A stretch of 64,000 bases of DNA. It comes from an uncultured Gammaproteobacteria bacterium (GTDB lineage: Bacteria > Patescibacteriota > Microgenomatia > Levybacterales > GWA1-39-11). The DNA is taken from NCBI GenBank assembly GCA_964452165.1, contig CAYVKP010000001.1, positions 204,110 through 268,109 of the forward strand. The letters are read 5' to 3'. Both the position numbers and the translations under genes were made by a program. The notes under the pieces are model-generated. The model was not told where the DNA came from and did no database searches. It saw only the letters and a list, made by a program, of their open reading frames with translations. Every line of letters begins with the position of its first letter. Positions within the stretch are counted from its first letter, which is position 1. Shown here piece after piece: positions 1 to 64,000 of the stretch.

Positions 1-1
1 T

Positions 2-1282
2 CAAGATGCAGGAAATGGTGAAGATGATTGTATTTCACCAAAGTCTCGGGGCGGTGACCCAATGGATCAGGCAGGACACGGAACCCATGTAGCCGGAACA
101 ATAGGGGCCATGACTAATAATGGAATAGGAATAGCAGGGATTAATTGGAACGTTACCATTGTAGCTATAAAAACTCAAAACGCTCAAGGTAAAGGCGCAA
201 TAACTGATAATTTTGAGGCCATAAGGTGGGCCGTTGATCAAGCGCATGTAAACATCATCAATTTGAGCTTGGCTTCATCAGTTCCTTGTGCGGATAATCG
301 GGTTGCCGGATATCAAGAAGCATTGGATTATGCCAGATCAAAAGGTGTTCTGGTTATTGTTGCGGCAGGAAACGAGACAGAAGATGCGAGTCTTGAGAGC
401 CCCGCATCTTGTAACGGTGTGCTTGTTGTTGGAAATTCAGATCAAAATGATCATAGGGTTTCTGATTCCAACTGGGGTGGTCGTGTTGCAATCTCTGCGC
501 CGGGGAAAAACATTCTGTCAACCGTCCCAAGCAATAGCACGTGTCTGCCAAACAGTTGTTACGCTCAACTTGATGGAACAAGTATGTCAACGCCTCATGT
601 CGCTGGAGTCGCGGCACTTCTTCTTGCGGCAAATCCCGGACTTTCAGTTGATAAGGTGAGGGAATGTCTCGTCCAAAATGCCGACCCTATAAATCAGGAG
701 GCAGGGAGAAATATCGGTCCACGGCTTAATGCCTTCAAGACACTTAACGCTTGCTCCGGTCATCCAATAACTCCAACTCCCACCACAACGGCGGCAGCTA
801 CTCCAATACCAAACCAAAACTCTCAGAACATTCAACCCCCAACGGAAGGAAGGGTAGCAGGTGAAGTATTTATAGACAGTAATGGTAATCATAAATTGGA
901 CAGTGGAGAAAAGCCGTATGTTGGAGCAAATTTGACACTTGAAGGTCCTCGGAAATTATCTACCAATTCAGATTCTTCGGGAAATTATATCTTTAACGTA
1001 AACCAAGCCGGTAACTATAAAGTTAACATTTCAATCGCCGGTAAATTAATCGGTTCGTCTTCTACATTCAGCGTATACCCGGGTGCAATTGCGCATGTTT
1101 CATTTCCCCTACCGGCATCATATGCTCAAGCTCAAAATCAAAACGGGCAAGGACAAGGGGCAGCTCCAACCAAAAAGCCGACACCAAAAGTCCAAACATA
1201 CAGTTGTCACGAGAAGACCTCAGTAGGCGGAGCAGGAAGCTCTATACAAATAGGAAACCTTGAGTGCACCCCGAATAATTAG
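2..1282 (+). CDS. Subtilisin-like serine protease (S8), 5'-partial; C-terminal Pro/Thr linker plus SdrD-B/prealbumin-like domain
   Basis: His box GHGTHVAGT and Ser box GTSMSTPHVAG. The reading frame is open back to base 2, so the Asp box lies upstream of the window. C-terminal segment SNGNHKLDSGEKPYVGANLTLEG...SDSSGNYIFNV resembles SdrD-B-type domains. Confidence 0.85.
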   Translation, partial: QDAGNGEDDCISPKSRGGDPMDQAGHGTHVAGTIGAMTNNGIGIAGINWNVTIVAIKTQNAQGKGAITDNFEAIRWAVDQAHVNIINLSLASSVPCADNRVAGYQEALDYARSKGVLVIVAAGNETEDASLESPASCNGVLVVGNSDQNDHRVSDSNWGGRVAISAPGKNILSTVPSNSTCLPNSCYAQLDGTSMSTPHVAGVAALLLAANPGLSVDKVRECLVQNADPINQEAGRNIGPRLNAFKTLNACSGHPITPTPTTTAAATPIPNQNSQNIQPPTEGRVAGEVFIDSNGNHKLDSGEKPYVGANLTLEGPRKLSTNSDSSGNYIFNVNQAGNYKVNISIAGKLIGSSSTFSVYPGAIAHVSFPLPASYAQAQNQNGQGQGAAPTKKPTPKVQTYSCHEKTSVGGAGSSIQIGNLECTPNN

Positions 1283-1373
1283 TTACTCTCAAGTTTGTTG
1301 GGCTACAGGTAGTAAATCCGAATAGAATTATAGTAGATGCTTAGTTTGGTTAGTAGGTTAAAGCTGACGTGTT

Positions 1374-3047
1374 TTAAAGAGAGCAGACTGGTACACCGTT
1401 GGAGCAGGTGTAGTTGCTCATACTTCCTCCACATTGCGCAGCGCTGACTCCCCAGCACTTCCCTCCGCAAGATACCTCATTGGCAGCGCAGGAAGACCCT
1501 CCATTATTTGTAGGCTGAGTCGGTTGTACAACAGGTGGATTATCTTCCGCAGGAGGATTATAAGGATTGGTGGGATTACTAGGACTACTGGACCCACCAC
1601 CACAAGCTGGAGCTGTAAAGTGTTTTACGTTGCCTAGACCTCCCCCATACCACACGTCGTTATATAGAGCGGTCACTCTCCATGTGTGATCTATTCCCGT
1701 TTGGAAGCCGGGCCAAATAACATAAGTATCTCCACCGTCTCTTGGACCAAAGCTTACAAAGCTATCCACATCAAGGAAAGGACCATCTTTTGCGAACTTT
1801 GCGTTTACCCACTGGACCTCAGCACGTTGTCCGGTTGTAGATTGTCCCGGAGTCCAACTGAATCTCATTGTCCTTGTCCCATCAGATGCACAATCAAGAG
1901 GCGTTGCGTAGCCTGTGAACGGTCCATTAAACTGTCCTCCTTGATTAGAATTGCCAGGCTGGTTATTATTGGGAGTATTAGTTTCCGGCCCAACAGGATT
2001 ACCCAATAATTGGGTTGCATTAGGAGCAATCTGAGGGCTTGTTAAATTTGCACTCTTAAAACCTGAACAATTACCCAAGCTTGGATCAGAAATGCCCAAA
2101 TCCTGCGATGTCTTAGCTTGCTTATAAAAAACACACCGATCGACTTTTTTACTCATAGTCCAGGCCGTACATAGATCATCGTTTTTACATGCTTGTTCAC
2201 ATGCAGAAGGATTATGTGCTTCCTCTGGGTCATAATAACCATCTCCCCCAAAATATCTATCCGTATAATACTTGTTCCATGGGCACCAGTCATTGTTGTT
2301 CGGCGCCGCTGGGATGGGGGTATCAGCGGGAGGTTGAGCCGTCTGACCAAGAGGATTACCGTTTGATTGTCCCGGGATACCGGTGTAGTTGTTGGGACAA
2401 GTGATGGCATCACCGGCGTCACAAACACTACCGCTACCAATATTTTCGCATTTTAGAACACCACAAGTACCACCAAGGTATTTGTGTTCATCACCCTGAA
2501 TACATTTACCATTGTGGCTAGAAACAACTACGCTCCCATTTAAACAGTCACCCTTAGGCGGAATTTTTGGTGTAGGAGCTGGAGCTTTGGTCGGAGTAGG
2601 AGATGGACCACAAGCGTTAACATCAACAACCGTACATGCGACGTCACTACCCAAGTCCTCACAGTGAGCATATGTAGCACTATGTCCGTCCGTACCTTGA
2701 CCTGTGCAGGTATAAGATATACTGACGTTACCCTTATTATCCTTTTTAGCAATCCGCAAATTGTGATTATTCCCACCGTCACAAAAATATGTGTACTTGT
2801 CATCGCTTTTTACTTGCCTTTTTAATATTTTTGTTTTTTGATCCGATCGACACTCACTTTCCGCTATTCGGCTTGTGAAGAAGAGGCCGGAGTGGGCGCC
2901 GTTGATGAGAGTATTTGTTACTGGGATTGAGAGAATTGCTGCAATTACAAAAAAGAACAAGCCTTGTTTTGAAATCAAAACTTTTTTTAAGAATGCGGTT
3001 TCCTTTGAAACTAAGCGGGAAATGTCTCCCTTAGAAGATAAACTCAT
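1374..3047 (-). CDS. Cys-rich secreted/membrane-anchored protein (PAN/apple-like and FN3-like segments), hypothetical
   Basis: N-terminal hydrophobic anchor LFFFVIAAILSIPV. Segment ACEQACKNDDLCTAWT...RCVFY is PAN-like. Pro/Thr linkers and many Cys are present. Confidence 0.45.
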   Translation of the reverse strand: MSLSSKGDISRLVSKETAFLKKVLISKQGLFFFVIAAILSIPVTNTLINGAHSGLFFTSRIAESECRSDQKTKILKRQVKSDDKYTYFCDGGNNHNLRIAKKDNKGNVSISYTCTGQGTDGHSATYAHCEDLGSDVACTVVDVNACGPSPTPTKAPAPTPKIPPKGDCLNGSVVVSSHNGKCIQGDEHKYLGGTCGVLKCENIGSGSVCDAGDAITCPNNYTGIPGQSNGNPLGQTAQPPADTPIPAAPNNNDWCPWNKYYTDRYFGGDGYYDPEEAHNPSACEQACKNDDLCTAWTMSKKVDRCVFYKQAKTSQDLGISDPSLGNCSGFKSANLTSPQIAPNATQLLGNPVGPETNTPNNNQPGNSNQGGQFNGPFTGYATPLDCASDGTRTMRFSWTPGQSTTGQRAEVQWVNAKFAKDGPFLDVDSFVSFGPRDGGDTYVIWPGFQTGIDHTWRVTALYNDVWYGGGLGNVKHFTAPACGGGSSSPSNPTNPYNPPAEDNPPVVQPTQPTNNGGSSCAANEVSCGGKCWGVSAAQCGGSMSNYTCSNGVPVCSL

Positions 3048-3144
3048 TATATTGAGAATAGCCTAAAGCCAGCCTAAAAGTCAAGTTAAATTAGCTCAAA
3101 ATTCTGGCAAATAGAGCCTAAATCTGCTAAAATGAGAGATATCT

Positions 3145-4035
3145 ATGGCTGAAAAAGATTTTTACCAAATTTTGGGAGTCGCCAAGACTGCGACACCGGA
3201 GGAGATGAAAAAAGCGTACAGAAAGCTTGCTCTTCAATACCACCCCGACCGCAACAAAACAAAAGAGGCGGAAGATAAATTTAAAGAGATCAACCGTGCT
3301 TATGAAGTTCTGTCCGATCCTAATAAGCGCCAACAGTATGATCAGTTTGGATCGGGAGCTTTTGAGGGTGGAGCAGGTCCTGGCGGGCCGTTTGGTGGGC
3401 AAACAGGGCGCCAAGGACCGTTTACTTACACTTATTCAACAGGGGGAGACCCCTTCGGAGCTCAGGGTGGGCAGGGATTTGATTTTAATTTTGGAGGATT
3501 TTCAGACCCCTTCGAAATATTTGAGCAATTCTTTGGCGGAGGGTCACCATTTGGAGGCCGCCGCAAACCTACATATTCTTTGACCATAGACTTTATGGAA
3601 GCGGTTAAAGGTACGGAAAAGAAGGTTACGATTGGGGGAACAGCAAAAACTATAAAAATCCCGGCCGGAATAGACGGCAACTCAAGAATCAGATTTGATG
3701 AGTTTGATATCCTTGTTGGAGTTCGTCCTCATCAAAAATTTGTTCGTGAAGGTCAGGATATTATTACAGAAGAGGAGATTTCAATGGTTCAGGCAGCCCT
3801 TGGTGACATAATTGATGTTGATACGGTTGATGGATCAGTGAAGCTAAAAATCCCTGAAGGAACTCAACCAAACGCATTAATTAGAATTAAAGGGCATGGA
3901 ATAGTCAGGGTTAATACTAAAAATAAAGGCGACCACTACGTGCGTATTAAAATTGAAATCCCCAAGAAATTGAAAGGTAAACAAAAGGCACTCCTTGAGG
4001 AGTTTGAAAAAGAAGGTAGCAAAGGCTGGTTCTAA
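3145..4035 (+). CDS. DnaJ-like J-domain co-chaperone, type II (no zinc-finger domain)
   Basis: J domain DFYQILGV...[14 protein letters not shown] with the HPD motif, a G/F-rich region and a DnaJ C-terminal domain. No CxxCxGxG repeats. Confidence 0.8.
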
Positions 4036-4042
4036 ATTTTTG

Positions 4043-4160
4043 TACTTTTCTACCGAAAAAAGTACCAAAAGCTCTCTTGTGCACAAGTCAAGCTAATTTT
4101 ATCGTTCGTTCATCGGGGGAAAACCTCCCCCTCCGACAGTTCGTCGGGTCTCCCCCTGAT
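4043..4160. repeat. Cluster of four consecutive hairpins (terminator-like GTACTTTT..AAAAGTAC; CTTGTGCACAAG; GGGGGAAAACCTCCCCC; CCGACAGTTCGTCGG) ending in GGGTCTCCCCC
   Basis: Palindromes read directly downstream of the dnaJ-like stop. The GC-rich part resembles the repeat family at 13113 and 44324 (cggtctccc box). Confidence 0.3.
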
Positions 4161-4266
4161 TCACTCACTCTAAAATTTTAACGCTTTTGGTCGTGCATGC
4201 AAGAAAATTAGGAAGGCTGTTAGGGCACTTGATACTAGATACAAAATACTAGATACTAATTGTATT

Positions 4267-4593
4267 GTGGGGATTCTGCTCTATCCTTTATTTTTGGTGG
4301 TGTTTTGGTACCGAGACTTTTTCTTAGGATCGGTCAGAAAATCAGCAGAAATTTTTGTTTATACCGCCAACCTTCTATCCATACCGCTCCTTTTCAAAAC
4401 TTTTTTCAAACCCCTCAAGAATGAATATAGAGAAGGACTAGTTCTTTTCTCGGTAATCATGGGAATGGTAGTCAAATCGGTACTTCTTCTTATATCTTTT
4501 GGAATTCTATTGCTAGTTCTATTAGTGGTAGCAGTTTTCGATTGTGTGATTTTGATACTCCCGCTCTTGATTATTAAATTCATTTTCCTATGA
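4267..4593 (+). CDS. Small multi-TM membrane protein, hypothetical
   Basis: Hydrophobic throughout, about 3 TM helices. The stop overlaps the downstream clpC-like start. Confidence 0.35.
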   Translation: MGILLYPLFLVVFWYRDFFLGSVRKSAEIFVYTANLLSIPLLFKTFFKPLKNEYREGLVLFSVIMGMVVKSVLLLISFGILLLVLLVVAVFDCVILILPLLIIKFIFL

Positions 4594-6956
4594 AAGATAG
4601 ATATTTTGAAATATACAAATTAACCAACTCGATCGCCGGAATATTTGTTCGCTTTTTCTTGTTCGTATTAGTATTCATTTACGCATATATGAGATTCAGC
4701 AGTGGTAGCGATTTGAAACCTGTTATAGCAATTTTTGCCGCGGTTTTAATAAATGAGCTTTTTCTTGAGCATATTAAAAAAATCGAGCCGGAAGCAAAAG
4801 TCAATAAACGTGAGGATAAATTTGAAGACTCATTAGTTTTTTCTGCAAAAAAAGCCCTGTTTGAATCAAAGAATAGTTATGAATTTGTAAAAAAGATCAA
4901 AAATTCCCAAAGAGTTAAATTTTTCAGAAACAAATTAGGACTTTTAGAACTGGCTGACACAAAAATTACAAAAGAAGAACTTTTGAAACAGGCTTTTGAA
5001 GCAGTTGTTTGGGTTGAAGGTTTGTATATTACAGATGTTGATTTATTTGCGGCTTACGTTTTGCTTTCTGAAGATACCACCAATTTCTTGCAAAAAAATA
5101 ATCTAAATAATGACGATGTGATCAATATTTTGTATTGGACGAGGAGAGAATTTTTCCCCGATAATTTTATTCACGACAGAATTGTTTTGACCAGTCCCGG
5201 AGTTTTTGACAGTCTCGTCTATGGGTGGAATTATGAGCTTAAGAAATATTCACTTGACTTGAGTTTGGAAGTTTTGTCTAGGAGATTTCCTCCAAGAATA
5301 AATTCCGCAGAAAAAGAATTTCACGAGCTTGAAGTTGCGCTATCTCGACACAAATCGTCAAGTGCAATAATAGTTGGAGAACCCGGCACAGGCAAGTCTA
5401 CTCTTGTAGAGTATTTAGCTTACTCTTCATTTTTTGGAAAGACCAGCCAAGAGCTTTCCCACAGAAAAGTATTTGAGTTATTGGTTGATAAAATCATTTC
5501 AGGAATTTCTACACCCGGCGATCTTGAAGGAAGGCTTTCTGAGATGCTTGCTGAAATTATTCACTCCGGAAATTCCATCATCTTTATACAAAACATTGAA
5601 AATATTTTTGGTGGGGGAGGGTTCAACCTTGATATCTCGGGAGTTTTGGATGAATATTTAAAAAGCGATAAGATAAAAATTGTTGGTACTACAACTCCCG
5701 GCGGATTTGCTGATTTTATTGCACCTAAAGTAAACACAGCAAATCTATTTGAAAAAATTGAAGTACCCGAAACAAATCCGGGAAAAACTCTACTATTATT
5801 GACAACAAAAGCTCAAGAAGTTGAGTCAAAATACAAAATTAAAATAAATTATTCGGCTCTCAAGCAAGTAGTAATTTTATCAGAGCTTTATTTTCCCGAC
5901 AGATTTTTGCCGGGTCGCGCTATAGATCTACTTGAAGATGTTGCTTCAAAAGCCCAGATTGAGAAGAACAAAGAGATTGATGCAAAAGCAGTCATTGAAT
6001 TTGTCCAGAGTAAAACTAAAGTCGTTTTGGAAGAGCCGGATACAAACGAGAAAGATTTACTCATACATCTTGAAGAGAAATTGCATCAAAGAGTGATAGG
6101 ACAAGATGAGGCAATAGTTTCTGTTGCCGGCGCAATGAGAAGACTTAGGAGTGGTTTTAAAGATGAAAACCGCCCAATATCGGTATTTCTTTTCTTAGGT
6201 CCCACGGGAGTAGGAAAAACGGAAACGGCAAAAGCTCTGGCTGCAGAATATTTTCATGATGAAAAATCAATGATACGTTTTGACATGAGCGAACTTCAGA
6301 CTCAGGGGCAACTTGCGCGAATATTGGGATCTGCTCCCGGTCAAGAGCATATGCCAAATAGTCTCGTTGAACAAGTTGAGAATAATCCTTTCTCACTTGT
6401 TCTTCTTGATGAATTTGAGAAAGCGGATCCAAAAGTCCTCAATATTTTTCTCCAGGTTTTTGATGAAGGGAGACTTACCGACAATAGTGGTAAGACTGTT
6501 TCTTTTAAAAATACAATAATAATTGCAACTTCAAATGCGGGTTCTGAAATGCTTCGTGAAAAGGAAAAAGCAAACCAACCGGTAACAAAAGAAGATATCG
6601 TGGATTATGTTTTGACTACAAACAAATTTACTCCGGAGCTTGTAAATCGCTTTGACGATGTTGTCTTGTTTAAATTCTTAGACAATGATGAAGTCAAAAA
6701 AATTTCAAATCTACTTCTTACTCAAATTGTTAAAAAACTTTCGGACAATCAAATAAATATTACTTTTGACGACAAAGTTTTATCCAAAATTGCAACTGAA
6801 GCTTACAATTCGGAATTTGGAGCAAGAAATGTGAGACGATACATAGATGATAATATTGAAGATTTTCTTTCAAAAGCAATACTTGAAGGGGAAATCCAAA
6901 AAGGGGCGAACGTAACTCTCTCTGTTGATGAAAAGGGTTCATTCGTTATAACATAG
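4590..6956 (+). CDS. ClpA/ClpC-like double AAA+ ATPase (Hsp100 family) with N-terminal transmembrane segments
   Basis: Two Walker A motifs, VGEPGTGKST and LGPTGVGKTETAKALA. Also VIGQDEAIVSV and sensor motifs. Spacing between NBDs is about 275 aa (ClpA/C-like, no ClpB M domain). N-terminal about 150 aa hold two hydrophobic helices. I found no IGF/IGL ClpP-loop. Confidence 0.8.
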   Translation: MKDRYFEIYKLTNSIAGIFVRFFLFVLVFIYAYMRFSSGSDLKPVIAIFAAVLINELFLEHIKKIEPEAKVNKREDKFEDSLVFSAKKALFESKNSYEFVKKIKNSQRVKFFRNKLGLLELADTKITKEELLKQAFEAVVWVEGLYITDVDLFAAYVLLSEDTTNFLQKNNLNNDDVINILYWTRREFFPDNFIHDRIVLTSPGVFDSLVYGWNYELKKYSLDLSLEVLSRRFPPRINSAEKEFHELEVALSRHKSSSAIIVGEPGTGKSTLVEYLAYSSFFGKTSQELSHRKVFELLVDKIISGISTPGDLEGRLSEMLAEIIHSGNSIIFIQNIENIFGGGGFNLDISGVLDEYLKSDKIKIVGTTTPGGFADFIAPKVNTANLFEKIEVPETNPGKTLLLLTTKAQEVESKYKIKINYSALKQVVILSELYFPDRFLPGRAIDLLEDVASKAQIEKNKEIDAKAVIEFVQSKTKVVLEEPDTNEKDLLIHLEEKLHQRVIGQDEAIVSVAGAMRRLRSGFKDENRPISVFLFLGPTGVGKTETAKALAAEYFHDEKSMIRFDMSELQTQGQLARILGSAPGQEHMPNSLVEQVENNPFSLVLLDEFEKADPKVLNIFLQVFDEGRLTDNSGKTVSFKNTIIIATSNAGSEMLREKEKANQPVTKEDIVDYVLTTNKFTPELVNRFDDVVLFKFLDNDEVKKISNLLLTQIVKKLSDNQINITFDDKVLSKIATEAYNSEFGARNVRRYIDDNIEDFLSKAILEGEIQKGANVTLSVDEKGSFVIT

Positions 6957-7008
6957 AATATGAAAGTTTCGCGTTCGCTTATGCTCAGTGCTCTATAATA
7001 AAAACAAT

Positions 7009-8010
7009 ATGAAGGTCGCGTGTTTTGAGCTCCAAGATTTTGAAAAAGATTTTTTAAAAGATAAATTCGAGCACACTTTGGATATAAGTTTTAATTCGGA
7101 GACTTTAAATCCTAGCAATGTTGCTGCAATACAAAACACTGAGGCTCTCGTAGTTTTTATTTATTCTGCTATTACCAAAGAAATTTTGGACCAACTTCCC
7201 AATTTAAAATTTATCGCGACGATGTCTACTGGCTTTGATCATATAGACATTGAGGAATGTAAAAAAAGAAGTATTGTAGTATCTACTGTCCCTACATATG
7301 GAGAAAATACTGTGGCCGAACACGCATTTTCATTGATTTTTGCAATTTCAAGAAGATTGGTGGAGTCATTCGCAAAAGTTAAAAGCGGTAACTTTTCTCC
7401 GGTTGGTTTGACGGGGTTCGATCTTTTCGGTAAGACCTTGGGAGTTGTGGGCGTGGGAAGTATTGGAACACACGTAATAAGAATCGCAAAAGGTATCGGA
7501 ATGGAGGTTTTGGCATACAAGCGTACACCGGATCCAAAGCTTGCCCAAGATTTAGGATTTAGATTCGTTGAGATGGATGAACTTCTGGCAAATTCAGATG
7601 TTATAACATTGCACCTTCCTTATACACCTCAGACTCACCATTTTATAAATCAGGAATCTTTTTCGAAGATGAAAGACGGTGTTGTAATTATCAATACCGC
7701 AAGGGGAGCAATAATGGATACAGCGGCTCTTGTTCAAGCATTGCAAAGTAAAAAAGTCGGCGCTGCGGGCCTTGACGTTTTGGAGGAAGAACCGATACTG
7801 GCTGAAGAACACGAGCTTTTACATAAAGATTTTCCTATAGAAGATCTGAAAACAGTTCTTGAAAACCACATGCTTCTCAATAACCCTAACGTGGTTATAA
7901 CTCCACACAACGCTTTCAATAGTCGCGAGGCATTAATGAGAATTCTTTCGACAACTGCCGAGAATATAATGGGATTTTTGTCAGGAGCTCCTAAAAACTT
8001 GGCTTTCTAA
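7009..8010 (+). CDS. D-isomer-specific 2-hydroxyacid dehydrogenase (D-lactate dehydrogenase-like)
   Basis: NAD-binding GKTLGVVGVGSIGTHV and the catalytic-domain pattern of the D-2-hydroxyacid dehydrogenase family. ATG at 7009 is preferred over the upstream GTG at 6988. Confidence 0.8.
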   Translation: MKVACFELQDFEKDFLKDKFEHTLDISFNSETLNPSNVAAIQNTEALVVFIYSAITKEILDQLPNLKFIATMSTGFDHIDIEECKKRSIVVSTVPTYGENTVAEHAFSLIFAISRRLVESFAKVKSGNFSPVGLTGFDLFGKTLGVVGVGSIGTHVIRIAKGIGMEVLAYKRTPDPKLAQDLGFRFVEMDELLANSDVITLHLPYTPQTHHFINQESFSKMKDGVVIINTARGAIMDTAALVQALQSKKVGAAGLDVLEEEPILAEEHELLHKDFPIEDLKTVLENHMLLNNPNVVITPHNAFNSREALMRILSTTAENIMGFLSGAPKNLAF

Positions 8011-8021
8011 TCGGACTGTAA

Positions 8022-8408
8022 TTAAAGCTGCTGTAGATTTTTATTGATGCTATTTAAATCTTGTTGAGGATCACCAAGATCAAGATTGTTGATGTCACCT
8101 GTATCTGTTGTGGCCGGAGTTGGGGCGAGAGTAGGAGTTACAACTCTTTGAGGAGCGGGCGTAATTGCGGGGGCCATAGCAGTTTGTGAGTTACTCTTAA
8201 TAGCTAAAATATAAATTGCTCCTACTACTATTGCCATGATAACCACGACTACGAGAAGAAGTATAGTTTTATTAAATCCTTTAGGCTGTGGTGTGTTCGA
8301 ACTATTAGTGGGTGTAGTATTTTGGTTTGGGACAGGACTCGCGGGAATATTGGCCGTTGGCGGTACGGGTGTCCCAATGTTTTGTTTGTTTTCTAAGTTT
8401 TGATCCAT
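8022..8408 (-). CDS. Pro/Thr-rich single-TM membrane protein, hypothetical
   Basis: TM LLLVVVVIMAIVVGAIYILAI. Internal ATG at 8408 lies 1 nt after the upstream gene's stop (translational coupling). Confidence 0.4.
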   Translation of the reverse strand: MDQNLENKQNIGTPVPPTANIPASPVPNQNTTPTNSSNTPQPKGFNKTILLLVVVVIMAIVVGAIYILAIKSNSQTAMAPAITPAPQRVVTPTLAPTPATTDTGDINNLDLGDPQQDLNSINKNLQQL

Positions 8409-8409
8409 A

Positions 8410-9045
8410 TTATTCTTGAATGATAGCAGAACCGGTTGCTGTCGTAGGACTCCCCATAAGTTTTGCAGCCTGTGCAATTGCAGCGGCAACTGACGCTTTT
8501 GCGTCAGATACCTGTTTGTGGACCGTCATGATATCCAATCTAAATCCTGAAACCATCTGACCGATAACATTCTTAAGAGTTATGTCATCTGTTATTGTTG
8601 CAGAGTATTGCTTCTGAGATTGAGCCGCAACGGATGTTTTTGCGTTATCGATTGCCGTCTGGGCTGCAGTAATGGCAGCATCGAGCGCTGATGTATCTTT
8701 TCCTTCAGTTTTTAAGGCAGTAGATTTGATTTTGAGCTTATCAAGAATTATAGACATTTTTGCTAGTGCTTGGCTCATCTTGTCTGTTAATTTGCTATTA
8801 CTTGCCAAAATATCGTTGTCAATTTTTTCGACTATCATTTTTTTTCTTTCGTCTCTTATTAAAGAAATTTGACTTTTAAACTCTTGAATTTTAGCTCGCA
8901 AAACGTCTTTGTCTTGTTGAACAGCAGTTCTTAAGGGTTTTAGCGGGTGAGTCATTGCGCTAGGTGATGTTCCTTCAGTTTGAGCGAATGCACTAGTTGT
9001 AAATATTAAAAATAAACCTGCAGAAAATACGACTTTTTTTAGCAT
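8410..9045 (-). CDS. Secreted coiled-coil protein, hypothetical
   Basis: Signal peptide MLKKVVFSAGLFLIFTTSAFAQ followed by Ala/Lys/Asp-rich helical sequence. Confidence 0.45.
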   Translation of the reverse strand: MLKKVVFSAGLFLIFTTSAFAQTEGTSPSAMTHPLKPLRTAVQQDKDVLRAKIQEFKSQISLIRDERKKMIVEKIDNDILASNSKLTDKMSQALAKMSIILDKLKIKSTALKTEGKDTSALDAAITAAQTAIDNAKTSVAAQSQKQYSATITDDITLKNVIGQMVSGFRLDIMTVHKQVSDAKASVAAAIAQAAKLMGSPTTATGSAIIQE

Positions 9046-9097
9046 AAGTAAATCTTATTTGATTTTGTAAGTAATTGTCAACTCTCGTGGAGCCAGG

Positions 9098-9847
9098 CTA
9101 GGCTTGAATGTCCTTGATACTATCAAGATACAAACAATAATCGCAATTAGCTGTCGTTGGGGGTAAATCTCCGTCAAGACATTTCTTGATGTCCCCAAGA
9201 GTTTTTTCTATCCAGGAATCGTCTCCTTTATATGGAATTAAATCCAGGTGAAACTCGAGTCTTGCATCGAAAGCTTCCCTGTCAGTCTTTCCATTGCAAT
9301 AAACAAAGTATCCCGTATCTGAAACTGCGAATCCATTTTTTCTAAATAGCCATTGGTAAATTTCTATCTGACGTTTGTATCCTGCTTGCCAAGGGGCATC
9401 AATATTCAAATCTCCATCTTTTGCAGTCGATTTATAGTCAACAATTATTAATTTCCCTTCTTTATCCTTCCAAATATCGTCAATTCCTCCAAAAATGAGA
9501 AAGTTAGTTGGTTTGTGGAGAAATCTTATTCCGGAGAAAGGATTTCGCCATTCATCAATCAATTCATGCGCCAGGGGAATTGCATCAACTCCATAGTGTT
9601 TTAAAAGAGGGTGTGTCGATTTTCCTGCTCTATGAATATCAAACTCTTTTTTTAGCAGCCTATCAACGGCGGAGTTAAGCGTGAAGGGGAAGCCTGGAGG
9701 ACGGTCCACTCCAAGACGTCTATCAATATAAAAGCATCTGGGACATGAGACAAAATTTTCTATTCTACTCCTACTTAACTTGAAAGGTAAAGAAGAGCCG
9801 GGAGCATAAAGTGCAGAATTTCTTTTACCGGAGTAGTAGTCAGACAT
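9098..9847 (-). CDS. PD-(D/E)XK nuclease of the Cas4/RecB family with putative Fe-S cluster Cys
   Basis: Motif II GGIDDIW, motif III IVDYK, QhxxY-like QIEIYQWL, N-terminal CPRC and C-terminal C-X11-C-X2-C (CLDG...CDYC). Confidence 0.6.
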   Translation of the reverse strand: MSDYYSGKRNSALYAPGSSLPFKLSRSRIENFVSCPRCFYIDRRLGVDRPPGFPFTLNSAVDRLLKKEFDIHRAGKSTHPLLKHYGVDAIPLAHELIDEWRNPFSGIRFLHKPTNFLIFGGIDDIWKDKEGKLIIVDYKSTAKDGDLNIDAPWQAGYKRQIEIYQWLFRKNGFAVSDTGYFVYCNGKTDREAFDARLEFHLDLIPYKGDDSWIEKTLGDIKKCLDGDLPPTTANCDYCLYLDSIKDIQA

Positions 9848-9885
9848 AGGAGACTATTATAACAGTTTCAAAGTATAATTAGCTT

Positions 9886-10212
9886 GTGATTAAAAATATT
9901 TCTCAGGGTATCTTAATTTCTAAAAATGCTCATCTTGCCCAAAATCTATTGGACAAAACCTTGGGAATGTTACTAGTGAGAAATACTGGCGGTTTGGTTT
10001 TTAATACTCGATTTGGGATACACACATTTTTTATGAAAGGCAAGATAGATTTATTGGTTTTAAATAAAGAGCGCAGGGTAGTTAGGCTTATATATGGTTT
10101 ACCTCCGAACAAGTTTTTTATCTGGAATCCCAAATATCCCTATGTTTTAGAATTACCTTCGGGTAGCATCAAGAAAACAAAAATGAAATTAGGGGACAAA
10201 CTAGATTTTTAA
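9886..10212 (+). CDS. DUF192-family protein
   Basis: Pattern LGMLLVRN..GLVF..RFGIHTFFMKGKIDLLVLNKERRVV is typical of DUF192 (COG1430). GTG start just downstream of a TATAAT. Confidence 0.45.
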   Translation: MIKNISQGILISKNAHLAQNLLDKTLGMLLVRNTGGLVFNTRFGIHTFFMKGKIDLLVLNKERRVVRLIYGLPPNKFFIWNPKYPYVLELPSGSIKKTKMKLGDKLDF

Positions 10213-10452
10213 ATTTTTGATTTTGATGGGTTCGCCTGTCATGTAGCAAATAAAGAGAAGAATAATTGTTGCGCCAACAAGAAATGGAACAAATCCTATT
10301 ATGGTATCGCTAACTGAATGGGAGGATTTATCGATTTTTATAAATGAATAAGCAAGGACTGCAAAATATAGCAAAAATACCACAAAGCCTTGAATACTTG
10401 TTGGGTACCAACCGAATCCGTATTTTGATCTAAACCAAAACTTTTTCTCCAT
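10201..10452 (-). CDS. Small 2-TM membrane protein, hypothetical
   Basis: Two hydrophobic helices. Confidence 0.35.
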   Translation of the reverse strand: MEKKFWFRSKYGFGWYPTSIQGFVVFLLYFAVLAYSFIKIDKSSHSVSDTIIGFVPFLVGATIILLFICYMTGEPIKIKNLKI

Positions 10453-10470
10453 ATATAAATCCTAACATAT

Positions 10471-11796
10471 CTATGATACTAATTTGTAACCTCTGGTTTT
10501 TACTGTGACTATTTCATATTTGGAATTTTGTGTTTTTAGCTTTATTCGAAGTCTTGCGACAAGTCTATCAATTGCCCAATCAGAAACCCCGAGTGATTCC
10601 GTTTCGGGCCAAACAGATTGTATAATGTGTTCTCTTTCGCAAACATTATTTTTTTCAGCAATCAAAAGATTTAAGAGCAAGTGTTCTTTTCTTGTTAGAT
10701 CGACTTTATTATTTTGCAATCTGCGTGAATGAATTTTTTCCTGCATGAAAGATGCGAACAGTGGGCTGAAGACACCTTCCTTCTCACTTATGAGTCCCGT
10801 TTTAGATAAATAATCGGCGTTTTGCTTTTCTTCTTTTAGTATTTTTTCGCCACTTTGCATTTTCATAAGAACTTCTTGCTCGGCTGGATCCAGGCTTTCC
10901 CAAAGTTCTTCGGACTGAAGAGAGATTCTCTCGTCCTCAAGTAAAAAAGAGAATAATTCGTTGGGTTTTGGAATATTATTTCTTCTCTCTATTAAAAGAA
11001 TTAGTGCAAAGAAAAGATACTGTGCGTATCCGTCAACGGCTCTGAGAAGTTCTTTTTTCTGACCCTCGGAAAGTTTCAATTTATATTTTTTATTCATTGC
11101 TGAAAAGATTATCTCCGAGTCCTGGGGACTTGCGGGTTTAACATAAAGACTATGTGCGAAAGCGAAAACCTGAGATTTTGTAAAAACCTTAGGTGAGAGA
11201 CTGTCGAGCCCCCGAACGGAAGTGAAAACATAAGACAAGTTGTGATCGGTTGCGGCTACTAATCCTTGGAGATTATTGAAAAATTCCATAGTGACCGCAT
11301 CTTTCATTCTGTCGTATCGCAGGAAAAAAATTGTTGGGGAAAATCCTGCGTCAATTAAGATGATAAGACTTTTCCTTATACTATCAATTGTTAAGAAGAG
11401 ATCTTGAGACTGAATACTGTCTAGAAAAAGTGTTTCGATTTGTTTCCTAATTTTTGGAGAAATGCTGTTTTCATCAACGGCATCTAAAATTCTTTTCTGC
11501 GTTAACACCCAAAAAGGAAAGACCTCGCGTTCTACCAAGTCGTTTAGATCGACAGGAATAAACAAATGTTTTTTCCCATCATTTATATAAATTTCAGCAG
11601 TATTCTTGTGGTATAGAAAAAAGCGTAAGAAATTACTAATTCCAACTCTTTTCATTCCAATGAGAACGACTGAATGGCGGTTCTTAATTTGTTCTCCGAG
11701 AAGCTTGGCATCTTTTTCTCGAAATGTGACGGGGTAGGAAGTCTCGATAATAGATTTCATTGCGCTCAATTTTAGCATAAGCGTTTTATTTTGCAA
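10471..11796 (-). CDS. Regulator with N-terminal degenerate P-loop NTPase-like domain and C-terminal OmpR/PhoB-type winged-helix DNA-binding domain
   Basis: C-terminus LTRKEHLLLNLL...VWPET...DRLVARLRIKL..VTVKTRGYKL matches trans_reg_C. N-terminus VVLIGMKRVGISNFL is Walker-A-like with Lys replaced, followed by hhhhD LFIPVDLND. Confidence 0.55.
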   Translation of the reverse strand: MQNKTLMLKLSAMKSIIETSYPVTFREKDAKLLGEQIKNRHSVVLIGMKRVGISNFLRFFLYHKNTAEIYINDGKKHLFIPVDLNDLVEREVFPFWVLTQKRILDAVDENSISPKIRKQIETLFLDSIQSQDLFLTIDSIRKSLIILIDAGFSPTIFFLRYDRMKDAVTMEFFNNLQGLVAATDHNLSYVFTSVRGLDSLSPKVFTKSQVFAFAHSLYVKPASPQDSEIIFSAMNKKYKLKLSEGQKKELLRAVDGYAQYLFFALILLIERRNNIPKPNELFSFLLEDERISLQSEELWESLDPAEQEVLMKMQSGEKILKEEKQNADYLSKTGLISEKEGVFSPLFASFMQEKIHSRRLQNNKVDLTRKEHLLLNLLIAEKNNVCEREHIIQSVWPETESLGVSDWAIDRLVARLRIKLKTQNSKYEIVTVKTRGYKLVS

Positions 11797-11853
11797 AAAA
11801 TGTCAGGATCCTGACAGGAATATATCCTTTTTCAGTCAAGCGAGTCCTCATGA

Positions 11854-12372
11854 GTGTTTTGTAGAATAATTTTTATGGCGCAAGGAGAAAGAGGTTTGTT
11901 TTTGGGAGAAGATCCAGTAGAGGGACAGTCTTTTCAGAGAAAAGTAAGGCTTAGCAGCCATTTAGAAAGGGACTCTGAGATACACGGACAACAGGGTGTA
12001 TACAGGGGTCTTGATGGATCAATTGAAACACACCAGTTAAAGGTTGAAGAAACTCCAGACCAAAAACCTAAGGGATATGGGGGTTACAGCCGTGAAGTTC
12101 GCGACCAAATGAGAAGGGGCTCATACGAGTTGCAGCAAGTGGTCGGTGGTGGTGGAAAGCCTTCTTATATTGAAGTTAAGTTAGATCCCAGTGTTGACCG
12201 AAATCCTATACAGGGAAGTGAACTTGCTCAGGCGGAAACCGTAACGGAAGCAGGACAGGCCGATACACAAGTCGCACAAAGTTCGGCATCGGTCAGGTTA
12301 GTTCGGCCATCAGGACGGCAATTACCAACTCAGGGTCCTATAATGAGAGTTGCTCCAGCACCGGGAAGATAA
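11854..12372 (+). CDS. Low-complexity hypothetical ORF (possibly not protein-coding)
   Basis: 172-aa ORF rich in G/Q/R/E with no hydrophobic core. Local GC is higher than the flanks. No recognisable domain. Confidence 0.2.
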   Translation: MFCRIIFMAQGERGLFLGEDPVEGQSFQRKVRLSSHLERDSEIHGQQGVYRGLDGSIETHQLKVEETPDQKPKGYGGYSREVRDQMRRGSYELQQVVGGGGKPSYIEVKLDPSVDRNPIQGSELAQAETVTEAGQADTQVAQSSASVRLVRPSGRQLPTQGPIMRVAPAPGR

Positions 12373-12379
12373 TTTCCAG

Positions 12380-13048
12380 TTATTGAAATTTAAAGAGGTA
12401 TTGAACTTTTGCTTTCTTCTGAAGATCGCTCAAAAAGGCTTGAATTTTATCATTTAATTTTTGTTGTTCAAGTTGAGTTTTAACTTGTGATTTAAGATCC
12501 TCAGGTTTTGTATCTTGTGGCATACTATCTTTATTTTGAGCAATGTAATCATTAATTTCTTTGTCGGTAACCTTTACTGATCCAACCATTTTCTTAAGCA
12601 TCAATTGAATTTTTATTTGATCCATTAAGTCTGCTCTTGTTAAGTTTTGTTGTGCCAGCAAGTCATCAAGAGTTGCTCCCTGGCTCTTAACACTCTTTTC
12701 AATATCTGCAATTTGTGAATTGACTTCACCTGTTGAGACCGTAATTTTTCTCTTATGTGCTTCTTGCATGACCAGCTCTTTTGTGACTAGCGAATCAAGA
12801 ACTGTTTTTCCGTCTTTTTTCTCAAGCTCGTTTACGAGTTGAAAGCGAGTAATTGGTTGACCGTTAACGTTTGCAACAACAAATTGATTTCTCAAGAGAA
12901 CAAGCGCGGTACTTACCACTGCAATAAAAATTATTGGCGCAACTCTTTTCATTTGAAAGCTTGGCTCACTTTTTGCGCTTCTTGAAACGACGGGTTTACG
13001 CGAGGATTTAGTTTGGGTTCTTTTGGCGGGCTTTTTAATTGCCATCAA
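12380..13048 (-). CDS. SurA N-domain-like periplasmic chaperone (no PPIase domain), membrane-anchored
   Basis: Basic N-terminus plus TM, then a helical SurA_N-like region (NGQPITRFQLVNELEKK...). Confidence 0.45.
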   Translation of the reverse strand: MMAIKKPAKRTQTKSSRKPVVSRSAKSEPSFQMKRVAPIIFIAVVSTALVLLRNQFVVANVNGQPITRFQLVNELEKKDGKTVLDSLVTKELVMQEAHKRKITVSTGEVNSQIADIEKSVKSQGATLDDLLAQQNLTRADLMDQIKIQLMLKKMVGSVKVTDKEINDYIAQNKDSMPQDTKPEDLKSQVKTQLEQQKLNDKIQAFLSDLQKKAKVQYLFKFQ

Positions 13049-13099
13049 ACGATTATAGCAAATAAATTAAAAAAAGATAGCACTTTTTGTACGATAAAT

Positions 13100-13432
13100 T
13101 TACAGTATTGATCCACCGCTGTCTTCTCCCGCCTTGCGGGATCGCAGCCGGTCTCCCTCGTCCTTCGGACTCAGTCCGACCCACCTTGAAAGCGTTGGGA
13201 TTAACGTTTTTGCTAACTCCTCTGCTTCTGCTTGATCCATTTGTTGATCATCAATCATTCTGGCAGAGGATCTTCCTATCATCTCGGAAAGTTGTAGGTT
13301 GGGTTCACGGAACTGCCCCTGTTCAAAACAAAACTTGCAGTAAGTATCGCTTGCTGTTCCGTCGGCATTGGTTCCGTAAAATCCAACCCCCAGTGGCATT
13401 CCGCATGATTGGCATCTATTTTTTCCCTCCAT
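13100..13432 (-). CDS. Zinc-ribbon protein; C-terminal about 27 codons encoded by the GC-rich repeat element
   Basis: CQSCGMP...CKFCF C4 ribbon. ATG lies 3 nt after the upstream gene's stop. The C-terminal tail is encoded by the repeat at 13113-13183. Confidence 0.5.
   Translation of the reverse strand: MEGKNRCQSCGMPLGVGFYGTNADGTASDTYCKFCFEQGQFREPNLQLSEMIGRSSARMIDDQQMDQAEAEELAKTLIPTLSRWVGLSPKDEGDRLRSRKAGEDSGGSIL
13113..13183. repeat. GC-rich repeat element, copy A (conserved boxes CCACCGCTGTCTTC / CGCAGCCGGTCTCCCT / GTCCGACCC with two hairpins)
   Basis: Shares three sequence boxes with 44324-44392. Hairpins TCCCGC-CTT-GCGGGA (13127-13141) and GTCC-TTC-GGAC (13160-13170). Confidence 0.55.
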
Positions 13433-13434
13433 AA

Positions 13435-14019
13435 TTATTCTCCGGAGTCCGTCTTAATAAGATTTTTTGGGTGTACTATTGGTTGGGGTAAGCTGTTTTT
13501 CATTTGTTCCACGAGAGATTTATTTGCTCTTCCCATCTGGTCAAGAATTGCCCTTTCAATATAGCCGGTATCAATTCTTTCAAGCATTTTTTCAAGTTGA
13601 GGATCCGGCTTTTTGATTCCCATCTCTTTTTTAATCTCAGCAAGTACTCCAAGTATTTTTGTTATCTCCTCTTCAGCAATTAAGTTAACACCGAGATGAA
13701 CTTCATCACGAATAGTTGAAATATAAGAAGAGCGATTCTGCGATACTAGGACAAAAATTGATAAGAAAATTGCTTCAAGTGAAACAACCATTGTTAAAAA
13801 ACCGAATGGGTAAGGATCAAAGGGTTTAATTTCTGCGATTTGTCCAGTATTGAGAACTACCCAACCGGCAAAAAAGATTACATGAAAAAGAAGAAAGGGT
13901 GTTGAACCGCAAATAGTAGTTAATTCGTCGGAAATTTGCGTAAGAAAAGAACGTGATCGCAAAGATTTTGCCTCAAATGATTTGAAAAACTGCCTCCGCT
14001 GCGTACTCTTTGATGCCAT
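13435..14019 (-). CDS. DUF1003-family membrane protein
   Basis: FDPYPFGFL...LSIFVLVSQNR...EEEI..IL matches the DUF1003 signature, with two TM helices. Confidence 0.6.
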   Translation of the reverse strand: MASKSTQRRQFFKSFEAKSLRSRSFLTQISDELTTICGSTPFLLFHVIFFAGWVVLNTGQIAEIKPFDPYPFGFLTMVVSLEAIFLSIFVLVSQNRSSYISTIRDEVHLGVNLIAEEEITKILGVLAEIKKEMGIKKPDPQLEKMLERIDTGYIERAILDQMGRANKSLVEQMKNSLPQPIVHPKNLIKTDSGE

Positions 14020-14050
14020 AATTTAGGTTAACAACTTTGTTTAGTGTTGT

Positions 14051-14452
14051 CTAGGGGTTGGGATGCTTGTCTTTTTCAGCCGGTTTGAAATCTAGAGCTA
14101 GAGAGTTTATGCAATAGCGTAGTCCTGTGGGTTTTGGTCCATCGTTGAAAACGTGGCCCAGATGAGAACCGCATTTTTTACAAAGGACTTCAGTGCGGCT
14201 CATTCCCAAGGTGTCGTCATCTTCAAGCGTTACATTATCTTTTGCAACGGTGTTCCAAAAGCTTGGCCAGCCTGTTCCGGAGTCAAATTTAGTGTCTGAG
14301 TCAAAAAGTTTGCTCCCGCAGACCACGCAAACATACATTCCAACATCGTGATTATCCGAGTATTTTCCTGAAAATGGAGGTTCTGTGCCCTTCAAAAAAC
14401 AAATATTATACTGTTCCGGAGTTAATTTTTTCTTAGCTTCATCAGGGTTCAT
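14051..14452 (-). CDS. msrB: Peptide-methionine (R)-S-oxide reductase MsrB
   Basis: CxxC...CxxC zinc site, GTGWPSF, RYCINS active-site region. Confidence 0.9.
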
Positions 14453-14703
14453 AATTCAAATTCATTATACACCCTAAATTACCCCGAGTGGATTTTCACT
14501 CAATTCTTACACGTATCTTCTTTTCCTCATAAATTAGGAGCCTAGTATAGTTTTATGACGGTAAAAAAGAAAAGGAAACGCCCATATTATGGAAAAAAGG
14601 GTGGAGTGGCAGAGTATAAGGATGAAATGAAATTTGACATTTTTTCGACGCTTAAGGCTCTTAAAGGGTACTATAATGGTAAATCGTCCGAGAGTGGAAA
14701 AAG

Positions 14704-15804
14704 CTAGACGTCACTGTCATTCTCCGCCTCGCTTCCGGCGTTAAGACTTAATGTTTTAATGTCAGGTAGTGATGGCCCCATAATTCCCTGAAGCTCTCCC
14801 CATAAATTAGCAATATTATTCTCAGCCTTTGTAATTTGCATTTGACGTTTTTTCCAAATGCGGTTCAGTGAGTTTTGTTCTGTTATTAAATCGTTTCTCA
14901 TTTCAATAATCCCTTCCGCGTACGCCTCGAATCGGTGACGGAAAGAGTCGCTTTGTAAATATTGATATAGCATTTCAAGCTTCTCGTCTTTATTCGCTGC
15001 CGCGGATTTTGCTTGGGCTACCATCATGAGATTTCTCCTCAGAATTTGTGCGAGCGGAATGGAGTAGGGATATGAAGTAACTAAAACTCCATCAATTACC
15101 TTAAAATTTTCAATTTCTTTCGGTAGAGTTTCAGATACCAGTACGGACATGCTTGTACCTGCTTTTCTGGCGTCTTCCCGTAATTTTGGAAGCCATGAGG
15201 GGCTCCAGGCAGCGCGTTTTGTCTCCCATAGAATAGTTCCCGCAGTTTTTCCAAAAGAGTTTCTCACGTGTTGAATAATGTCACCACCGCGGACTCCCTT
15301 TCCCACGGGTTCAATTATGTCTGTAGGGAAAGTTTGCTTGAGCTTCTCTTCAAGGTCAAGTTCGAGTGCCTCTCCTTGTAATTGTTGACTTCCGGTAAGC
15401 GTTGCCTTTCTATTTAATTCTTCGATTTTTCGTCTTAGGCTTTCTTTTTCTTCTTCTTGCTCTTTAAGTTTAACTTTAAATTCTTCGTCCTTGTCTCGGA
15501 CAATTTTTTCTTCAATTTTCTTCCTCTCAGCGTCAATTTTTCTTTGGGTCTCAAGTTCAAGATTTTTTTCTTTTTCCTCAAGTTCTCTTTTTTCGCGCCG
15601 GAGTTCTAGCTCTTTTTGAACAAATTCATCGTTTTTCTTTTTCTGTTCGTCTAGTTGTTTTTTAAGATCGGAGAGCTCTAAGTTCTGTTTTTCTGAGACT
15701 TCTTTTACAACGTCCTGTTTTACCTTTTCTTCAATGTCATGCTTGAGAGCTTCTGAGATTTCAAAATCTTTTCCACAATGAATGCAGCGAATAGTGGAGT
15801 TCAT
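14704..15804 (-). CDS. Coiled-coil protein with N-terminal zinc ribbon, DUF2130-like
   Basis: N-terminal CIHCGK...; long E/K-rich coiled coil; conserved C-terminal globular region (GGDIIQHV...WETKRA...). Confidence 0.4.
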   Translation of the reverse strand: MNSTIRCIHCGKDFEISEALKHDIEEKVKQDVVKEVSEKQNLELSDLKKQLDEQKKKNDEFVQKELELRREKRELEEKEKNLELETQRKIDAERKKIEEKIVRDKDEEFKVKLKEQEEEKESLRRKIEELNRKATLTGSQQLQGEALELDLEEKLKQTFPTDIIEPVGKGVRGGDIIQHVRNSFGKTAGTILWETKRAAWSPSWLPKLREDARKAGTSMSVLVSETLPKEIENFKVIDGVLVTSYPYSIPLAQILRRNLMMVAQAKSAAANKDEKLEMLYQYLQSDSFRHRFEAYAEGIIEMRNDLITEQNSLNRIWKKRQMQITKAENNIANLWGELQGIMGPSLPDIKTLSLNAGSEAENDSDV

Positions 15805-15846
15805 AAGTACGGACTATTATAGTACAAAATATTCGTCAGAAAAGAC

Positions 15847-16950
15847 TTAAATTATTTGTTCCCAGGGGAAGTTGTTGCGGCCAAAGTGGCCATACGCTGA
15901 AGTTTCAAGATAGATCGGACGTCTGAGATTTAATCCTTCAATTATTCCTTCAACAGAGCAATCCAAAGTTTTCTTCATAAAATCACGAATCACTTTGTCG
16001 CTCTTTTTTTCGCTGCCAAAAGTCTCGGCCTCTTGCATAACCGGTTTTTTGGCGCCAATAAAGTAGGCAAGTCTTACTTCGGCCCGTTCGGCAAGACCCG
16101 CGGCTACTATATTTTTTGCTAAAAATCTGGCTGCATACGCACCGCTTCTATCAACTTTTGTAGGATCTTTTCCTGAAAACGCACCACCGCCAACTCTTGC
16201 ATAGCCACCATATGTGTCAACGATTATTTTTCGTCCAGTGACTCCCGTGTCTGCTGCGGGACCTGAGAAATGCCATACTCCGGTTCCATTAAGTACCACA
16301 TCGCTTGGACTCACCTTAAAACCGAAACTATCAAGAACCGGCCTGACGATTTCACGAATAATGTCTTTTTTAACATCTTTAATATCTACGTTTTCGTTAT
16401 GCGGCGCGGCAATTACTACATTTACTACTCGGACAGGCTTGCCGTTTTTATATTCAACTCCAACTTGGCTTTTGCCATCAGGACGAAGATAGGGTAGAGT
16501 CTCGCTTTCCCTCGCAGTATCAATTGCACGTGCCAAGCTATGAGCGATTGCAATAGGCACGGGCATAAGAGTATCTGTTTCTTTGCAGGCGTATCCAAAC
16601 ATCATTCCTTGATCGCCTGCCCCTTTTTTTTTGACGCCAACCGCAATTTCAGGAGATTGTTGGTGAATCAAAATGTTCACTGGAGATTTATGCGTAAATT
16701 CAAGTTTGGGTATGTCGTATCCGAGTCTTTTTATTTGTTCTCGGGCAATTTTCTCGAAAGGAATTTTTGTGTGAGCAGTTACTTCGCCCGCCAAAGTCAC
16801 GTGGTTTTTTGTTACTAAAGTTTCCACCGCAACTTTACCGTATTTATCTTTAGCAAGAACCGAGTCTACAACAGCGTCGGAAATTGCATCGCAAACTTTA
16901 TCCGGGTGTCCAGCGCAAACTGATTCAGAAGTAAAAACGTAATTCGTCAT
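15847..16950 (-). CDS. metK: S-adenosylmethionine synthetase
   Basis: GAGDQGMMFGYA, GGGAFSGKDPTKVDRSGAYAAR and the overall MAT fold pattern. Confidence 0.95.
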   Translation of the reverse strand: MTNYVFTSESVCAGHPDKVCDAISDAVVDSVLAKDKYGKVAVETLVTKNHVTLAGEVTAHTKIPFEKIAREQIKRLGYDIPKLEFTHKSPVNILIHQQSPEIAVGVKKKGAGDQGMMFGYACKETDTLMPVPIAIAHSLARAIDTARESETLPYLRPDGKSQVGVEYKNGKPVRVVNVVIAAPHNENVDIKDVKKDIIREIVRPVLDSFGFKVSPSDVVLNGTGVWHFSGPAADTGVTGRKIIVDTYGGYARVGGGAFSGKDPTKVDRSGAYAARFLAKNIVAAGLAERAEVRLAYFIGAKKPVMQEAETFGSEKKSDKVIRDFMKKTLDCSVEGIIEGLNLRRPIYLETSAYGHFGRNNFPWEQII

Positions 16951-16954
16951 AAGC

Positions 16955-17075
16955 TTTTGTCCCGCTTCGCCAAGGCTTCGAAGGACCGCATTTGTTCGAG
17001 TAACATGGCACCGGAAAACTTACGGTTGCCGTCCACACCTACTTGGCGGGATCTCTTAATGCTTGAACTATTAAA
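16955..17075 (-). promoter_or_regulatory. metK 5' leader with SAM-riboswitch-like core elements (candidate)
   Basis: On the minus strand the leader reads ..AUUAAGAGAUCCCGCC..ACGGCAACCGUAAG..CCGGUGCCAUG... It contains AAGAGA, GGCAACC and GGUGCC boxes reminiscent of the SAM-I/IV family, but the full consensus is not matched. Confidence 0.3.
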
Positions 17076-17115
17076 ACATACAAAAAAGACGATTACAATA
17101 GGATAATCGCAAGTC

Positions 17116-17346
17116 TTACCTGCTCTTTTCCATCATCATCTTCTGAGTGTTAAGTTGTGTTTGCAAATCTGAAATTTTGTTTTCGCGTTCCATAACCATA
17201 TCATAAGTTCTTCGCAATTGAGTTTTATATTTGAAGCGCGCGACGAAAAATCCGGCAGCAAAACCCACAACGAGCAAAATTATTATCATGAGAGTTTTAT
17301 TGTCTGTTGTACTTTTACTTGATGTTGTTTTTGATCTTTTTGCCAT
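17116..17346 (-). CDS. Small TM plus coiled-coil protein (FtsB/DivIC-like architecture), hypothetical
   Basis: Basic N-terminus, one TM, C-terminal coiled coil. Confidence 0.35.
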   Translation of the reverse strand: MAKRSKTTSSKSTTDNKTLMIIILLVVGFAAGFFVARFKYKTQLRRTYDMVMERENKISDLQTQLNTQKMMMEKSR

Positions 17347-17455
17347 AAAAAATCACCTCTTCTCCATAAAAATAGTATCTGAGGGATCAGATACTAAGGT
17401 AGCCCAAAACATATTCAGTATGAAGCAAATTATCAATTTGTGTCAAGAGGTACTT

Positions 17456-18217
17456 TTATTTTGTTTCAAAATACAAAGTGACGGTTGATGTGACGGTTTG
17501 ACTTCCGGGTTCAATATCCGGCGTTTTGAGTGCCGAATCCAAAGCTCCTCGCGCAGCGTAAGGCATAATTTGAGGAGTTTGGGGACCCGATTCAACAATG
17601 TTGGTTATTCTTCCAAGTCTTATGCCAAGTTGTCCTGCCAACTTTTTAGCTTGGTCCTTAGCGTTATCAATTGCTTTTTGGCGAGCTTCTTCTCTGTATT
17701 TTTCAGGACTTTCAACTGTAAATCCGGAATTTGTAACCTGATTTGCTCCAGCTTGAGTTGCCGTTGCCAAGACCTGTGATAAAAGTTCTTGTCTGCGTAC
17801 TGTAATATTTACAGTTGCATTCCCGGTGTAGCCTGCGATGCTGTTTGTTCCACCCGGAGCATAGTTATAAGAAGGACTTACGGAGTAATTTGTTGTTTTG
17901 ATGTCTTTTTTCTCAACGCCAAGCCTTGTTAAGGCGTTTACTATATTGTTATTAACGTTTGTTACTTTTTGACTTGCATCATCTGCGGTTTTTGAGTCCG
18001 CAACCACAATGGAAGCCTGTACGTTTGCAGTATCCGGAACCGCATCTATTTTCCCCTCTCCAATAACCGAAAACTCACCCGACACATTTCTTGTAGTTAT
18101 AGATATAGGTAAATTAATATTGAAGAAATTTAAAAACCAGAGGACAAATATTGTCACAATCCCAAGCATTATTACAGGAAAATGGCGAGGTTCGTTTGGC
18201 ATACTTTCATTAAACAT
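17456..18217 (-). CDS. SIMPL/DUF541-domain periplasmic protein
   Basis: Pattern GEGKIDAVPDTANVQASIVV...VRRQE...ESPEKYREEARQKAIDNAKDQAKKLAGQLG is typical of SIMPL (26-kDa periplasmic immunogenic protein family). Confidence 0.7.
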   Translation of the reverse strand: MFNESMPNEPRHFPVIMLGIVTIFVLWFLNFFNINLPISITTRNVSGEFSVIGEGKIDAVPDTANVQASIVVADSKTADDASQKVTNVNNNIVNALTRLGVEKKDIKTTNYSVSPSYNYAPGGTNSIAGYTGNATVNITVRRQELLSQVLATATQAGANQVTNSGFTVESPEKYREEARQKAIDNAKDQAKKLAGQLGIRLGRITNIVESGPQTPQIMPYAARGALDSALKTPDIEPGSQTVTSTVTLYFETK

Positions 18218-18549
18218 AATTGGGGAAGTTTATGCAAATTTTTGTTTCTATGGAGAATTTGTTGCGGAGCCCTTTATTTATATAGGATAGAAAATAACAT
18301 AAAATCAGCATTTTTCTTGCAATTTTATTATCAAATCTTGTAGTAATTCAGCATTTATTTTTTGTACCATTAAAACAGTCTATTGTTAAAGACATTTTAG
18401 GGTGTATAATCTTATAAGATTTTCCTGCCCGTAAATTAAATTTATGGACGAGGAAGAGTTCTGTTTCGATTAGTACTTGACAAGTCAATACTTATAGGAT
18501 ACAATCCGTTTTATTGACGACAACTGCCCTAAATGGTAGTTGTTTTTTT

Positions 18550-19383
18550 ATGAAGAATTTATTCAAAAATAATTTAATTCACGCTTTCATCGCTTTGGCA
18601 ATTGTTGGCGTCTTTGTTTTTGCGTCAAAATCCTTTGCACAATCCGCACCAAAAGTCATGATCTGCCACGGCACCGACTCGGTTACCAATCCTTATCAAA
18701 CTCCAAACGTTGACATTTCATCTGCAACAGCTGAAGGTCACGCTAGTCACACAGGACCAGTAGCAACAGATGCGGTAGTAGCGCAAGCATTAAAAGATGC
18801 GCACATTCAATGGGGAGATATTATTCCCCCGTTCCCTTTGAGTGGTGTAGTAGGTGGACTCAACTGGACACCGGATGGTATAGCAATTTGGAATAATGGT
18901 TGTAAGTATGTGACGCCTCCCGCTACTCACAAAGCATGTTCTGGCGGTGCATGTACGGTTGTTGCCGGTATAGGAACTGATAGTTGTACTACAAATGCTA
19001 ATTGTCTGCCTAATCCTACTCACAAAGAATGTCAGAGAAATGCTTGCGTAGTCGTAAACGGTGCAGCAACTGATTCATGCAGCGTGGATGCTGATTGTGC
19101 CGCACCAACACCAACTCCAACACCAACTCCTACAAATACACCTAACAACCCAGGCAATCCCGGTGGACCTGGAGACGGAAAATCTGATGGACGTTCAAGT
19201 TGCCCAGAATGTACTCAGGCTCCAAAACAAGGACAGGTACTTGGTGCATCAACATTTGCAGGAACCGGTACTTTTGATTCAACTCTTGCAACAGCAGAAC
19301 AAGCCGCGGGAATCCTCCTCTCAGCAGGCGCAGTAGCGTATGCCCAAATCAAAACTAAAAAAAAGAGCAAAGCAAGCAAATAA
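18550..19383 (+). CDS. Secreted Cys-repeat protein with C-terminal sorting signal (QVLGAST...TG, hydrophobic segment, Lys-rich tail)
   Basis: Signal peptide MKNLF..AIVGVFVFASKSFAQS. Two HK[AE]C..AC.VV.G..TDSC...C repeats. C-terminus QVLGASTFAGTGTF..AAGILLSAGAVAYAQIKTKKKSKASK. Confidence 0.55.
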   Translation: MKNLFKNNLIHAFIALAIVGVFVFASKSFAQSAPKVMICHGTDSVTNPYQTPNVDISSATAEGHASHTGPVATDAVVAQALKDAHIQWGDIIPPFPLSGVVGGLNWTPDGIAIWNNGCKYVTPPATHKACSGGACTVVAGIGTDSCTTNANCLPNPTHKECQRNACVVVNGAATDSCSVDADCAAPTPTPTPTPTNTPNNPGNPGGPGDGKSDGRSSCPECTQAPKQGQVLGASTFAGTGTFDSTLATAEQAAGILLSAGAVAYAQIKTKKKSKASK

Positions 19384-19912
19384 GCACCCCTTTGTAGAAA
19401 AATTAATCGCTCTTGGAATCCTACTTTTTCTACTAGGTACCATCACGCACCTGCAAATTTTCACAAACGCCCTGATTAGCCAAAGGGAACAGCCTAAAAA
19501 GGTTTACGTGGCACAGGATCCGTCATCTATTTCAATTCCGTCGGTAAGAATTAACGTGAAGGTTGATGAAGGGGGTATAGCTTCGGGTAATTGGATTCTA
19601 TCTTCCGATAAAGCTCTATACTTACCCACAAGTGGAAAAATTGGGGAAGGCTACAATACCATAATCTACGCACACGACACCAATAATCTTTTTGGGCCTC
19701 TTCTTTGGGTAAAAAAGGGCGATTTAATTCTTCTTACTGACAGAAAAGGAAAGGAATTTAAGTATAAAATTTTCTCAACAGAAGAGGTTGACCCCAAAGA
19801 TCTGAGCAAGCTATATTCCACAGAGAAAAACATAGTCACGCTATTTACATGCGACGGGTGGTTTGATGAGAAAAGACTATTAGTAAAAGCAAAGCTACTT
19901 CAGAAAAGCTAA
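19340..19912 (+). CDS. Sortase-family transpeptidase
   Basis: N-terminal TM, conserved His (IIYAHDTNNLFGPL), TLxTC active-site Cys (VTLFTCDGW) and Arg (KRLLVKAKL). Overlaps the 3' end of its putative substrate gene. Confidence 0.75.
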   Translation: MPKSKLKKRAKQANKHPFVEKLIALGILLFLLGTITHLQIFTNALISQREQPKKVYVAQDPSSISIPSVRINVKVDEGGIASGNWILSSDKALYLPTSGKIGEGYNTIIYAHDTNNLFGPLLWVKKGDLILLTDRKGKEFKYKIFSTEEVDPKDLSKLYSTEKNIVTLFTCDGWFDEKRLLVKAKLLQKS

Positions 19913-19985
19913 CCCACAAAGATTCACCTATAGTATTGACATTGGGCTTTCAAATTGCTATAATCCCTAATCTTATATTAATTAG

Positions 19986-21662
19986 ATGAGCGAATACCCA
20001 CCTTATAGAAAAGTCGTTGTTGAGAAAGAACCAATTCTTGGTAAAAGAGACAGGATCCTATATACGTTTCTTTTTATAACAACCTTGATATCAATTCTCT
20101 GGTATTTTTTATGGTGGATTAATCTTGCACATATTCCCCACAATTTTCTGCATGGGTTTCATGTATTTGACCTTTTGCTTTTCGGATTACTCATATACGT
20201 TGTGTTCATTGGATATCTTTCAAGTTTCGTTACGTGGTTCTCCTTTCTCTTTGCCTCAAAGCCCAAAAAATCTTTTGCTCCAACCCAAAGTTTAAGAGTT
20301 GCTTTCTTAACGTGTTACGTTCCTGGCAAAGAACCAATAAAAATGCTTGCGAAAACTCTCGAGGCCATTAAAGCTGTGCGTTACCCTCACGATACATGGG
20401 TGCTTGATGAGGGTGATTCGGAGGAAGTAAAAAAATTATGCCGCAAACTTGGCGTAAATCATTTCACAAGGAAAGGAAGTAGAAGATTTAATATTGGAGT
20501 CTTTAGGAAAAAGACAAAAGCGGGAAATCATAATGCTTGGAGACATCATCACGAAGACAAGTACGATATAGTTGCTCAGGTTGATATGGACCACATTCCT
20601 AGACCGAATTTTCTTGAGAAAACGTTAGGATATTTTCGTGATCCAAGTGTTGCAATGGTTGGAACACCTGAAGTTTATAAAAAAACTAAAAACTGGGTAA
20701 TGAGCGGCTCTTCAGAGCAATCTGCAATTTTCCATTTCGCTATGCAAACCGGATATTATGGATGCGATATGCCACTTTTAATCGGTACAAGCCACCTCTA
20801 TAGAGTCTCTGCACTAAGGGAAATTGGAGGATATGTGCCAACAATTGTTGAAGATCATCTTACAGGAATGAAATTGTATTCGCACGGATATAAAGGAGTC
20901 TTTGTTCCTAAAATTTTAGCTCAAGGATACGGACCACTTAACTGGGTTGATTATTTTAATCAACAGTTTAGGTGGAGTTATGGATTATTTGAAATTCTTT
21001 TCTTTTACACTCCAAAACTTTTCCTGAAGCTTAAATGGAAGCAGAAAATAAATTACCTTATTGCGCAAACTTATTATTTCACAGGACCTGCTGTGGTTTT
21101 TGGAGCAATAATTACAGCATTATATCTTTGGACAGGAATAAGTCCTGTTAATATGCGTGTTGTTGATTGGATTTACCATGCTTTACCACCCTACATGGCA
21201 AGTCAAATAATTTTCAACTTCATAAGGCTTCATAGCATAAGGCCGGGCCGCATTCCTCTTTTTGGAATCAAGGGAAAAATACTAAATTTTGGCGCGAACA
21301 TTGTATATTCCCTCGCATTCATTGCTCTTATTTTGAGAAAAAAGTTTACTTACGCAGTTACAACAAAGGATGCAGCAAGACAACCGTCTGCAGTACCTCT
21401 ATCAACTTTTAGTTTACATTTCGCGATTTTGGTCGCATGCGCGGCAGGTCTTGTTGCAAGCATATATTTACACCACGCCGCCTCGTTGCAGAGAATATGG
21501 GGTACATTTACTGTTTTATCTATGGCCGGAGTTATTATTTCAAATTATTCCTTAAAAATCCGAGCATATATTAGAAAAGTGAAAAAGACATTATTCGCTA
21601 ACCAATTAGGAGCAAAACTTGCATATTCATACTTGCAAAACGCATTTAGAGAACTCCTATAA
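19986..21662 (+). CDS. Processive family-2 glycosyltransferase (cellulose/chitin-synthase-like), multi-TM
   Basis: D,D motifs (VLDEGDSEE; QVDMDHIP), TED-like VEDH, and QQFRWSYG (QxxRW). Multiple TM helices on both sides of the catalytic domain. Confidence 0.75.
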   Translation: MSEYPPYRKVVVEKEPILGKRDRILYTFLFITTLISILWYFLWWINLAHIPHNFLHGFHVFDLLLFGLLIYVVFIGYLSSFVTWFSFLFASKPKKSFAPTQSLRVAFLTCYVPGKEPIKMLAKTLEAIKAVRYPHDTWVLDEGDSEEVKKLCRKLGVNHFTRKGSRRFNIGVFRKKTKAGNHNAWRHHHEDKYDIVAQVDMDHIPRPNFLEKTLGYFRDPSVAMVGTPEVYKKTKNWVMSGSSEQSAIFHFAMQTGYYGCDMPLLIGTSHLYRVSALREIGGYVPTIVEDHLTGMKLYSHGYKGVFVPKILAQGYGPLNWVDYFNQQFRWSYGLFEILFFYTPKLFLKLKWKQKINYLIAQTYYFTGPAVVFGAIITALYLWTGISPVNMRVVDWIYHALPPYMASQIIFNFIRLHSIRPGRIPLFGIKGKILNFGANIVYSLAFIALILRKKFTYAVTTKDAARQPSAVPLSTFSLHFAILVACAAGLVASIYLHHAASLQRIWGTFTVLSMAGVIISNYSLKIRAYIRKVKKTLFANQLGAKLAYSYLQNAFRELL

Positions 21663-21775
21663 AAGTTTAAAACTCTCTACCGCTGTGGTGTCATTTTATT
21701 TAAAAAATGACTGATTGTAATCACCCAGTTAAAGTGATATTATCCCCCTAAGTACTTAGGTACGAATTCATTATT

Positions 21776-24700
21776 ATGCATAAGCTTAGGCGGGCTGCTC
21801 AAAAATTCCTAGTCTTTATAGCTTTTTTTGCCATGCTGGTTCAGTCTTTGAACCCGTTCTTGTACGTCTTACCTCAAGTAGCATATGCGCAAGAAGCAAC
21901 CGTTACACCAACCGATACTCCAAGTGATACACCAACGGTCACGCCAGACCAGAACCAGACAGTAACTCCGACCCCAACTCCAGCAGACTCAGTTACACCA
22001 ACTGACACCCCAACTCCAGCAGAAACCGTTACGCCAACTCCTGTTGGGGGAGATACTTCGACAGTTACACCAGACCAGACTCAACCCAACAACAATAGCC
22101 CGCCAAGTGGCCAGAGTGTTTCGGGTCAAAATAGTTCAAACAGCTCAAATAGCAACTCTCCAACTTCATCTATAACTCCCACGATAACGGTTGCTCCAAC
22201 TGTAACTCCAGCTCCTGATAAGGGGGAGGGCGGAAAAATAGGCGTAGCGGTTCTTAAAGATGTATCAGCCCCAAGCATTGATTTACAAGCAACAAATACG
22301 GATAGTTCCGCGACTTTGACAACAGACAAATCCGACTATGCACCAACAGATACAGCCTTAATTACCGGGTCTAATTTTTCTCCCAACAAGACTTATTCAT
22401 TAACTGTTAGTTCAAATGATGCTCCTGCAACCAGCACGACTGCTAACGTTACTACAAATGATAGCGGGTCATTCGTTTACGCCTATCAATTAGACGGAAA
22501 GTACAGACCAAACTATAAGGTCGAGGTTAAAGACGCTTCTGGAACAGTAGTTGCCTCAACAACATTTACAGATAGTGCAAGTGTAACAACCACAGTTAGT
22601 GGTGTTGCCTGTGTAGGTGACCAACCGGGGCAAAACGGTTTAGTATGTACTGCAAACGATATTAATCTTGCCTCTGTCTCACCCACCGTTACAATAAATG
22701 GGCATGGATGTAGATTCCCCGGAGATACAGTTAACTTTACGGCAAACTATCAAATTCAATCCAATGCAAACAATAGATACAACGCAGGAGTTTGGTTTGC
22801 AACAAATGGGCAGGCAAGTGCCTTGCATGGAACGTGTTCAGCAACTTCACTTCCAAGCACACCCAACCCTCCCTTTTTTGATGGTGGGACTTCATGTGGA
22901 GGTATTAATAAACCTGACATTGGAACAATTACTATCACTCAGACAGCAGTATGTAATCCCGACAGTAGTGGATTTCTCACGATTCCATACTGTACAACAT
23001 GGCAACAAAACTCAAATAACGCATGTACCACACCTACTGATACTGTACCCGGAACAGGCTCAAAATGTAATTGTCCAGCAGGTGGAATTGAAATCCCAAT
23101 AACTGTTCCTCCAGCAATAGAAGTTATAAAGTCTCTTTCACCATCAAATGACTCGGGACTATTTAATTTATTAGTTAATGCTATTACTAAAAAAACAGAC
23201 GCCACAAATGGTGGAACAACAGGAAAAGTTGGAGTAACAACCGGACAAAATACTTTTGGAGAAGCAAACGGAACAGGTACAAACTTAAGTAATTATGCTT
23301 CTGTTGCTTCATGTGTTTTAAGAGGAACTTCAACAACAGTAGCAATAACCGGAACTGGCCCAACTTGGACAATCACCAATGTAACTAACGGACAGGATAT
23401 AGTCTGTACGATTACCAATACTGCAAACAACGGAACAATCGAGCTTAAAAAAGTATGGTCCGGAACGGGAGGACAAACAACACTCACAATCGGATCAGCA
23501 ATCGGAGGCAATAACGTTGCCAACACACAGACAGGAGCAATCGGATCAGCACCTTTAACAACGGGTCCAAAAACGGTAAATAGCGGTAGTTATTATTTAA
23601 ATGAAACCGGAGGATTAACAAACTACACACCGTCTGCTCTTACTTGTTTCAATGATGCGAATAACGATGGAACAAATAATAACGGGGAGTCATCTGTTAG
23701 TGTCGGCGCAAGTAATGCGGTAGCAGTAAGCGCGAATCAACACGTCATTTGTTCTTTCACAAACACACGTGATCAGGGGACAATCGAGCTTAAAAAAGTA
23801 TGGTCCGGAACGGGAGGACAAACAACATTAAATATTGGAACATCAGCTGGAGGGACACAAACCGCAAGTGTTCAGACAGGAGCAAGCGGAGCAGCACCGC
23901 TCACAACCGGGACACAAACCGTTGATACCAATACTTACTATATTTCAGAAAATGGCGGATTAACGGATTACTCATCAGTTCTTGCTTGTACGGATAATGG
24001 AAGTACAGTAACACCGGGTGCAAATAACTCACTCAATGTTGCAAAGAATCATGCGGTTATTTGTACATTTACTAACACAAGAAATACCGGAACAATCAAA
24101 GTAATAAAAGACGTAGTGGCACCTAATGGGTCCCCAATTACCGATACTTCAACAAACTTTGCATTTTCGGTCGACGGCGGTTCTACGTTTGATTTAACTG
24201 ACGGAGGAAACCATTCAACAACTGTCATAACAGGAGCAAATCATACGGTTGTTGAAACGCCTAACGCAAATTACGACTTCGCAGGTTGTACAAGTGATTC
24301 CCAGACTCAGGGATCGGCCGTTGCTAACGGAATTGTTGTAACAGTTACAACTGGTACAACTTCAACTGTTACCTGTACTAACAAACAAAAGCATGCAAAG
24401 ATTACGGTCGTTAAAGTTGTCAAAGACGCAAGCGGAAAAGTAGTAAGTGATAGTAAAACATTTACAGTTCAATTAAATGGAGCAAGTGACGACTCTACGC
24501 TTTCCGATACTCATGATGTAGTCTACAATCCAAATCCTGGAACTTATACGGTAAGCGAAGCAAATGACGCAAATTACGATAATTTAGGATGTAAATTGAA
24601 TGCCGATCTTACTGCGACCAACTTTAGCTTGGCATCGAATCAATCTGTGACCGTTACATGTACCAATAAACAAAAACCTGGTTCAATTCTGGGAGTAAAA

Positions 24701-26581
24701 ACGGATGAAAACAACAATCTTCTACCAAATTGGACAATACAACTTGCTTCGTGTCTTGCAGGATTTACAAATTGTGTCGATGTTCTAGGAGCGGCAATCC
24801 CAACCGACAACAACGGAGCATATTTGTTCAGCAATTTAGTTACAGGATTTTACCAGGTGTACGAAATTATGCAGGCGGGTTGGACAAACGTTACCGCTCT
24901 TTTTCACAATGTTGAAATTCAGCCGGGAACAGTAAGTTCAAACAATAACTTCCAGAATAAAGGAAATCTGAGAATTACGGCTTGTAAATACGAGGATGCT
25001 GATGCTAATAATCAGACAACAGAAGATAGAACGCCGGTCAATAATTGGAGTTTTACACTCAGCGGTGAGCAACTCGGAGAAAATGTTACTCAGTCAGCAG
25101 GAGAAGAAAGCAATTGTACAACCTTTACGGATCTTAAACCCGGAGCCTATCAGGTTGATGAAAAATTGGCCAGTCACACGGACTGGTCTGTAGTAGACAA
25201 GAATGGAGATGTTCAGGACGTCACCCTTACAAATGAATCCACAACGGTTAATTTCTACAACTACCGAAAAGCTCATATTATTGTCAAGAAAGACGTAGTG
25301 AATCCTGATGGGGGCGTAGTTACTGATACAAGTACAAATTTTGACTTCAGAATTCACCAAGGCGGAGACATAGTTGAATCTTTCTCTTTGGTTGATGGCG
25401 CAACGAGTTCTACTTACGATGTTAATCCAGGCACTTACGATGTTAACGAAGTTCTAAACCATAGTAATTACTCGTTTGGTTCCTGTACTGCGGTTTATGA
25501 CGGTGAATCAATCGGCCGTCCTGTTACAGAAGAAGACGAATCAGGTGAGCAGGTAAGTCTTGATTCAAATGACACAGTGACGGTTACATGTATTAACAAG
25601 CAGAAAACGGGCAGGGTCCATGGATACAAATGGAACGATGAAAACGGGGACGGAAAACTAACTTGTACTGAAGGTGGCGAATTCCCAACATGTGAATCAA
25701 AACTATCTGATTGGACCATCTTTGTTGATTCAAATAACAATAAAACCCTCGATGAAGGAGAGCAATCGACTACAACCGACTCAAGTGGGAATTACTCTTT
25801 TACCCTTAATCCTGGGACCTACAATATTTGCGAAGTAGTAAAAACAGGTTGGGAGCAAACTTATCCGGGCTCAGGGGAAACTGCCTGTCACACCGTTACG
25901 ATAAGTTCAAATCAAAACTCTGAGCAAAGTCTTAACTTCGGAAATAAAAATGTGATTCCGGCATTCACAATTGCTAAAACCAATGACACAGAAGGAGCGA
26001 GCAAAGCACCGGGAGACGTAGTTAACTACACCCTGACATTAACGCTCGACGATACAAAGGGTCCCGGAGACAACATAACTGTTACCGACCTTCTTCCAAA
26101 GGGCTTTGTTTACAATGGAGGCTCATACCAAGCATTTCTCAATGGGAACCCAATATCAGTTGAAGAACCAACCTACCATTCACCGGGAACATGGACTCTT
26201 CCAAGCGCACAGCCGGGTGATGTATTTACATTAAAATACAAAGCAACTGTTGATAGCGGACAGCAATCAGGTACATATTATGACAATGCATGGGGACAAG
26301 GTACGCCTGTAGGAGATCCTTCAAGTACGATTCTTGCGCTCGCGGGTACAGATGGAAATATTGGTGATCCAAATTTTGTAGGAACACAAGTAAGCGTTTC
26401 AAAAGAAGATTCCCAATCGCCGTCTATTGCTAAAACCCAGGGCCAAGTTTTAGGTGCATCAACCGAGGCTCTGCCTTCAACAGGTGCAAACACATTTCAA
26501 ACAGCTCTGGGAATCATCGTACTTATTATAGGATTGAACTTATTACTTGTAGGCTTTATAATTCGCAAACGCTATGTTTAA
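21776..26581 (+). CDS. Giant (1601 aa) cell-surface adhesin-like protein with DUF11/Cna-B/SdrD-B-type repeats and C-terminal sortase signal
   Basis: Signal peptide. Pro/Thr-rich linker. Tandem repeats around GTIELKKVWSGTGGQTTL. SdrD-B-like segment KWNDENGDGKL...SDWTIFVDSNNNKTLDEGE. DUF11-like GDVVNYTLTLTL..GTYYDNAWG. C-terminus QVLGASTEALPSTGANTF, then a TM, then RKRYV. Confidence 0.8.
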   Translation: MHKLRRAAQKFLVFIAFFAMLVQSLNPFLYVLPQVAYAQEATVTPTDTPSDTPTVTPDQNQTVTPTPTPADSVTPTDTPTPAETVTPTPVGGDTSTVTPDQTQPNNNSPPSGQSVSGQNSSNSSNSNSPTSSITPTITVAPTVTPAPDKGEGGKIGVAVLKDVSAPSIDLQATNTDSSATLTTDKSDYAPTDTALITGSNFSPNKTYSLTVSSNDAPATSTTANVTTNDSGSFVYAYQLDGKYRPNYKVEVKDASGTVVASTTFTDSASVTTTVSGVACVGDQPGQNGLVCTANDINLASVSPTVTINGHGCRFPGDTVNFTANYQIQSNANNRYNAGVWFATNGQASALHGTCSATSLPSTPNPPFFDGGTSCGGINKPDIGTITITQTAVCNPDSSGFLTIPYCTTWQQNSNNACTTPTDTVPGTGSKCNCPAGGIEIPITVPPAIEVIKSLSPSNDSGLFNLLVNAITKKTDATNGGTTGKVGVTTGQNTFGEANGTGTNLSNYASVASCVLRGTSTTVAITGTGPTWTITNVTNGQDIVCTITNTANNGTIELKKVWSGTGGQTTLTIGSAIGGNNVANTQTGAIGSAPLTTGPKTVNSGSYYLNETGGLTNYTPSALTCFNDANNDGTNNNGESSVSVGASNAVAVSANQHVICSFTNTRDQGTIELKKVWSGTGGQTTLNIGTSAGGTQTASVQTGASGAAPLTTGTQTVDTNTYYISENGGLTDYSSVLACTDNGSTVTPGANNSLNVAKNHAVICTFTNTRNTGTIKVIKDVVAPNGSPITDTSTNFAFSVDGGSTFDLTDGGNHSTTVITGANHTVVETPNANYDFAGCTSDSQTQGSAVANGIVVTVTTGTTSTVTCTNKQKHAKITVVKVVKDASGKVVSDSKTFTVQLNGASDDSTLSDTHDVVYNPNPGTYTVSEANDANYDNLGCKLNADLTATNFSLASNQSVTVTCTNKQKPGSILGVKTDENNNLLPNWTIQLASCLAGFTNCVDVLGAAIPTDNNGAYLFSNLVTGFYQVYEIMQAGWTNVTALFHNVEIQPGTVSSNNNFQNKGNLRITACKYEDADANNQTTEDRTPVNNWSFTLSGEQLGENVTQSAGEESNCTTFTDLKPGAYQVDEKLASHTDWSVVDKNGDVQDVTLTNESTTVNFYNYRKAHIIVKKDVVNPDGGVVTDTSTNFDFRIHQGGDIVESFSLVDGATSSTYDVNPGTYDVNEVLNHSNYSFGSCTAVYDGESIGRPVTEEDESGEQVSLDSNDTVTVTCINKQKTGRVHGYKWNDENGDGKLTCTEGGEFPTCESKLSDWTIFVDSNNNKTLDEGEQSTTTDSSGNYSFTLNPGTYNICEVVKTGWEQTYPGSGETACHTVTISSNQNSEQSLNFGNKNVIPAFTIAKTNDTEGASKAPGDVVNYTLTLTLDDTKGPGDNITVTDLLPKGFVYNGGSYQAFLNGNPISVEEPTYHSPGTWTLPSAQPGDVFTLKYKATVDSGQQSGTYYDNAWGQGTPVGDPSSTILALAGTDGNIGDPNFVGTQVSVSKEDSQSPSIAKTQGQVLGASTEALPSTGANTFQTALGIIVLIIGLNLLLVGFIIRKRYV
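23431..24120 (+). repeat. Intragenic tandem domain repeats (about 345-bp period) within the adhesin gene
   Basis: Near-identical DNA acaatcgagcttaaaaaagtatggtccggaacgggaggacaaacaaca at about 23440 and about 23785. A third, diverged unit lies near 24080. Confidence 0.5.
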
Positions 26582-27596
26582 GATATTATTTAGATCATTT
26601 ATAGGTTTTGCCGCCGTGCTTATCTTAGCAAGCCTTGTCTCGCCTTTGGCGGATCAGGTTTTTGCTAACTCAGCAGTATCAATAAGACTTGAGCAGCCAA
26701 AGACTCCCACCAACCAAAATTCCCTTAATATTACATTTGTAACACTCGATACACAGAGTGAGGCAATTACCGTCAAATGCTTCAAAAAAGGCCCAACTGA
26801 TGGCGCTTTTAGCCAGTTTGGGGCAGACATAAATCTTGCGGCGGGCGGAAATACCGGAACCTGCGATGCCAATTCGTCCGTAATAAACACTCCGGGTTCA
26901 TATCAATTTTATGCAACAGCAACGGCAGCCTCAGGCAATGGCACAAGTTCAACAGTAAATGTTGATTACAACAATTCCGGGCCAGGTACTCCCACAAATT
27001 TCAGCAAGGACAGAATTACCTCTTGCTCGTACAAAATTAAATTTAGAACGGCAGATGATAGCGGAAAAACAATCAAAGTAAGAATATACCGTGCCGACGC
27101 AACTGCTTCGGATCCATCTTCAACGTCTGAAGTAGGAGCTGTTAATATTGGCTCGAGTACCGATGGAGAATTCACAAATACGATTCCTGACTGTAGTAAA
27201 TCATACTACTATGCGGTAAGGGCTTTTGATTCTGCAGGAAATGCGTCGGGGGTCGTAGGAGATTCTATAAATATAGGAAGTACTACTACGACCACAACCA
27301 CAACAACGGGCACAACGGGTGCAAGCCCAACCGCAGGCACTGGTGCAATTCCAGTTGGTGCAGGACAGGGATCGGTTCCGGGCGAGCAAACAAATCAAAA
27401 TGAAAATGGTACAAAACAAGAAGTACTTGGTGCATCAACACCAAGTGGCAAGACAGGAGAAATGGAAAAGAAGAACAATGCAACTGTGGGTAGCGCCTTT
27501 TCCTCAAAAAAACTTTTTGCAGGAGCAATCGCCATAATAGTAGTGATCGCAGGAGTTGCCTATATCCTCTACAGAAGAGGCAAGAAAACCATATAA
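26574..27596 (+). CDS. FN3/Ig-like surface protein with Thr-rich stalk and C-terminal sorting signal (EVLGAST...KTG, TM, RRGKK)
   Basis: Signal peptide, beta-rich domains, a run of Thr, and C-terminus EVLGASTPSGKTGEME...AGAIAIIVVIAGVAYILYRRGKKTI. Overlaps the adhesin gene's end by 8 nt. Confidence 0.6.
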   Translation: MFKILFRSFIGFAAVLILASLVSPLADQVFANSAVSIRLEQPKTPTNQNSLNITFVTLDTQSEAITVKCFKKGPTDGAFSQFGADINLAAGGNTGTCDANSSVINTPGSYQFYATATAASGNGTSSTVNVDYNNSGPGTPTNFSKDRITSCSYKIKFRTADDSGKTIKVRIYRADATASDPSSTSEVGAVNIGSSTDGEFTNTIPDCSKSYYYAVRAFDSAGNASGVVGDSINIGSTTTTTTTTTGTTGASPTAGTGAIPVGAGQGSVPGEQTNQNENGTKQEVLGASTPSGKTGEMEKKNNATVGSAFSSKKLFAGAIAIIVVIAGVAYILYRRGKKTI

Positions 27597-28217
27597 TTGT
27601 CTTTAGTGAAAAGACTTTCTTCTCTTTTAATTTACGCAGGCGGCGCACTTGTAATTCTATCTCTTATATTTCTAATCGTAGTTTTTGCCCCAATTATAAA
27701 ACTTGAACTTTCGTATTTTTTCCAAGGTCCTGGAAAAGAAAAAGTTGTTTTAGAAAATAAAACAAGAGCAGAAAATGTGCTTGTTCCTGTTGATCCCGAA
27801 TTCGGAATCGTGATTCCCAAAATTCGAGCAAATGCAAAAATAATACCAAATGTAAATCCGTATTCTGAGCCGGAGTACCAGAGAGCTTTAGCACGCGGTG
27901 TCGCTCAGGCACGCGGTACCGGTGTGCCGGGAGAGGGTAAAAACATTTTCCTTTTTTCTCACTCATCTGTCGACTTTCTTGAAGCTTCACGTTACAACTC
28001 TATTTTTTATTTGCTCAATAAGATGGAAAAAGGAGATGAGATAGACCTTTTTTATAAGGGGCGCGAATATAAGTATAAAGTAACTGACAAAAAAATAGTT
28101 GATCCTAAAAATGTTGCATACTTAAGTCCAAACTCTAACCAGGAAAAATTGACCTTGATGACTTGCTGGCCTCCCGGCACAAATCTACAAAGACTCATTA
28201 TAACAGCCCGGCAATAA
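27597..28217 (+). CDS. Sortase-family transpeptidase
   Basis: TM anchor, His (IFLFSHSS), Cys (KLTLMTCWPPGT) and Arg (RLIITAR). Lies immediately after two putative substrates. Confidence 0.75.
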   Translation: MSLVKRLSSLLIYAGGALVILSLIFLIVVFAPIIKLELSYFFQGPGKEKVVLENKTRAENVLVPVDPEFGIVIPKIRANAKIIPNVNPYSEPEYQRALARGVAQARGTGVPGEGKNIFLFSHSSVDFLEASRYNSIFYLLNKMEKGDEIDLFYKGREYKYKVTDKKIVDPKNVAYLSPNSNQEKLTLMTCWPPGTNLQRLIITARQ

Positions 28218-28290
28218 GGCCTCTTTTGATACAGAAACGCCATATTTACAAGATACCTTTAAAGTGTTAAATTTTAATATCTTTAGGCAG

Positions 28291-29745
28291 ATGAAAACTT
28301 TAAAGCCCTTAATAGGCTTGTTATTATTCTTCTTTTTTTCATTTTTTCTCGTTGTTAATTTAGTTTTTGTTCCTGTTGCTTATGCTGCAAAAACTACTCC
28401 GACGTCAACAACTGTCACCTGGAAAGGAAACGGAACAACAGGTGGTTTTTGTTCTTCATTTGAAAATGACCCTGATTTAAATCCCGCGTCAGGAAAACAA
28501 GGCTGGTTGTTTATATTAACCTCACCTTATACGAGTGGTCCATATAATCTAACCTATTCTTTTAGTGATGGAACGAATAATATTAATACTCCTCCGGTTG
28601 TTCAAAAAATTGTAGGGTCGGTTCATATTATTGTTTACACAGCCATCGACGCGAAATTATTGAGTGCATCAGTTACAAACGGCACTTCAAACAGTATTCT
28701 GACTGTTTCTCATTGTGAAAAAGCGATTCGACCCCTGCAAGTTTCAAAAACAGCAAATACAACTTTCACCCGAACGTGGACATGGGGTATCGATAAGTCT
28801 GCAGATCAATCAGATCTTGGTGCATTGCAGCCAAACGATGTTAAAACCGTTAACTACATTGCTACGGTAAGCGCGGGTTCGCAAGATAGCGATTGGGTTG
28901 TAAACGGAACAATAACTGTAACAAACCCTGCGGGTAATCCAAACGCGACAATAGCAAGCGTAACAGACGTTCTGAGTAGTTTTGGTAGCGTGTCGGGTGT
29001 AAATTGCGGAGTAATCTTCCCGTATATTCTTAGCGCTGGGAGTGTTCTTAATTGTACTTACACTCAAGTACTAGGTGGGGCAGTGAATCAAACAAATACA
29101 GCAACGGTTGTGACGACCGGATTAGTGCCGGGAGGTTCGTCAAGTGCTGTGCCCGTAGCATTTGATAGCCCTACAACCGAAACCGACGAGTGCGTAACCG
29201 TAAACGATACAAATTCAAAGGGTCCTCAGGGAGTAGTAGTTTGTTCGGCGGATTCCCCTAAGACTTTTAACTACAGTACTACATTTAGCAAAGATGGTGC
29301 ATCAGACGTGAAACTTGTTTGTGGAAGCAATACTTACAACAACACTGCGTCTTTTGTAACAAATGACACTTCAACGGCTGGAAGTGACAGTTGGACGGTT
29401 ACTGCAAATGTACAATGCAATACTTTTTGGTGCTCGCCAGGATACTGGGGTAGCGCGGCCAAATTTGATATTTACAGCTACATAAATGCACACAAAGTTG
29501 TAACTCCTCCTGCGAGTATTGCCGGAGCGGATTTATACAGCTCTATTACCGGTATTGTTCCAGCAGCTCTGAAGGCCGGTAGTCCTTCGAATCCAAGCCT
29601 TGGGGATGTACTCGGGAGTCCTTCTACTTACGGTGGACCGGCGAATAACTCAATTTCTGATTACTTCGCTTACCTTCTCGGCTGGGGTGGAACCCAGGCA
29701 ACAGGTGATAACTGCCCAATAAACACATTCGGAAATCCCAACTAA
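28291..29745 (+). CDS. Secreted beta-rich protein, hypothetical (no sorting signal)
   Basis: Signal peptide MKTLKPLIGLLLFFFFSFFLVVNLVFVPVAYAA. Thr/Asn/Ser-rich beta domains and several Cys pairs. Confidence 0.45.
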   Translation: MKTLKPLIGLLLFFFFSFFLVVNLVFVPVAYAAKTTPTSTTVTWKGNGTTGGFCSSFENDPDLNPASGKQGWLFILTSPYTSGPYNLTYSFSDGTNNINTPPVVQKIVGSVHIIVYTAIDAKLLSASVTNGTSNSILTVSHCEKAIRPLQVSKTANTTFTRTWTWGIDKSADQSDLGALQPNDVKTVNYIATVSAGSQDSDWVVNGTITVTNPAGNPNATIASVTDVLSSFGSVSGVNCGVIFPYILSAGSVLNCTYTQVLGGAVNQTNTATVVTTGLVPGGSSSAVPVAFDSPTTETDECVTVNDTNSKGPQGVVVCSADSPKTFNYSTTFSKDGASDVKLVCGSNTYNNTASFVTNDTSTAGSDSWTVTANVQCNTFWCSPGYWGSAAKFDIYSYINAHKVVTPPASIAGADLYSSITGIVPAALKAGSPSNPSLGDVLGSPSTYGGPANNSISDYFAYLLGWGGTQATGDNCPINTFGNPN

Positions 29746-29819
29746 GGGATTCATTGGGCCTCTTTCAGATCTTATTTTCCGTGAATTTTGTTAATTAAAG
29801 TGGGGGGAGGTGAATAAAT

Positions 29820-30101
29820 ATGAATAAAATTAAAAAAATAGCATTTGCAGGAGCAGCTTCTGCAATCATGCTTTCGAGTTTTGTAAGTGTAGCATTTGCG
29901 GTAACTCCAGGAGCTGCAGTAAAAAATCCAAATGCTAATTCAAACGCGTGTTGGGGTATGGATCGTTCTTTCTATGCGAGCCAAGGCTTTTTCCCTGAGA
30001 ATATGGACATTAAGCAGTCTTTTCCAGGTGATGTCGGTGAAGAACGTGCAGCTTGGGTTGCAACGTATTGTAGTTCACACGGGCCAGTCGTAGTAGAGTA
30101 G
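29820..30101 (+). CDS. Small secreted protein, hypothetical
   Basis: Strong RBS GGGGGGAGGTG. Signal peptide ends AFAVTP. Confidence 0.4.
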   Translation: MNKIKKIAFAGAASAIMLSSFVSVAFAVTPGAAVKNPNANSNACWGMDRSFYASQGFFPENMDIKQSFPGDVGEERAAWVATYCSSHGPVVVE

Positions 30102-30199
30102 AAAATAGAAGATTTGTTTTAAACAGCCCAAAGGGGTAATTCCCTGCGGGTTGTTTTGGTTGACAAATTTACAAAGGAGCTATATGATTCTATCTGTTA

Positions 30200-30961
30200 A
30201 TGAAAAAGTTTCTTGGAGTGATACTCGGATTTTTCCTCGTCCTCACAATTGTTTTTGCAGTCTCAGCGCAAAGTTCAAACGCAAATATTCCTGATCGCGA
30301 CGGTGATTTTCCGGATCCTGACCACCCCGGAATTCGCGTTCGCGTATTTGTGCACAATCCAAAAGATGCACGAGGATCATCAGACCTTACGCCCGCTACT
30401 TGTTCCCCAGATAATGACTCTGCAACCGTAGATGGTGTTACAGGGTGGAAACTTCCTTCAACAAATTGGAATTACAGAGTAAATAGCGCAAGTGCTCCAT
30501 CTGGAGTCGGAGGAAATGCCGTTACGATTACAAATAATGCTTTCGCAGCTTGGACAGGCGCTTTATCTCCCGCTTCAAGCAAGCCGACATTTTCATACGC
30601 AGGACCAACGTCTGTCAATAAAAACGTTTACGACGGACAGAACATAGTTGCTTGGGGACACACATCAGGTAGCGCTCTGGCCGTAACTTACACAAGATAC
30701 AATCAATCAACCGGGGTTGTTGTTGACGTTGACACAATTTTTAATAGCAAGTTTGCGTGGACATGGAATACATGCTCGGCAAGTGCTTATGATGCCCAGG
30801 ATATCTTGACGCACGAACTAGGACACTGGATGGGACTGGACGACAACTACGCGGCAAGTTTTGCGGATAACACAATGTATGGTTACGGGGCAAAAGCCGA
30901 GAACAAAAAGGACACTCCTGCAACAGGCGATAAAAACGCCCTCCTCACAATTTATCATTAA
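30200..30961 (+). CDS. Secreted metzincin-like zinc metallopeptidase with HEXXHXXGXXD motif (snapalysin/M7-like)
   Basis: Signal peptide. HELGHWMGLDD zinc-binding motif with Asp as the third ligand. Downstream Met-turn-like NTMYGY. Confidence 0.6.
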   Translation: MKKFLGVILGFFLVLTIVFAVSAQSSNANIPDRDGDFPDPDHPGIRVRVFVHNPKDARGSSDLTPATCSPDNDSATVDGVTGWKLPSTNWNYRVNSASAPSGVGGNAVTITNNAFAAWTGALSPASSKPTFSYAGPTSVNKNVYDGQNIVAWGHTSGSALAVTYTRYNQSTGVVVDVDTIFNSKFAWTWNTCSASAYDAQDILTHELGHWMGLDDNYAASFADNTMYGYGAKAENKKDTPATGDKNALLTIYH

Positions 30962-31168
30962 TTGTACTGGTAGAATTTTGCTTCATAACGAAAAAAAGCC
31001 CGAAAGAAATAGTTGTTGATGAATGCGTTATGAAAACGCGGAGAACAGCGCACGCTGCTCAAATTCACCAACCGTTCAATCAGTCGGGCTCTTTTTCTTG
31101 CCTTCACTTCGGGCGGCTACAACTTTTTAGGCTGCGCTTTGCTCGAAGTTATTCGATTGTTTGTGAGA

Positions 31169-31447
31169 TCAGTAGATGTTATCTCGACAGATCTCGTCTT
31201 TGCCGGCTAGGATTAGCGCGCCTACTTCCTCTTGGCGGTCTGATCCCTTGTGTTCAATCTCGGTCAACCTAACGTAGATGCTGGCCGAAGTCACTCGAGG
31301 GTCGTCTTCAATGACGGCTATTGCTAGTAGCGCGTTCTTGTCCATGCCGGTCGAAATGGTTACGATATCTCCTCGCCGGAGAATGTGGAGACAATCTCCA
31401 ACTCGTTCCAGTGAAGGAAAGGGTGCTGTCACCCAGGGAGATGCCAT
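31169..31447 (-). CDS. Island ORF 7 (92 aa), hypothetical
   Basis: Last ORF of the minus-strand series; GC-rich codon usage. Confidence 0.35.
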   Translation of the reverse strand: MASPWVTAPFPSLERVGDCLHILRRGDIVTISTGMDKNALLAIAVIEDDPRVTSASIYVRLTEIEHKGSDRQEEVGALILAGKDEICRDNIY

Positions 31448-31486
31448 AGCTTGCTCCTTCCGAAGCTTGTGGCGCGCTGGCCGTTA

Positions 31487-31831
31487 CTAGAGATACAGTT
31501 CAACCGCTCTCTGATGAGAGTGGTCGGGAACGAACGTACCTGCGACGCGGGGGGGTGCCGGCGCAAAATAGTCGATCTGGTACATGTTGGAACATGACAG
31601 GTAGGTGATGCCGCAAAGCACACCTGATTTGTCAGCTCTTCTAAGCCAGAGTGTTTGATCAGGCCAGACTTCGGCTGTGATGACGAAGTCAGCAAGTTCA
31701 CTACCACTATCAAGCATGGCACCATCGTTGGTGACAAAACCGAGGATCTCGTCTTCGGGGACCTGGAAGTGTTCACAGATCGCCTCAATGAGCTCAAGGG
31801 TCATGTCTACGTCGTTCGTTGTCCTGTACAT
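31487..31831 (-). CDS. Island ORF 6 (114 aa), hypothetical
   Basis: Consistent spacing within the operon; acidic protein. Confidence 0.35.
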   Translation of the reverse strand: MYRTTNDVDMTLELIEAICEHFQVPEDEILGFVTNDGAMLDSGSELADFVITAEVWPDQTLWLRRADKSGVLCGITYLSCSNMYQIDYFAPAPPRVAGTFVPDHSHQRAVELYL

Positions 31832-31958
31832 TGGCTTTCCTTCTCATGGGGATAATCATCCAGCTTAGCCACTGCTGAATGATGGCGGGGCTTGATTAGG
31901 CGACGGGGTACCCAATCAGGTCATTCGTAACTCCTTTCTGATGTTCGTCGTCACGAAC

Positions 31959-32156
31959 TTATCGGGAAACGTCCCAGTCTGGGTTGTTTCCACCAGCAAT
32001 ACGCCCATGTTTATGGGAAATCTTGCAGGCTGAGCAGAGCGTTATTGTCTCTCCGTAGATCTCTGAGCACTCCTTACACACGTTAGTTGTCTTGTTCCCG
32101 CAGAATGTGCAGAAGTACACACGCGGAATCAATCCGAAGAGTGGCATCAGGTTCAC
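31959..32156 (-). CDS. Island ORF 5, small zinc-ribbon protein (three CxxC pairs)
   Basis: CTFCGN..CKEC..CSAC. Confidence 0.4.
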   Translation of the reverse strand: MNLMPLFGLIPRVYFCTFCGNKTTNVCKECSEIYGETITLCSACKISHKHGRIAGGNNPDWDVSR

Positions 32157-32183
32157 TTCCTGTCTGGTGAAGGCGCGCCTTCG

Positions 32184-32729
32184 TTACTCAGTGGCTGTGT
32201 TGCCCTGGTAGACGTTGTAGTGCTCGGTGGCCTTGATAAACTTATCACCGGCAGACGGACCTTGCGGGCACCTGTGCACAATGATGAGCTGGCCGCTCTT
32301 GTGACAATCCCGTGCATCCCGGCGAGTCAAACTTGTACTCCAGGTGCAGTGGATTGCGTCACAGTCACACTCCTTCTCGACCTCCTGCGAGAGGAAATCG
32401 TTAATCAGCGCTGTGCTGATGAAGCCTCCACCGTCGTCCTCGATGAGTCGCCAGAATTCTCTGCAAGCATCATCGTGGTCGAAACAGTAACCGAAGTAGA
32501 AGAGTACTTCAACATTCGCGTCGGCTGGACTAGTTTCGTATTTGATTTCGGCCTCATCGAGCATTGCTCGAATTCCTTCAGCCGAAACTTGGTTCGCCGT
32601 AAGTCTGAGGCAGTTGTAAGTGCCCATGGGTATTTCCGAAGCATCGTGACAGAGGAAGCATTTCATTTCCCCGTCCCATATGTACTCCGGATACACCAGT
32701 AGTTCGCCCTCTGCGAATCTTCGTGCCAT
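32184..32729 (-). CDS. Island ORF 4, Cys/His-rich protein, hypothetical
   Basis: CFLCH, CFDHDDAC, ECDCDAIHC, DCH, HRC clusters suggest metal binding. Confidence 0.4.
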   Translation of the reverse strand: MARRFAEGELLVYPEYIWDGEMKCFLCHDASEIPMGTYNCLRLTANQVSAEGIRAMLDEAEIKYETSPADANVEVLFYFGYCFDHDDACREFWRLIEDDGGGFISTALINDFLSQEVEKECDCDAIHCTWSTSLTRRDARDCHKSGQLIIVHRCPQGPSAGDKFIKATEHYNVYQGNTATE

Positions 32730-32777
32730 CGTGGCTACTCCTCCCTATGAAGGCGCGCTGGCCCCCGTTACCTGCCG

Positions 32778-33320
32778 TTACTTGACGCTGAAGAACGCCC
32801 AGAGGATGTCTCCGAAGCGATGCGCGCATCTAACGTTAATGCACTCACCAGGTGACATCTTCGCGGCGATGTCTGCGTCCGTCGAGATCTGGTAGAAGAG
32901 CTTGTACTCGCCGGGTTTGACGGGTACCTTGAGTGGAATCGTAATGTTGCCCTTTCCACCTGGCTTAAGCGCCGGGACAGACACAGAGGCGTCCGAGATC
33001 TGCTTGAGATCTGGTTTACTTCCGTCAGTCGCGGCCGATTCGCCATAGACGCGGACGAGCTTGTAGTCGCCGGTCCAGGTTGTTGTGCCGCAATTGGTCA
33101 CTTCCCAGACTTTGTCTTGGGTTGATCCCGCTGCCAGCGTCTGCCACTTGTCGGGAGTGTCCTCGATGGTGACATCCCTGACGAACTTCATGCAGTCCTC
33201 GAGCTTGGCGGTCGCAGAGGATGTTGGTTTGTCTTTGGGACTGTACCATGCAGCCCACGCAACAACAACTCCCAAGATACATAGAAGCAGGAGAGTTACG
33301 ACAGTCTGCTGCCTGATCAT
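32778..33320 (-). CDS. Island ORF 3, membrane-anchored Ig/CARDB-like beta-sandwich protein
   Basis: N-terminal signal anchor VVTLLLLCILGVVVAWAAW. Segment VWEVTNCGTTTW...SVPALKPGGKGNITIPLKVPVKPGEYKLFYQI resembles CARDB/NBR1-like folds. Confidence 0.4.
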   Translation of the reverse strand: MIRQQTVVTLLLLCILGVVVAWAAWYSPKDKPTSSATAKLEDCMKFVRDVTIEDTPDKWQTLAAGSTQDKVWEVTNCGTTTWTGDYKLVRVYGESAATDGSKPDLKQISDASVSVPALKPGGKGNITIPLKVPVKPGEYKLFYQISTDADIAAKMSPGECINVRCAHRFGDILWAFFSVK

Positions 33321-33362
33321 CTTGTTGCTCCTTTCGAGCAGACTCGTGAGACCCGCGTCTCG

Positions 33363-33947
33363 TTACCCTCCGAATAGCACGGTGGCGGAGAAGAGGTCTC
33401 CACGCTGGAGAACTCTTCTGGATATTGCCTGTACATCTTCGCCGTTGAGGCGGCAGTTGCCCAGGCCGAACTCAAGTCCGAGTTCCTTAGTAAGATGCTT
33501 GACCAGTTCGTTGACGGTTTTGCCTGCGTAGGGCACCATCAAGGGGTCAAACGGTTGATCGCCGATGTCAAGTGTGACCACGATGTCGTTGGGGCCGGTA
33601 GACCGCAATATGGTCACTTCTTTTCTCAAATCGGCGACGGCTTGCTCGCGCTCTTCAGGCGAAAGGTTGTTCGCGGGTTTGCGCTCAACGCTCATATTGA
33701 AGTACGGCAGCACTTCACCGAGCTCCTCATTACCAGGGACGTCCTCGCCTCGCGAGGTGAAAGTCATGGTTCCAGCCAGACGCACAGAGTAGGCACCACC
33801 GCGGACAATCATGTCCTCGGTTACTTCTAGGGTGTCTCCGGCTTCTGGAATCTTGTCAACCCGCAGGACGGCGCTGTATATGTTGGCGCCTATTGCGATG
33901 TAGACAGGTTTCTTTTCAGGTTGATGACGTTTTCCGAACAGTTTCAC
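33363..33947 (-). CDS. Island ORF 2, protein with C-terminal ThiS/MoaD-like ubiquitin-fold domain ending in Gly-Gly (possible tandem beta-grasp)
   Basis: C-terminus ...CRLNGEDVQAISRRVLQRGDLFSATVLFGG followed directly by a stop. The pattern N-x-E-x-V...L..GD.....GG matches ThiS/MoaD. An N-terminal segment also ends ...GDTLEV..MIVRGG. Confidence 0.45.
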   Translation of the reverse strand: MKLFGKRHQPEKKPVYIAIGANIYSAVLRVDKIPEAGDTLEVTEDMIVRGGAYSVRLAGTMTFTSRGEDVPGNEELGEVLPYFNMSVERKPANNLSPEEREQAVADLRKEVTILRSTGPNDIVVTLDIGDQPFDPLMVPYAGKTVNELVKHLTKELGLEFGLGNCRLNGEDVQAISRRVLQRGDLFSATVLFGG

Positions 33948-33959
33948 TTCCGACCTCCG

Positions 33960-34289
33960 TTACTTGTTGAGAGTTGCGACCCACTTGATAGTGACGCCGC
34001 GGTTGGTGTCGGGGAATACGGTTACCCGGTTTTCCTCGATAAGAATTCGCCAACCGAATTTGTACTGCCATGCGCCGGCCAAGTCGTGGACCGTGAATGC
34101 AGTATTGTCCTTGCCTCCCATCACAACGTATGGGGGAAAGAGTCGTCTGTGTTCATCGCGAAGATTGCTCACGTCGTCGTGGAACGACTCAAACGTGAAC
34201 TCTCCAAGCCCGAACACTTGTTGGAAGCGGTTAGCATACCTCGGAGCGTTCTCCGGGGTGAGAACTATACCTTGTGCTTGGGTTGTCAT
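33960..34289 (-). CDS. Island ORF 1 (109 aa), hypothetical
   Basis: First gene of the operon, preceded by a strong SD. No recognisable motif. Confidence 0.35.
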   Translation of the reverse strand: MTTQAQGIVLTPENAPRYANRFQQVFGLGEFTFESFHDDVSNLRDEHRRLFPPYVVMGGKDNTAFTVHDLAGAWQYKFGWRILIEENRVTVFPDTNRGVTIKWVATLNK

Positions 34290-34339
34290 GTCTCCTCCTC
34301 CATCTTTCTTTCCAGCTTATGCTGATGAATTTAGTTTCG

Positions 34340-34440
34340 TATCACATAAGTGACACACCGGATACAACAATTGACAGTTAACAATTAACAAAATTGACAA
34401 CAGACAAAAATTATATGCAGAGCGTCACCTACGTGACAAA
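34340..34440 (-). promoter_or_regulatory. Candidate island promoter (TTGTCA-18-TATAAT on minus strand) with two GTCAC-N4-GTGAC-type palindromes
   Basis: Minus strand reads cTTTGTCAcgtaggtgacgctctgcaTATAAT. The perfect palindrome GTCACGTAGGTGAC sits in the spacer. A second near-palindrome GTGTCACTTATGTGATAC lies downstream. Confidence 0.3.
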
Positions 34441-34623
34441 GTTTTTACAAACAATCGAATTGTCAAAGTGCAAGAAAAATTAAAAATTGCAACCAAGACA
34501 AAAAACAGGCATGCAAATCGCCCGAAATTGTTCCTGAATGTAAGGCGATTATAACACAGATGAGGCTATTCGACTATATTATAGGCTTAGCAATTTAGTA
34601 TTCGGATATACGTGTCGTTTGGG

Positions 34624-34652
34624 TTGACGCAAGCCTCAACTTCTGTTAAAAT
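34624..34652 (+). promoter_or_regulatory. Candidate sigma70-type nusA promoter (TTGACG-17-TAAAAT)
   Basis: gggTTGACGcaagcctcaacttctgtTAAAAT read directly. Confidence 0.4.
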
Positions 34653-34677
34653 GATTTCGGTTTAGGTAGAGAAATTC

Positions 34678-34704
34678 GGGTGGTATACAAACCACCTTTT
34701 TTTA
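34678..34704 (+). terminator. Intrinsic-terminator-like hairpin (GGGTGGT-ATACAA-ACCACC plus T7) in the nusA leader: candidate attenuator
   Basis: Perfect 7-bp GC-rich stem followed by TTTTTTT, about 35 nt upstream of the nusA ATG and downstream of the candidate promoter. Confidence 0.45.
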
Positions 34705-34741
34705 TACGTGATACTTAATACCAGATACAAAATACAAATTT

Positions 34742-36001
34742 ATGGCAGCAGTAGTTCAAAGATCAGAATTTGCGTTAGCATTAAATCAAATAGCCTCCGA
34801 GCGAGGAGTTGACCCCCAAGTGGTACTTGATACCATGAAAGGCGCAATAGTTGCCGCCTACCGTAAAGATAATCCAATAACTGATGAAGAGGCAGAAGCC
34901 TACAGCGCCGAACTTAATGAAAACACGGGTGAAACAAAAATCTTAAAAGATGGAAAAGACGTTACTCCTCCGGGATTTGGAAGAATCGCAGCACAAACCG
35001 CCAAACAAGTTCTCTTGCAGAAAATCCGCGAGAAAGAAAAAGATGCAGTAATCGCAGAGTACACAAAAAGAATCGGCACCGTTGTAAACGGCATGATTCT
35101 AAGATTTATCGGTCCAAATATCATTGTCGATATAGGAAAAGCGGAGGCTGTAATTGAACCAGCGGACAAAATTCAAAATGAGCAATACTTCCTCAATAAA
35201 AAAATGCCAGTTTATATTCGTGGTATTGATGAAGAGAAGCGAGACATAATGGTTTCTCGCTCGAGTAATGGTTTGATCGAAGGCCTACTCAAGCGTGAAG
35301 TTCCGGAGGTAAATTCAGGATCCGTAACAATCAAAAAAGTAGTCCGAGAGCCGGGAAACCGCGCAAAAATCGCAGTTTATTCAGAACAATCCGGAATTGA
35401 TCCGGTCGGCTCTTGCGTAGGACAAAAGGGAGTCAGAATTCAAGCCGTAATTGATGCGATTGATGGTCTTGAGAAGATCGACGTGATTCAGTGGAGTCCG
35501 GATCCGGTTAAATTCATCACAAACGCGCTTTCTCCCGCAAAAAACCTTGTTGTTGAGATAGATGAGAAAAACAAAATGGCAAAAGTCCGCGCACCTCGTG
35601 AGGAATTACCTTTGATAATCGGGCGAGAAGGACAAAACGTTCGTTTGGCCTCAAAATTGACAGAATATAATATTGAAGTTGAAGGCGATGAGTCAATGTC
35701 TATGCCGGAAGAAGCAAAAAAACCTGAAGTTGCAACCGCTCCAAAAGAAGAAGTAAAAGCTGAAGAAAAACCAACTGAAGAGACAGGGACAAATGAGAAA
35801 AAAGAAGAGGTCGCAGCAGCAGAAAATCCCGCACCCGCAGCCTCAGCTCCAGCAGATCGGCCCTCGGAATCAACCGAGAAAAAAGATGCAGAAGCCGAGA
35901 AGACTGACGAGACGGTTCCAACAGAAACTTCCCAAACAGATACCAATCAGCCTGGGGCTGCGCAAGACGCAACACCGGCCGAAGAAATAAAATCTGAGTA
36001 A
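34742..36001 (+). CDS. nusA: Transcription termination/antitermination factor NusA (with acidic C-terminal tail)
   Basis: NusA N-terminal domain, S1 and two KH motifs (IGREGQNVRLASKLT). E/K/T-rich tail. Confidence 0.95.
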   Translation: MAAVVQRSEFALALNQIASERGVDPQVVLDTMKGAIVAAYRKDNPITDEEAEAYSAELNENTGETKILKDGKDVTPPGFGRIAAQTAKQVLLQKIREKEKDAVIAEYTKRIGTVVNGMILRFIGPNIIVDIGKAEAVIEPADKIQNEQYFLNKKMPVYIRGIDEEKRDIMVSRSSNGLIEGLLKREVPEVNSGSVTIKKVVREPGNRAKIAVYSEQSGIDPVGSCVGQKGVRIQAVIDAIDGLEKIDVIQWSPDPVKFITNALSPAKNLVVEIDEKNKMAKVRAPREELPLIIGREGQNVRLASKLTEYNIEVEGDESMSMPEEAKKPEVATAPKEEVKAEEKPTEETGTNEKKEEVAAAENPAPAASAPADRPSESTEKKDAEAEKTDETVPTETSQTDTNQPGAAQDATPAEEIKSE

Positions 36002-36029
36002 TTATGGGAAGTCTGAATTTTTATAAAAA

Positions 36030-37493
36030 ATGGATAAAGACTCGCAAAAACAAAATTTTCCGCCGGTTGTTTCGGTCTTAGGTCACGTTGACCACGGAAA
36101 AACCTCACTCCTCGATAAAATTCGTGAAACCTCAGTTGCTACCCGGGAGAAGGGCGGAATTACACAAAAAATAGGTGCCTCAGAAATTGAAATTGACCAC
36201 GAGGGACAAAAACGAAAAATTACTTTTATTGATACACCCGGGCATGAGGCGTTTGCCAATATGCGCTCTCAGGGAGTAAATGCTGCAGATATAGTTCTTC
36301 TAATAGTTGCTGCAGATGATGGTGTAATGCCGCAAACTCGAGAATCAATTCAAAAAATAATCGACGCCAAAATTCCTTATATCGTAGTATTTACAAAAAT
36401 AGATATTGATGGGGTAAGTATTGAACGCGCAAAGCAGAGCGTTGCCAAAGAGGGAATTTTACTCGAAGGTCTTGGAGGAGAAGTTCCATATGTGGGGGTT
36501 TCGAGCAAAACAGGGGAGAAGGTCAAGGATCTACTTGATTTAATAGTTTTAGTTTATGATCTCTCTGGCGTAAAAAAGGACTCAAGCGCACCCTTCATGG
36601 GAGTTGTAATTGACGCCAAGCGCGATTCACGCCGTGGAATTGTTGCAACGCTTGTAATAAAGTCTGGGAAGATTGAAGTTGGGAATAAATTATATACACA
36701 TGGAAAAGAGGCCGGTAAAGTAAGGGCGATGCTTGATACAACGGGCAAGAATGTAAAAATGGCCACAATTGGTGCTGCAGTAGAGCTTCTGGGGTTAGCT
36801 GAAGTTTTGCCCGCGGGTAGTGTTCTTTTCGACCGAGAAACAGAACCGGTAGTGGTACCGGATAACAAGCCGGTACCTACCGAACCTCAAGATTTGATGG
36901 CGTTTTTGAGTGCTGTTCAGCCTGACTTTATTCCTATAATTCTAAAGACTCAGTCAAGTGCTGAGCTTGAAGCTATTAAAAATTCGTTACCTGAATCGGT
37001 AAAGATTATTTTTGAGGGTCTCGGGGAAGTTGGAGTTGCAGATATACTTATGGCAAAAGACTTTCATGCGTTGGTTCTGGCGTTCAACGTAGACGCTACA
37101 AAAGAGGCAAAGACGCTGGCCGAATCAGAAAAAGTATTTTTTAAGTCCTACGAAATCATATATCAAATGCTTGATGAGATTGAGCTGCTTCTTGGAGCCG
37201 TGGCTGAGCCTGCGGAAAAGGTGATCGGGCAAGGCAAGATACAGGCATCATTTCTAGGTACGACAGGCACAATAATCGGCTTGAAGGTCACCGAGGGTAG
37301 ACTGGCCGTAGGCGATAAAATCAAAATCATGCGTAGTGAGCGTGAGATGGGCACGGCTGAAATCACCTCAATCAGGCACGGTAAGGAAGACGTGAAGCTC
37401 GTTTCGAAGAATACGGAATGTGGAATAATGATTAAGCCTGACGTTGACTTTGCCCCTCAAGATGATATAATAGCCTATAGCAAAAAACAATAG
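36030..37493 (+). CDS. infB: Translation initiation factor IF-2 (short form, lacks N-terminal extension)
   Basis: G-domain VLGHVDHGKTSLLD, DTPGHEAF, beta-barrel and C-terminal domains. Only 487 aa. Confidence 0.9.
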   Translation: MDKDSQKQNFPPVVSVLGHVDHGKTSLLDKIRETSVATREKGGITQKIGASEIEIDHEGQKRKITFIDTPGHEAFANMRSQGVNAADIVLLIVAADDGVMPQTRESIQKIIDAKIPYIVVFTKIDIDGVSIERAKQSVAKEGILLEGLGGEVPYVGVSSKTGEKVKDLLDLIVLVYDLSGVKKDSSAPFMGVVIDAKRDSRRGIVATLVIKSGKIEVGNKLYTHGKEAGKVRAMLDTTGKNVKMATIGAAVELLGLAEVLPAGSVLFDRETEPVVVPDNKPVPTEPQDLMAFLSAVQPDFIPIILKTQSSAELEAIKNSLPESVKIIFEGLGEVGVADILMAKDFHALVLAFNVDATKEAKTLAESEKVFFKSYEIIYQMLDEIELLLGAVAEPAEKVIGQGKIQASFLGTTGTIIGLKVTEGRLAVGDKIKIMRSEREMGTAEITSIRHGKEDVKLVSKNTECGIMIKPDVDFAPQDDIIAYSKKQ

Positions 37494-37501
37494 GTTGTTT
37501 T

Positions 37502-38626
37502 ATGACTAGTTCTCTCATCAAAAATCAACACAATCAGGTTCGTGAGCTTATCGATTCAGCAGCCTCAATAGGCGTTATAATCGGTGATGCCCAGAACGTG
37601 GATAGCGTGGCCGCGGCACTCTCAATTTACTTAATTCTTGAGACATACGGTAAAAACGTTCAAATAATCTCCAAAAAGCAGCCCACAGTTGAGGTTTCAA
37701 ACCTGGTTGGAATAGACCGAGTTGCTGATGGATTTAGTGGTGTCGCAAAAACACTCACAATCTCAGTTCCATATCGCGAGGGAGAAATTGAAAAAGTCTC
37801 CTATAATATTGAAGGAGACAGGCTTAATGTTAATCTTTTTGCAGAGGAGAACGGAATAACATTCAGCGAACGTGACGTAGAGTACATTAGAAAAGGTTCT
37901 TCTCCGGACCTTATTATTACAGTTGGGGTAACAAATGACGAGGACATAAAGGGTTTTGTTGATGTTTCAAATGTTAAGATCATTAATATTGACAGAAATC
38001 CTTTAAATACAGCCACAGGAGACGTTTCTCTCATAGATCCATCGTTCTCGTCTCTGTCAGAGGTTGTTACGAGTATCGCCATGGATATGAATTTCCCAGC
38101 AGATGTTGATGCCTACCAGAATTTAATGGACGGAATTGTATCCTCAACTAATAATTTTACGGCTCCTGCAACATCCGGTTTTGCATTTGAGGCAGCGGGA
38201 TTCTTGCTCCAAAATGGCGCAAAAAGAAAACAGATAGAAGTTACGCAACCAAGACGCGATACTTTTCCAAAAGAAGATTTATTTTTAAACACCAACCCAA
38301 GGCCTCAGAATCAACCTAAGGCAAGCAGACCGGTCCAGAATTTCCCAAGACCCCAAGGTCAAAACCAGAATAAGCCTTTCCCAAGACCTCAGGCGGGTCC
38401 TGTGCAAACCGCTCCATTAGCAACTCCTGCTCCAATGAGCGCAAGCAACAATCAAAACCCTAACGTTCAAACTCCTTCAAAACCCTTCTCGGCACCAAAA
38501 GAGATGGCAAGTGAGACTCAAGATATGCCAGATGAGGCACAATTTACAGAGGGCGGAATGGGATCTGAAATTCCTGACGATTGGTTTCTTCCAAAAGTCT
38601 TCAAGGGAAGCAAAAAAGGCAACTAA
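37502..38626 (+). CDS. DHH-fold (NrnA-like) protein with degenerate catalytic motifs and Pro/Gln-rich C-terminal tail
   Basis: IGVIIGDAQNVDSVAAALSIYL...GKNVQII follows the DHH motif-I spacing but lacks the His/DHH residues. Low-complexity PQNQPK repeats at the C-terminus. Sits where rbfA/nrnA sit in nusA-infB operons. Confidence 0.4.
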   Translation: MTSSLIKNQHNQVRELIDSAASIGVIIGDAQNVDSVAAALSIYLILETYGKNVQIISKKQPTVEVSNLVGIDRVADGFSGVAKTLTISVPYREGEIEKVSYNIEGDRLNVNLFAEENGITFSERDVEYIRKGSSPDLIITVGVTNDEDIKGFVDVSNVKIINIDRNPLNTATGDVSLIDPSFSSLSEVVTSIAMDMNFPADVDAYQNLMDGIVSSTNNFTAPATSGFAFEAAGFLLQNGAKRKQIEVTQPRRDTFPKEDLFLNTNPRPQNQPKASRPVQNFPRPQGQNQNKPFPRPQAGPVQTAPLATPAPMSASNNQNPNVQTPSKPFSAPKEMASETQDMPDEAQFTEGGMGSEIPDDWFLPKVFKGSKKGN

Positions 38627-38645
38627 ACCTCTCTTAAGTTAAGTA

Positions 38646-38675
38646 ATTGAAAATTGAGTTCGAATCTGCTAAAAT
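38646..38675 (+). promoter_or_regulatory. Candidate rpsO promoter (TTGAAA-17-TAAAAT with TGCTAAAAT extended -10)
   Basis: ttgaaaattgagttcgaatctgcTAAAAT. The same AATCTGCTAAAAT box occurs upstream of the dnaJ-like gene (3121-3133). Confidence 0.35.
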
Positions 38676-38711
38676 ACACAAGATAATAAATAGAAAGAAG
38701 ATAAAAAATAT

Positions 38712-38981
38712 ATGGCGTTAAGTTCAGATGATAAGAAAAAAATAATTTCAGAATTTGCTACAGTTAAAGGCGACACGGGAAGTCCCGAGGTACAAATTGC
38801 CCTTCTAACCAACAAAATTCAAAAACTTACAGATCATCTCAAAATACACCAAAAAGATTCACACAGTAGACGCGGGCTTTTAAATATGTTATCAAAGAGA
38901 AGAAGGTTATTTAATTTTTTAGCTAGAATGGACAAATCTCGGGGAGATGAAATAGGAAAGAAAGTAGGAATGACCGCATAA
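38712..38981 (+). CDS. rpsO: 30S ribosomal protein S15
   Basis: DTGSPEVQIALLT..I..L..H...H.KD.HSRRGLL.M...RR.L matches the S15 signature. Confidence 0.9.
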   Translation: MALSSDDKKKIISEFATVKGDTGSPEVQIALLTNKIQKLTDHLKIHQKDSHSRRGLLNMLSKRRRLFNFLARMDKSRGDEIGKKVGMTA

Positions 38982-39040
38982 TAAATTTACGCTGTTCTTC
39001 GTATAACAATCACACCAATAAAAACCCCCGAAATATATAA

Positions 39041-41431
39041 ATGAAACAATCAAAAAAAGAAATTCAGGTTAACGGATCAACCATTGAGCTCTCAACGGGG
39101 CTTCTTGCAGGACAAGCAACTTCTGCCGTGGTAGCACGTGTAGGTGACACAATGATCATTGCAACCGTTGTTATGGGGCGAAACGATACTACTCTTGGCT
39201 ATTTCCCACTGTCGGTTGAATATGTAGAAAGACTTTACGCGGGCGGAAAAATAAAGGGAAGCCGTTGGGTGAAACGCGAGGGCAGGCCCTCTGATGACGC
39301 AATCCTTACAGCTCGTATGATAGACCGCTCCATAAGACCTCTTTTTCCAAAAGAGCTTAAAAAAGATATTCAGGTTGTTGTCACCGTTTTGTCTGTAGAC
39401 TTAGAGCATAAGCCTGATATTCTCGCCGCCGTAGCTGTCTCGGCAGCATTATCTATCTCAAAAATTCCATGGAATGGACCTATTGGAACTACTCGTGTAG
39501 GTTTGATGAAAAAAGAAGAAGAGGAAGAACTTGTTATAAATCCTTCAGCAACAGAAGAAGCCTTTATGGATCTTGATTTAGTTGTTTCAAGTAGACAAGG
39601 CCGTTCGGTCATGATTGAAGCAGGAGCAAAGCAAGTACCGGAGAAAAAAGTAGACGCTGGAATAAAACTTGCAAAAGAGGCAAATGCAAAAATTGAGACA
39701 GCAATAAACGAGTGGGTAAAAGAAATTGGAGAAAAGAAGATAGCGCTCGCAAAAGATGAGAAAAAAGAAGAAGTAATCATGCTTGTCGAGAAATCGTATA
39801 AAGATAAGATGGTTGAATTAATTGAAAAGGGAGTTGATAGGGAAGTTGGGGCAGAATTACAAGCAATAATTGATGCAATTTATGAACTTGAGAAGGAGAA
39901 TATTGACGACAAGGGCAAAATTGCCGGTGCAGTTGATTACGTTTTCAAGAAAACGGTTCGTGAGCAAATAATGACTCAGAAGAAAAGACCCGACGGTAGA
40001 GCGATTGATGAAATTCGCCCAATCTCGGCCCAAGTTGGTTTCTTACCCAGAACTCATGGCTCGGCCATATTTACAAGAGGAGAGACTCAAGGACTGTCGG
40101 TTGCGACGCTTGGTCCGTCCTCCATGGAGCAGATTATAGAGGGCCCTGAGGGTGAGGAAAAGAAAAGATACATGCATCATTATTCTTTCCCACCTTATTC
40201 TGTTGGTGAAACGGGTAGGATGATGTCTCCAAATAGGCGTGAGGTAGGACACGGCGCCTTAGCCGAAAAAGCACTAGAACCGGTGATTCCCGATATTTCG
40301 GTTTTCCCATATGCAATTCGCGTTGTTTCTGAAATTATGTCTTCAAATGGTTCTACGTCTCAAGCAGCTGTTTGTGGTTCAACCTTAGCTTTGCTTGATG
40401 CGGGAGTTCCGCTTACCGCACATGTTGCGGGAATTGCAATAGGACTTATGACTCAAGGTGATAAATTCATAACCCTCACCGACATAATCGGACTCGAAGA
40501 TTTCTCCGGAGACATGGACTTTAAGGTTGCCGGAACAAAAGATGGAATTACTGCAATTCAGTTGGACGTGAAGATAGATGGGTTAACCAATGAGATTGAG
40601 ACAGAGACACTTGAAAAAGCTAGAGTAGCAAGGTTGGCGGTTCTTGAAAAGATGGTGGAAGTTATTCCGGCAGCACGTACCGACGTTTCAAAATATGCAC
40701 CGAAAATTAAGACTGTCAAAATTGATCCTGAGAAAATTGGGGAAGTTATTGGATCGGGAGGAAAGACAATCCGCAACATTTCCGCAACAACAGGTGCAAC
40801 CGTTGATGTTGCTGAAGATGGAACAGTTTCAATCTCGGCAGTTGATGAGGCAGCTGTTGAAAAAGCAGCTGAATGGGTCGATCTTATAACCCGAGAACTT
40901 CAAAAGGGTGAAGTTTTTGAGGGAACAGTCAAGAGAATTGTCAATTTTGGAGCATTTGTTGAGATAGTTCCCGGTAAAGAAGGGCTAGTCCACGTCTCTG
41001 AAATGTCCACAGAGTACGTTAAGGATCCGGCAGACGTTGTTGAGATAGGACAGAAAGTGAAAGTTAACGTACGTGAGGTTGACGAACACGGAAGAATTAA
41101 TCTTTCAATGATTTTTGGTGAAAGACCTGAACGACCGGGAGGATCTGAAGGTGGAGATCGCGGTGACCGCGGACCCACTCGAGGCTCAGGGCAGGGACGA
41201 GAGGATCGTCCACGTGGAGGCCGAGATTTTGGTCCAAGACGTGAGGGAGGATCACGAGGTCCAAGGTCCTTCGGTGGCGCCCAAGGAGGCCGAGATTTTG
41301 GTCCAAGGAGTGAAGGGCAAGATAGGGGTCCGAGAAGAAGTTTTGGTGGACCAAGACGTGGTGGACCAAGAAGCAGACCGGCTCCATTTGACTCAATGCG
41401 CCCAGGTGGCGATGACCGCAACAGAAGATAG
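39041..41431 (+). CDS. pnp: Polynucleotide phosphorylase with C-terminal Arg/Gly-rich (RGG-like) tail
   Basis: Two RNase PH domains, KH and S1 domains, then about 110 aa of GDRGDRGP/RGGRDFGPR repeats. Confidence 0.95.
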   Translation: MKQSKKEIQVNGSTIELSTGLLAGQATSAVVARVGDTMIIATVVMGRNDTTLGYFPLSVEYVERLYAGGKIKGSRWVKREGRPSDDAILTARMIDRSIRPLFPKELKKDIQVVVTVLSVDLEHKPDILAAVAVSAALSISKIPWNGPIGTTRVGLMKKEEEEELVINPSATEEAFMDLDLVVSSRQGRSVMIEAGAKQVPEKKVDAGIKLAKEANAKIETAINEWVKEIGEKKIALAKDEKKEEVIMLVEKSYKDKMVELIEKGVDREVGAELQAIIDAIYELEKENIDDKGKIAGAVDYVFKKTVREQIMTQKKRPDGRAIDEIRPISAQVGFLPRTHGSAIFTRGETQGLSVATLGPSSMEQIIEGPEGEEKKRYMHHYSFPPYSVGETGRMMSPNRREVGHGALAEKALEPVIPDISVFPYAIRVVSEIMSSNGSTSQAAVCGSTLALLDAGVPLTAHVAGIAIGLMTQGDKFITLTDIIGLEDFSGDMDFKVAGTKDGITAIQLDVKIDGLTNEIETETLEKARVARLAVLEKMVEVIPAARTDVSKYAPKIKTVKIDPEKIGEVIGSGGKTIRNISATTGATVDVAEDGTVSISAVDEAAVEKAAEWVDLITRELQKGEVFEGTVKRIVNFGAFVEIVPGKEGLVHVSEMSTEYVKDPADVVEIGQKVKVNVREVDEHGRINLSMIFGERPERPGGSEGGDRGDRGPTRGSGQGREDRPRGGRDFGPRREGGSRGPRSFGGAQGGRDFGPRSEGQDRGPRRSFGGPRRGGPRSRPAPFDSMRPGGDDRNRR

Positions 41432-41500
41432 CTTACCCTCTAATTTGTGCGTTTAAATTCAAGGCTTTTGGCGTAATCACAATAATGTTATACTTTTCCT

Positions 41501-42661
41501 ATGGATAATTCTGCCCAGAAAGCGGACGGTTCTGCCGTTGCGCAAACACAAAACACCGCACAACAGGTTCCAGTTCCGGCCAGTCCCGCGCCCGCAAACG
41601 AGAAGTTTAACGTAGAAGACCAATTGGCAAAGCTAGATGCATCAATTGCACAAGCATCATTACCCGTTGATCTCCATCAAAAAGTGGTCGCAATGGCAAA
41701 TCGTCTCAAGATTATTAAAGGAGACGGAAGCTTTTTCTTAGAGTATGATTCTATTAGTCGTTATATTGAGTGGATTACGAATTTACCGTGGAATAAAAGT
41801 TCAGATGATATTTTAGATTTGAATCATGCCAAGCAAGTCCTGGATCACAATCACTACGGGCTTAATGACGTTAAGGAGAAAATCATGGAGTATTTGTCAA
41901 TTATGATTTTGAAAAAGAAAAAAGAAATGGGAGCAGAATCCTTTGCACGTGCACCAATAATCTCACTTGTCGGACTTGTCGGTGTAGGAAAAACTACAAT
42001 TGCTTACTCAATTGCCGAAGCACTGGGACGAAAAATTGAGCGCATCCCTTTTGGAGGAATGGGATCGGCGGGGCAACTTAGAGGTAAAACTCGACTTTTC
42101 CCTGATGCCGAACCGGGACTCGTCATGAAAGCATTGAGACGAGCCGGCACTAATAATCCGGTAATCTTGCTCGATGAGATTGACCGCGTATCGGCTGAGG
42201 CAAGAGCTGATATTATGGGAGTTTTGGTAGAACTTTTGGATCCGACCCAGAATAAGGCTTTTTCAGATCATTTTATCGATTACCCCTTCAATTTACAGAA
42301 TGTTTTATTCATTGCAACGAGTAACAACACTAAAGATATCTCAACTGCGGTACTTGACCGTCTTGAGATAATTCAAATGCCCTCATATACTGATGAAGAG
42401 AAGATAACTATTGCAAAAAACTATATGTTTCCAAAGGTTTTGAAAGAATCGGGAATGAGCGCGGCAGAGGTTGTAATTGATGATCCGGTTTGGGCCGAAA
42501 TTGTTAGGCCACTGGGATATGATTCCGGAATACGTTCGCTTGAAAGAATTGTTCAGGGAGTCGTGCGAAAAGTTGTTTTCCATCAGCTCCTGGGGCAAAT
42601 TCCTGCCGGACCGTTTCGAATTACGGCACAAAATGTAAAGGAGTACGTGCCGGCTTGGTAA
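41501..42661 (+). CDS. Lon-like AAA+ ATPase module lacking the S16 protease domain and LON N-domain
   Basis: HYGLNDVKEKIMEYL, Walker A GLVGVGKTT, LLDEIDRVS, DPTQNKAFSDHFIDYPFNLQNVLFIATSN and SGIRSLER all match the Lon ATPase region. The ORF ends after the AAA+ alpha subdomain at 386 aa. Confidence 0.7.
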   Translation: MDNSAQKADGSAVAQTQNTAQQVPVPASPAPANEKFNVEDQLAKLDASIAQASLPVDLHQKVVAMANRLKIIKGDGSFFLEYDSISRYIEWITNLPWNKSSDDILDLNHAKQVLDHNHYGLNDVKEKIMEYLSIMILKKKKEMGAESFARAPIISLVGLVGVGKTTIAYSIAEALGRKIERIPFGGMGSAGQLRGKTRLFPDAEPGLVMKALRRAGTNNPVILLDEIDRVSAEARADIMGVLVELLDPTQNKAFSDHFIDYPFNLQNVLFIATSNNTKDISTAVLDRLEIIQMPSYTDEEKITIAKNYMFPKVLKESGMSAAEVVIDDPVWAEIVRPLGYDSGIRSLERIVQGVVRKVVFHQLLGQIPAGPFRITAQNVKEYVPAW

Positions 42662-42668
42662 TTTAAGT

Positions 42669-44324
42669 ATGGATACAGTTTCATATATTTCACTTGGCGG
42701 AGTTGGAGGCGTTACAAAAAACATGCATATGTATGTCTTTGGACGCGAGATTCTTCTGGTGGATTGCGGCATAGGTTTTGTAGATGACTCAATGCCGGGA
42801 GTTGATCTTTCTATTCCCAACATTTCATATCTAAAACAACAAATTGCAGCGGGAAAAAGAATTGTTGGAATGATGCTCTCACACGGTCACGAAGATCATA
42901 TTGGAGCGCTGCCCTTTATATTGCCTCAGTTACCACAATTTCCGGTTTACGGAACCACCTTAACCGCAGCTTTAGCAAATGAAAAACTTGCAGAATTCGG
43001 TGGTAAAACTCGTGTTCAGACAATTAGATTTAACGATATGCTTCGTCTTGGTGCGTTTAATGTATCGGTTGCCAGAATGACGCATTCAATAATGGATACT
43101 TCAAATATTTTCATTAAGACTCCAATAGGTAATTTTTATCATGGTAGCGATTTTAAGTTTGATTTCACACCGGTGGATGGGAAACCATCAGAAATTAGGA
43201 AAATAGCAAAATGGGGAGAAGAAGGAATCTTGTGTACGATGTCAGATTGTCTTGGCGCAGAACGCACGGGACATTCAAAGTCAGAATTGAATATTACAGA
43301 AAGTTTTGATGATGAATTCAGGCGTTCTCGTGGGAAAATTTTTGTTACCACTTATTCTTCAAATCTTTCGCGTATGAATCAGGCAATTGAGGTAGCAAAA
43401 AAATACAACAGACGCGTTTGTTTTATCGGTAGATCATTTCTTAAGGTTCGTGATGTTGGAAGAAAGCTTAAATATATGGATTTGCCTCCAAAAATGGAGA
43501 TCAAGCCGCAGGAGGTAAGAAGAATGAATCCGGCAAACGTTTTAATACTTCTTGCGGGTAGTCAGGGTCAGGAAGAATCGGGCTTATCAAGGATTGCACA
43601 AGACCAAGATCGTGACATCAGGATTGCGCGTGGAGATACGGTCATATTCTCAGCAGATCCAATTCCCGGAAACGAGATCAATATCACTTCTCTAATCGAT
43701 ACAATTTCAAAAAAAGATGTCAGAGTTGTTTATTCGCAGCTAACCGACGAATTTCATGTTTCAGGACACGGTTCTCAAAACGACCTAAAGCTTCTGATTT
43801 CTTTAACCAACCCCAGATTCTTGTTGCCGATTGGTGGTAATTACAAACACATGGTGGCTTACGAGAAGATGGCGGCTGAGATGGGTTACACAAATGACAA
43901 GGTAATTTTTGCAGATGAGGCAAGGGAGATAATTTTTTCCCAAAGTGGATTCCGAGTGGGTAAATCTCTTTCACCCTCAAATGTATATGTGGACCAAGTA
44001 TCAAAGGGACAAATTGACAGTTATATAATTATGGATCGTAAGAAAATAGCCGAGGAGGGAGTGATTATAATAATTTCTGAAATAAATTCTGCGACTGGGC
44101 AGATAACAGCGCCAGTAGATGTCATTGCGCATGGCGTAAATTTTGATAACAAAGATGAATTTGTTCGTAACATGGGAATTGAGCTGGATAAGGTTTTTTC
44201 GCGAAGAAAAGAAAAAGTAACTAATTGGGGATTTTACAGAAAGACCATTCAACAAAGAGCCGAACAAATGCTGTATGACGAGGGTAGAGAGCCGCTTATA
44301 GTACCCGTAGTGTTGGAAGTTTAA
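42669..44324 (+). CDS. rnj: Ribonuclease J (metallo-beta-lactamase/beta-CASP)
   Basis: MLSHGHEDHIGALP motif, beta-CASP and C-terminal domain. Confidence 0.9.
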   Translation: MDTVSYISLGGVGGVTKNMHMYVFGREILLVDCGIGFVDDSMPGVDLSIPNISYLKQQIAAGKRIVGMMLSHGHEDHIGALPFILPQLPQFPVYGTTLTAALANEKLAEFGGKTRVQTIRFNDMLRLGAFNVSVARMTHSIMDTSNIFIKTPIGNFYHGSDFKFDFTPVDGKPSEIRKIAKWGEEGILCTMSDCLGAERTGHSKSELNITESFDDEFRRSRGKIFVTTYSSNLSRMNQAIEVAKKYNRRVCFIGRSFLKVRDVGRKLKYMDLPPKMEIKPQEVRRMNPANVLILLAGSQGQEESGLSRIAQDQDRDIRIARGDTVIFSADPIPGNEINITSLIDTISKKDVRVVYSQLTDEFHVSGHGSQNDLKLLISLTNPRFLLPIGGNYKHMVAYEKMAAEMGYTNDKVIFADEAREIIFSQSGFRVGKSLSPSNVYVDQVSKGQIDSYIIMDRKKIAEEGVIIIISEINSATGQITAPVDVIAHGVNFDNKDEFVRNMGIELDKVFSRRKEKVTNWGFYRKTIQQRAEQMLYDEGREPLIVPVVLEV

Positions 44325-44412
44325 TTCCGCCACCGCTGTCTTCGGACTTCGTCCTCGCAGCCGGTCTCCCTTCGCTTCGCGATCGGTCCGACCCCGTAGT
44401 GTTGGAAGTTTA
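44324..44412. repeat. GC-rich repeat element copy B (about 69 nt) flanked by a 20-bp direct duplication (cccgtagtgttggaagttta at 44304-44323 and 44393-44412)
   Basis: Boxes CCACCGCTGTCTTC / CGCAGCCGGTCTCCCT / GGTCCGACC are shared with 13113-13183. Hairpins GGAC-TTC-GTCC and TCGC-TTC-GCGA. The duplication supplies stop codons for both convergent genes. Confidence 0.55.
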
Positions 44413-45201
44413 GCTGCTTCTGTCTTTCTTCAGCTTGTTTACCCAAGTTTTATAGCTTGCTTCAATTTTTCTTACTACAGTTTTTGGCTCTTGTTTAATC
44501 AGCTCACTTACTTCAAGTGGAGGAGCAAATGTGACCTTAATAGGAGTTAATAACTTAGCCGCATGAGGAATAAAGCGAAGATAGTCGAAATTTGACGTAC
44601 CTTCAATATATGCTCTTACAACATAAACTTTCTTTTTAGTTTTTATGCCATGGAGTAAATATCCAACACCCGAATACCATTTTTTGTTTTCATCTTTGCT
44701 AGGATTTGGAAAAATAACGACAGATCCTCCTTCGGACACTTTTCTGGCTGCATTATTTATACTTTCGATATTCTTTTTATGCTCTTGCGCCGGACTATAC
44801 GTTGGGACCGGGTGAAATTTTTTAAGAAACTTTTCTCTCAGTTTTTCACCCTTTTGAATATCTACGTGGTGCTCGACATAAACGGGAATCAGATATTTAT
44901 CCGCATTTGGAGCCAAATTCATAAATCTTGAACTAATAATGAGAGATGAGCTTTCCCTTGGGGGGAGAGCCGCAAAAAGCGCGATTATATCTACCTCGTG
45001 AGGGTGATTTGCAACAACTACCACAGACTCATCCTTTAATACATGATTAACTTTGTCAGTCCTTCCTTTGACAATAAGTTTGCTTTTGGAGCGGGTAACC
45101 GTATTCATCATGGCCTGTTGTAGACCGAATTTTTTGACGTCACGGTTAATGGTGCGCACAAAAGGCTTGATAACGGGGAATCTTGTAATTTGCGACTGCA
45201 T
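44410..45201 (-). CDS. Lysophospholipid (1-acylglycerol-3-phosphate) acyltransferase family protein (PlsC-like)
   Basis: HX4D motif VVVANHPHEVD; motif-III-like VIFPNPSKDE. Confidence 0.5.
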   Translation of the reverse strand: MQSQITRFPVIKPFVRTINRDVKKFGLQQAMMNTVTRSKSKLIVKGRTDKVNHVLKDESVVVVANHPHEVDIIALFAALPPRESSSLIISSRFMNLAPNADKYLIPVYVEHHVDIQKGEKLREKFLKKFHPVPTYSPAQEHKKNIESINNAARKVSEGGSVVIFPNPSKDENKKWYSGVGYLLHGIKTKKKVYVVRAYIEGTSNFDYLRFIPHAAKLLTPIKVTFAPPLEVSELIKQEPKTVVRKIEASYKTWVNKLKKDRSS

Positions 45202-45278
45202 ATAAATAAATCCTTAAAAAGACATTATATAAAAATTAACCAATTCGAGCAATATTTGGAAGGCTAAAGACAAATCTC

Positions 45279-47414
45279 TTGAGCTTACAAATGTTGTATA
45301 ATCTTACTATGGCAAAGCGCAGAAAATATCGCAAGAGAGGTAGTTTAAAGCTCAAAAATGGGACGATATACATGCTTTTTGCCGTAGGCGCGATTGTTGC
45401 AGGTCTTGCAATGTTTGCTTCATATACTCGCGGTAACGAACTTCTTATAAAAATTAATCTATATCTCACTTCATATTTCGGTTGGTTATCAATTTTAATT
45501 CCGCCGCTTGTTATTCTATTCGGATTGATGGTTGCACGCGTTAAGGCCCCCTTTACGCGTCCCAACGTATTCTTAGGATACTTGCTTTTGATTCTTGCTC
45601 TGTTCGGTCTGTTTCAATCCGGTGTTGTTGGAGAACAGCTTTTTTCAGTTGCTGATTCGGTTTTTGGCAGTATCCTTTCAATGTTGGTCTTTGTCGCCGC
45701 AGCTTTGGTTGGGCTTATTGTATTCTTAAATCTTTCCATATCACAGGTTTTTGATGGTGTTGGATCTATTATCAAAGCCTTGATGTCAGGTGTGGCTAAA
45801 ATGGCCCCCCTTTTTAAGAGCAAAAAACAGTTCGGAGTCTCCGATATGAAACAGATAACTATAAAGGGTATGCGCGATGAACCAATTAAAGAAGAGCCTG
45901 CCAAGTCCGCTATTCCTCCAAAATCCCCGGACAAAAAAGACGGAACCATGAATGATAAGCTAGTTCTTAATAAGCCGCTTGAAATGGGAGTTTGGGAATA
46001 TCCACCTCTGTCACTTTTATCTGTTCATGCAGGTCGTCGTGATACGGGAGACGTCAAAAAAATTGCAAAAACCATTGAGGATACCCTTCAAAGTTTTGGT
46101 ATCAAATCGCGGGTATCTGAGATCAATGTTGGGCCCTCAGTTACCCAGTACGCCCTTGAGATTGCGCTCGGTACAAAATTATCAAAAATTACCGGCCTAT
46201 CAAATGATTTGGCATTAGCAACAGAAGCGCCTACCGGACAGATAAGAATTGAGGCTCCAATTCCGGGCCGAAATTTGGTTGGAATAGAGATTCCTAACAG
46301 GTCTTTGGAAATAGTATCTCTAAAAACAATGCTTGAATCTCCGCAGATGCAAAAGGCAAAAACCAAACTTGCTGTTCCGCTTGGACTCGACGTCTCAGGG
46401 ACTCCGGTAGTGGCAGACTTGGCTCGAATGCCCCACGTTTTAATAGCCGGAACTACAGGATCCGGAAAGTCTGTTATGGTCAATTCCATAGTCGCATCAA
46501 TTTTGTTCCGTGCATCTCCTACAGAGGTTCGTTTTATAATGATCGATCCTAAACGAGTTGAACTGACAGGGTATAACGATATTCCTCATCTTATGTCTCC
46601 GGTGGTGGTTGAGGCGCAACAAGCGGTCTCGGCTTTAAAGTGGGCGATGAAAGAGATGGATCGCCGTTATGTACAGTTTCAAGACTCTGGCGTCAAGAAT
46701 ATCGATTCATACAATGAACTCGCAGGATTTCAGGCACTACCTTACATCGTAATTTTAATCGATGAGCTTGCAGATCTTATGTCACTTGCCGCAGTTGAAG
46801 TTGAGGATTCAATTGCAAGACTCGCTCAAATGGCACGTGCCACTGGAATTCATTTGGTCTTGGCAACCCAAAGACCTTCAGTAGACGTTTTGACAGGTCT
46901 TATAAAAGCAAATATTCCTTGCCGAATTTCATTTAACGTTTCATCAATGGTTGATAGCAAAGTTATTATCGACCAGCCCGGATCAGAAAAATTATTGGGA
47001 CGCGGAGACATGTTGTATGTTCCGCCAGATCAAGCAAAGCCAACGAGAATCCAGGGAACATTCGTATCAGACCAGGATGTTAAAAGAGTCGTTAACTTTA
47101 TAAAATCTCGTGGAGTTCCGGTTCAATATACTACCGAGGTTGTTGAGCAACAAGTCCATCTTGGTCGCGGCGGAACTTCAGCAGGAGAAGGAGGAAGTGG
47201 ACGTGATGAACTTTTTGAACAAGCAGTTCGCATAGTTTGTGCCCATGATAGAGCCTCGTCTTCGTTACTCCAGCGCCGTCTTTCAGTAGGTTTTAATCGC
47301 GCGGCAAGACTTTTAGAGCAGCTTGAAGAAGCAGGAGTTGTAGGTCCGGCAGATGGCAGTAAGCCACGTGATGTTTTGATTCGTGATCCTGACCAATTCT
47401 TAAGCCAGTTGTAG
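45279..47414 (+). CDS. ftsK: DNA translocase FtsK/SpoIIIE
   Basis: N-terminal TM helices, Walker A AGTTGSGKSV, DELADLM, ATQRPSVDV and a C-terminal gamma winged helix. Confidence 0.9.
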   Translation: MSLQMLYNLTMAKRRKYRKRGSLKLKNGTIYMLFAVGAIVAGLAMFASYTRGNELLIKINLYLTSYFGWLSILIPPLVILFGLMVARVKAPFTRPNVFLGYLLLILALFGLFQSGVVGEQLFSVADSVFGSILSMLVFVAAALVGLIVFLNLSISQVFDGVGSIIKALMSGVAKMAPLFKSKKQFGVSDMKQITIKGMRDEPIKEEPAKSAIPPKSPDKKDGTMNDKLVLNKPLEMGVWEYPPLSLLSVHAGRRDTGDVKKIAKTIEDTLQSFGIKSRVSEINVGPSVTQYALEIALGTKLSKITGLSNDLALATEAPTGQIRIEAPIPGRNLVGIEIPNRSLEIVSLKTMLESPQMQKAKTKLAVPLGLDVSGTPVVADLARMPHVLIAGTTGSGKSVMVNSIVASILFRASPTEVRFIMIDPKRVELTGYNDIPHLMSPVVVEAQQAVSALKWAMKEMDRRYVQFQDSGVKNIDSYNELAGFQALPYIVILIDELADLMSLAAVEVEDSIARLAQMARATGIHLVLATQRPSVDVLTGLIKANIPCRISFNVSSMVDSKVIIDQPGSEKLLGRGDMLYVPPDQAKPTRIQGTFVSDQDVKRVVNFIKSRGVPVQYTTEVVEQQVHLGRGGTSAGEGGSGRDELFEQAVRIVCAHDRASSSLLQRRLSVGFNRAARLLEQLEEAGVVGPADGSKPRDVLIRDPDQFLSQL

Positions 47415-47428
47415 GCTGCCCCCAAATT

Positions 47429-48055
47429 ATGAAAAAACTCAGCGATATATTGCTTGAAACTCGAGAAGAAAAGGGGATAAGTCTTGATAAGGTGGAGCAA
47501 GATACAAAAATTAAGAAAGAGTTTCTTGAGGCAATTGAAAAAGGTGATTACATAAAGCTTCCTTCAGAAAGTCACGCGATGGGTTTTGTAAAAAATTATG
47601 CAAGATATCTCGGGTTACCTCTTGCATCAACGGTTCCGCTTTTCCGCCGCGAATACAGTGCGCGGCACGCTCAGCATATTGTTCCAAATTTTCGTAAAAC
47701 CCAACACAAATTTAATAGACAGTTTTTGTCCGCCAAGGTTTTTCTGGCAGCAGCAGTTTTCTTAATCGTCGGCATATATATTTTTCTTCAATACAGTTCT
47801 TTGATTTTCCCGCCTCGCCTGAATATCACTTCTCCACACCCAAATGAAGAGATTTCCGGGAACGTAGTTAATGTTCTTGGGCAGACTGATCCATATGCAA
47901 CAGTGACAGTAGATGGTGAGGACGTTTACGTTAATTTGCAGGGAACTTTCAGAAAGTCGATTTATATGTTTTCGGGAGATAGCAAAGTTGATGTTGTTGC
48001 CAAAAACCGCTTCGGCAAAACAAGCGAAAAAGTTGTGAATGTTAAAATAAAGTAA
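47429..48055 (+). CDS. RodZ-like protein (N-terminal HTH, TM, C-terminal DUF4115-like domain)
   Basis: HTH LSDILLETREEKGISLDKVEQDTKIKKEFLEAIE, one TM, C-terminal beta domain. Confidence 0.5.
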   Translation: MKKLSDILLETREEKGISLDKVEQDTKIKKEFLEAIEKGDYIKLPSESHAMGFVKNYARYLGLPLASTVPLFRREYSARHAQHIVPNFRKTQHKFNRQFLSAKVFLAAAVFLIVGIYIFLQYSSLIFPPRLNITSPHPNEEISGNVVNVLGQTDPYATVTVDGEDVYVNLQGTFRKSIYMFSGDSKVDVVAKNRFGKTSEKVVNVKIK

Positions 48056-48059
48056 TATT

Positions 48060-49403
48060 ATGCCGGATAACAATCAAATGATTGAATTGGATCCAAGAAG
48101 AAACGCACCAGACCAAAGATATATTTCTGCCCCTCCCGAAGCTAAACCTACCGGCGTTGTTGGAAGTGAATTGGAAAAAGAGAAATTAAAAATAGTTATT
48201 GTAGGTGGAGGCATTACCGGATATAACCTTGCAGATAGACTTGCCAGTGATGGTTTGCACCCTACAATAGTAAGTAGAACCTCCTCGGTTACTGATTTGG
48301 GGCCACGATATGCCACTCCAATCGTTAATAAAAGAACAGCTGACAGATTGGGAATTCCAATTGATCCGGAAGAAGTAGCGGAAGCCTTTAGGACTGCAAA
48401 AACTGGTCTTAGTTTGATGAGTAGCTTCTTAAACATGGGTAGTAAAATGTATTTTAGGAGAAATCCTTATGTTGCTTTGGATTTACAAAAAGCATCAGCA
48501 GACCTACATAGCGAGGTCGCCAAAAATCCAAAAGTTGACATGGTTAACGGCGTATTTTCTAACGTTGAGGTTCAGGGTAATAGAGTCACAGGAGTTAAGG
48601 TGAAAACAGACCATGGAGAAGAAATGCTTACAGCAGATTTGGTTATTGACGCGACAGGTAGAAATGCCGCGGTTGCGAAAATGGTGAAGCAGGTAGTGCC
48701 GGATGCAATAAGTGAATCGCAATTGGAGGGGCATAGGGTTCAAGTTAGTGGAGGGTATGTGGCCATTGATACTAATGGTCTTCATAATGCCTTTCCTAAC
48801 GTAGAGAAAACAATGTATGCAGGAGCTCTACCGAGCAATGCCACCTGCGTTTTGACACCAACTATCTTACAGGCAGGTAGCCGAGCAACCCATCTATTAC
48901 TCGTGGAAGGAGACCCTACGATAATTGGGAATGCAGATGAACAAGCTCGGAAAACCGCAGAAAATCCAAATGATATGAATTCTGTTCGTTTAGAAACTCT
49001 TCGTCTGCTCTCGAAAGGGTCTCAATGGGAAAAGCTTGTTAACAATATCACTTATATGGATAGACCGATTTTATTCACGCACAGAGAGGATTTAGTAAGA
49101 AAAGTTGATCACGTTCAAGGACTTGTTTTGGCCGGAGATGCGGCCGGGTACACTAATCCCTTTTTCGGACGTGGTCTAACGCACGTTGCGAATGATGTAG
49201 ACAGACTCTCTGAAGTATTAAAAAATGTCGACAATGTAAATAGACTAAACGAAATGGCAGCAGAATATAATAACTCACAAGCAAAAGCTGCAGATCGCAA
49301 GCTAAGCCAAATGAGGAGAAACTACAGAGTAATGCATGGTTGGAAGATGGCTAGAAGAGCAACTAGAATAGTAGGTAGAGCCATATCAGAACTCGCTCAA
49401 TAG
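48060..49403 (+). CDS. FAD-dependent oxidoreductase (geranylgeranyl-reductase-like flavoprotein)
   Basis: Rossmann IVIVGGGITGYNLADRL and C-terminal GDAAGYTNPFFGRG flavin motif. Confidence 0.5.
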   Translation: MPDNNQMIELDPRRNAPDQRYISAPPEAKPTGVVGSELEKEKLKIVIVGGGITGYNLADRLASDGLHPTIVSRTSSVTDLGPRYATPIVNKRTADRLGIPIDPEEVAEAFRTAKTGLSLMSSFLNMGSKMYFRRNPYVALDLQKASADLHSEVAKNPKVDMVNGVFSNVEVQGNRVTGVKVKTDHGEEMLTADLVIDATGRNAAVAKMVKQVVPDAISESQLEGHRVQVSGGYVAIDTNGLHNAFPNVEKTMYAGALPSNATCVLTPTILQAGSRATHLLLVEGDPTIIGNADEQARKTAENPNDMNSVRLETLRLLSKGSQWEKLVNNITYMDRPILFTHREDLVRKVDHVQGLVLAGDAAGYTNPFFGRGLTHVANDVDRLSEVLKNVDNVNRLNEMAAEYNNSQAKAADRKLSQMRRNYRVMHGWKMARRATRIVGRAISELAQ

Positions 49404-49504
49404 TGTTTTCGAGATAGAAATAATCCTCTCCGATCTGAATCTGTAGGCAGTTTTATATAGTTCTTCTAATTGCTTTTAATCTAGTTTCGTGATAATTTAT
49501 TACC

Positions 49505-49774
49505 ATGATCGATCCTGTCCAGGTAGTTTTACTTGTCGTCATAATTTTACTAACACTGTTGCTTCTTGTACTTGGAGTCCAGGTCTTCTTTATCTTAAAA
49601 GAGCTTCGCAAAACTGTCTCAAGCGCGACGAATATCCTTCGTAACACTGAAAATATTACGGAGTCGGTTTCCGAACCCATGTCGCTTATCTCAGGACTTC
49701 TTTTCTCTTCAAAGTCGCTCTCAACAATTTCAAAGATCTTAAACCGCATTAAAGACCATGACGGAGACGAATAA
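49505..49774 (+). CDS. DUF948-like small membrane protein
   Basis: Single N-terminal TM plus helical tail. Paired with a YtxH-like gene downstream. Confidence 0.4.
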   Translation: MIDPVQVVLLVVIILLTLLLLVLGVQVFFILKELRKTVSSATNILRNTENITESVSEPMSLISGLLFSSKSLSTISKILNRIKDHDGDE

Positions 49775-50171
49775 ACATGGAAAGGGTGGTAGCTCCGCAT
49801 TCTTCTGGGGACTAATAATTGGTGCCCTTTTGGCAACTCTGCTCACGACAAAAAAGGGTAGACAAATTCTCCACGACATAATTGAGTTGGGACTAGAGCT
49901 AATAGAAGAATTTATAGCTGATAAGAAAGAGAAAGTAATAAAACAGGTAGAAAAAATTGAGGAAGTTGTAGTAGAGGACAAGGTAGACGAGCAAGTTTCA
50001 GAAGAAGAACTGGCAAAAGAAGACTTAGAGTCTGAAGTTGCAGCGGAGGAAACCACACCCGCAGAGCCGGTTCAGGTCAAAGAAAATGAGGAAGTTGCGG
50101 AAGAGAAAAAGACGAATGGAAATGGCCACCAGAAAAAAAGATTATTCAGGGGAATAAGAAGAACAAAATAA
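49758..50171 (+). CDS. YtxH-like protein with Glu/Lys-rich tail
   Basis: GKGGSSAFFWGLIIGALLATLLTTKKGRQ matches the YtxH N-terminal motif. Confidence 0.45.
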   Translation: MTETNKHGKGGSSAFFWGLIIGALLATLLTTKKGRQILHDIIELGLELIEEFIADKKEKVIKQVEKIEEVVVEDKVDEQVSEEELAKEDLESEVAAEETTPAEPVQVKENEEVAEEKKTNGNGHQKKRLFRGIRRTK

Positions 50172-50247
50172 ACCAAGAACATCAAATGTTTGGTAAACCT
50201 CTCAAAATAGCCTTGGAGCCTTGCTTTTGGTATAATACCCAGAATCT

Positions 50248-51198
50248 ATGAAAAAGGTTGTTGTAATAGGTGGTGGAACAGGTGTTTTCACGGTTCTATC
50301 CGGACTTAAGGAGTATGAGTATGAGCTTGCCGCAATCGTCTCAATGGCAGACGATGGTGGATCAACAGGCGTGCTGCGTGAGGAGTTTGGGGTCCTTCCT
50401 CCGGGAGACGTCCGCCGTGCCCTCGTTGCCCTCTCAAATTCAGACAATAAAGTAGTTGCTGAACTTTTCAACTATCGTTTTGAGGAAAATTCTTCCTTAA
50501 AAGGCCACAGCCTAGGCAATCTTTTGTTAACGGCACTTGCCAGTATTAAAGGAAGCTGGCAAGAAGGACTGAAGGAGGCGGTGGCAATTCTTGACGTTGA
50601 GGGTGAAGTTATTCCTGTCACGCTTCAGAAAACCAAACTCCACGCAGAGCTTGAGGACGGTGAAATTATTGAAGGCGAGACAAATATTGATATTCCTAAA
50701 CACGACCCAACTCTCAAAATAAAGAGGGTTTTTCTTGATCCCCAGGTCAGCGCAAATGACGATGCGGTTCGTGCAATAAAAGAGGCTGATTTTGTAATTA
50801 TTGGTCCCGGAGATTTATACACGTCACTCGTCCCAAATCTTATAGTTGATGGAATTGTTCCTGCACTGAAGGAAACACAAGGTAAAATTATCTTTATCAC
50901 CAACATTATGACCAAATACGGCGAAACCAATAATTTTGCGGCATCAGACTTTGTAAAAGTAATGGAATCATATTTGAGTCAAGGAGTTTTAGATTACGTT
51001 GTTGTTAACGTTGAACAAATGGCTGGTCGAGTCCTCCAGCGGTATCAGGAGGAGCACGTAGATTACGTAGACTATGATAGTCAAAACTTTAACAGTCACT
51101 TTGAGACAATCACGGGAAAGTTTTTGAGAAAAGGACAGTTTTTAAGACACGATCAGGAAAAACTTGCAAAAGTTCTATCAAAAATAATGGGTAGGTAA
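50248..51198 (+). CDS. YvcK/CofD-family protein (gluconeogenesis factor / 2-phospho-L-lactate transferase family)
   Basis: VIGGGTG..., SMADDGGSTGVLR, PPGDVRRAL. Confidence 0.75.
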   Translation: MKKVVVIGGGTGVFTVLSGLKEYEYELAAIVSMADDGGSTGVLREEFGVLPPGDVRRALVALSNSDNKVVAELFNYRFEENSSLKGHSLGNLLLTALASIKGSWQEGLKEAVAILDVEGEVIPVTLQKTKLHAELEDGEIIEGETNIDIPKHDPTLKIKRVFLDPQVSANDDAVRAIKEADFVIIGPGDLYTSLVPNLIVDGIVPALKETQGKIIFITNIMTKYGETNNFAASDFVKVMESYLSQGVLDYVVVNVEQMAGRVLQRYQEEHVDYVDYDSQNFNSHFETITGKFLRKGQFLRHDQEKLAKVLSKIMGR

Positions 51199-51209
51199 CT
51201 TTCGTCTCC

Positions 51210-51827
51210 ATGGACAAAAAGGGAAAAGCCGCAAAAATCGTTCGAATTTTAAAAGAACTATTTCCTGACCCCAAAACTCCACTAAATCACACAAGCCCCT
51301 GGGAATTATATGTTGCGGTCGCACTGTCCGCTCAACAAACGGATGTTGGCGTAAATAAAGTAACTGAAAATTTGTTTAAAAAATATAAAAAACTCGACAA
51401 TTATCGAAAAGTCGGACTAGATGAATTCGAACAGGACATAAGATCGATTAACTTTTATAAAGGCAAAGCAAAAGCTATTAAAAAAGCCGCTGATATCGTC
51501 GGCGAAAAATATAAAGGGAAAATGCCCGAGACTATGGACGAATTGATTGCGCTTCCATTTATCGGACGGAAAACTGCGAACGTAATTTTGCAGGAAGCAT
51601 TCGGAAAAAGTGAAGGCGTTGTTGTTGATACTCACGTTCGCCGCCTCACTAACTTGTTCGGCTTGACCAAAAACCAAGATCCTGTAAAGATCGAACGCGA
51701 TTTAATGGAAATTGTTCCGCAAGAAGATTGGCGAGAATTCGGCCTCGGATTAATATATTATGGTAGAACTTACTGTACGGCCCGCTGCCGCCACACCGAT
51801 TGTCCCCTGAGAGAATTTATCGTTTAG
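51210..51827 (+). CDS. nth: Endonuclease III
   Basis: HhH-GPD LPFIGRKTANVIL, catalytic D in VVDTHVRR, C-terminal 4Fe-4S CTARCRHTDCPL. Confidence 0.85.
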   Translation: MDKKGKAAKIVRILKELFPDPKTPLNHTSPWELYVAVALSAQQTDVGVNKVTENLFKKYKKLDNYRKVGLDEFEQDIRSINFYKGKAKAIKKAADIVGEKYKGKMPETMDELIALPFIGRKTANVILQEAFGKSEGVVVDTHVRRLTNLFGLTKNQDPVKIERDLMEIVPQEDWREFGLGLIYYGRTYCTARCRHTDCPLREFIV

Positions 51828-54800
51828 CTCTTGTTCGGATGATGGTTCGAGTCACTTCTTTTACCGGGTTGAACCACATGTAGTAAACAACCGGGATAAA
51901 GAAAAGCATTATAAATATTGAGAATGAAAGTCCAGCAACAATTGCTCCTCCGAGACCGCGCCATAACGGGTTAGAAATAGTAATTGGTACAAGCCCAACT
52001 ATTGTTGTAAAAGATCCTAAGAATATTGGTTCAAGCCTTGCCGCTGCAGCATCAGAAATTGCACTTGAGAAAGGGAGGCCGGCTTTTCGATTTAAATTTA
52101 TACGGTCTACCAAGACCATTGCTTGAGTTACAACAATTCCAAAAAGTGATAAGACTCCAATGAGCGCCGGGAAAGAAAGTGGAGTTCCGGTGAGGGCAAA
52201 AATAACAAAAACTCCAGATATTGCGATTGGAATAATAAGCATGACGAGAAGCGCTTGACGATAAGAAGTAAACTGAATTACCATTGTTCCAAAAATCAGA
52301 ATTCCGGCGAGTAACATAGCTTGGAAAATGGATTGAACGGATTTATTATTCTCTTCATTTACTCCGCCCGTTTGCCAAGAATATCCTTCAGGTAAATTTA
52401 GCGAGTCGGCAAACTTTTCAAGTTTTTTGTTTGTTCCGGTTACAGAATATCCCTTAGTGATTCCTGCAGTAACGCTAATCGTTCTTTTGTTATTATGACG
52501 AGTGATTTGCGTAGGATTGGTTTTGAGTTGGAAATTTCCAAGCGCCGCAATGGGAATCTGCTCACCTGTCATATTGTTAATGTTGAGGGTTCCAAGTTCT
52601 TGAGGGGTGGGATTGCCATCTTTTTCTCTAAGAATTATATCCTCGGAATTATTTGAATTATTAAACTTGACACTATCAACGGTTGTACCCGTTGAATAAG
52701 TTCTAAGAGCAAATCCGGTGCTGTCAATATTGAGACCGTTTTCAGAAAGTTTGATAACATCCGGAATAAAAGTAAGTTTGCTGACTCCGGGCTTGATCGA
52801 TTTATTTATATTTACAACCCCCGGTTGAGACTTGAGATAATCACCGATTTTATCGGCGTACAAATCCAATTTTTGTAAGTCGTCTCCCAAAACCTGGATT
52901 TGAAGATCAGCTCCGGCCGGCGGTCCCCCATTCTCCTCAACCACAGATACTAAGCCTTTGGTTGTCTGATTTTTATACTTATCACGAAGTCTTTCCGCAA
53001 TATCTAGAGAAGAAATTTTCTGGTCGTTGGGGTCTGGCAAATTCAACGTAACCTGCAAAACATTGCTTCCGGATTGTCCGCCTTGACCGCTTTGGCCATT
53101 TATTGACCCGACTTCTGCTGTTACATAATTTACGCCATTCGTATTTCTTAAATCATTTGCTAAGTTGTAAGCTTCTTTATTGGTTACCTCAAGCTTTGTG
53201 CCAGCAGGTAATTCCTCCGTAATAAAAAGCAAATTAGATTTGGATTTTGGGAAAAATTCGTTTACAACAAAACCCGCCGGGACAAGAAAATAGGCAAAAA
53301 CTGTGAACAAGACAATAGCAATTATGGTCTTTCTTCTCGCCGATTTTGACGCTAGAATTCTTGAAATTACATTTTTATATTTTGCTCCAACTTCTTCAAG
53401 ATCAATAAGTCCACGACTTAAAAATCTTGAAAAAAATTCTCCGTAAACTTTTCTATTCCTTGTTGAAATTCTGGACTTTGTGGCTTCAAATATTTTATTT
53501 CTTATTCTGAAAGTAACAAATATAAAAGCCAGATAAAAAATAATAATGATTGGAGCAAGCGGATTTTTAGATAAAAGTGGATAAACAAGAAATATTAATA
53601 AAACTACTCCCAGCGTTTGCAGTAAGAGCTTAACTCTGTTTGGAATCCGGAGTTTGAGTGTCGCCATCATTAGAGGTAGAGTAATCAAAACCGCTATGGC
53701 AGTTGAGGAATAAAGAGTTGCAGCAACAACTATTGGAATAGTTTTGATAAATTCACCAATTATTCCGGTTGATAAAAGTAATGGAATAAATGCCCAAACA
53801 GTTGTAATTGTGGTGCTCCATATGGGAATTATGAAGTCTCGCCATACAAGAAGCCCTGCCTCTTGCGGAGTAAACTTTCGGGTTTTGTAATAAGAGGTTA
53901 TTCCGGTGATGATAACGATTGAGTCATCAACCAAAAGTCCCAGAGACAAAAGCAAAGAAAAAAGAGAAAGAAAATTTATTGATAGTCCAAGGTAGTACAT
54001 GATGGTAAATGCTGATAAAAAAGTAAGCGGTATTGTAAGGCTTACGATTAACGCTTGTCTGATTCCAAGGAAAATAAGGAAAGTTATAAAAACGAGAATG
54101 ATAGTGTCCTTAAAGTTTGATGTTAAATCATTGAATTGTTTGTTTACTTCGTTTGCAGTGTCTTGGACTGTTATTAATTTAAAATCTCCGTTGTAAGGCT
54201 TAACCACTTTGTTAACTATGTCTTTTGCAGTATCAGAAGCTTCGGTGATGTTTGCGGACCGTGTTTTAAACACTGAAAAAGTTACAACCCTTTGCGGCGG
54301 AAAGTTTTTGTCTGCATAGTATGCTTGATTTTGATTTGGAACAGCTTTTTCCGAGATGTTTGCAATATCCCCAAGCTTGACAATCTGACCAGCAAGATTT
54401 ACTGGAATTAGTCTGAGGTTTGTAACGTCTGTAGTGAAAGCATCAACTCCTATTGGGAACGAAAATCTTCCGGTATCCACGTCTCCGCCGGGATAAGACT
54501 TTAAGGAGGCTCTTATACTTGCTGAAACCTGCTGGGGATTTATATTGTATTGTTCAAGAGTTTCGGGCTTGAGCAATATTTGAAATTCTTGTTTATCAAT
54601 TCCCGATATACCAACATGATCAATCTTTGAACTTTCTTTAAGTTTTGCTTCAATTGTATCTGCAAATCGAGATAATGTTGCAGGATCAGACGTTGTTTTT
54701 AGTGCAAAAATCCAAACAGGTTGGTTTTCAAAATCAAAAGTTTGAACGATTGGTGTTTTTGCATCAGTAGGTAGATTTGTAACCGTATCAAGGGCGGATT

Positions 54801-55179
54801 TTACATCTTGTTTTGCTTTTTCAGGATCTGTCCCTGAAGTGAATTGTAATGTAATATTTGACACCGATTCCCCGGAAACGGAATCCATATCTGTTTTGCC
54901 TGCAACACTATTTAGTTTATCTTCTATGGGAATTGTTACTAAAGATTCTACGTCCTTGGGGCCGGCACCCGGAAGAACGGTTGTTACTGAAACAATTGGA
55001 ATTTTAATCTCTGGGTTAAGTCTTTTGGGGAGTCTTAAAAAACTTGAGATTCCTGCAACCAAAATAAATATTACCAATAGAATAACCAGGCGAATATTGC
55101 TTAAATATTTTGCCTTGAAAGATGATAAGAGTTTGCGATCAAATTTTAGATTTGAAAGATAAGAATTTTTACTTGGCAT
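51817..55179 (-). CDS. RND-family efflux transporter permease (AcrB-like)
   Basis: 1120 aa, 12 predicted TM helices in a 1+5/1+5 arrangement with two large periplasmic loops. N-terminal region aligns with AcrB-type transporters. Confidence 0.75.
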   Translation of the reverse strand: MPSKNSYLSNLKFDRKLLSSFKAKYLSNIRLVILLVIFILVAGISSFLRLPKRLNPEIKIPIVSVTTVLPGAGPKDVESLVTIPIEDKLNSVAGKTDMDSVSGESVSNITLQFTSGTDPEKAKQDVKSALDTVTNLPTDAKTPIVQTFDFENQPVWIFALKTTSDPATLSRFADTIEAKLKESSKIDHVGISGIDKQEFQILLKPETLEQYNINPQQVSASIRASLKSYPGGDVDTGRFSFPIGVDAFTTDVTNLRLIPVNLAGQIVKLGDIANISEKAVPNQNQAYYADKNFPPQRVVTFSVFKTRSANITEASDTAKDIVNKVVKPYNGDFKLITVQDTANEVNKQFNDLTSNFKDTIILVFITFLIFLGIRQALIVSLTIPLTFLSAFTIMYYLGLSINFLSLFSLLLSLGLLVDDSIVIITGITSYYKTRKFTPQEAGLLVWRDFIIPIWSTTITTVWAFIPLLLSTGIIGEFIKTIPIVVAATLYSSTAIAVLITLPLMMATLKLRIPNRVKLLLQTLGVVLLIFLVYPLLSKNPLAPIIIIFYLAFIFVTFRIRNKIFEATKSRISTRNRKVYGEFFSRFLSRGLIDLEEVGAKYKNVISRILASKSARRKTIIAIVLFTVFAYFLVPAGFVVNEFFPKSKSNLLFITEELPAGTKLEVTNKEAYNLANDLRNTNGVNYVTAEVGSINGQSGQGGQSGSNVLQVTLNLPDPNDQKISSLDIAERLRDKYKNQTTKGLVSVVEENGGPPAGADLQIQVLGDDLQKLDLYADKIGDYLKSQPGVVNINKSIKPGVSKLTFIPDVIKLSENGLNIDSTGFALRTYSTGTTVDSVKFNNSNNSEDIILREKDGNPTPQELGTLNINNMTGEQIPIAALGNFQLKTNPTQITRHNNKRTISVTAGITKGYSVTGTNKKLEKFADSLNLPEGYSWQTGGVNEENNKSVQSIFQAMLLAGILIFGTMVIQFTSYRQALLVMLIIPIAISGVFVIFALTGTPLSFPALIGVLSLFGIVVTQAMVLVDRINLNRKAGLPFSSAISDAAAARLEPIFLGSFTTIVGLVPITISNPLWRGLGGAIVAGLSFSIFIMLFFIPVVYYMWFNPVKEVTRTIIRTRAKR

Positions 55180-55200
55180 AAGAGTTTGGTCAAGGTTGTG

Positions 55201-56676
55201 TTATCTGCTACTAACCGGGTCACCAGAGATTACGTTTCTTGAGACAATTACATTGTCTCCGCTGCTAAGTCCGCTTTGAACCTCAATATAATCACCAAAG
55301 ACAGAACCAAGTTTAACTTGTTTGCTTTTTGCGGTTCCTCCATCATCTACAAAAATATAAGAGCTATTTTGTGACTGATAAACCGAATCAATCGGAATAA
55401 ATGGTGCAACACTTGATGTATCTGCGTATCCAACTGGAATATCGATTTTTATGTAGCCCTTGTCTGTAAGTTCATTTTGAAATTCTCCAGAAAGCGTATA
55501 GAAAATTGCATACAAAGACCCGTCAGTTGCCTCGTTTGAAATATAAGATGGCGTGATTTGTTGGGTTTGTCCATCAGGTAGATAAATGGTACTGTCCTCA
55601 ATATTTGAAGCGTTTTTTGCAATGTAATATGGAACTTTTGCGACAATTTTTAAATCTTGCTCTCCATGAAGAAGTAAGAGTGGTGTTCCAGGATTAACGC
55701 TCTGTCCAACTGTTACATAAACTCTTTCAACAACACCCGCAAAAGGAGCCGAAGGAAACATGGTAGCTTCATTGACCTGGGCGATTGCCAAAGACAGCCT
55801 GCTTGCTTCAAGTGACAGATCAAGCGCTTTTTGTTGAAGGTCGAGCTGTCTATTTGTAAGATCGAATCCAAGAGTCACCAATTGAGCAGCAGGACCTGAC
55901 GTGTCGGTCGCAAGTCTTGCCTGTCTTTGTCCCGCATTAAGCTGATTAATGGCTTGTTCAAGACCACTTACCTGACTTCTCAGGGCGATATTATTTGGAT
56001 CACTCTGTAACTGTTGGTTTAATAAACCCAAAGTAACATTGTCAAAATCTATAAGACCCTGAGTATCGCTTATCGACTGGTTTGTAATATCTCGCATTCT
56101 GTCTGAGTTTGTTTTATTTTGGTTTGCGATATCCCTCTGTTTTTGAATAATGTCTTTTTGCGTACCATATGTATCTTTTGCATTTTTATACTGGGTTGAT
56201 GCAAGTTGTCTTTGAAGACTCGCTGTATTTCCACCACTATAGTTAGTTGCTATTGATACAAGGTTTGTGCCGCTTGAAACTTCTTGTCCTTCAGTGACGT
56301 TTATCCCGGATATTACTCCTGGGGTAAGCGCAACAATTTTTACAACACCTGATTTTTCAACCTGAGCATCAACATGGACCTGAGGTGCCCTACCGATTCT
56401 GTAGATTTCGACTCTTTTGATTGGTATTTTTACAGCAGTTTCAGCTTTGGGACGGCGCAAGAAACTTCCCATGATTATTAAAAGAAGAATTAAACCAATC
56501 AGAGAAAAGAAAACCGTGAATGGCTTCCTCTCAATTAGGTCTCCTGCATGTCTTGTTATGATTTTAATTCTGCCCTTTGGGTTAATCACTCTGATTCGCT
56601 CGGAAAAACCCGAAATGTTATCCGAAACACGGTCACGAATCACATAAAGCCTACTGGGTTTTTTATTTTTTGCCAT
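55201..56676 (-). CDS. HlyD-family periplasmic adaptor (membrane fusion protein) for the RND pump
   Basis: N-terminal TM, biotinyl/lipoyl-like hairpins (VVKIVALTPGVISGINVTEGQEV), a long coiled coil and a C-terminal beta domain. Lies immediately upstream of the RND gene on the same strand. Confidence 0.55.
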   Translation of the reverse strand: MAKNKKPSRLYVIRDRVSDNISGFSERIRVINPKGRIKIITRHAGDLIERKPFTVFFSLIGLILLLIIMGSFLRRPKAETAVKIPIKRVEIYRIGRAPQVHVDAQVEKSGVVKIVALTPGVISGINVTEGQEVSSGTNLVSIATNYSGGNTASLQRQLASTQYKNAKDTYGTQKDIIQKQRDIANQNKTNSDRMRDITNQSISDTQGLIDFDNVTLGLLNQQLQSDPNNIALRSQVSGLEQAINQLNAGQRQARLATDTSGPAAQLVTLGFDLTNRQLDLQQKALDLSLEASRLSLAIAQVNEATMFPSAPFAGVVERVYVTVGQSVNPGTPLLLLHGEQDLKIVAKVPYYIAKNASNIEDSTIYLPDGQTQQITPSYISNEATDGSLYAIFYTLSGEFQNELTDKGYIKIDIPVGYADTSSVAPFIPIDSVYQSQNSSYIFVDDGGTAKSKQVKLGSVFGDYIEVQSGLSSGDNVIVSRNVISGDPVSSR

Positions 56677-56858
56677 TAAAATGCTTGGGTAGTTTTTGAG
56701 GTTACACTCGGTGACAGACGAGTAGGCAGGTAAGCTAAACTAACTATGGGATTTTAACTGAATAACTGTTTAATGTCAACCTTCCCGAGGCTCAACTCAT
56801 GCTATAATAATCTAGCATGACAGCCCTTCGCATAAGCTCAGGGTAAACAGATTTTGAA

Positions 56859-58658
56859 ATGAAGGCAAACGAAATAATAGAAAAGTATATAAATTTTTTT
56901 AAAGCCCAAGGCCACATTCAGATACAAAATTCCTCACTCGTCCCGGAAAACGATCCTACAACTTTATTTACGTCCTCCGGAATGCAGCCTCTTGTGCCAT
57001 ATTTACTTGGAGAGTCTCATCCTCAAGGAAAACGTCTGGTGAATGTTCAAAATTGTTTTAGAGCACAAGATATTGATGAAATTGGTGATAACCGTCACAC
57101 AACATTTTTTAGAATGTTAGGTAACTGGTCTTTGGGTGATTATTTTAGAGAAGAACAGCTTCCGTGGTTTTTTGAATTTTTAACCGAACAGTTAAATATA
57201 GATCCCGCAAGATTATATGTTTCTATCTTCAAGGGATACAAAGATATAGGAAAAGACACCGCATCTGAAAACATTTGGAGAGAGCTGTTTGCTTCCAAAA
57301 ACGTAAACCCCGAAGGTAGAATTTTTGAATATGGCGTTGATGAAAATTGGTGGTCAAGAGCGGGTGAACCTGATAACATGCCAGTTGGAGAACCGGGAGG
57401 AACAGACAGTGAAGTTTTCTTTGATTTCTATCCTGACCAGAAGTTTGAAAAAGACCTGAAGATTTACTCCCACGACGGAAGGCTTCTTGAAATAGGAAAT
57501 TCTGTTTTTATGCAATACAAAAAAACAGCATCTGGTTTTGAGGAGTTACCACAAAAAAATGTTGATTTTGGTGGAGGAGTCGAGCGTTTGGTCGCAGCAA
57601 CTGAAGACGAGCAGGATATTTTCAAAACCTCTACCTTCAAAAAAATAGTTGATACCATTGAAGAAACCATTTCGGGTACAAACTACGAAGATCACAAGAC
57701 TGAAATGAGAATTGTAACAGATCATTTTATTTCCTCAATTTTTATTGCTGCCTCAGGAATTCGTCCTTCAAATAAGGATCAAGGATATGTTTTGAGAAGA
57801 TTTATAAGGCGGGGACTCGACAATCTTTATGATCTTAGGGAGGGAGCGGGAATAGATCCTATACTTGATTCAATTTTTCTTGAATATCAAAAAACTGACC
57901 CTTGGATTACCGACCACTTCGCGGAAGTAAAAAGTGTGATTCTTGAAGAGGAAGGTAAATATAGCCAAACCAGGAAAAAAGCCAGAGCTTTTATTGAAAA
58001 AAAGTATCAGAGTAAACAGGTTGGGGGAGAAATTCTTGGAGTGACAGAAATTTCGTCAGACGATGCATTTGCGCTTTACACAACTCACGGTTTATCACCG
58101 ACCCAAATAAAAAGTCTCGGTTACGTTTTTAATGACCAGGAGTTTGCTAACAAAATGGAAGAGCATCAAAAGTTGTCACGTTCAGGAGCGCAGCAAAAAT
58201 TTGCAGGAGGGCTTGCAGATAATGAAGAGCTTACAGTTAAGGGTCACACTGCAACGCATCTTATGCATCAGGCGCTTCGTGATGTTTTGGGAGATCAAGT
58301 TCATCAAACGGGTTCCAATATAACAACTGAAAGAGTCCGTTTTGACTTTAATTACGATAAGAAACTCACAGATGAAGAGACTAAGAAAGTTGAAGAAATA
58401 GTTCGCCAAAAAATTTCGGAAAATCTTCCTGTCCGTTTTGAAATCATGCCACTTGCTAGAGCAAAAGAAATCGGTGCTATCGGCTTGTTTGACGAAAAGT
58501 ACCAAAAAGACGTAAAAGTTTATTTTGTAGGCGATTATTCTAAGGAATTTTGCGGAGGTCCCCACGTCAATTTTACAGGGGAGATTAAAAGTTTTAAAAT
58601 AATAAAGGAAGAAAGCCTTGGAAAAACCAACAGGCGAATTTATGCTGTAGTCGAATAG
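56859..58658 (+). CDS. alaS: Alanine--tRNA ligase, short form (catalytic plus editing domains, no C-Ala domain)
   Basis: FTSSGMQP, RHTTFFRMLGNWSLGDYF, editing HTATHLMHQALR and FCGGPHV. 599 aa. Confidence 0.85.
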   Translation: MKANEIIEKYINFFKAQGHIQIQNSSLVPENDPTTLFTSSGMQPLVPYLLGESHPQGKRLVNVQNCFRAQDIDEIGDNRHTTFFRMLGNWSLGDYFREEQLPWFFEFLTEQLNIDPARLYVSIFKGYKDIGKDTASENIWRELFASKNVNPEGRIFEYGVDENWWSRAGEPDNMPVGEPGGTDSEVFFDFYPDQKFEKDLKIYSHDGRLLEIGNSVFMQYKKTASGFEELPQKNVDFGGGVERLVAATEDEQDIFKTSTFKKIVDTIEETISGTNYEDHKTEMRIVTDHFISSIFIAASGIRPSNKDQGYVLRRFIRRGLDNLYDLREGAGIDPILDSIFLEYQKTDPWITDHFAEVKSVILEEEGKYSQTRKKARAFIEKKYQSKQVGGEILGVTEISSDDAFALYTTHGLSPTQIKSLGYVFNDQEFANKMEEHQKLSRSGAQQKFAGGLADNEELTVKGHTATHLMHQALRDVLGDQVHQTGSNITTERVRFDFNYDKKLTDEETKKVEEIVRQKISENLPVRFEIMPLARAKEIGAIGLFDEKYQKDVKVYFVGDYSKEFCGGPHVNFTGEIKSFKIIKEESLGKTNRRIYAVVE

Positions 58659-58677
58659 CTTCGGCCAGACCAAAATC

Positions 58678-60921
58678 ATGCAACTGCCTTTTTTGAAAAA
58701 AACTACACCCGAGAAAAACTTTTTTCTTGCATTACTCGTCAAGCCCTATAAGGTTGGAGCAATTTTATTCGAAGAAATAAATGATAAGTTATTTATTCTT
58801 GCAACTAATGAAGTAAAAGTTGGGGAGCAGGTAGATAATTTATCCCCGGAGGATCTTCTTGAAGCGGCTGACAAGGCAATAAGCGCGGTTGAAGGAAGTC
58901 TTCCTGAGGGAGGGAGTGTTGAGAAGACAATTTTTTCCGTTCCTTACACGTGGATAGTAGACGGAAAGATAGACAAGGTTCCTCTTGAGCGCCTTAAGAA
59001 GATTTGTGAAGCCCTGGGACTTGTGCCTATGGGTTATCTAACGACTATCGATGCAATTGTATCTTTCCTTGCGCAACAAGAGGGCGCACCGGTTTCGGCA
59101 ATTTTCGTTGAAGTGGCAAAGAAAAGTGTTTTTGTATATCTGGTGCGTGCAGGACGAATCCTTGAGCAACATAGTACGGAAGTTGAAGATAAGCTTTTAG
59201 AGACAGTAAACGCTCTTCTAAAAAAGATAAGCTCGGTTGATGTTCTTCCTTCAAAAATAATCTTACTTGATTATGAAGGTGCAGTAAGCGCCCAGCAAGA
59301 TTTTTTATCACATACATGGCCTAAGGAAATTCCATTTTTACATTTGCCCCAAGTTATGGTTCTCGAGAAGGGGTTTGAAAATGAAGCGACTATAAACGGG
59401 GTTGCAACACAAATGGATTTAGAGGTTTTATCCGATATCAAAACCATTGAGGAGACGCCGTCAGAACCAGCACTTGGGAAAGCGGAAGCGGCAGACTTTG
59501 GTTTTATGAAAGAAAAAGACGTTGCAATAGAAAAGCCCCCTGAGAAAGTTGAAGGTTTGGATAAATCTGATAATTTGGAAATCCCAAGTAAAAAATCCGC
59601 AAAAAAGGGAGAACCAGACGTGAATTACTTTAAAGAAGAAAATAGTTCAGAAGAAGGTCGAGAAGAAATATCCGAAACACCATCTCGCAGTTCTTCCGGG
59701 CTTGCGGTTCTGTCCTCTTTGCCGCAGCTATCTGCTCTAGTTAGAAATATAAGAATTCCAGAGCTTAAGGTTCTGAGTAACTTTTCCGCAAGTCCAGCAA
59801 AATTAAAATTAGTAGGAATCATTGGAGCAGTTTTTGTAGTTATAATTCTCGTTGCACTTGCTTACTATAACGTAATCCTTAGCGCTCAAGTCAACGTGTT
59901 TTTAGATAAACGTGCAATAGATAAAACCGCAGATGTGGGATTTGCGCAAAATCCCACGACTGATAAAACGATAAAAATCTCTACACTTACCGAGGAGGTC
60001 AAAGGCGACGATACAAAAAATTCAACCGGAACCAAAGAAACCGGAGACAAGGCAACCGGAACTATCACCATATATAACAAGACCGAAGACGATAAGAATT
60101 TTCCCAAAGGTACAATTCTAGTAGGGCCAAACAATCTGGAGTTTGATCTTCAAGATAGCGTGAGTATTGCATCTACAAGCTCTTTTGCAACAGCATTATC
60201 TAGTGGAAAAGGTAAAGTTAATGCTTCAAAATTTGGAAAAGAATATAATTTACCTTCTTCGACAAACTTTACTGTTAAAGGATTCTCATCCTCTCAATTT
60301 ATTGCCAAAAACGACAGTGCATTAACGGGTGGTACTAAAAAAGAAACGACAGTTGTTTCAGATAAAGACCTTCAAGATTTACTAGTATCGGTTACAGATA
60401 AGTTAAGTCACAATGCAATAGACCAAGCAAAGCAGAAATTGGCAAGCGACTCAGATCTTTTGCCAAGTCCCTTATCATCTGACGTGACTGATAAGAACTA
60501 CACAAGAAAGGCGGGAGACGAGACAGGAAGTGTCGGAATCAGCGCGACAATAAAATATACACTTGCCAGTTACAGTAAATCTGATTTACAAAAAGTTGTT
60601 GATTCTCTTTCCGCAGGTCAAATTCCGGATACTTACAGTCTTGAATCAAATTCTTCAAAGATAGAAATCTCAGACGTAAATGTAACGCGCGATCAGACAG
60701 CGAGCGCTAAGCTTCACGTCAATGCAATCTACACACCCAAAATCGATAATAAAAAATTAGCTGCCGGAATTTCAGGAAAAAGTGAAAATGCTGCCATCAA
60801 AAAAATTAAATCAATAACCGGAGTAACAGATGTAGTAATTAATTTTAAAAGAACGATTCCTATATTTCCAAAACTTTTACCATTAAACTTTCACAACATA
60901 AATATTGAAGTCAAAAATTAA
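58678..60921 (+). CDS. Large membrane protein with cytoplasmic N-domain, central TM and Ser/Thr/Lys-rich extracytoplasmic domain, hypothetical
   Basis: TM LVGIIGAVFVVIILVALAYY near residue 385. No sorting signal at the C-terminus. Confidence 0.4.
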   Translation: MQLPFLKKTTPEKNFFLALLVKPYKVGAILFEEINDKLFILATNEVKVGEQVDNLSPEDLLEAADKAISAVEGSLPEGGSVEKTIFSVPYTWIVDGKIDKVPLERLKKICEALGLVPMGYLTTIDAIVSFLAQQEGAPVSAIFVEVAKKSVFVYLVRAGRILEQHSTEVEDKLLETVNALLKKISSVDVLPSKIILLDYEGAVSAQQDFLSHTWPKEIPFLHLPQVMVLEKGFENEATINGVATQMDLEVLSDIKTIEETPSEPALGKAEAADFGFMKEKDVAIEKPPEKVEGLDKSDNLEIPSKKSAKKGEPDVNYFKEENSSEEGREEISETPSRSSSGLAVLSSLPQLSALVRNIRIPELKVLSNFSASPAKLKLVGIIGAVFVVIILVALAYYNVILSAQVNVFLDKRAIDKTADVGFAQNPTTDKTIKISTLTEEVKGDDTKNSTGTKETGDKATGTITIYNKTEDDKNFPKGTILVGPNNLEFDLQDSVSIASTSSFATALSSGKGKVNASKFGKEYNLPSSTNFTVKGFSSSQFIAKNDSALTGGTKKETTVVSDKDLQDLLVSVTDKLSHNAIDQAKQKLASDSDLLPSPLSSDVTDKNYTRKAGDETGSVGISATIKYTLASYSKSDLQKVVDSLSAGQIPDTYSLESNSSKIEISDVNVTRDQTASAKLHVNAIYTPKIDNKKLAAGISGKSENAAIKKIKSITGVTDVVINFKRTIPIFPKLLPLNFHNINIEVKN

Positions 60922-60924
60922 AGT

Positions 60925-61647
60925 ATGAAATATTACGTGAAAACCAACGGCCCAAGGAGAAAGAGGAACCCAAAAAAAACCTTCGGATTATTGTTTATCC
61001 TGGCCGGCATTGGTATATTTCTATATTTTTTCTTTCCCGTTCTTTCTTACCAAATATTTTTAGCCAACGCCTATGAAGGTGCGGGTATTGAAGTTCCGAT
61101 ACCAAAATATCTCGTTGTAAGTAAAACCGCAGACATTGGAAGTTTGGTTTCAGCGGGCTTTGCATCCCTCACTACCAATTTTAACGATGCAAGAAATTGG
61201 TATCCGGGTATGTCTAATACCGCTCAAAAAAGTAGCATTGATTCCTATACCTTGTCGATTCCCAAACTGAAAATAGAAAGCGCTGAAGTATCAACCAAGG
61301 ATTACAATTTAGACCGTCATCTCGTCCAATATTTTGGTACAGCAATTCCGGGACAAAAAGGGACGGCAGTAATTTTTGGTCATTCAACGATTCCGGCCTG
61401 GTTTGACCCAAAAAATTACAAAGCGATTTTTGCAACCTTGCATACAATAAAAGTGGGCGACGAATTTTCAGCAACCGTTGCAGGGATAACTTATAAGTAC
61501 AAGATATTTTCAATAATTATCACAAATCCTGCTGATACTAATATTTTGAGTCAAAGTTATGACAATTCTTATATTACAATTGTTACATGTACTCCTCCCG
61601 GAACTATTTGGAAAAGACTTATTGTCCGTGCCGCTCTTGAGTCATAA
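60925..61647 (+). CDS. Sortase-family transpeptidase
   Basis: TM anchor, His (AVIFGHSTIP), Cys (ITIVTCTPPGT) and Arg (KRLIVRAAL). Confidence 0.7.
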   Translation: MKYYVKTNGPRRKRNPKKTFGLLFILAGIGIFLYFFFPVLSYQIFLANAYEGAGIEVPIPKYLVVSKTADIGSLVSAGFASLTTNFNDARNWYPGMSNTAQKSSIDSYTLSIPKLKIESAEVSTKDYNLDRHLVQYFGTAIPGQKGTAVIFGHSTIPAWFDPKNYKAIFATLHTIKVGDEFSATVAGITYKYKIFSIIITNPADTNILSQSYDNSYITIVTCTPPGTIWKRLIVRAALES

Positions 61648-61912
61648 TATGCAAGAAGAAACTATCCAACAAATTCCCGCAGACCAAGAGTTCGGAATAA
61701 CCGAACAGGAGGAAAAAAATTATAAACTCCAGGGAATATTAGCGAGAATTAAATATTACTTCCAAAGTGCTGAACCCTTTATTGTCAAAATGTTAAATTC
61801 CATAATCTACACAACAATTAAATTTCTCAAAACAGTAGTTACTATGATTATAAGAATGGCACTTGGGAAAGACGTTTAAAGGGGACTAGTCATTTATGAT
61901 TGGGAAAAGTTT

Positions 61913-63190
61913 ATGGACGAAAAAAATCTAGCACTTGAAGGTATAAGGAGAAAGCTTGTTGGGAAGAGACTTTCCTATAAGGAAATATATGCCATTATGG
62001 ACGAAATCGCCCAGGACAAACTCGGAGATGTTCTGACTACTTATTTTGTTGCCTCGGGATATTCGGAAGGATTTTCAAACGATGAGCTCTATTCTTTGAC
62101 CCGTGCAATGGTTGAGACGGGAGAGCATTTGAGCTTTCATGGAATAGTTGCAGATAAGCATTCGATAGGAGGAGTCCCAGGAACTCGTGTAACTTTAATT
62201 TTAGTGCCAATTATTGCCGCGGCCGGATTTAAAATTCCAAAAAGTTCTTCCCGTGCAATTACAACTCCTGCGGGTACGGCCGACTGCATGGAGGTCTTGG
62301 CAGGCGTTACTTTTGGTAAAGAAGACATTTATAAAATAGTTGATAAGACAAATGCGTGTATTGTTTGGGGTGGAAGCTTTAAGATTGCGCCGGCAGATGA
62401 TGAGATAATAAAAATTGAAGAACCGCTTGTTTTTGAGTCGTACGACAAGATTGTCGTTTCTGTAATGGCAAAAAAAGTTGCTTTTGGCTCGACCCACGTA
62501 ATAATTGATTTGCCGTATGGAAGGACAGCTAAAATTCATAGAGAAGAAGAAGCAGAGGTTCTCAAAAAGAAGTTTGAATATTTGGGCCATAAGTTTGGTA
62601 TAAAAGTTCACGCTTTTCCACACAAAATTGAAGAACCCGCGGGACGCGGAATAGGACCCTTGCTTGAATCGCGCGATAGCCTATCGGTTTTGGAACAAGC
62701 AGAAAATCGTCCAATGGCGCTTGAAGAATTAGCGATTAATGCTTCATCACAACTTTTGAAAATGTGTCTTGAGGATGCAAATCAAGAGATTAAAGAAGGC
62801 TTTGAAAAAAAATACAAAGATACAACAGAATGGGCCCAGGATCTACTGCGGAGCGGAAAAGCGCTCGAGGTTTTTAGGGAAATTGTGAAAGCACAAAAGG
62901 GAAATCCGGATATATCCTCTGCTCATCTGCAGCCCGGCAGATACTCCAAGCAAATAAAATCCACAAAAACAGGAAAAATAAAAAGAGTTTCAAGTAAAAA
63001 CATAACTACAATTGCAAAAATTTTAGGAGCGCCGGAAGACAAGAAAGCCGGAATTTTTCTTAACAAAAGAATTGGAGACCCAGCTGAGAAAGAGGAAGAA
63101 TTAATGATGCTGTATGCTGATAGTGAATACAGGCTGAAGGAAGCTCATGATTCACTTGATCTCTTCCCCATCTACGAGATGGAAAAATAA
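61913..63190 (+). CDS. Thymidine/AMP phosphorylase family protein (glycosyltransferase family 3, DeoA-like)
   Basis: ADKHSIGGVPGTRVTLILVPIIAAAG...TTPAGTADCMEVL matches the pyrimidine-nucleoside phosphorylase core. Confidence 0.8.
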   Translation: MDEKNLALEGIRRKLVGKRLSYKEIYAIMDEIAQDKLGDVLTTYFVASGYSEGFSNDELYSLTRAMVETGEHLSFHGIVADKHSIGGVPGTRVTLILVPIIAAAGFKIPKSSSRAITTPAGTADCMEVLAGVTFGKEDIYKIVDKTNACIVWGGSFKIAPADDEIIKIEEPLVFESYDKIVVSVMAKKVAFGSTHVIIDLPYGRTAKIHREEEAEVLKKKFEYLGHKFGIKVHAFPHKIEEPAGRGIGPLLESRDSLSVLEQAENRPMALEELAINASSQLLKMCLEDANQEIKEGFEKKYKDTTEWAQDLLRSGKALEVFREIVKAQKGNPDISSAHLQPGRYSKQIKSTKTGKIKRVSSKNITTIAKILGAPEDKKAGIFLNKRIGDPAEKEEELMMLYADSEYRLKEAHDSLDLFPIYEMEK

Positions 63191-63212
63191 TGTGGTAAAA
63201 TAGCATTTATTA

Positions 63213-64000
63213 ATGAAGAGATTTTTTATTGCGATACTTCTCCTTTTGGTTATTGCAGCAGGTGCATTTCTGTATTGGAAATCTGCAGTTGGTCCGGCAA
63301 ACGCAAATAATCACTCCAATAAAATATTCGTGATAGATCGTGGAGAAACAGTTCGCGAGATAGGTAACTCACTCAAGAAAGAGGGCTTAATTCGTGACGC
63401 TGTGGCCTTCTTTATTTATGTTAAATTAAATGCTCAGGATAAAAATGTTCAAGCAGGAGACTACAGACTTTCTCCCTCTATGAGTTTGGCAAAAATCGTT
63501 GACGCTTTAAACCATGGAACGCTTGACCGATGGGTCACAGTCCCAGAAGGTTTGCGAGCAGAGGAGATTGCCGATATTTTCAAAAAGACCCTTCCTACAT
63601 ATAAAGACTCTTGGCGAACAGAACTTGATGCAAACGAAGGTTATCTTTTCCCGGATACTTATCTTGTTCCAAAAGACGCGGATGTGGCTATGATTATTTC
63701 AATGATGCGAAACAACTTTGATAAGAGGGTTACGGAAGCGGGTATTAATGTTTCGGCTCTAGACCTGAAGCACGCAGTAATTATCGCCTCAATTATTGAG
63801 AAGGAAGCAAAATTTGCTGACGATTTTCCAATTGTTTCATCGGTTATTCACAATCGCCTAGATGACGGTATGCGTCTTCAGGTAGATCCTTCAGTTGCTT
63901 ACGTTCTTGGTTACCAGTCAGACACCAAAAAATGGTGGAAACAAGAATTGACATATGACGACCTAAAAATAAATTCTCCATATAACACTTATTTGAATGT
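63213..64000 (+). CDS. mltG: Endolytic murein transglycosylase MltG (YceG-like), 3'-partial
   Basis: N-terminal TM. YceG-like pattern (GDYRLSPSMSL..I...L..G, FPDTYL, LIIASIIEKEA). The ORF continues past the window end. Confidence 0.65.
   Translation, partial: MKRFFIAILLLLVIAAGAFLYWKSAVGPANANNHSNKIFVIDRGETVREIGNSLKKEGLIRDAVAFFIYVKLNAQDKNVQAGDYRLSPSMSLAKIVDALNHGTLDRWVTVPEGLRAEEIADIFKKTLPTYKDSWRTELDANEGYLFPDTYLVPKDADVAMIISMMRNNFDKRVTEAGINVSALDLKHAVIIASIIEKEAKFADDFPIVSSVIHNRLDDGMRLQVDPSVAYVLGYQSDTKKWWKQELTYDDLKINSPYNTYLN

Follow-up and report, generated by a model that had tools for sequence, protein, structure and literature searches.

The window, by which the whole 64 kb stretch of DNA analysed here is meant, is a piece of cellular genome with a GC content of ~41%, and its genes include those for RNase J, FtsK, MetK, MsrB and a Lon-like protein. 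The named closest relatives of its RNase J belong to Candidatus Levybacteria/Patescibacteria. No tRNA gene was found in the window, and no Rfam family matched within it at the gathering score. Three further features were recorded. A purine-rich ORF of 172 aa without a Pfam match (11854-12372, plus strand) lies in an intergenic gap of ~580 nt and has a GC content of 0.45-0.52 against ~0.35; it may encode a low-complexity protein or be an RNA that is not annotated. At ~30000-34300 there is a GC island (0.48-0.54 against ~0.40), possibly foreign DNA, whose ORFs are mostly without Pfam matches, a zincin-like peptidase and an N_BRCA1_IG domain protein being the exceptions. A surface protein is the probable identity of the 1601-aa product of 21776-26581 (plus strand), which has internal repeats of ~345 nt and linkers rich in Thr and Pro.

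Two copies of a small GC-rich element lie on the minus strand of the window: copy A in the 3′ end of a zinc-ribbon gene, and copy B between the convergent genes for RNase J and an acyltransferase (Table 1). A sequence-only reading of the window had located both, and both are present at those places, with cores of 70 and 65 nt, respectively; the range that it gave for the second copy does not correspond to the conserved core but to exactly the 69 nt that were inserted. The three boxes that it listed as common to the two copies, CCACCGCTGTCTTC, TCGCAGCCGGTCTCCCT and GTCCGACCC, were recovered as exact matches in both. In the window, the 14-mer CCACCGCTGTCTTC occurs exactly twice, and the 17-mer TCGCAGCCGGTCTCCCT was observed twice against 0.07 occurrences expected, even when up to three mismatches were allowed; GTCCGACCC was found in copy A and in copy B. 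The four hairpins were also found as described, the copies differing by paired changes. Copy A, with a GC content of 60%, forms an island within DNA of 32-42% GC.

Table 1. Positions of the two window copies, their hairpins and the features that surround them.
Feature	Position	Strand	Details
Copy A host gene, Zn_ribbon_2 protein, 110 aa	13100..13432	-	ORF; PF12674
Copy A conserved core	13113..13182	-	exact boxes; nhmmer E = 2.6e-12; row WA of structural alignment A5
Copy A sense-strand layout		-	GGGUCGGACUGA-hp2-GAGGGAGACCGGCUGCGA-hp1-GAAGACAGCGGUGG
Copy A apical hairpin hp1	13127..13141	-	UCCCGC-AAG-GCGGGA, 6 bp; inverted repeat; covaries (helix 4)
Copy A apical hairpin hp2	13160..13170	-	GUCC-GAA-GGAC, 4 bp; helix 2
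RNase J ORF	42669-44324
Left duplication copy	44304..44323	.	CCCGTAGTGTTGGAAGTTTA; last six RNase J codons and two stop bases
Copy B full insert, 69 nt	44324..44392	-	sense GUCGGACC...GCGGUGGCGGAAU; absent from ortholog L039
Copy B conserved core, 65 nt	44330..44394	-	boxes; nhmmer E = 2.4e-13; row WB of A5
Copy B hairpin hp1	44344..44354	-	sense GGAC-GAA-GUCC
Copy B hairpin hp2	44372..44382	-	sense UCGC-GAA-GCGA
Right duplication copy	44393..44412	.	overlaps acyltransferase stop 44410-44412 (-)
Convergent acyltransferase gene	44410-45201	-	PF01553

Homologues of the zinc-ribbon protein (137 at E ≤ 0.001, aligned over 66-84%, mostly 76%, of the query) are typically 85-92 aa long and stop 0-16 residues, mostly 2-5, past the invariant Trp84. 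The exceptions are the window protein, which continues for 26 residues past Trp84 (codon 13181-13183), and its closest homologue, P0002 (71% identical), with the C-terminus RWVGGSPRHD. It had been proposed that the element supplies the last ~27 codons and the stop of the window protein; the core does encode 23 of the 26 tail codons, but the stop is outside it, and the last three codons together with the stop (13100-13111) may be native. The syntenic orthologue on contig L033 is empty and reads ...AAAAGATGG AATAAAAGCATTTAA; no target duplication was detectable in the flanks of copy A. By this comparison, copy A is an insertion and more than a motif embedded in the gene. In L033 (3240-3290) the insertion point directly follows the 5′ arm of an inverted repeat of 8 bp, CUUAAAAG ... 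CUUUUAAG, with the arms ~25 nt apart; in AT-rich DNA this repeat may be due to chance.

Copy B is an insertion with a 20-nt target duplication. A single direct repeat, CCCGTAGTGTTGGAAGTTTA, flanks it with 20 of 20 positions identical and encloses 69 nt, which gives a start-to-start spacing of 89 (20 + 69). On contig L039, where RNase J is 86% identical, the site is empty: the sequence is present once (...GTACCAGTTATTTTGGAAGTTTAAC...), there is no element, and the RNase J gene and the convergent acyltransferase gene abut stop-to-stop (3660-3700). Both genes in the window keep their ends because the target duplication copied them. The empty orthologous sites and the 20-nt duplication at copy B show that the two window copies are insertions. 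Before insertion, the RNase J and acyltransferase genes of the window would have overlapped by ~4 nt; the duplication now sets them 85 nt apart with both C-termini preserved. In another close relative (L037; RNase J 86% identical) the acyltransferase is absent, and two genes of the 23S_rRNA_IVP family flank an HTH gene downstream of ftsK (L037, 10139-11586), where the window is without them.

Beyond the window, seven further distinct copies were obtained (L001, L008, L010, L014, L019, L022 and L036), so that the element, with nine distinct copies in all, is not limited to the pair from which it was first described. Identical copies were present in five more contigs (L032 and L043-L046). A two-box pattern gave eight matches in species-representative genomes, of which two were genuine (L001 and L008, from one 40%-GC MAG) and the other six chance matches in high-GC DNA; the metagenome scan gave 23 matches, four of them genuine (L010, from a Levybacteria MAG, L014, L019 and L022). 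All genuine matches carry box parts that lay outside the search pattern, namely GTCCGACCC and the CCACC head. The ninth copy, L036, is diverged and was found without any DNA pattern, by way of the zinc-ribbon homologue P0002; its contig carries UGGGUCGGAGGGAGUCCACGGCACGACUGAGACCGGCUGCGAACAAAGUUCGACAGCGGUGGCG at the position matching copy A. Six of the nine copies were thus found by patterns that needed two boxes exact, and the conservation of the boxes is partly ascertainment because the scans demanded exact boxes. The L022 copy is identical in four other contigs, from 3-4 other samples; being identical, these relatives carry no evolutionary information, and the identical copies in five contigs from different samples show that the element is fixed in a population.

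Outside the window, copies were found in at least six other organisms or populations. Copy number is low, with two copies in the 64 kb window and none in ~30 kb from close relatives, and nhmmer with --max revealed no more, or more diverged, copies in the window or in the Patescibacteria loci examined. Collections of viral, phage and plasmid sequences held no copy (no matches, or chance matches in high-GC DNA). ORFs that read through the element were sought with a peptide profile (WVGLS..EGDRLRS..EDSGG), which gave no match, and the element was in none of the zinc-ribbon homologues with unusually long C-termini. The copies form a family of ~60-75 nt in Candidatus Levybacteria and related low-GC Patescibacteria. 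The family is apparently undescribed; no report of small interspersed repeats in Patescibacteria was found in the literature searched.

All nine copies fit one structure, read on the minus strand of the window, which consists of two adjacent hairpins, each with G.A-rich internal loops. The 5′ part of the sense consensus is G-GUC GGA NN GA [hairpin 2] GA N'N' GA GACC; the 3′ part is a linker G, GCUGC GA [hairpin 1] GA A G(A)CAGC, and then GGUGG. Pairs were counted on an N-padded alignment, the register of which was left intact by MAFFT. For the nine copies, standard pairs filled 99.4% of the 157 cells, 10 of the 24 pairs showed changes on both sides, none of 500 shuffles reached any observed measure, and pairing fell to 24-54% when the partners were slid by 1-3 columns; the apical stems were aligned by hand, and this favours them. 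The compensatory hairpin changes that the sequence-only reading had taken as a sign of selected secondary structure are borne out by these values.

That reading had missed a covarying 2-bp helix and the tandem G.A motifs. The helix, NN/N'N', lies at fixed offsets from the invariant boxes and is formed by CU/GG, CU/AG, UU/AG or CC/GG, and by GG/CU in L036. Also in L036, the GA...GA dinucleotides beside hairpin 1 are replaced by Watson-Crick GA/UC; the dinucleotides therefore face each other, and tandem G.A pairs are predicted in the other copies. Such tandem G.A motifs are typical protein-binding features. Because six cells hold G.U and none holds A.C, the folded strand is the sense strand (window minus). 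The basal helices GGUC/GACC and GCUGC/G(A)CAGC vary in no copy and hence give no covariation signal; the invariant boxes are these predicted basal helices together with the G.A-rich internal loops, and the apical stems vary while pairing is kept. The apical loops are mostly GAA or G-N-N-A. Single-copy folding energies were unremarkable (z = -0.8 to -2.6). A classical kink-turn was considered on the sequence alone and rejected: tandem GA/GA lies next to each apical hairpin, but with the extra nucleotides on the opposite strand, and the loops of hairpin 1 measure 0-1 nt against 1-2 nt. In both window copies, and not in the others, one apical hairpin arm (GGAC/GUCC) could also pair with the conserved 5′ box UCGGAC(U), in an alternative helix of 6-7 bp (13165-13179; 44342-44347/44386-44391).

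Copy A and the L036 copy occupy matching positions in related genes. Between the window and L036, the zinc-ribbon genes share 68% DNA identity, 46% identity at third positions and 10 of 24 fourfold sites, and the empty L033 gene is no more distant from either; in the elements, 33 box positions are identical and the hairpins are not. Either two similar elements struck this one site, or strong constraint has preserved an old insertion; on both readings, the boxes are selected somewhere.

The contexts of the copies were compared at their junctions. The 5′ junction is host ...GG^GUC in all nine copies, with UGG in seven of them and often A-R-N-U-G-G, a motif that fits both the tRNA D-loop consensus and the AGR-UGG of the zinc-ribbon gene. 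The 3′ end GGUGG-NN-GAAY is shared by four copies (copy B, L036, L008 and L014). Wherever a locus is unambiguous, the sense strand runs with transcription, as given by the flanking tRNAs or the ORF that is ended. Replication as the determinant of orientation was rejected, the GC skew of the sense strand being mixed across loci. The L019 copy replaces the end of L15 (rplO) just before secY, inside the operon, and the L022 copy ends a DUF5652 protein beside a convergent gene. A 7-nt repeat near L022, CCGCUCC, was rejected as a target duplication, its second copy being part of the coding region of the convergent gene. The 20-nt repeat at copy B is the one unambiguous target duplication; candidate eroded duplications were picked by eye at L010 (12/14; UGAUGAAAUGGGUC/UGACAAAUGGGUC), L001 (~14/21) and L036 (11/16), and these could be chance.

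Four of the nine copies (L001, L008, L010 and L014) lie within tRNA gene arrays, on the tRNA strand. They directly follow a sequence resembling the acceptor and the 5′ part of the D-loop of a tRNA, and the element begins right after G18-G19. The 5′ flanks, for example GGGCCGG-UG-GCGC-AAUGG and GCGGGUG-UG-GUUC-AAUGG, resemble tRNA positions 1-19, and those of L001, L008 and L014 match U8, G9, G10, A14, R15, Y16, G18 and G19. Closing stems of 7-8 bp at L008 and L010 (7/7 pairs) are weakly significant (p about 0.06-0.1 each); a closing stem is not significant in L001 and L014 and is absent in the window copies. L010 ends in GCCA. ARAGORN and the Rfam tRNA models found the neighbouring tRNAs and no cloverleaf at the element loci. 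Identity as tRNA or tmRNA was rejected, as ARAGORN runs with introns, relaxed scores and core deletions returned spurious calls that borrowed a neighbouring tRNA. Deletion of the core does not restore a tRNA, and there is too little 3′ sequence for a simple insertion into an intact tRNA. At L001 (1600-1655, plus strand), the element and tRNA-Cys are separated by a further GC-rich block, CCCGGAGGGCGCGGGAGUCUGUCCCGAUAGAAUCGGG, of which the first 21 nt are like the tRNA-like 5′ flank and the end is a T-arm-like hairpin with the loop AUAGAAU.

Short related sequences at non-anticodon positions, including the D-loop, of several tRNA genes per genome are known as the mobile non-canonical tRNA introns of Thermoproteales, which have a bulge-helix-bulge and reside in intact, functional archaeal tRNA genes. 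The present copies are alike in being short related sequences at the D-loop position; they differ in that the host is bacterial, that core deletion restores no tRNA and that copies also lie in protein-coding genes.

Known classes of element and structured RNA were tested in turn. With a 69-nt insert that has no coding capacity of its own, the element is within the size of MITEs (<500 bp), and copy B has the flanking direct repeats; a strict MITE was rejected because terminal inverted repeats are missing, a repeat search of both window copies and their flanks having shown only the internal hairpins. An intrinsic terminator (hairpin and U-tract) was rejected: there is no terminator-like site at either window copy, and L019 is mid-operon. 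The features against a REP were the two hairpins, the core without a GTAG head and the presence of just two copies in 64 kb. The R''/L''...L'/R' boxes of an integron attC, ending in GTTRRRY, are absent from both window copies. For the variable region or IMH of a DGR, a retron, a bridge RNA, a TIGR array and a box C/D RNA, the motifs, their order or the context did not fit, and the same misfit was apparent from sequence for SRP RNA, hammerhead and hairpin ribozymes and the cobalamin B12 box; Rfam was silent for all of these. In permissive searches of Rfam 15, nothing relevant appeared at E ≤ 10 around the window copies, L014, L019 and L036, or at E ≤ 1 for L001 and L008. Among the ORFs neighbouring the copies, Pfam detected no transposase, integrase or reverse transcriptase, the genes being housekeeping genes only; ten uncharacterised window ORFs searched against Pfam included no transposase, and none of the other window ORFs was transposase-like by inspection of the first residues. 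No A-rich 3′ tail was seen.

The reading that we favour, with moderate confidence, is a non-autonomous mobile insertion element whose two-hairpin, G.A-loop fold is under selection. The conserved fold is probably a recognition surface for trans-acting machinery: such machinery, or a host protein, would recognise the conserved loops and copy the element to new sites, and these sites would follow an A-R-N-U-G-G-like motif. tRNA D-loops offer a motif of this kind, and the occurrence of the element in tRNA arrays would be explained in this way. Only those insertions would survive that fall at the very 3′ end of a gene or in a tRNA copy that can be spared. An RNA-templated or widely staggered-nick route would be likelier than classical DDE cut-and-paste, and is preferred over both DDE and HUH chemistry because of the long, apparently variable duplication, the lack of inverted repeats and the ...GG^GUC junction combined with co-orientation with transcription. 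This preference is an inference drawn from a single clean duplication plus some eroded candidates; RNA mediation is a possibility. The mobile-element model leaves one main point unexplained, the tRNA-array copies: these may have arisen when the element entered the D-loops of spare tRNA genes that then underwent deletion, or they may be a functional source RNA.

By behaviour, and as compared by properties only, the closest analogues of such a mobile element are the Rickettsia palindromic elements (RPEs), followed by REPs and MITEs. RPEs are ~150 bp long, with 44 reported in one genome, and insert into unrelated protein-coding genes, where they are read through in frame and add a peptide (PMC10969869). 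Both kinds are small structured repeats in host-dependent bacteria with reduced genomes, with no linked mobilising gene; the present element differs in its length of 60-75 nt, its high GC content in AT-rich DNA, its low copy number, its confinement to last codons or gene ends and also tRNA arrays, and its 20-nt target duplication. MITEs (Correia, ERIC, QMITE) have terminal inverted repeats of ~4-30 bp and are typically AT-rich; their flanking direct repeats fade with age (7-9 bp for the QMITE2 duplication), and they are often co-transcribed and can alter transcripts (PMC10969869). The likeness lies in short non-autonomous insertions with flanking direct repeats, and the difference in the absent terminal inverted repeats, the high GC content and a duplication of 20 nt, longer than that of QMITE2.

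The strongest competitor, although we hold it to be unlikely, is a host-serving cis-acting RNA module: a site of binding or processing, by a ribonuclease or an L7Ae-like protein for example, that is kept for stabilising or processing the upstream RNA (mRNA 3′ ends, tRNA precursors) and whose dispersal is incidental. The constant orientation with transcription and the location at ORF ends or within tRNA arrays agree with such a role, as do the G.U pairs that mark the transcribed strand, the tandem G.A motifs typical of protein binding, the tolerance of the L019 copy within the essential rplO-secY operon and the identity of the boxes despite saturated synonymous divergence of the host genes. Most orthologues of every host gene, however, are without the element, and no host gene therefore depends on it. 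These genes are functionally unrelated, native C-termini have been overwritten, there is no terminator-like tail, and the target duplication shows that the element arrived by insertion.

The tRNA-array copies permit two bolder readings. One, for which we see little likelihood, is that the element is a tRNA-associated, RNA-mediated retroposon with a new mode of mobility, or else a tRNA-framed structured RNA with the conserved core as its central domain. As a retroposon, the two-hairpin RNA would be converted to DNA where a nick leaves a ...GG 3′ end; this end would pair with the ...CC(A) of a complementary RNA, or the cDNA would end on the 5′ GUC of the RNA, with long staggered target duplications and preferential hits in tRNA D-loops. 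The other, which we judge improbable, is a small RNA gene embedded in a tRNA, a unit of acceptor and D-loop 5′ part, two-hairpin domain and 3′ acceptor strand released by RNase P/Z, with dispersed retro-copies of its central domain; the window copies would then have been reverse-transcribed or template-switched. For an embedded gene speak the four of nine copies that lie in tRNA arrays in phase with the neighbouring tRNAs, the tRNA-like 5′ flanks of L001, L008 and L014, the closing stems of L008 and L010 and the GCCA end of L010. The shared 3′ end of copy B, L036, L008 and L014 resembles the 3′ strand of a D-stem, and priming on an RNA that ends in ...CC(A) would fit the ...GG junction, the length of the duplication and the lack of inverted repeats. 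The closing stems are, however, individually weak and absent in L001 and L014, ARAGORN and Rfam give no cloverleaf even with the core deleted, no reverse transcriptase was seen near any copy, an A-rich tail is lacking, and D-loops may just match the target motif.

An embedded gene with dispersed retro-copies would be an analogue of the tRNA-derived SINEs of eukaryotes, which are short and non-autonomous, have no inverted repeats, long variable duplications and a tRNA link, and insert in one orientation from an RNA copy. In anatomy the present element is alike in its tRNA link, long duplication and lack of inverted repeats. It differs in its bacterial host, in having neither an A-rich or LINE-derived tail nor an identified partner reverse transcriptase, and in that the tRNA-like part is found only in the tRNA-array copies and not in the dispersed ones.

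REPs are small GC-rich hairpin repeats at gene ends that are transcribed with the upstream gene; they are single imperfect palindromes with a GTAG head, present in tens to hundreds of copies and without target duplication. The present element shares with REPs and BIMEs the small GC-rich hairpins at gene ends and differs in its two hairpins, conserved G.A loops, variable stems and duplication. A single-stranded DNA hairpin element of the REP/RAYT or IS200/IS605-derived kind, recognised and moved by an HUH (Y1) transposase during replication, is very improbable. Strand-specific hairpins, small size, location at gene ends and the lack of inverted terminal repeats would suit such an element, as would the many C-GAA-G and G-N-N-A loops and the tandem G.A mismatches, all of which have very high stability in DNA. 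No target duplication accompanies the insertion of HUH elements, whereas copy B has one of 20 nt; the hairpins of HUH elements are conserved in sequence, being read by the enzyme, but the present hairpins vary and it is the loops and bases that are conserved. Further points against it are the missing GTAG head, an orientation independent of GC skew across loci and the absence of a TnpA/RAYT gene nearby. A chance resemblance, or a single local duplication that has no function, could appeal to the two copies in 64 kb and the modest single-copy z-scores, but is already refuted by the excess of the 17-mer, the copies in other organisms or populations and the covariation, and we give it practically no weight.

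Patescibacteria have tiny genomes. The mobile element favoured here fails the tests for a MITE, a REP and a terminator and is nevertheless inserted with a 20-nt duplication and retains a fold that covaries, which points to an uncatalogued mechanism of mobilisation or recognition; the ...GG^GUC junction and the D-loop position in tRNA-like genes provide a concrete target rule. SINE-like spread, if true, would be a mode not described in bacteria and a rare bacterial analogue of SINE retroposition. The element remodels the C-termini of proteins (the zinc-ribbon protein, L15 and the DUF5652 protein) and can separate overlapping convergent genes, and in this way contributes on a small scale to the variation of proteins and operons among these symbionts.

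What the first reader, a model, noticed from the sequence alone, without database searches (positions are those of the whole stretch)
18550..28217. Two sortase-substrate modules sharing a non-canonical sorting signal with a conserved (Q)VLGAST box
Three secreted proteins end in the same tripartite signal: 18550-19383 has QVLGASTFAGTG.., 21776-26581 has QVLGASTEALPSTG.., and 26574-27596 has EVLGASTPSGKTG... In each, a VLGAST hexapeptide is followed within 4-7 residues by a Thr-Gly, then a hydrophobic segment, then a Lys/Arg tail. Each substrate lies immediately upstream of a sortase gene (19340-19912; 27597-28217). Both sortases carry TLxTC(x)PPG-type active sites. Only the giant adhesin carries a canonical LPSTG. 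The shared VLGAST box is not a classic LPXTG, NPQTN or LAXTG motif. This points to a lineage-specific sorting signal recognised by these dedicated sortases.
Basis: seen in the sequence. Interest (0 to 1): 0.75.

Follow-up and report, generated by a model that had tools for sequence, protein, structure and literature searches.

The report
Conserved VLG box beside sortase signals
In this ultra-small (Patescibacteria/CPR) bacterium and its relatives, surface proteins encoded beside sortase genes carry a nearly invariant Val-Leu-Gly box just before the usual sortase cleavage motif, an undescribed lineage-specific extension of a well-known anchoring signal.

Summary
VLGAST occurs three times in the window, only in the C-terminal tails of three secreted proteins beside two genuine sortases (expected by chance: 0.0035).

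Related loci change the interpretation. The box does not replace LPXTG. It is a conserved upstream extension of sortase signals.
- In 63 of 65 relatives of the giant adhesin, [VL]LG-x-x-x lies 0-4 residues (usually 1) before a canonical LPxTG.
- In relatives of the first small protein, the box directly abuts an LAxTG-like pentapeptide ([LMFVY][AG]xTG). The window's FAGTG is therefore a real sortase-type motif.
- The third protein (340 aa) belongs to a conserved family with two FN3-like domains. Its disordered stalk keeps one or two VLG boxes but has no conserved pentapeptide. Its "KTG" is incidental.

The order adhesin, FN3 protein, sortase holds in all 68 analysable related loci. In 29 of them adhesin and FN3 protein form one reading frame with an internal LPxTG signal.

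In 80 related loci, 85 of 87 box-bearing, membrane-tailed ORFs lie within 1.3 kb upstream of a sortase gene. Codons vary freely, so selection acts on the peptide. No Pfam or NCBIfam model matched at threshold, and no paper found mentions the box.

How the box works is inferred, not shown. Only one sortase has the PPG active site.

The parts
18550..19383 (+). P1: small secreted Cys-rich protein (277 aa from the ATG; an alternative TTG start lies at 18514). It is the substrate of the first sortase. Its tail reads GQ-VLGAST-FAGTG-11 aa-weak TM-KTKKKSKASK.
   Evidence: Homologous tails upstream of the same sortase clade are VLGASTMAGTG, VLGASTFAGTG, VLGVSTLASTG and similar.
19237..19269 (+). VLGAST box (19237-19254) directly followed by the LAxTG-like pentapeptide FAGTG (19255-19269).
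   Evidence: In relatives the spacing between box and pentapeptide is 0.
19340..19912 (+). Sortase 1 (190 aa). It has an N-terminal TM and the active site TLFTCDGW, and it overlaps the end of P1 by 44 nt.
   Evidence: PF04203 at 72.5 bits. It is below every NCBIfam class cut-off. The nearest solved structure is a class A sortase, E 1.7e-10. H112, C171 and R179 are invariant in the clade.
19986..21662 (+). GT2 / cellulose-synthase-like membrane glycosyltransferase lying between the two modules. It is context, not a conserved part of either module.
   Evidence: It has no homologue in the 80 related loci.
21776..26581 (+). Giant adhesin (1601 aa): signal peptide, PT-rich region, repeated Ig-like (SpaA / SdrD_B type) domains and a C-terminal sorting signal.
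   Evidence: PF17802 and PF17210 hits. The tail is shown. The family tail consensus is G[EQ]VLGAS[TI]-x-LP[AS]TGAN-TM-RRKY.
26447..26581 (+). Adhesin sorting signal: VLGAST (26447-26464), EA spacer, LPSTG (26471-26485), ANTFQT, 20-residue TM (26504-26563), RKRYV and stop.
   Evidence: A box 0-4 residues before LPxTG is found in 36 of 36 split relatives and 27 of 29 fused relatives.
26574..27596 (+). P5: conserved 340-aa membrane protein. It has a signal peptide, two FN3-like beta-sandwich domains each with an invariant Cys pair, a disordered stalk, a C-terminal TM helix and a basic tail. It overlaps the adhesin stop by 8 nt (ATGTTTAA).
   Evidence: AF2 model: residues 35-230 have pLDDT above 90, residues 235-307 below 50, helix 311-338. 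Fold matches are tandem FN3 domains. The family is 42-67% identical to P5 and unannotated. The module is present upstream of the sortase in 68 related loci.
27342..27440 (+). P5 stalk motifs: GAIPV (27342-27356), a degenerate box 1 reading GSVPGEQT (about 27369-27392), and box 2 reading EVLGAST (27420-27440). The following PSGKTG is not a conserved pentapeptide.
   Evidence: Column conservation in 63 relatives: A258 98%, G270 87%, L285 78%, G286 97%, T289 71%. 60 of 64 relatives have at least one [VI]LG box 7-72 residues before the TM. TG occurs in 15 of 64.
27597..28217 (+). Sortase 2 (206 aa). It has an N-terminal TM helix and the active site TLMTCWPPG, and it abuts the P5 stop codon.
   Evidence: PF04203 at 83.7 bits. 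The best NCBIfam class is C, at 74 bits against a cut-off of 160. The AF2 model has pLDDT 83.6 and its best fold matches are class C pilus sortases, with classes A, D and E close behind. More than 2000 homologues were found; those carrying a source name, and the related genome loci, are Patescibacteria.

Best explanation
The region holds two sortase modules typical of Patescibacteria.
- Module 1 is a small secreted protein followed by its own sortase.
- Module 2 is a three-gene cassette: a giant Ig-repeat adhesin, a conserved membrane protein with two FN3-like domains (P5), and a second, class-C-like sortase.

The Val-Leu-Gly box (consensus G-[EQ]-V-L-G-A-S-T) is a short linear motif in a disordered, membrane-proximal segment. 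It forms the conserved N-terminal half of an extended sorting signal.

The sortases most likely still cleave at the pentapeptide that follows the box: LPxT|G in the adhesin and [LMF]AxT|G in the small protein. The box most likely acts as an additional docking or positioning element read by the sortase, or by a partner located at the same height above the membrane.

P5 carries the box without a pentapeptide. It is therefore probably not cleaved. It would stay in the membrane by its C-terminal helix and be held next to the sortase and the adhesin.

Shown: the motif, its conservation, its fixed spacing to the pentapeptide, its linkage to sortase genes, and the cassette with its in-frame fusions.
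Inferred: that the sortase is what reads the box, where cleavage occurs, and what P5 does.
For: - Chance is excluded: 3 copies seen against 0.0035 expected.
- In 80 genome loci found through sortase 2, 36 of 36 C-terminal LPxTG adhesin tails carry [VL]LG[AIVT][SAT][TI] 0-4 residues upstream, with a spacing of 1 in 30. In 27 of 29 fused ORFs the internal LPxTG signal has the same box.
- V, L and G are as invariant as LPxTG itself.
- In 80 metagenome loci found through sortase 1, 37 of 52 unique upstream tails have a strict [VI]LG box ahead of the anchor. Most of the rest have near variants such as TLG, VLS, VMG or VLA. The box is followed at once by [LMFVY][AG]xTG or L[SPA]xT(x)G.
- The tight, clade-specific spacing argues that box and pentapeptide are read as one unit.
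- The box is about 39-fold enriched in the C-terminal 110 residues of membrane-tailed ORFs. 85 of 87 such ORFs sit within 1.3 kb upstream of a sortase gene.
- All synonymous codon families are used across 44 loci, including both Ser and both Leu families, so selection is on the peptide.
- The box lies in low-complexity or disordered sequence. The P5 stalk has pLDDT below 50. In relatives of P1 the box is preceded by poly-Gly or PT tracts. It is therefore a linear motif and not part of a fold.
- Boxes are sometimes duplicated in tandem, for example VLGASTSQVLGASTSLPGTG and EVLGAVLGASTELPATG.
- Both sortases have intact catalytic residues.
Against: - No experiment or structural model links the box to the sortase. 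The association is by gene neighbourhood and spacing only.
- P5 keeps the box at a variable distance from its TM (7-72 residues) and has no pentapeptide. The box can therefore function without a cleavage motif, which fits a reader other than the sortase active site equally well.
- Spacing between box and LPxTG is not absolutely fixed. 15 of 65 adhesins differ from the mode.
- Loss of the box in the adhesin (L033, L077) or in P5 (L016, L028, L034, L044) is not mirrored in the partner protein. There is therefore no co-variation supporting a single common reader.
- Whole genomes were not surveyed. Sorting-signal proteins far from sortase genes were not sampled.
Confidence: 0.5

Rival explanations
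1. The box is unrelated to sortase recognition. It is a juxta-anchor motif that acts after or independently of sorting. Possible roles are a contact site for a cell-envelope component (wall polymer or S-layer), an O-glycosylation sequon centred on the conserved Ser/Thr, or a shedding-protease site. It would then be common to Patescibacteria surface proteins, which simply tend to be encoded near sortases.
For: - P5 has the box without any pentapeptide and at variable distance from the membrane.
- The box is shared by substrates of two sortase clades that are only distantly related, E about 1e-7.
- The trailing Thr is conserved: 71% in P5 box 2 and 31 of 36 in adhesins.
- There is no co-variation between box loss in the adhesin and in P5.
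Against: - The nearly fixed 0-1 residue spacing to the pentapeptide in both clades is hard to explain if the two elements are read separately.
- 85 of 87 box-bearing tails are directly upstream of a sortase gene.
- No candidate alternative reader is conserved in the loci. The glycosyltransferase at 19986-21662 is not conserved.
Confidence: 0.25
2. VLGAST (more generally [VI]LGxxT) is itself the motif that these dedicated sortases recognise and cleave. It would be a non-canonical sorting motif, and the downstream TG motifs would be secondary.
For: - The protein most constantly paired with sortase 2 is P5. It is directly upstream in 68 loci, and it carries only the box.
- LGAST loosely resembles LPATG.
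Against: - A canonical LPxTG at the normal distance from the TM follows the box in 63 of 65 adhesins.
- An LAxTG-type pentapeptide follows it in the P1 family.
- These pentapeptides would not be conserved if they were not used.
- Every characterised sortase motif has Thr (or Ala/Ser) at position 4, followed by a small residue. [VI]LGxxT does not fit this pattern (established knowledge of sortase classes A-F).
- In P5 the box lies up to 72 residues from the TM.
Confidence: 0.1
3. P5 is the covalent acceptor, acting like a basal pilin. Sortase 2 would join the adhesin's LPxT to an amine of P5. This would give a two-component fibre held in the membrane by the P5 helix. The boxes would bring donor and acceptor to the same enzyme.
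For: - The strict gene order adhesin, P5, sortase holds in 68 loci. In 29 loci there are in-frame adhesin-P5 fusions, which implies 1:1 co-production.
- Sortase 2 is closest in sequence and fold to pilus-type class C sortases.
- The adhesin has SpaA-type domains.
Against: - No Lys is invariant in P5 across 63 relatives. The best are K168 at 79%, K145 at 76% and K43 at 70%.
- P5 has an FN3-like fold, not a CnaA/CnaB pilin fold.
- P5 has no LPXTG and no recognisable pilin motif or E-box.
- In fused precursors sortase cleavage would separate the two parts, and nothing requires them to be rejoined.
Confidence: 0.12
4. The repeat is a chance or low-complexity coincidence, or a DNA-level repeat from gene conversion within the window.
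For: Two of the three copies share identical codons over the six residues.
Against: - 0.0035 copies are expected and 3 are found.
- The box is conserved in roughly 150 tails from different genomes, with free synonymous variation.
Confidence: 0.01

Closest known systems
Classical LPXTG cell-wall sorting signal processed by sortase (Staphylococcus aureus SrtA paradigm; Pfam PF00746, TIGR01167)
   Same: - The adhesin ends in LPSTG, a 20-residue hydrophobic segment and a basic tail.
- A genuine sortase with His-Cys-Arg is encoded two genes downstream.
   Different: - A nearly invariant G-[EQ]-VLGAST box sits 1 residue upstream of LPxTG.
- This box is not a feature of textbook Gram-positive signals such as protein A, M protein or ClfA (from my own knowledge, not tested here).
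- The tail scores below the PF00746 cut-off (16.2 against 20 bits) and gives no TIGR01167 hit.
Class C (pilus-assembly) sortase operons of Gram-positive bacteria (SpaA-, FimA- and RrgB-type pili)
   Same: - The cluster has a large adhesin with SpaA / CnaB-type domains, a smaller Ig-like protein and a dedicated sortase.
- Sortase 2 has its best sequence and fold matches to class C sortases.
   Different: - The score is far below the class C cut-off (74 against 160 bits).
- The small protein (P5) has no LPXTG, no invariant Lys, and an FN3-like rather than a pilin fold.
- No major pilin with a pilin motif was found.
Class E sortases with LAXTG substrates (Streptomyces, Corynebacterium)
   Same: The family of the first small protein carries [LMFVY][AG]xTG, that is, Ala in place of Pro at position 2.
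   Different: - Sortase 1 scores 15.8 bits against the class E cut-off of 160.
- Its nearest solved structure is a class A enzyme.
- The pentapeptide is fused to a VLGAST box.
Dedicated sortase-target gene pairs (for example class GN 'marine' sortase TIGR03784 with its adjacent single target)
   Same: - There is a one-to-one adjacency of a sortase gene with its presumed substrate, often overlapping it.
- This is conserved across many genomes.
   Different: - The sortase clades differ: 22.8 and 33.3 bits against a cut-off of 158.
- The phylum, the motif and the target proteins are all different.
Lineage-specific tripartite C-terminal signals (PEP-CTERM/exosortase, GlyGly-CTERM/rhombosortase, PGF-CTERM/archaeosortase)
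   Same: A short signature motif, a TM helix and a basic tail, restricted to a lineage and genomically linked to the processing enzyme.
   Different: - The enzyme here is a sortase (PF04203), not an exosortase-type membrane protease.
- The signature is not flush with the TM helix.

Membership tests
Sortase (Pfam PF04203, MEROPS C60) | Match to the sortase domain model above the gathering score | tested here: met
   72.5 bits (19340-19912) and 83.7 bits (27597-28217) against a cut-off of 26.6. The AF2 model of sortase 2 matches solved sortases at E about 1e-11.
Sortase (Pfam PF04203, MEROPS C60) | Catalytic His, Cys (TLxTC) and Arg, plus an N-terminal membrane anchor | tested here: met
   H122, C190 and R199 are invariant in the sortase 2 clade. 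H112, C171 and R179 are invariant in the sortase 1 clade. An N-terminal hydrophobic helix is present.
Class C (pilus) sortase, NCBIfam NF033745 | Score at or above the curated class cut-off of 160 bits | tested here: not met
   Sortase 2 scores 74.1 bits and sortase 1 scores 46.2 bits.
Class C (pilus) sortase | Neighbouring pilin substrates with LPXTG plus a pilin-motif Lys | tested here: not met
   P5 lacks LPXTG and has no invariant Lys. Its fold is FN3-like.
Class E sortase, NCBIfam NF033747 | Score at or above the curated cut-off of 160 bits | tested here: not met
   15.8 bits (sortase 1) and 29.2 bits (sortase 2).
Class E sortase | Substrates with an LAXTG pentapeptide | tested here: inconclusive
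   Relatives of P1 carry [LMFVY][AG]xTG, which resembles LAXTG. The enzyme itself does not classify as class E.
LPXTG cell-wall sorting signal (PF00746 / TIGR01167) | LPXTG pentapeptide, then a hydrophobic segment, then a basic tail at the C-terminus | tested here: met
   Adhesin: LPSTG, ANTFQT, a 20-residue TM and RKRYV. The model score is below the cut-off (16.2 against 20 bits).
LPXTG cell-wall sorting signal (PF00746 / TIGR01167) | The same tripartite signal in the 340-aa protein (26574-27596) | tested here: not met
   No pentapeptide is conserved in its family. TG occurs in 15 of 64 relatives. 24 largely polar or charged residues lie between the TG and the TM.
LPXTG cell-wall sorting signal | Actual cleavage between Thr and Gly, and linkage to peptidoglycan | not testable with these tools
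   This needs mass spectrometry of mature proteins.
Known C-terminal sorting domains in NCBIfam (PEP-CTERM, GlyGly-CTERM and similar) | Match to any curated C-terminal sorting-domain model | tested here: not met
   The three tail-bearing proteins match no NCBIfam family at E up to 0.1.

The most novel reading that the evidence does not exclude
Patescibacteria sortases read a two-part signal. The VLG box would be an autonomous docking motif (an exosite ligand), separable from the cleaved pentapeptide. P5 would use the box alone to stay bound, uncleaved, to the sortase as a scaffold or acceptor. In many lineages adhesin and P5 would be made as one polyprotein, which the sortase cuts at an internal LPxTG and signal peptidase cuts at the following signal-peptide-like segment. 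Sortase would then be acting as a polyprotein-processing enzyme, which has not been described.
Probability: 0.3. Interest if true: 0.75.

Novelty: new variant of a known kind. Interest (0 to 1): 0.55.

Why it matters
Sortases are reported as near-ubiquitous in Microgenomates and present in more than half of CPR genomes (PMC6744442). What they sort, and how, has not been examined. These bacteria are thought to live attached to other cells, so giant surface adhesins are central to their biology.

A box as conserved as LPXTG itself would have several consequences:
- It gives a simple sequence signature for finding the sortase-dependent surface proteome of Patescibacteria.
- It suggests that substrate recognition extends well beyond the pentapeptide. 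That matters for sortase enzymology and for sortase-based protein ligation.
- It exposes a conserved three-gene surface cassette.

The in-frame adhesin-P5 fusions with an internal sorting signal are an unusual precursor architecture. They can be tested directly in vitro.

Tried and rejected
- **Three-tail profile search.** Searching the word-indexed protein database with a profile of the three tails gave 28 candidates and one hit. The query was too short. The single hit, P0001, did show VLGATTEGQVLGASTDFAATG.
- **Adhesin-tail search.** phmmer of the 52-aa adhesin tail against 1.84 billion representatives gave only 7 hits. This says nothing about distribution.
- **Plasmid search.** tblastn of the tail against plasmids gave no match. 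It cannot serve as a control for Gram-positive signals.
- **A wrong intermediate conclusion, corrected.** I first concluded that 29 'fused' loci lack any LPxTG, which would have favoured the box being the true sorting motif. That was an artefact of inspecting only C-termini. All 29 carry an internal complete sorting signal.
- **Lys-acceptor idea for P5.** It is weakened because no Lys is invariant.
- **Pilin fold for P5.** Rejected. The fold is tandem FN3-like.
- **RNA genes.** Rfam and tRNA scans of the window found nothing.
- **Literature.** Searches for sortase with CPR, Patescibacteria or Microgenomates, for the motif strings, and for 'internal LPXTG' or 'extended sorting signal' found no description.
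- **Source organism.** The closest named relatives are Levybacteria.


Full report
**1. Observation**

Three + strand ORFs carry the hexapeptide VLGAST close to their C-termini:
- P1, 18550-19383, 277 aa.
- The giant adhesin, 21776-26581, 1601 aa.
- P5, 26574-27596, 340 aa.

The boxes lie 48, 44 and 57 residues from the C-termini, at nt 19237, 26447 and 27423. No other ORF in any frame of the window has VLGAS. From the residue composition of the window's long ORFs, 0.0035 copies are expected. The codons are not all identical.

Each box is followed by a TG dipeptide, a hydrophobic stretch and a basic tail.

ORFs 19340-19912 and 27597-28217 are true sortases. They score 72.5 and 83.7 bits on PF04203, and His, Cys and Arg are invariant in their clades.

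The finding is inaccurate in three details:
- Sortase 1 reads TLFTCDGW. Only sortase 2 reads TLMTCWPPG.
- The adhesin is separated from sortase 2 by P5.
- In P5, 24 mostly polar or charged residues separate the TG from the hydrophobic segment.

**2. Source organism and family sizes**

Sortase 2 has more than 2000 homologues. Those that carry a source name are from Patescibacteria such as Levybacteria and Collierbacteria, and the related genome loci are also Patescibacteria MAGs. P5 has 220 homologues. All are unannotated, and those aligned are 41-67% identical to P5. The window itself has no rRNA or tRNA genes.

**3. The sortase 2 cassette in relatives**

A scan of one genome per species with a sortase 2 alignment returned 80 loci with flanks of up to 10 kb.

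*The adhesin.* The ORF that ends about 0.9-1.0 kb upstream of the sortase is a giant protein.
- Its tail is almost always G-[EQ]-V-L-G-A-S-[TI]-x-L-P-[AS]-T-G-A-N, then a TM and RRKY.
- All 36 such LPxTG tails have a [VL]LG box 0-4 residues before LPxTG, with a spacing of 1 in 30.
- V (35 of 36), L (36 of 36) and G (36 of 36) are as constant as LPxTG itself.

*P5.* The ORF directly upstream of the sortase is a homologue of P5.
- Of 64 such tails, 60 carry one or two [VI]LG-x-x-[TAS] boxes, with consensus G-x-VLG-E-E-T.
- The boxes lie 7-72 residues (median 21) before the C-terminal TM.
- No pentapeptide is conserved. TG occurs in 15 of 64.
- The window's PSGKTG is therefore incidental.

**4. 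Fusions, and a correction**

In 29 loci the ORF directly upstream of the sortase is very long. I first scored these loci as lacking LPxTG. That was an artefact of looking only at C-termini.

All 29 long ORFs contain a complete internal sorting signal 350-385 residues before their end. The tools confirmed this directly on L043 4048-10017. The internal signal has these parts in order:
- a VLG box (27 of 29);
- LPxTG;
- a TM segment;
- basic residues;
- in frame, a signal-peptide-like segment with an AxA site;
- the P5 module.

The cassette adhesin (sorting signal), P5, sortase is therefore present in all 68 analysable loci. Adhesin and P5 are separate genes in 39 loci and one reading frame in 29. 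In the window they overlap by 8 nt.

The fused form is topologically coherent:
- stop-transfer at the sorting-signal TM;
- re-insertion at the signal-like segment;
- stop-transfer at the final TM.

It implies that sortase and signal peptidase would cut the precursor into the same two products as in the split loci. Internal initiation at the Met residues that start the signal-like segment is also possible.

**5. The sortase 1 module in relatives**

Within the 80 loci, five further sortase 1 homologues each have a small ORF (188-301 aa) just upstream or overlapping. Their tails contain VLGASTMAGTG, VLGATG, VLGLSAAAG, VLGLSATHG or VLGLATTG.

A metagenome scan with a sortase 1 clade alignment returned 80 more loci.
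- Of 52 unique upstream tails, 37 have a strict [VI]LG box ahead of the anchor.
- Most of the others have near variants: TLGAST, VLSAST, VMGLS, VLALAETSG.
- Three are probably not real genes.
- Close relatives of P1 read G-[EQ]-VLG-[AV]-S-T-[LMFVY]-[AG]-x-T-G.
- More distant relatives read VLG-L-[SPA]-x-T-(x)-G.

The window's FAGTG is thus a variant of an LAxTG-like pentapeptide that directly abuts the box.

**6. Specificity**

- In the 80 genome loci a loosely defined box occurs at 56 per 10,000 residues in the last 110 residues of membrane-tailed ORFs. Elsewhere the rate is 0.6-2.6 per 10,000 (odds ratio 39, p about 1e-92). The internal copies are the fused sorting signals.
- 85 of 87 box-bearing membrane-tailed ORFs lie within 1.3 kb upstream of a sortase gene.
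- Across 44 loci every position of VLGAST uses all synonymous codons, including both Leu and both Ser families. The constraint is therefore on the peptide.

**7. Nature of the components**

*P5.* The AF2 model has these parts:
- a signal peptide;
- two confident beta-sandwich domains, residues 35-230, pLDDT above 90;
- a disordered stalk, residues 235-307, pLDDT below 50, which holds GAIPV and the boxes;
- a TM helix, residues 311-338.

The ectodomain matches tandem FN3 domains, not pilin folds. Four Cys are invariant. No Lys is invariant across 63 relatives.

*Sortase 2.* It models well (pLDDT 83.6). It is nearest to class C pilus sortases in fold and sequence, with classes A, D and E close behind. 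It is far below the NCBIfam class cut-offs.

*Sortase 1.* It is nearest to a class A enzyme and also falls in no defined class.

*The adhesin.* It has SpaA and SdrD_B type Ig-like domains.

*The tails.* None of the three tail-bearing proteins matches any NCBIfam family at E up to 0.1. The adhesin tail is below the PF00746 cut-off.

**8. Interpretation**

The box is a short linear motif in disordered, membrane-proximal sequence. It is sometimes duplicated in tandem. It sits at a nearly fixed position immediately N-terminal to the clade-appropriate pentapeptide in the substrates of two different sortase clades.

The simplest reading is an extended sorting signal specific to Patescibacteria. The sortase would cleave at the pentapeptide, and the box would add recognition or positioning.

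P5 keeps the box without a pentapeptide. The box can therefore act on its own. Both readings remain open.

The view that VLGAST is itself the cleaved motif is unlikely, because the conventional pentapeptides next to it are so well conserved. A basal-pilin-like acceptor role for P5 is attractive because of the fusions and the class-C-like sortase. It lacks an invariant Lys.

**9. Comparison with what is known**

Méheust et al. 2019 (PMC6744442) report a sortase family in more than half of CPR genomes and near-ubiquitous in Microgenomates. I found no paper that mentions the motif strings, an internal LPXTG or an extended sorting signal. No curated model covers the tails.

The system works like sortase-mediated surface anchoring. 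It uses LPXTG-type and LAXTG-type pentapeptides and a pilus-operon-like gene layout. It differs in three ways:
- the invariant upstream box;
- the conserved FN3 partner that lacks a pentapeptide;
- the in-frame adhesin-partner precursors.

I classify it as a new variant of a known kind.

**10. Limits**

- Nothing here shows cleavage, binding or anchoring.
- Only neighbourhoods of up to 10 kb were examined, not whole genomes.
- The absence of the box from classical Gram-positive signals rests on my own knowledge of textbook sequences, not on a scan.

Noticed in passing
window 60925-61647 (+): A third sortase gene: 240 aa, PF04203 at 72.9 bits, active site IVTCTPPG. The ORF upstream of it (58678-60921, 747 aa, weak Baseplate_J-like hit) has no C-terminal sorting signal. 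It may be the housekeeping sortase, and its substrates are not in the window.
   Followed up: partly
L011, L012, L043 (4048-10017) and 26 other related loci: Adhesin and P5 are a single ORF. It has an internal VLG box, LPxTG, TM and basic signal, followed in frame by a signal-peptide-like segment with an AxA site. This looks like a polyprotein-like precursor that sortase and signal peptidase would have to cut.
   Followed up: yes
L022 9365-9946; L028 2690-3307: Sortase-like ORFs next to the true cassette in which the catalytic Cys is replaced (LMTTYPPG and LQASYPP). They may be pseudo-sortases.
   Followed up: no
window 19986-21662 (+): A GT2 / cellulose-synthase-like membrane glycosyltransferase lies between the two sortase modules. 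It has no counterpart in the 80 related loci, so it is probably unrelated to the modules.
   Followed up: partly
L066 1383-2904 and 3128-10624; L007 3993-5185 and 6809 onward; L048 1795-3552: The two kinds of sortase module (small protein plus sortase 1; adhesin-P5-sortase 2) are also neighbours in several other genomes. Their adjacency in the window is therefore recurrent.
   Followed up: partly
window 28264-30961 (+): Downstream of sortase 2 lie a 493-aa secreted protein without an anchor, a 93-aa secreted protein, and a matrixin-like zinc metalloprotease (HELGH). The 493-aa protein has no counterpart in the related loci; the other two were not compared.
   Followed up: no
window 32000-34000: A GC-rich stretch (0.54 against about 0.40) with overlapping ORFs on both strands. 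32778-33320 (-) has an Ig-like N_BRCA1_IG domain. No RNA gene was detected.
   Followed up: no
L023 1519-2358; L075 2046-3212: These are the only two box-bearing, membrane-tailed ORFs not directly upstream of a sortase. They are homologous to each other (ILGESTS / VLGDSTDS ... WLYFRHRRD).
   Followed up: no
window 26574-27596, residues 257-261 (nt 27342-27356): A second conserved stalk motif, GAIPV (Ala 98%, Ile 89% in 63 relatives), lies upstream of the VLG boxes in the P5 family. Its role is unknown.
   Followed up: partly

Follow-up and report, generated by a model that had tools for sequence, protein, structure and literature searches.

A GC-rich seven-gene segment upstream of nusA in a Candidatus Levybacteria genome, plausibly an exchangeable cassette within a structured RNA frame

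Upstream of nusA, the window analysed here (64,000 nucleotides of contig CAYVKP010000001.1) contains a GC-rich 3.3-kb stretch of seven genes that is real and not an assembly error. The host belongs to Candidatus Levybacteria (CPR) and has an AT-rich genome; the composition of the stretch is foreign and its seven ORFs look like real genes. With moderate confidence we regard this island as an exchangeable accessory cassette from a GC-richer gene pool, lying in a clade-specific variable slot and expressed inside a structured RNA frame.

The GC content of the island (31030-34330) is 0.533 versus 0.406 in the rest of the window, and 3.3-kb windows outside it have a mean of 0.404 (sd 0.020, maximum 0.453), which the island exceeds by more than 6 sd. 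GC3 is 0.54-0.68 in the seven island ORFs against 0.29-0.39 in four flanking genes, so the jump in GC and third-position bias that a first-pass annotation had guessed by eye was borne out by calculation. In tetranucleotide usage, the distance from the rest of the window is greatest, at 0.476, for the 3.3-kb window starting at 31001 (0.15-0.32 elsewhere). A chimeric assembly join had been left as an alternative; such a chimera, or contaminating DNA attached to a Levybacteria contig, would fit the abrupt composition change at both edges and the fragmented assembly of the region in run SRR9179563 (breaks at about 31917, 32093, 33444 and 34591), but it is extremely unlikely, since Logan contigs, drawn from three sequencing runs, extend across the island junctions: L001 (SRR9179562) covers 30332-36620 and both junctions at 100% identity, and L002 (SRR9179560, 31451-37258) and L087 (SRR9179563, 29917-31917) also overlap the region. 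Moreover, two other species from a different project have the same arrangement.

All seven ORFs lie on the minus strand and tile the island with spacers of 12, 42, 48, 27, 127 and 39 nt, each behind a GGAGG/AGGAG/GGAAG-type Shine-Dalgarno site (Table 1), in agreement with the initial description of seven short genes with 12-130-nt spacers and a strong ribosome-binding site. An exhaustive protein search covered 1.84 billion representatives; 144 non-self matches of 314 matches in total were listed, all of them to I3, and among the matches listed I1, I2, I4, I6 and I7 had no non-self homologue. In the profile-HMM search I3 scored above the cut-off (PF16158), the matches of I5 and I6 below it. The label ORFan holds for the products other than I3, for which NBR1/FW-type homologues were found. 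The products include one probably membrane-anchored Ig-like (NBR1/FW) protein, and the other six are predicted to be small and cytoplasmic, two of them metal-binding.

Table 1. Features of the island and its flanks (positions in the window).
Feature	Position	Strand	Description
Structured 3' domain	30990-31104	minus	ends in A-tract/stem/U-tract terminator
Possible P1 3' strand	31092-31104	minus	AAGGCAAGAAAAA, inside 3' domain
Local hairpin P3	31105-31150	minus	between inner and outer repeat arms, 3' side; from folds
P2 3' arm	31151-31164	minus	sense ACAAACAATCGAAT; begins 4 nt past stop of last gene
I7	31169-31447	minus	92-aa ORFan, GGAAGGAG upstream, GC3 0.54
I6	31487-31831	minus	114-aa ORFan, acidic N-terminus
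I5	31959-32156	minus	62-65-aa zinc-ribbon-like ORF
I4	32184-32729	minus	ORFan of 181 aa, rich in Cys and His (10 and 6; contains CFLCH)
I3	32778-33320	minus	180 aa, N-terminal hydrophobic segment and NBR1/FW-type Ig domain
I2	33363-33947	minus	194-aa ORFan, C-terminus FGG
I1	33960-34289	minus	109-aa ORFan, first gene, behind GGAGGAGGAG
Leader hairpin, about 100 nt	34340-34438	minus	5' leader; strands carry TGTCAC-N4-GTGAC-like palindromes
Sigma-70-like promoter	34439-34410	minus	TTGTCA-18-TATAAT, within 5' strand of leader hairpin; promoter scan
P2 5' arm	34447-34460	minus	sense ATTCGATTGTTTGT; abuts block conserved with L004 and L008
Conserved block	34461-34482	minus	sense TTTTTCTTGCACTTTGACA, 5' strand of possible outer helix P1
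Terminator-like hairpin and U-run	34499-34524	minus	downstream of extended -10 promoter
Extended -10 promoter	34548-34556	minus	TGnTATAAT; TATAAT and upstream TG in 3/3 genomes (alignment)

The I3 product matched N_BRCA1_IG (PF16158) at E 1.9e-14 (54.5 bits, cut-off 28) and CARDB only at 0.067, so that the Ig domain of the proposed membrane-anchored Ig/CARDB-like protein stands; the N-terminal hydrophobic segment, judged by eye, is a probable membrane anchor. Like NBR1 FW and NBR1-Ig-like proteins, I3 carries the conserved W and NCG(T/S)TTW motif, and its best named relative is an Anaerolineales NBR1-Ig-like protein. Whereas bacterial NBR1-Ig-like relatives often have several domain copies in large secreted proteins, I3 belongs, with some of the matches listed, to a small subfamily of single-domain proteins of 140-182 aa with identical layout, including the N-terminal hydrophobic anchor and a C-terminal RFGDxLW motif; the gene neighbourhoods of this subfamily are not conserved. 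The suggested zinc ribbon agrees with the three CxxC of I5 (CxxC-x7-CxxC-x10-CxxC-x3-HxH, 65 aa, GC3 0.61), but the match to DZR is weak and below the cut-off (E 0.0015). The ATG at 32147 is its more likely start. Gene calls in the Logan records do not include I5, which makes it the most doubtful of the seven. The Cys/His-rich character of I4 was confirmed by count, and profile searches gave no family match for it; I6 has a weak partial match to HTH_26 below the cut-off (E 0.017).

The island genes were absent from all 80 of the 80 Levybacteria nusA loci fetched. The nearby relatives L005, L007, L009 and L010 are without such genes, and in L007, a more distant relative, a metalloprotease homologue is the direct neighbour of nusA, 195 bp away. 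Downstream of nusA synteny is preserved; upstream it breaks. At the same place, L004 and L008, the closest two species of the set, have GC-rich clusters of 2.5-3 kb with 7-9 small minus-strand ORFan genes, divergent from nusA. Among 1.29 Mb of Levybacteria loci, only three GC-rich segments (at least +0.09 over 1.5 kb) were found, in L004, L008 and L023, all of them at most about 3.7 kb upstream of nusA. The nusA genes of L004 and L008 are 93% identical, compared with 33-52% identity or no relationship for their cassette proteins, and these proteins show no remote homology to those of the window (hhalign below 3%). In codon usage the islands resemble each other (RSCU r 0.45-0.62) rather than their hosts (-0.36 to 0.02), and the tetranucleotide correlations are 0.45-0.65 among islands versus 0.07-0.35. 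The AT-rich flanks are partly conserved across the window, L004 and L008. Counting against the cassette reading, the 5' frame of the window has only patchy similarity to those of L004 and L008, the left flank is a metalloprotease gene in the window and a large surface protein gene in the other two, and the framed architecture occurs in only these three genomes. In addition, the variation is between species: no strain with an empty or alternative slot was seen within the species. Of the recent horizontal acquisition first proposed, the part that concerns a horizontally acquired ORFan operon of foreign composition is supported, the genes being absent from the 80 loci; a one-off insertion is too simple a picture, because the closest two relatives hold different GC-rich cassettes there, within a partly conserved frame and with a covarying repeat.

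An inverted repeat GAAAGAAA/TTTCTTTC had been noted at the island edges; it exists (30996-31009 and 34305-34318, 12/14), although one of its copies forms the descending strand in the stem of the 3' terminator, and a better repeat had been missed. This is P2, a perfect 14-nt inverted repeat (14/14) that brackets the gene block and is present once in the window. L004 and L008 carry a different perfect 11-nt inverted repeat (11/11) at equivalent positions. Shuffles reproduced the bracketing repeat in 0 of 200,000 cases for the window and in 10 of 200,000 for L004 and L008. Anchored on the conserved block, 5 of 11 overlapping repeat positions differ between the window and L004. As two of the three genomes with this architecture are close relatives, the covariation amounts to essentially two independent observations. 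Furthermore, all P2 pairs are Watson-Crick, and the repeat alone therefore cannot separate RNA pairing from a role at the DNA level.

The leader hairpin and the 3' domain form much more stable folds as sense than as antisense strand and use G·U pairs, and thus look like RNA structures. The sense and antisense energies are -42.7 and -15.4 kcal/mol for the leader hairpin (8 G·U pairs, z -4.9) and -49.3 and -36.1 kcal/mol for 30985-31105 (3 G·U pairs), and the sense fold of 30980-31172 reaches -64.4 kcal/mol (z -4.5). All three genomes show this asymmetry with G·U pairs, and none of the 4 varying pairs in the folded L004 and L008 stems is broken. The 3' domain, which is shared with the convergent metalloprotease gene, has a GC content of 0.44 versus 0.35 in neighbouring intergenic DNA; L004 and L008 have an analogous domain, 88-93% identical to each other, and a different hairpin (CAGUCUAAUAAGACUG) at the place of P3. 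At the leader-hairpin position these two genomes have a hairpin of other sequence, the stem conserved and the loop varying between them. Pairing of the possible P1 strands was seen in cofold, and P1 and P2 would perhaps give a helix of 24-27 bp. The 5' block of P1 is conserved in the window and L004, which have an exact 16-mer in common; in L008 a 51-nt insertion splits the block and interrupts P1, and this, as well as the nearer local partner of the 3' strand (the terminator U-tract), argues against the outer helix. At the place equivalent to the terminator-like hairpin of the leader, L004 and L008 have GUGGC...GCCAC followed by U6, and the segment 34499-34556 may contain the site at which transcription of the cassette leader starts, together with its attenuator, or else a separate small RNA. 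That the extended -10 promoter precedes such a hairpin counts against the cassette model. In addition, the strongest sigma-70 match lies inside the bracketing repeat and the leader hairpin, and a transcript starting there would lack the 5' arm and the full hairpin.

In the cassette model, the slot would have a region of cell-surface genes on one side and the conserved nusA-infB operon on the other. A single polycistronic mRNA may begin near 34548, at the extended -10 promoter conserved on the minus strand, run through the leader with its terminator-like hairpin and the hairpin of about 100 nt, and stop near 30990, in the structured 3' domain with its terminator. Within this mRNA the bracketing repeat would pair and clamp the ends or mark them for processing, in the manner of the stems flanking rRNA; alternatively or additionally, it may mark the boundaries of whole-cassette exchange. 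Cassettes would be replaced through recombination and not by slow divergence. From the neighbourhood and the turnover one may guess, speculatively, that the products act at the cell surface or in conflict with a host or phage.

The finding of no donor, recombinase or mobile-element gene counts against the cassette model. That the island has no recombinase of its own fits a non-autonomous element, in which the 14-nt repeats would be the terminal inverted repeats of a mobile insertion cassette, or invertase crossover sites, with the enzyme elsewhere in the genome. Such a mobile or invertible unit would explain why the gene block is flanked at its very ends by a perfect inverted repeat that varies by cassette type, as transposon ends vary by family. 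We consider it unlikely, given that neither end has a target-site duplication, the window holds one copy only, GC-rich sequence runs on for about 50 nt beyond the 3' arm, and the orientation is the same in all three genomes and all Logan contigs; moreover, the G·U pairs of the neighbouring structures work only in sense RNA, and in having all seven genes co-oriented the cassette differs from the invertible gene segments known. Descent from a prophage, satellite or integrative plasmid, as a remnant of cargo ('moron') genes left after loss of the mobility genes, with repeated integration of related elements at a hot spot upstream of nusA, would account for the foreign composition common to the islands of four genomes, the small co-oriented ORFan genes, the recurrence of GC-rich DNA at one site and the GC-richer ORF abutting the nusA promoter at the contig end of L006. 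It is quite improbable: there was no PHROGs match at E < 0.05, DNA searches of 50,697 phage and 72,556 plasmid records gave no match, IMG/VR gave no relative, and the conserved AT-rich frame with its covarying bracket is foreign to prophage decay. Counting further against it, and consistent with the first-pass annotation, no tRNA was found in the whole window, no integrase among the flanking genes tested and no convincing direct repeats (att-type) around the island; its suggestion of phage or plasmid cargo, or of a defence or modification system, found no support in these searches or in PADLOC.

We give little credence to native, vertically inherited genes evolving very fast under diversifying selection, with GC raised locally, e.g. 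by GC-biased gene conversion at a recombination hot spot. Four cassette genes are recognisably homologous between L004 and L008 at the identities given above, the frame is conserved at roughly the core-genome rate and the GC excess persists across species without decay; against this, even profile comparison leaves no trace of homology between the window and L004/L008 proteins, gene number and order differ, the relatives L005, L007, L009 and L010 lack such genes, and a GC3 shift of about +0.3 within 3 kb is extreme for gene conversion. It is highly improbable that the genes form an anti-phage defence system, such as a small system for ubiquitin-like conjugation with the Gly-Gly protein as modifier and the Cys/His proteins as enzymes. 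I2 does end in FGG, its last 75 residues resemble by eye the ThiS/MoaD pattern and two neighbouring proteins are Cys/His-rich, but the ubiquitin fold ascribed to it rests on the C-terminal Gly-Gly and was supported by no test: none of the seven proteins matched ThiS, MoaD, ubiquitin, E1, E2 or JAB in Pfam, NCBIfam or PADLOC, BLASTP comparison with ThiS of E. coli and with human ubiquitin gave no match, the single-sequence AlphaFold model of I2 is too poor to use (pLDDT 37), a C-terminal GG would occur by chance in roughly 0.5% of proteins, and the L004 and L008 cassettes have no GG-terminated protein.

Among known systems, replacement-type flexible genomic islands place different gene sets at one chromosomal site in related strains, e.g. 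O-antigen and capsule loci and islands of marine bacteria. The cassette is similarly fixed between conserved flanks, with non-homologous content in related genomes and atypical composition, adjoins cell-surface genes and is without its own mobility genes. Replacement islands are, however, usually AT-rich relative to the genome, span tens of kb, vary between related strains and encode recognisable glycosyltransferases or transporters, whereas the cassette is 3 kb, GC-rich, variable between species and made of small ORFans, with a covarying inverted-repeat bracket in structured RNA-like flanks. Mobile insertion cassettes are transposase-less elements bounded by terminal inverted repeats; the repeats at the ends of a passenger-gene block without transposase recall them, but the cassette is a single copy without target-site duplication, with one insertion point across species and different repeat sequences. 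In bacterial rRNA operons, long-range processing stems flank 16S and 23S rRNA and are cut by RNase III. There too, an entire transcript unit is enclosed by complementary arms that lie several kb from each other, keep their position and covary in sequence, and the flanks are structured and enriched in GC within an AT-rich genome. In contrast, the cassette RNA would be a polycistron that codes for proteins, the helix has a length of just 11-14 bp, and transcription through both arms and cleavage are putative. Classical genomic islands and islets acquired by horizontal transfer are reported to be frequent in Patescibacteria (PMC12455944; review PMC2704930). Unlike these, the cassette has no integrase, tRNA target or flanking direct repeats, and different cargo recurs at one site; like them, it deviates in composition, carries accessory ORFans and is absent from relatives.

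Composition statistics computed across the window upheld the GC-rich, foreign-looking island of the first-pass annotation: GC content, GC3 and tetranucleotide distance all set the segment apart from its flanks. The island has a GC content of 0.533 against 0.406 for the rest of the window, and the GC of 400-nt windows, 0.43-0.46 on the approach, is 0.50-0.57 between ~31.0 and 34.3 kb and then drops to 0.36-0.41. In 2-kb windows GC never exceeds 0.46 anywhere else in the 64 kb, and 3.3-kb windows outside the island have a mean of 0.404 (sd 0.020, maximum 0.453). GC3 is 0.54-0.68 in the seven island ORFs versus 0.29-0.39 in four flanking genes, and the strand-symmetric tetranucleotide distance peaks on the island (0.476; 0.15-0.32 elsewhere in the window). 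The island is tiled, as had been described, by seven short minus-strand ORFs of 109, 194, 180, 181, 65, 114 and 92 codons (I1-I7 in transcription order), with spacers of 12-127 nt and a purine-rich Shine-Dalgarno site ahead of each. That the ORFs are genuinely coding is indicated by GC1 > GC2 < GC3, by tiling without breaks and by a significant Pfam domain found in one of them; I5 (65 codons) is the least certain, having been passed over by the gene caller used for the Logan records. The unusually long 127-nt I5-I6 spacer holds a two-codon mini-ORF just past a GTTCGT-GACG-ACGAAC hairpin, three spacers share a motif, and in five of the seven genes the TAA stop codon is followed by CG (once as TAG-TAA-CG).

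Logan contigs of the same species, retrieved by exact-protein look-ups from three sequencing runs, match the island region, and one of them (L001) crosses both island edges at 100% identity. An assembly artefact is thus very unlikely, and the chimeric join that had been offered as an alternative is set aside. The same cassette is present in all four contigs of this species. One contig (L003) carries three clustered substitutions inside I3 that change one amino acid and may reflect microdiversity between strains or an error in the local assembly.

Coordinates of the features described in the text (positions are those of the named sequence)
Feature	Sequence	Position	Strand	Details
Island, I1-I7	window	31030-34330	minus	
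Mini-ORF ATG ACC TGA	window	31916-31924	minus	behind strong GAAAGGAG site
Motif TAACG..(CCAG)CGCGCC	window	32730-32777, 32157-32183, 31448-31486	minus	common to three spacers
12-nt palindrome AAGGCGCGCCTT	window	32170-32181		within one of these spacers
Frame element 1, nusA promoter TTGACG-17-TAAAAT and leader hairpin GGGTGG...CCACC + U-run	window	34624-34697		common to three genomes
Frame element 2, extended -10 box TGnTATAAT	window	34548-34556	minus	followed by terminator-like hairpin and U-run
Frame element 3, block TTTTTCTTGCACTTTGA(C/T)A	window	34461-34479		exact 16-mer common to window and L004
Frame element 4, inverted-repeat arm				just inside the conserved block; partner directly past the last gene's stop codon
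Inverted repeat ATTCGATTGTTTGT / ACAAACAATCGAAT	window	34460-34447 and 31164-31151		14/14 complementary
Inverted repeat TTTGCGGATTT / AAATCCGCAAA	L004	5163-5153 and 2163-2153		11/11 complementary
Inverted repeat TTTGCGGATTT / AAATCCGCAAA	L008	9629-9619 and 6908-6898		11/11 complementary
Palindromic insertion ATCCCGACGAATTTCATTCGTGCGGGATCCCGAATGA..., ~51 nt	L008	9646-9700		splits the conserved block
Further copies of the insertion	L083; L054	3693-3752; 19214-19313		75-95% identity
GC-rich cassette	L004	~2172-5041	minus	9 small ORFs
GC-rich cassette	L008	6907-9484 (approx.)	minus	7 small ORFs
GC-rich patch	L023	7421-8770		GC 0.53-0.58 vs 0.38; ~1.2-2.6 kb upstream of nusA
ORF at contig end	L006	1-91	minus	begins MERGLLFLRQQGLSPVDLRK...; GC 0.48 vs 0.43 for the whole contig
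Same-species contig L001	SRR9179562	= window 30332-36620		
Same-species contig L002	SRR9179560	= window 31451-37258		
Same-species contig L087	SRR9179563	= window 29917-31917		
Same-species contig L003	SRR9179563	window 32093-33444		99.8%-identical variant
Substitutions in I3 of L003	window	33122-33129		
Sortase genes	window	19340-19912 and 27597-28217		surface-protein locus
Family-2 glycosyltransferase	window	19986-21662		surface-protein locus
1601-aa protein, SpaA/SdrD-like domains	window	21776-26581		surface-protein locus

Searches of Pfam, NCBIfam, PHROGs and PADLOC with the seven proteins recognised a single domain, an NBR1/FW-type Ig domain in I3 (PF16158, residues 59-149, E 1.9e-14, 54.5 bits against a curated cut-off of 28). 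NBR1 was also the sole match in a PDB sequence search, and a weak one (I3 versus structure 4OLE). A hydrophobic N-terminal segment that looks like a membrane anchor precedes the domain; of the membrane-anchored Ig protein annotated earlier, the Ig domain is supported by the profile match and the anchor is putative. When 5.8 billion clusters were searched from k-mer seeds with I2 and I3, nothing came back beyond the query itself or a variant 99% identical to it. An exhaustive phmmer search was made with the seven proteins joined as one 935-aa query against 1.84 billion representatives; the best 150 of 320 matches were examined, and the negative result for the six proteins besides I3 holds at E < ~1.5e-5. 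All 144 non-self matches among these 150 (of 314 non-self matches in total) map to I3; six proteins matched themselves, and I5, which the source records do not list as a gene, gave no match at all among those listed. Within this search the description of the products as ORFans holds for all but I3. The I3 subfamily consists of small, single-domain proteins of 140-182 aa with a hydrophobic N-terminus and the motifs NCG(T/S)TTW and RFGDxLW. Its best named relative among the matches listed is from Anaerolineales (phylum Chloroflexota), its closest homologues lie on short contigs with unrelated neighbour genes, and scanning metagenomes with the family yielded four loci, all short and uninformative. 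By inspection, metal binding is plausible for I4 (10 Cys, 6 His) and for I5 (CxxC-x7-CxxC-x10-CxxC-x3-HxH); the motifs behind the labels "Cys/His-rich" and "zinc ribbon" are present, and neither protein is recognised by a profile family.

An operon for a ubiquitin-like or defence system was among the proposed functions. I2 does end in FGG, and the "ubiquitin-fold" label is based solely on this terminal Gly-Gly: no ThiS or ubiquitin profile matched, BLASTP found no similarity to ThiS or ubiquitin and AlphaFold2 without an alignment gave no usable model (pLDDT 37). No E1-like enzyme, E2 or JAB peptidase was matched among the island proteins in Pfam and NCBIfam, the largest island protein (194 aa) is too small for an E1, and with E allowed up to 1 none of the seven matched a PADLOC model. 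Searches for phage or plasmid cargo were negative. PHROGs reached a best E of 0.057, the island had no blastn match to a phage collection or to PLSDB plasmids and no relative in IMG/VR, and viral contigs matching the 16-mer of the frame (the AT-rich noncoding flanks of the cassette) were discarded as chance matches. The same negative searches speak against the rival idea of a hot spot holding the decayed remains of a prophage or plasmid, with which the recurrence of GC-rich cassettes beside nusA would agree.

The host belongs to Candidatus Levybacteria, as judged from its nusA relatives. Gene order 3' of nusA is kept across the fetched genomes and is broken 5' of nusA in every one; in the window, this upstream region encodes sortases, a 1601-aa surface protein and an M10-like metalloprotease. 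None of 80 Levybacteria nusA loci matched the seven proteins by tblastn, which together with the foreign composition supports the proposed horizontal acquisition. In one relative (L007) a metalloprotease homologue lies directly before nusA with a 195-bp spacer, and its nusA promoter and leader hairpin align with window ~34610-34741. Insertion of the cassette into a terminator hairpin was considered and rejected, as this empty-site relative gives it no support.

When regions upstream of nusA in relatives were scanned for GC excess, L004 and L008, the two most similar species (nusA 85% and 81% identical to the window, 93% to each other), were found to have GC-rich blocks of their own directly 5' of nusA, oriented divergently from that gene (GC 0.51-0.55 vs 0.38). 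Their genes are likewise ORFans, and no further members of the family were found. The two cassettes have four genes in common at 33-52% identity and differ in the remaining genes, and neither BLASTP nor hhalign profile comparison detected similarity between their proteins and those of the window. A one-off recent acquisition is too simple a picture: the genes are foreign in composition, and other GC-rich cassettes occupy the same site in L004 and L008. Across 1.29 Mb of sequence surrounding nusA in Levybacteria, the scan met just three segments of this kind, none more than ~3.7 kb upstream of the gene. L023 carries the third, a smaller one lying 1.2 kb further from nusA than the blocks of L004 and L008. 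It encodes two small paralogues that both start MTSIK (99 and 133 aa) and a protein of 113 aa, all three genes following nearly identical GCCTGAGGAGGCAA spacers; no bracketing repeat was found. In addition, a 2.6-kb contig (L006) ends inside a minus-strand ORF that starts ~12 nt from the nusA -35 box and abuts the nusA promoter; this may be another island at the nusA site, cut off by assembly.

The islands resemble one another more than their hosts. Their GC3 is 0.57-0.62, codon usage correlates at 0.45-0.62 between islands and at -0.36 to 0.02 between islands and hosts, and GC-normalised tetranucleotide correlations are 0.45-0.65 among islands, 0.07-0.35 between island and host and 0.60-0.88 between hosts. 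A rival explanation, which we consider unlikely, is that the genes are native and fast-evolving with locally raised GC. The rapid divergence of the enclosed proteins would agree with it: between L004 and L008 the repeat arms and noncoding flanks retain 82-93% identity, as against the 33-52% of the shared proteins.

The AT-rich stretch between the first cassette gene and nusA can be aligned in the window, L004 and L008 and has four common elements (see table of coordinates). At the far end from nusA the genomes have no more than short motifs in common, and the gene next to the window's cassette is not the one found in L004 and L008. The promoter and leader-hairpin arrangement of nusA is kept in L004, L005, L006, L007 and L008; the hairpin looks like an attenuator, possibly autoregulatory. 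The fourth element is one arm of an inverted repeat that brackets the cassette. Anchored on the conserved block, the two repeat types differ at 5 of 11 overlapping positions, and complementarity is perfect in each genome. The 14-nt repeat alone is unremarkable, as the window has six inverted pairs of at least 14 nt at 0.5-6 kb spacing and 9 overlapping 14-mer matches versus ~2 expected from shuffles; what lends it weight is that L004 and L008 have an independent repeat at matching positions. At the conserved position, a repeat arose in 10 of 200,000 shuffles for L004 and in 0 of 200,000 for the window.

Predicted folding of the structures flanking the cassettes (kcal/mol)
Structure	Genome	Sense	Antisense	Sense G·U pairs
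~100-nt leader hairpin	window	-42.7	-15.4	8
~100-nt leader hairpin	L004	-47.0	-26.6	6
~100-nt leader hairpin	L008	-35.0	-27.0	3
3' terminator-ended domain	window	-49.3	-36.1	3
3' terminator-ended domain	L004	-61.8	-44.9	8
3' terminator-ended domain	L008	-60.1	-39.0	8

Two structures flank the cassettes, a long leader hairpin and a 3' domain ended by the terminator; in the folding model both are clearly better RNA structures than DNA palindromes, with fold z-scores of -4.5 to -5.5. Comparison of L004 with L008 shows four differing base pairs in the folded stems, with pairing kept in every case (three change on one side through G·U, one is compensatory), and the leader hairpin loop has a 23-nt indel. 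TGTCAC-N4-GTGAC palindromes were considered as repressor operators; this reading was rejected because they form the two strands of the long hairpin, for which folding is confined to the sense RNA. We regard the partly conserved frame, the bracket conserved in position and divergent in sequence, and the RNA-type asymmetry of the flanking structures as established. A leader hairpin acting as sense RNA would place the transcription start upstream of 34438, near or beyond the 5' repeat arm, and sense-strand G·U pairing and the conserved promoter upstream of that arm argue indirectly for both arms lying on one transcript. The inner repeat alone does not discriminate between a role in RNA and one in DNA, because all its pairs are Watson-Crick. 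Co-folding of the two ends gave, in the window and L004, a three-way junction of inner helix, local 3' hairpin and outer helix; in L008 the inner helix and local hairpins are kept and the outer helix is not the same. The outer helix is doubtful, since its 3' strand pairs equally well with the terminator U-tract and L008 has the 51-nt insertion in the 5' strand; TTTTTCTTGC/GCAAGAAAAA was accordingly downgraded as a second long-range helix, its 3' strand pairing locally with that tract. No Rfam family matched either flank at permissive thresholds. The insertion, which recurs on two other Levybacteria contigs, may be a small MITE-like repeat.

Perfect complementarity (14/14) at the element ends is also what a DNA-level mobile or invertible unit would display. 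Outside the repeat, however, the flanks (TTGACA / AACTTC) form no target-site duplication, and the arm is single-copy in the 64 kb apart from one 2-mismatch match consistent with chance. The cassette has a single orientation in three genomes and four distinct Logan contigs, and no invertase was found among the neighbour genes tested. Furthermore, Pfam and NCBIfam gave no integrase or recombinase match in the seven island proteins or nine upstream neighbours (the downstream neighbour is nusA), neither a tRNA or tmRNA gene nor an Rfam family scoring above the gathering threshold lies in the 64 kb, and no convincing direct repeat flanks the island, in agreement with the earlier description. Genomic islands are common in Patescibacteria (PMC12455944). 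The cassette shares with classical ones the departure in composition and the absence from relatives, whereas no integrase, tRNA/tmRNA target or convincing direct repeat was found at the window's cassette. With replacement-type flexible genomic islands it shares the same position and non-homologous content (window, L004, L008). Recurrence at one site together with a covarying bracket in an RNA-like frame goes beyond known genomic islands.

With foreign composition, real junctions and same-site recurrence with different genes established, the reading that the evidence supports best is that of an accessory cassette that can be exchanged, lying next to nusA in a slot specific to the clade. A single mRNA would carry the cassette within the conserved structured frame, and a complementary pair particular to each cassette would mark its ends; we infer the extent of the transcript, the pairing of the arms in RNA and cassette replacement by recombination. 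The framed architecture was seen in three genomes, two of them close relatives. A more far-reaching version, which we consider unlikely, sees in a Levybacteria subclade a structured RNA frame beside nusA that accepts interchangeable GC-rich ORFan cassettes with self-matched ends pairing across 3 kb. The frame parts (promoter, attenuator-like leader, long hairpin and structured terminator domain) would then hold and express cassettes drawn from a mobile gene pool, and the end pairing would serve mRNA processing or stabilisation, or cassette exchange, by a mechanism not yet described. Such a slot would be like an integron in function and unrelated in mechanism. As in the processing stems of rRNA operons, complementary segments flank the cassette and covary between species; to our knowledge, multi-kb end pairing is unusual outside rRNA operons, and covarying pairing of this length around a protein-coding operon would, if true, be of interest for that reason.

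CPR bacteria, whose genomes are tiny, rely on other cells; the routes by which accessory genes enter them and are replaced, and the roles of their many ORFans, are almost undescribed. If correct, the preferred reading of an exchangeable cassette would provide a reproducible site beside a universal marker gene where foreign-looking gene sets swap, and the compositional signature could point to the donor pool, be it a CPR phage, a plasmid or the host organism. GC-rich islands are probably under-represented in CPR bins because binning and assembly tend to break there; the L006 contig, which ends exactly at the nusA-side island position, is an example of such a break. Away from the island, the second-largest tetranucleotide deviation of the window lies at 21-24 kb, and a surface-protein locus with two sortase genes spans 19340-28217.
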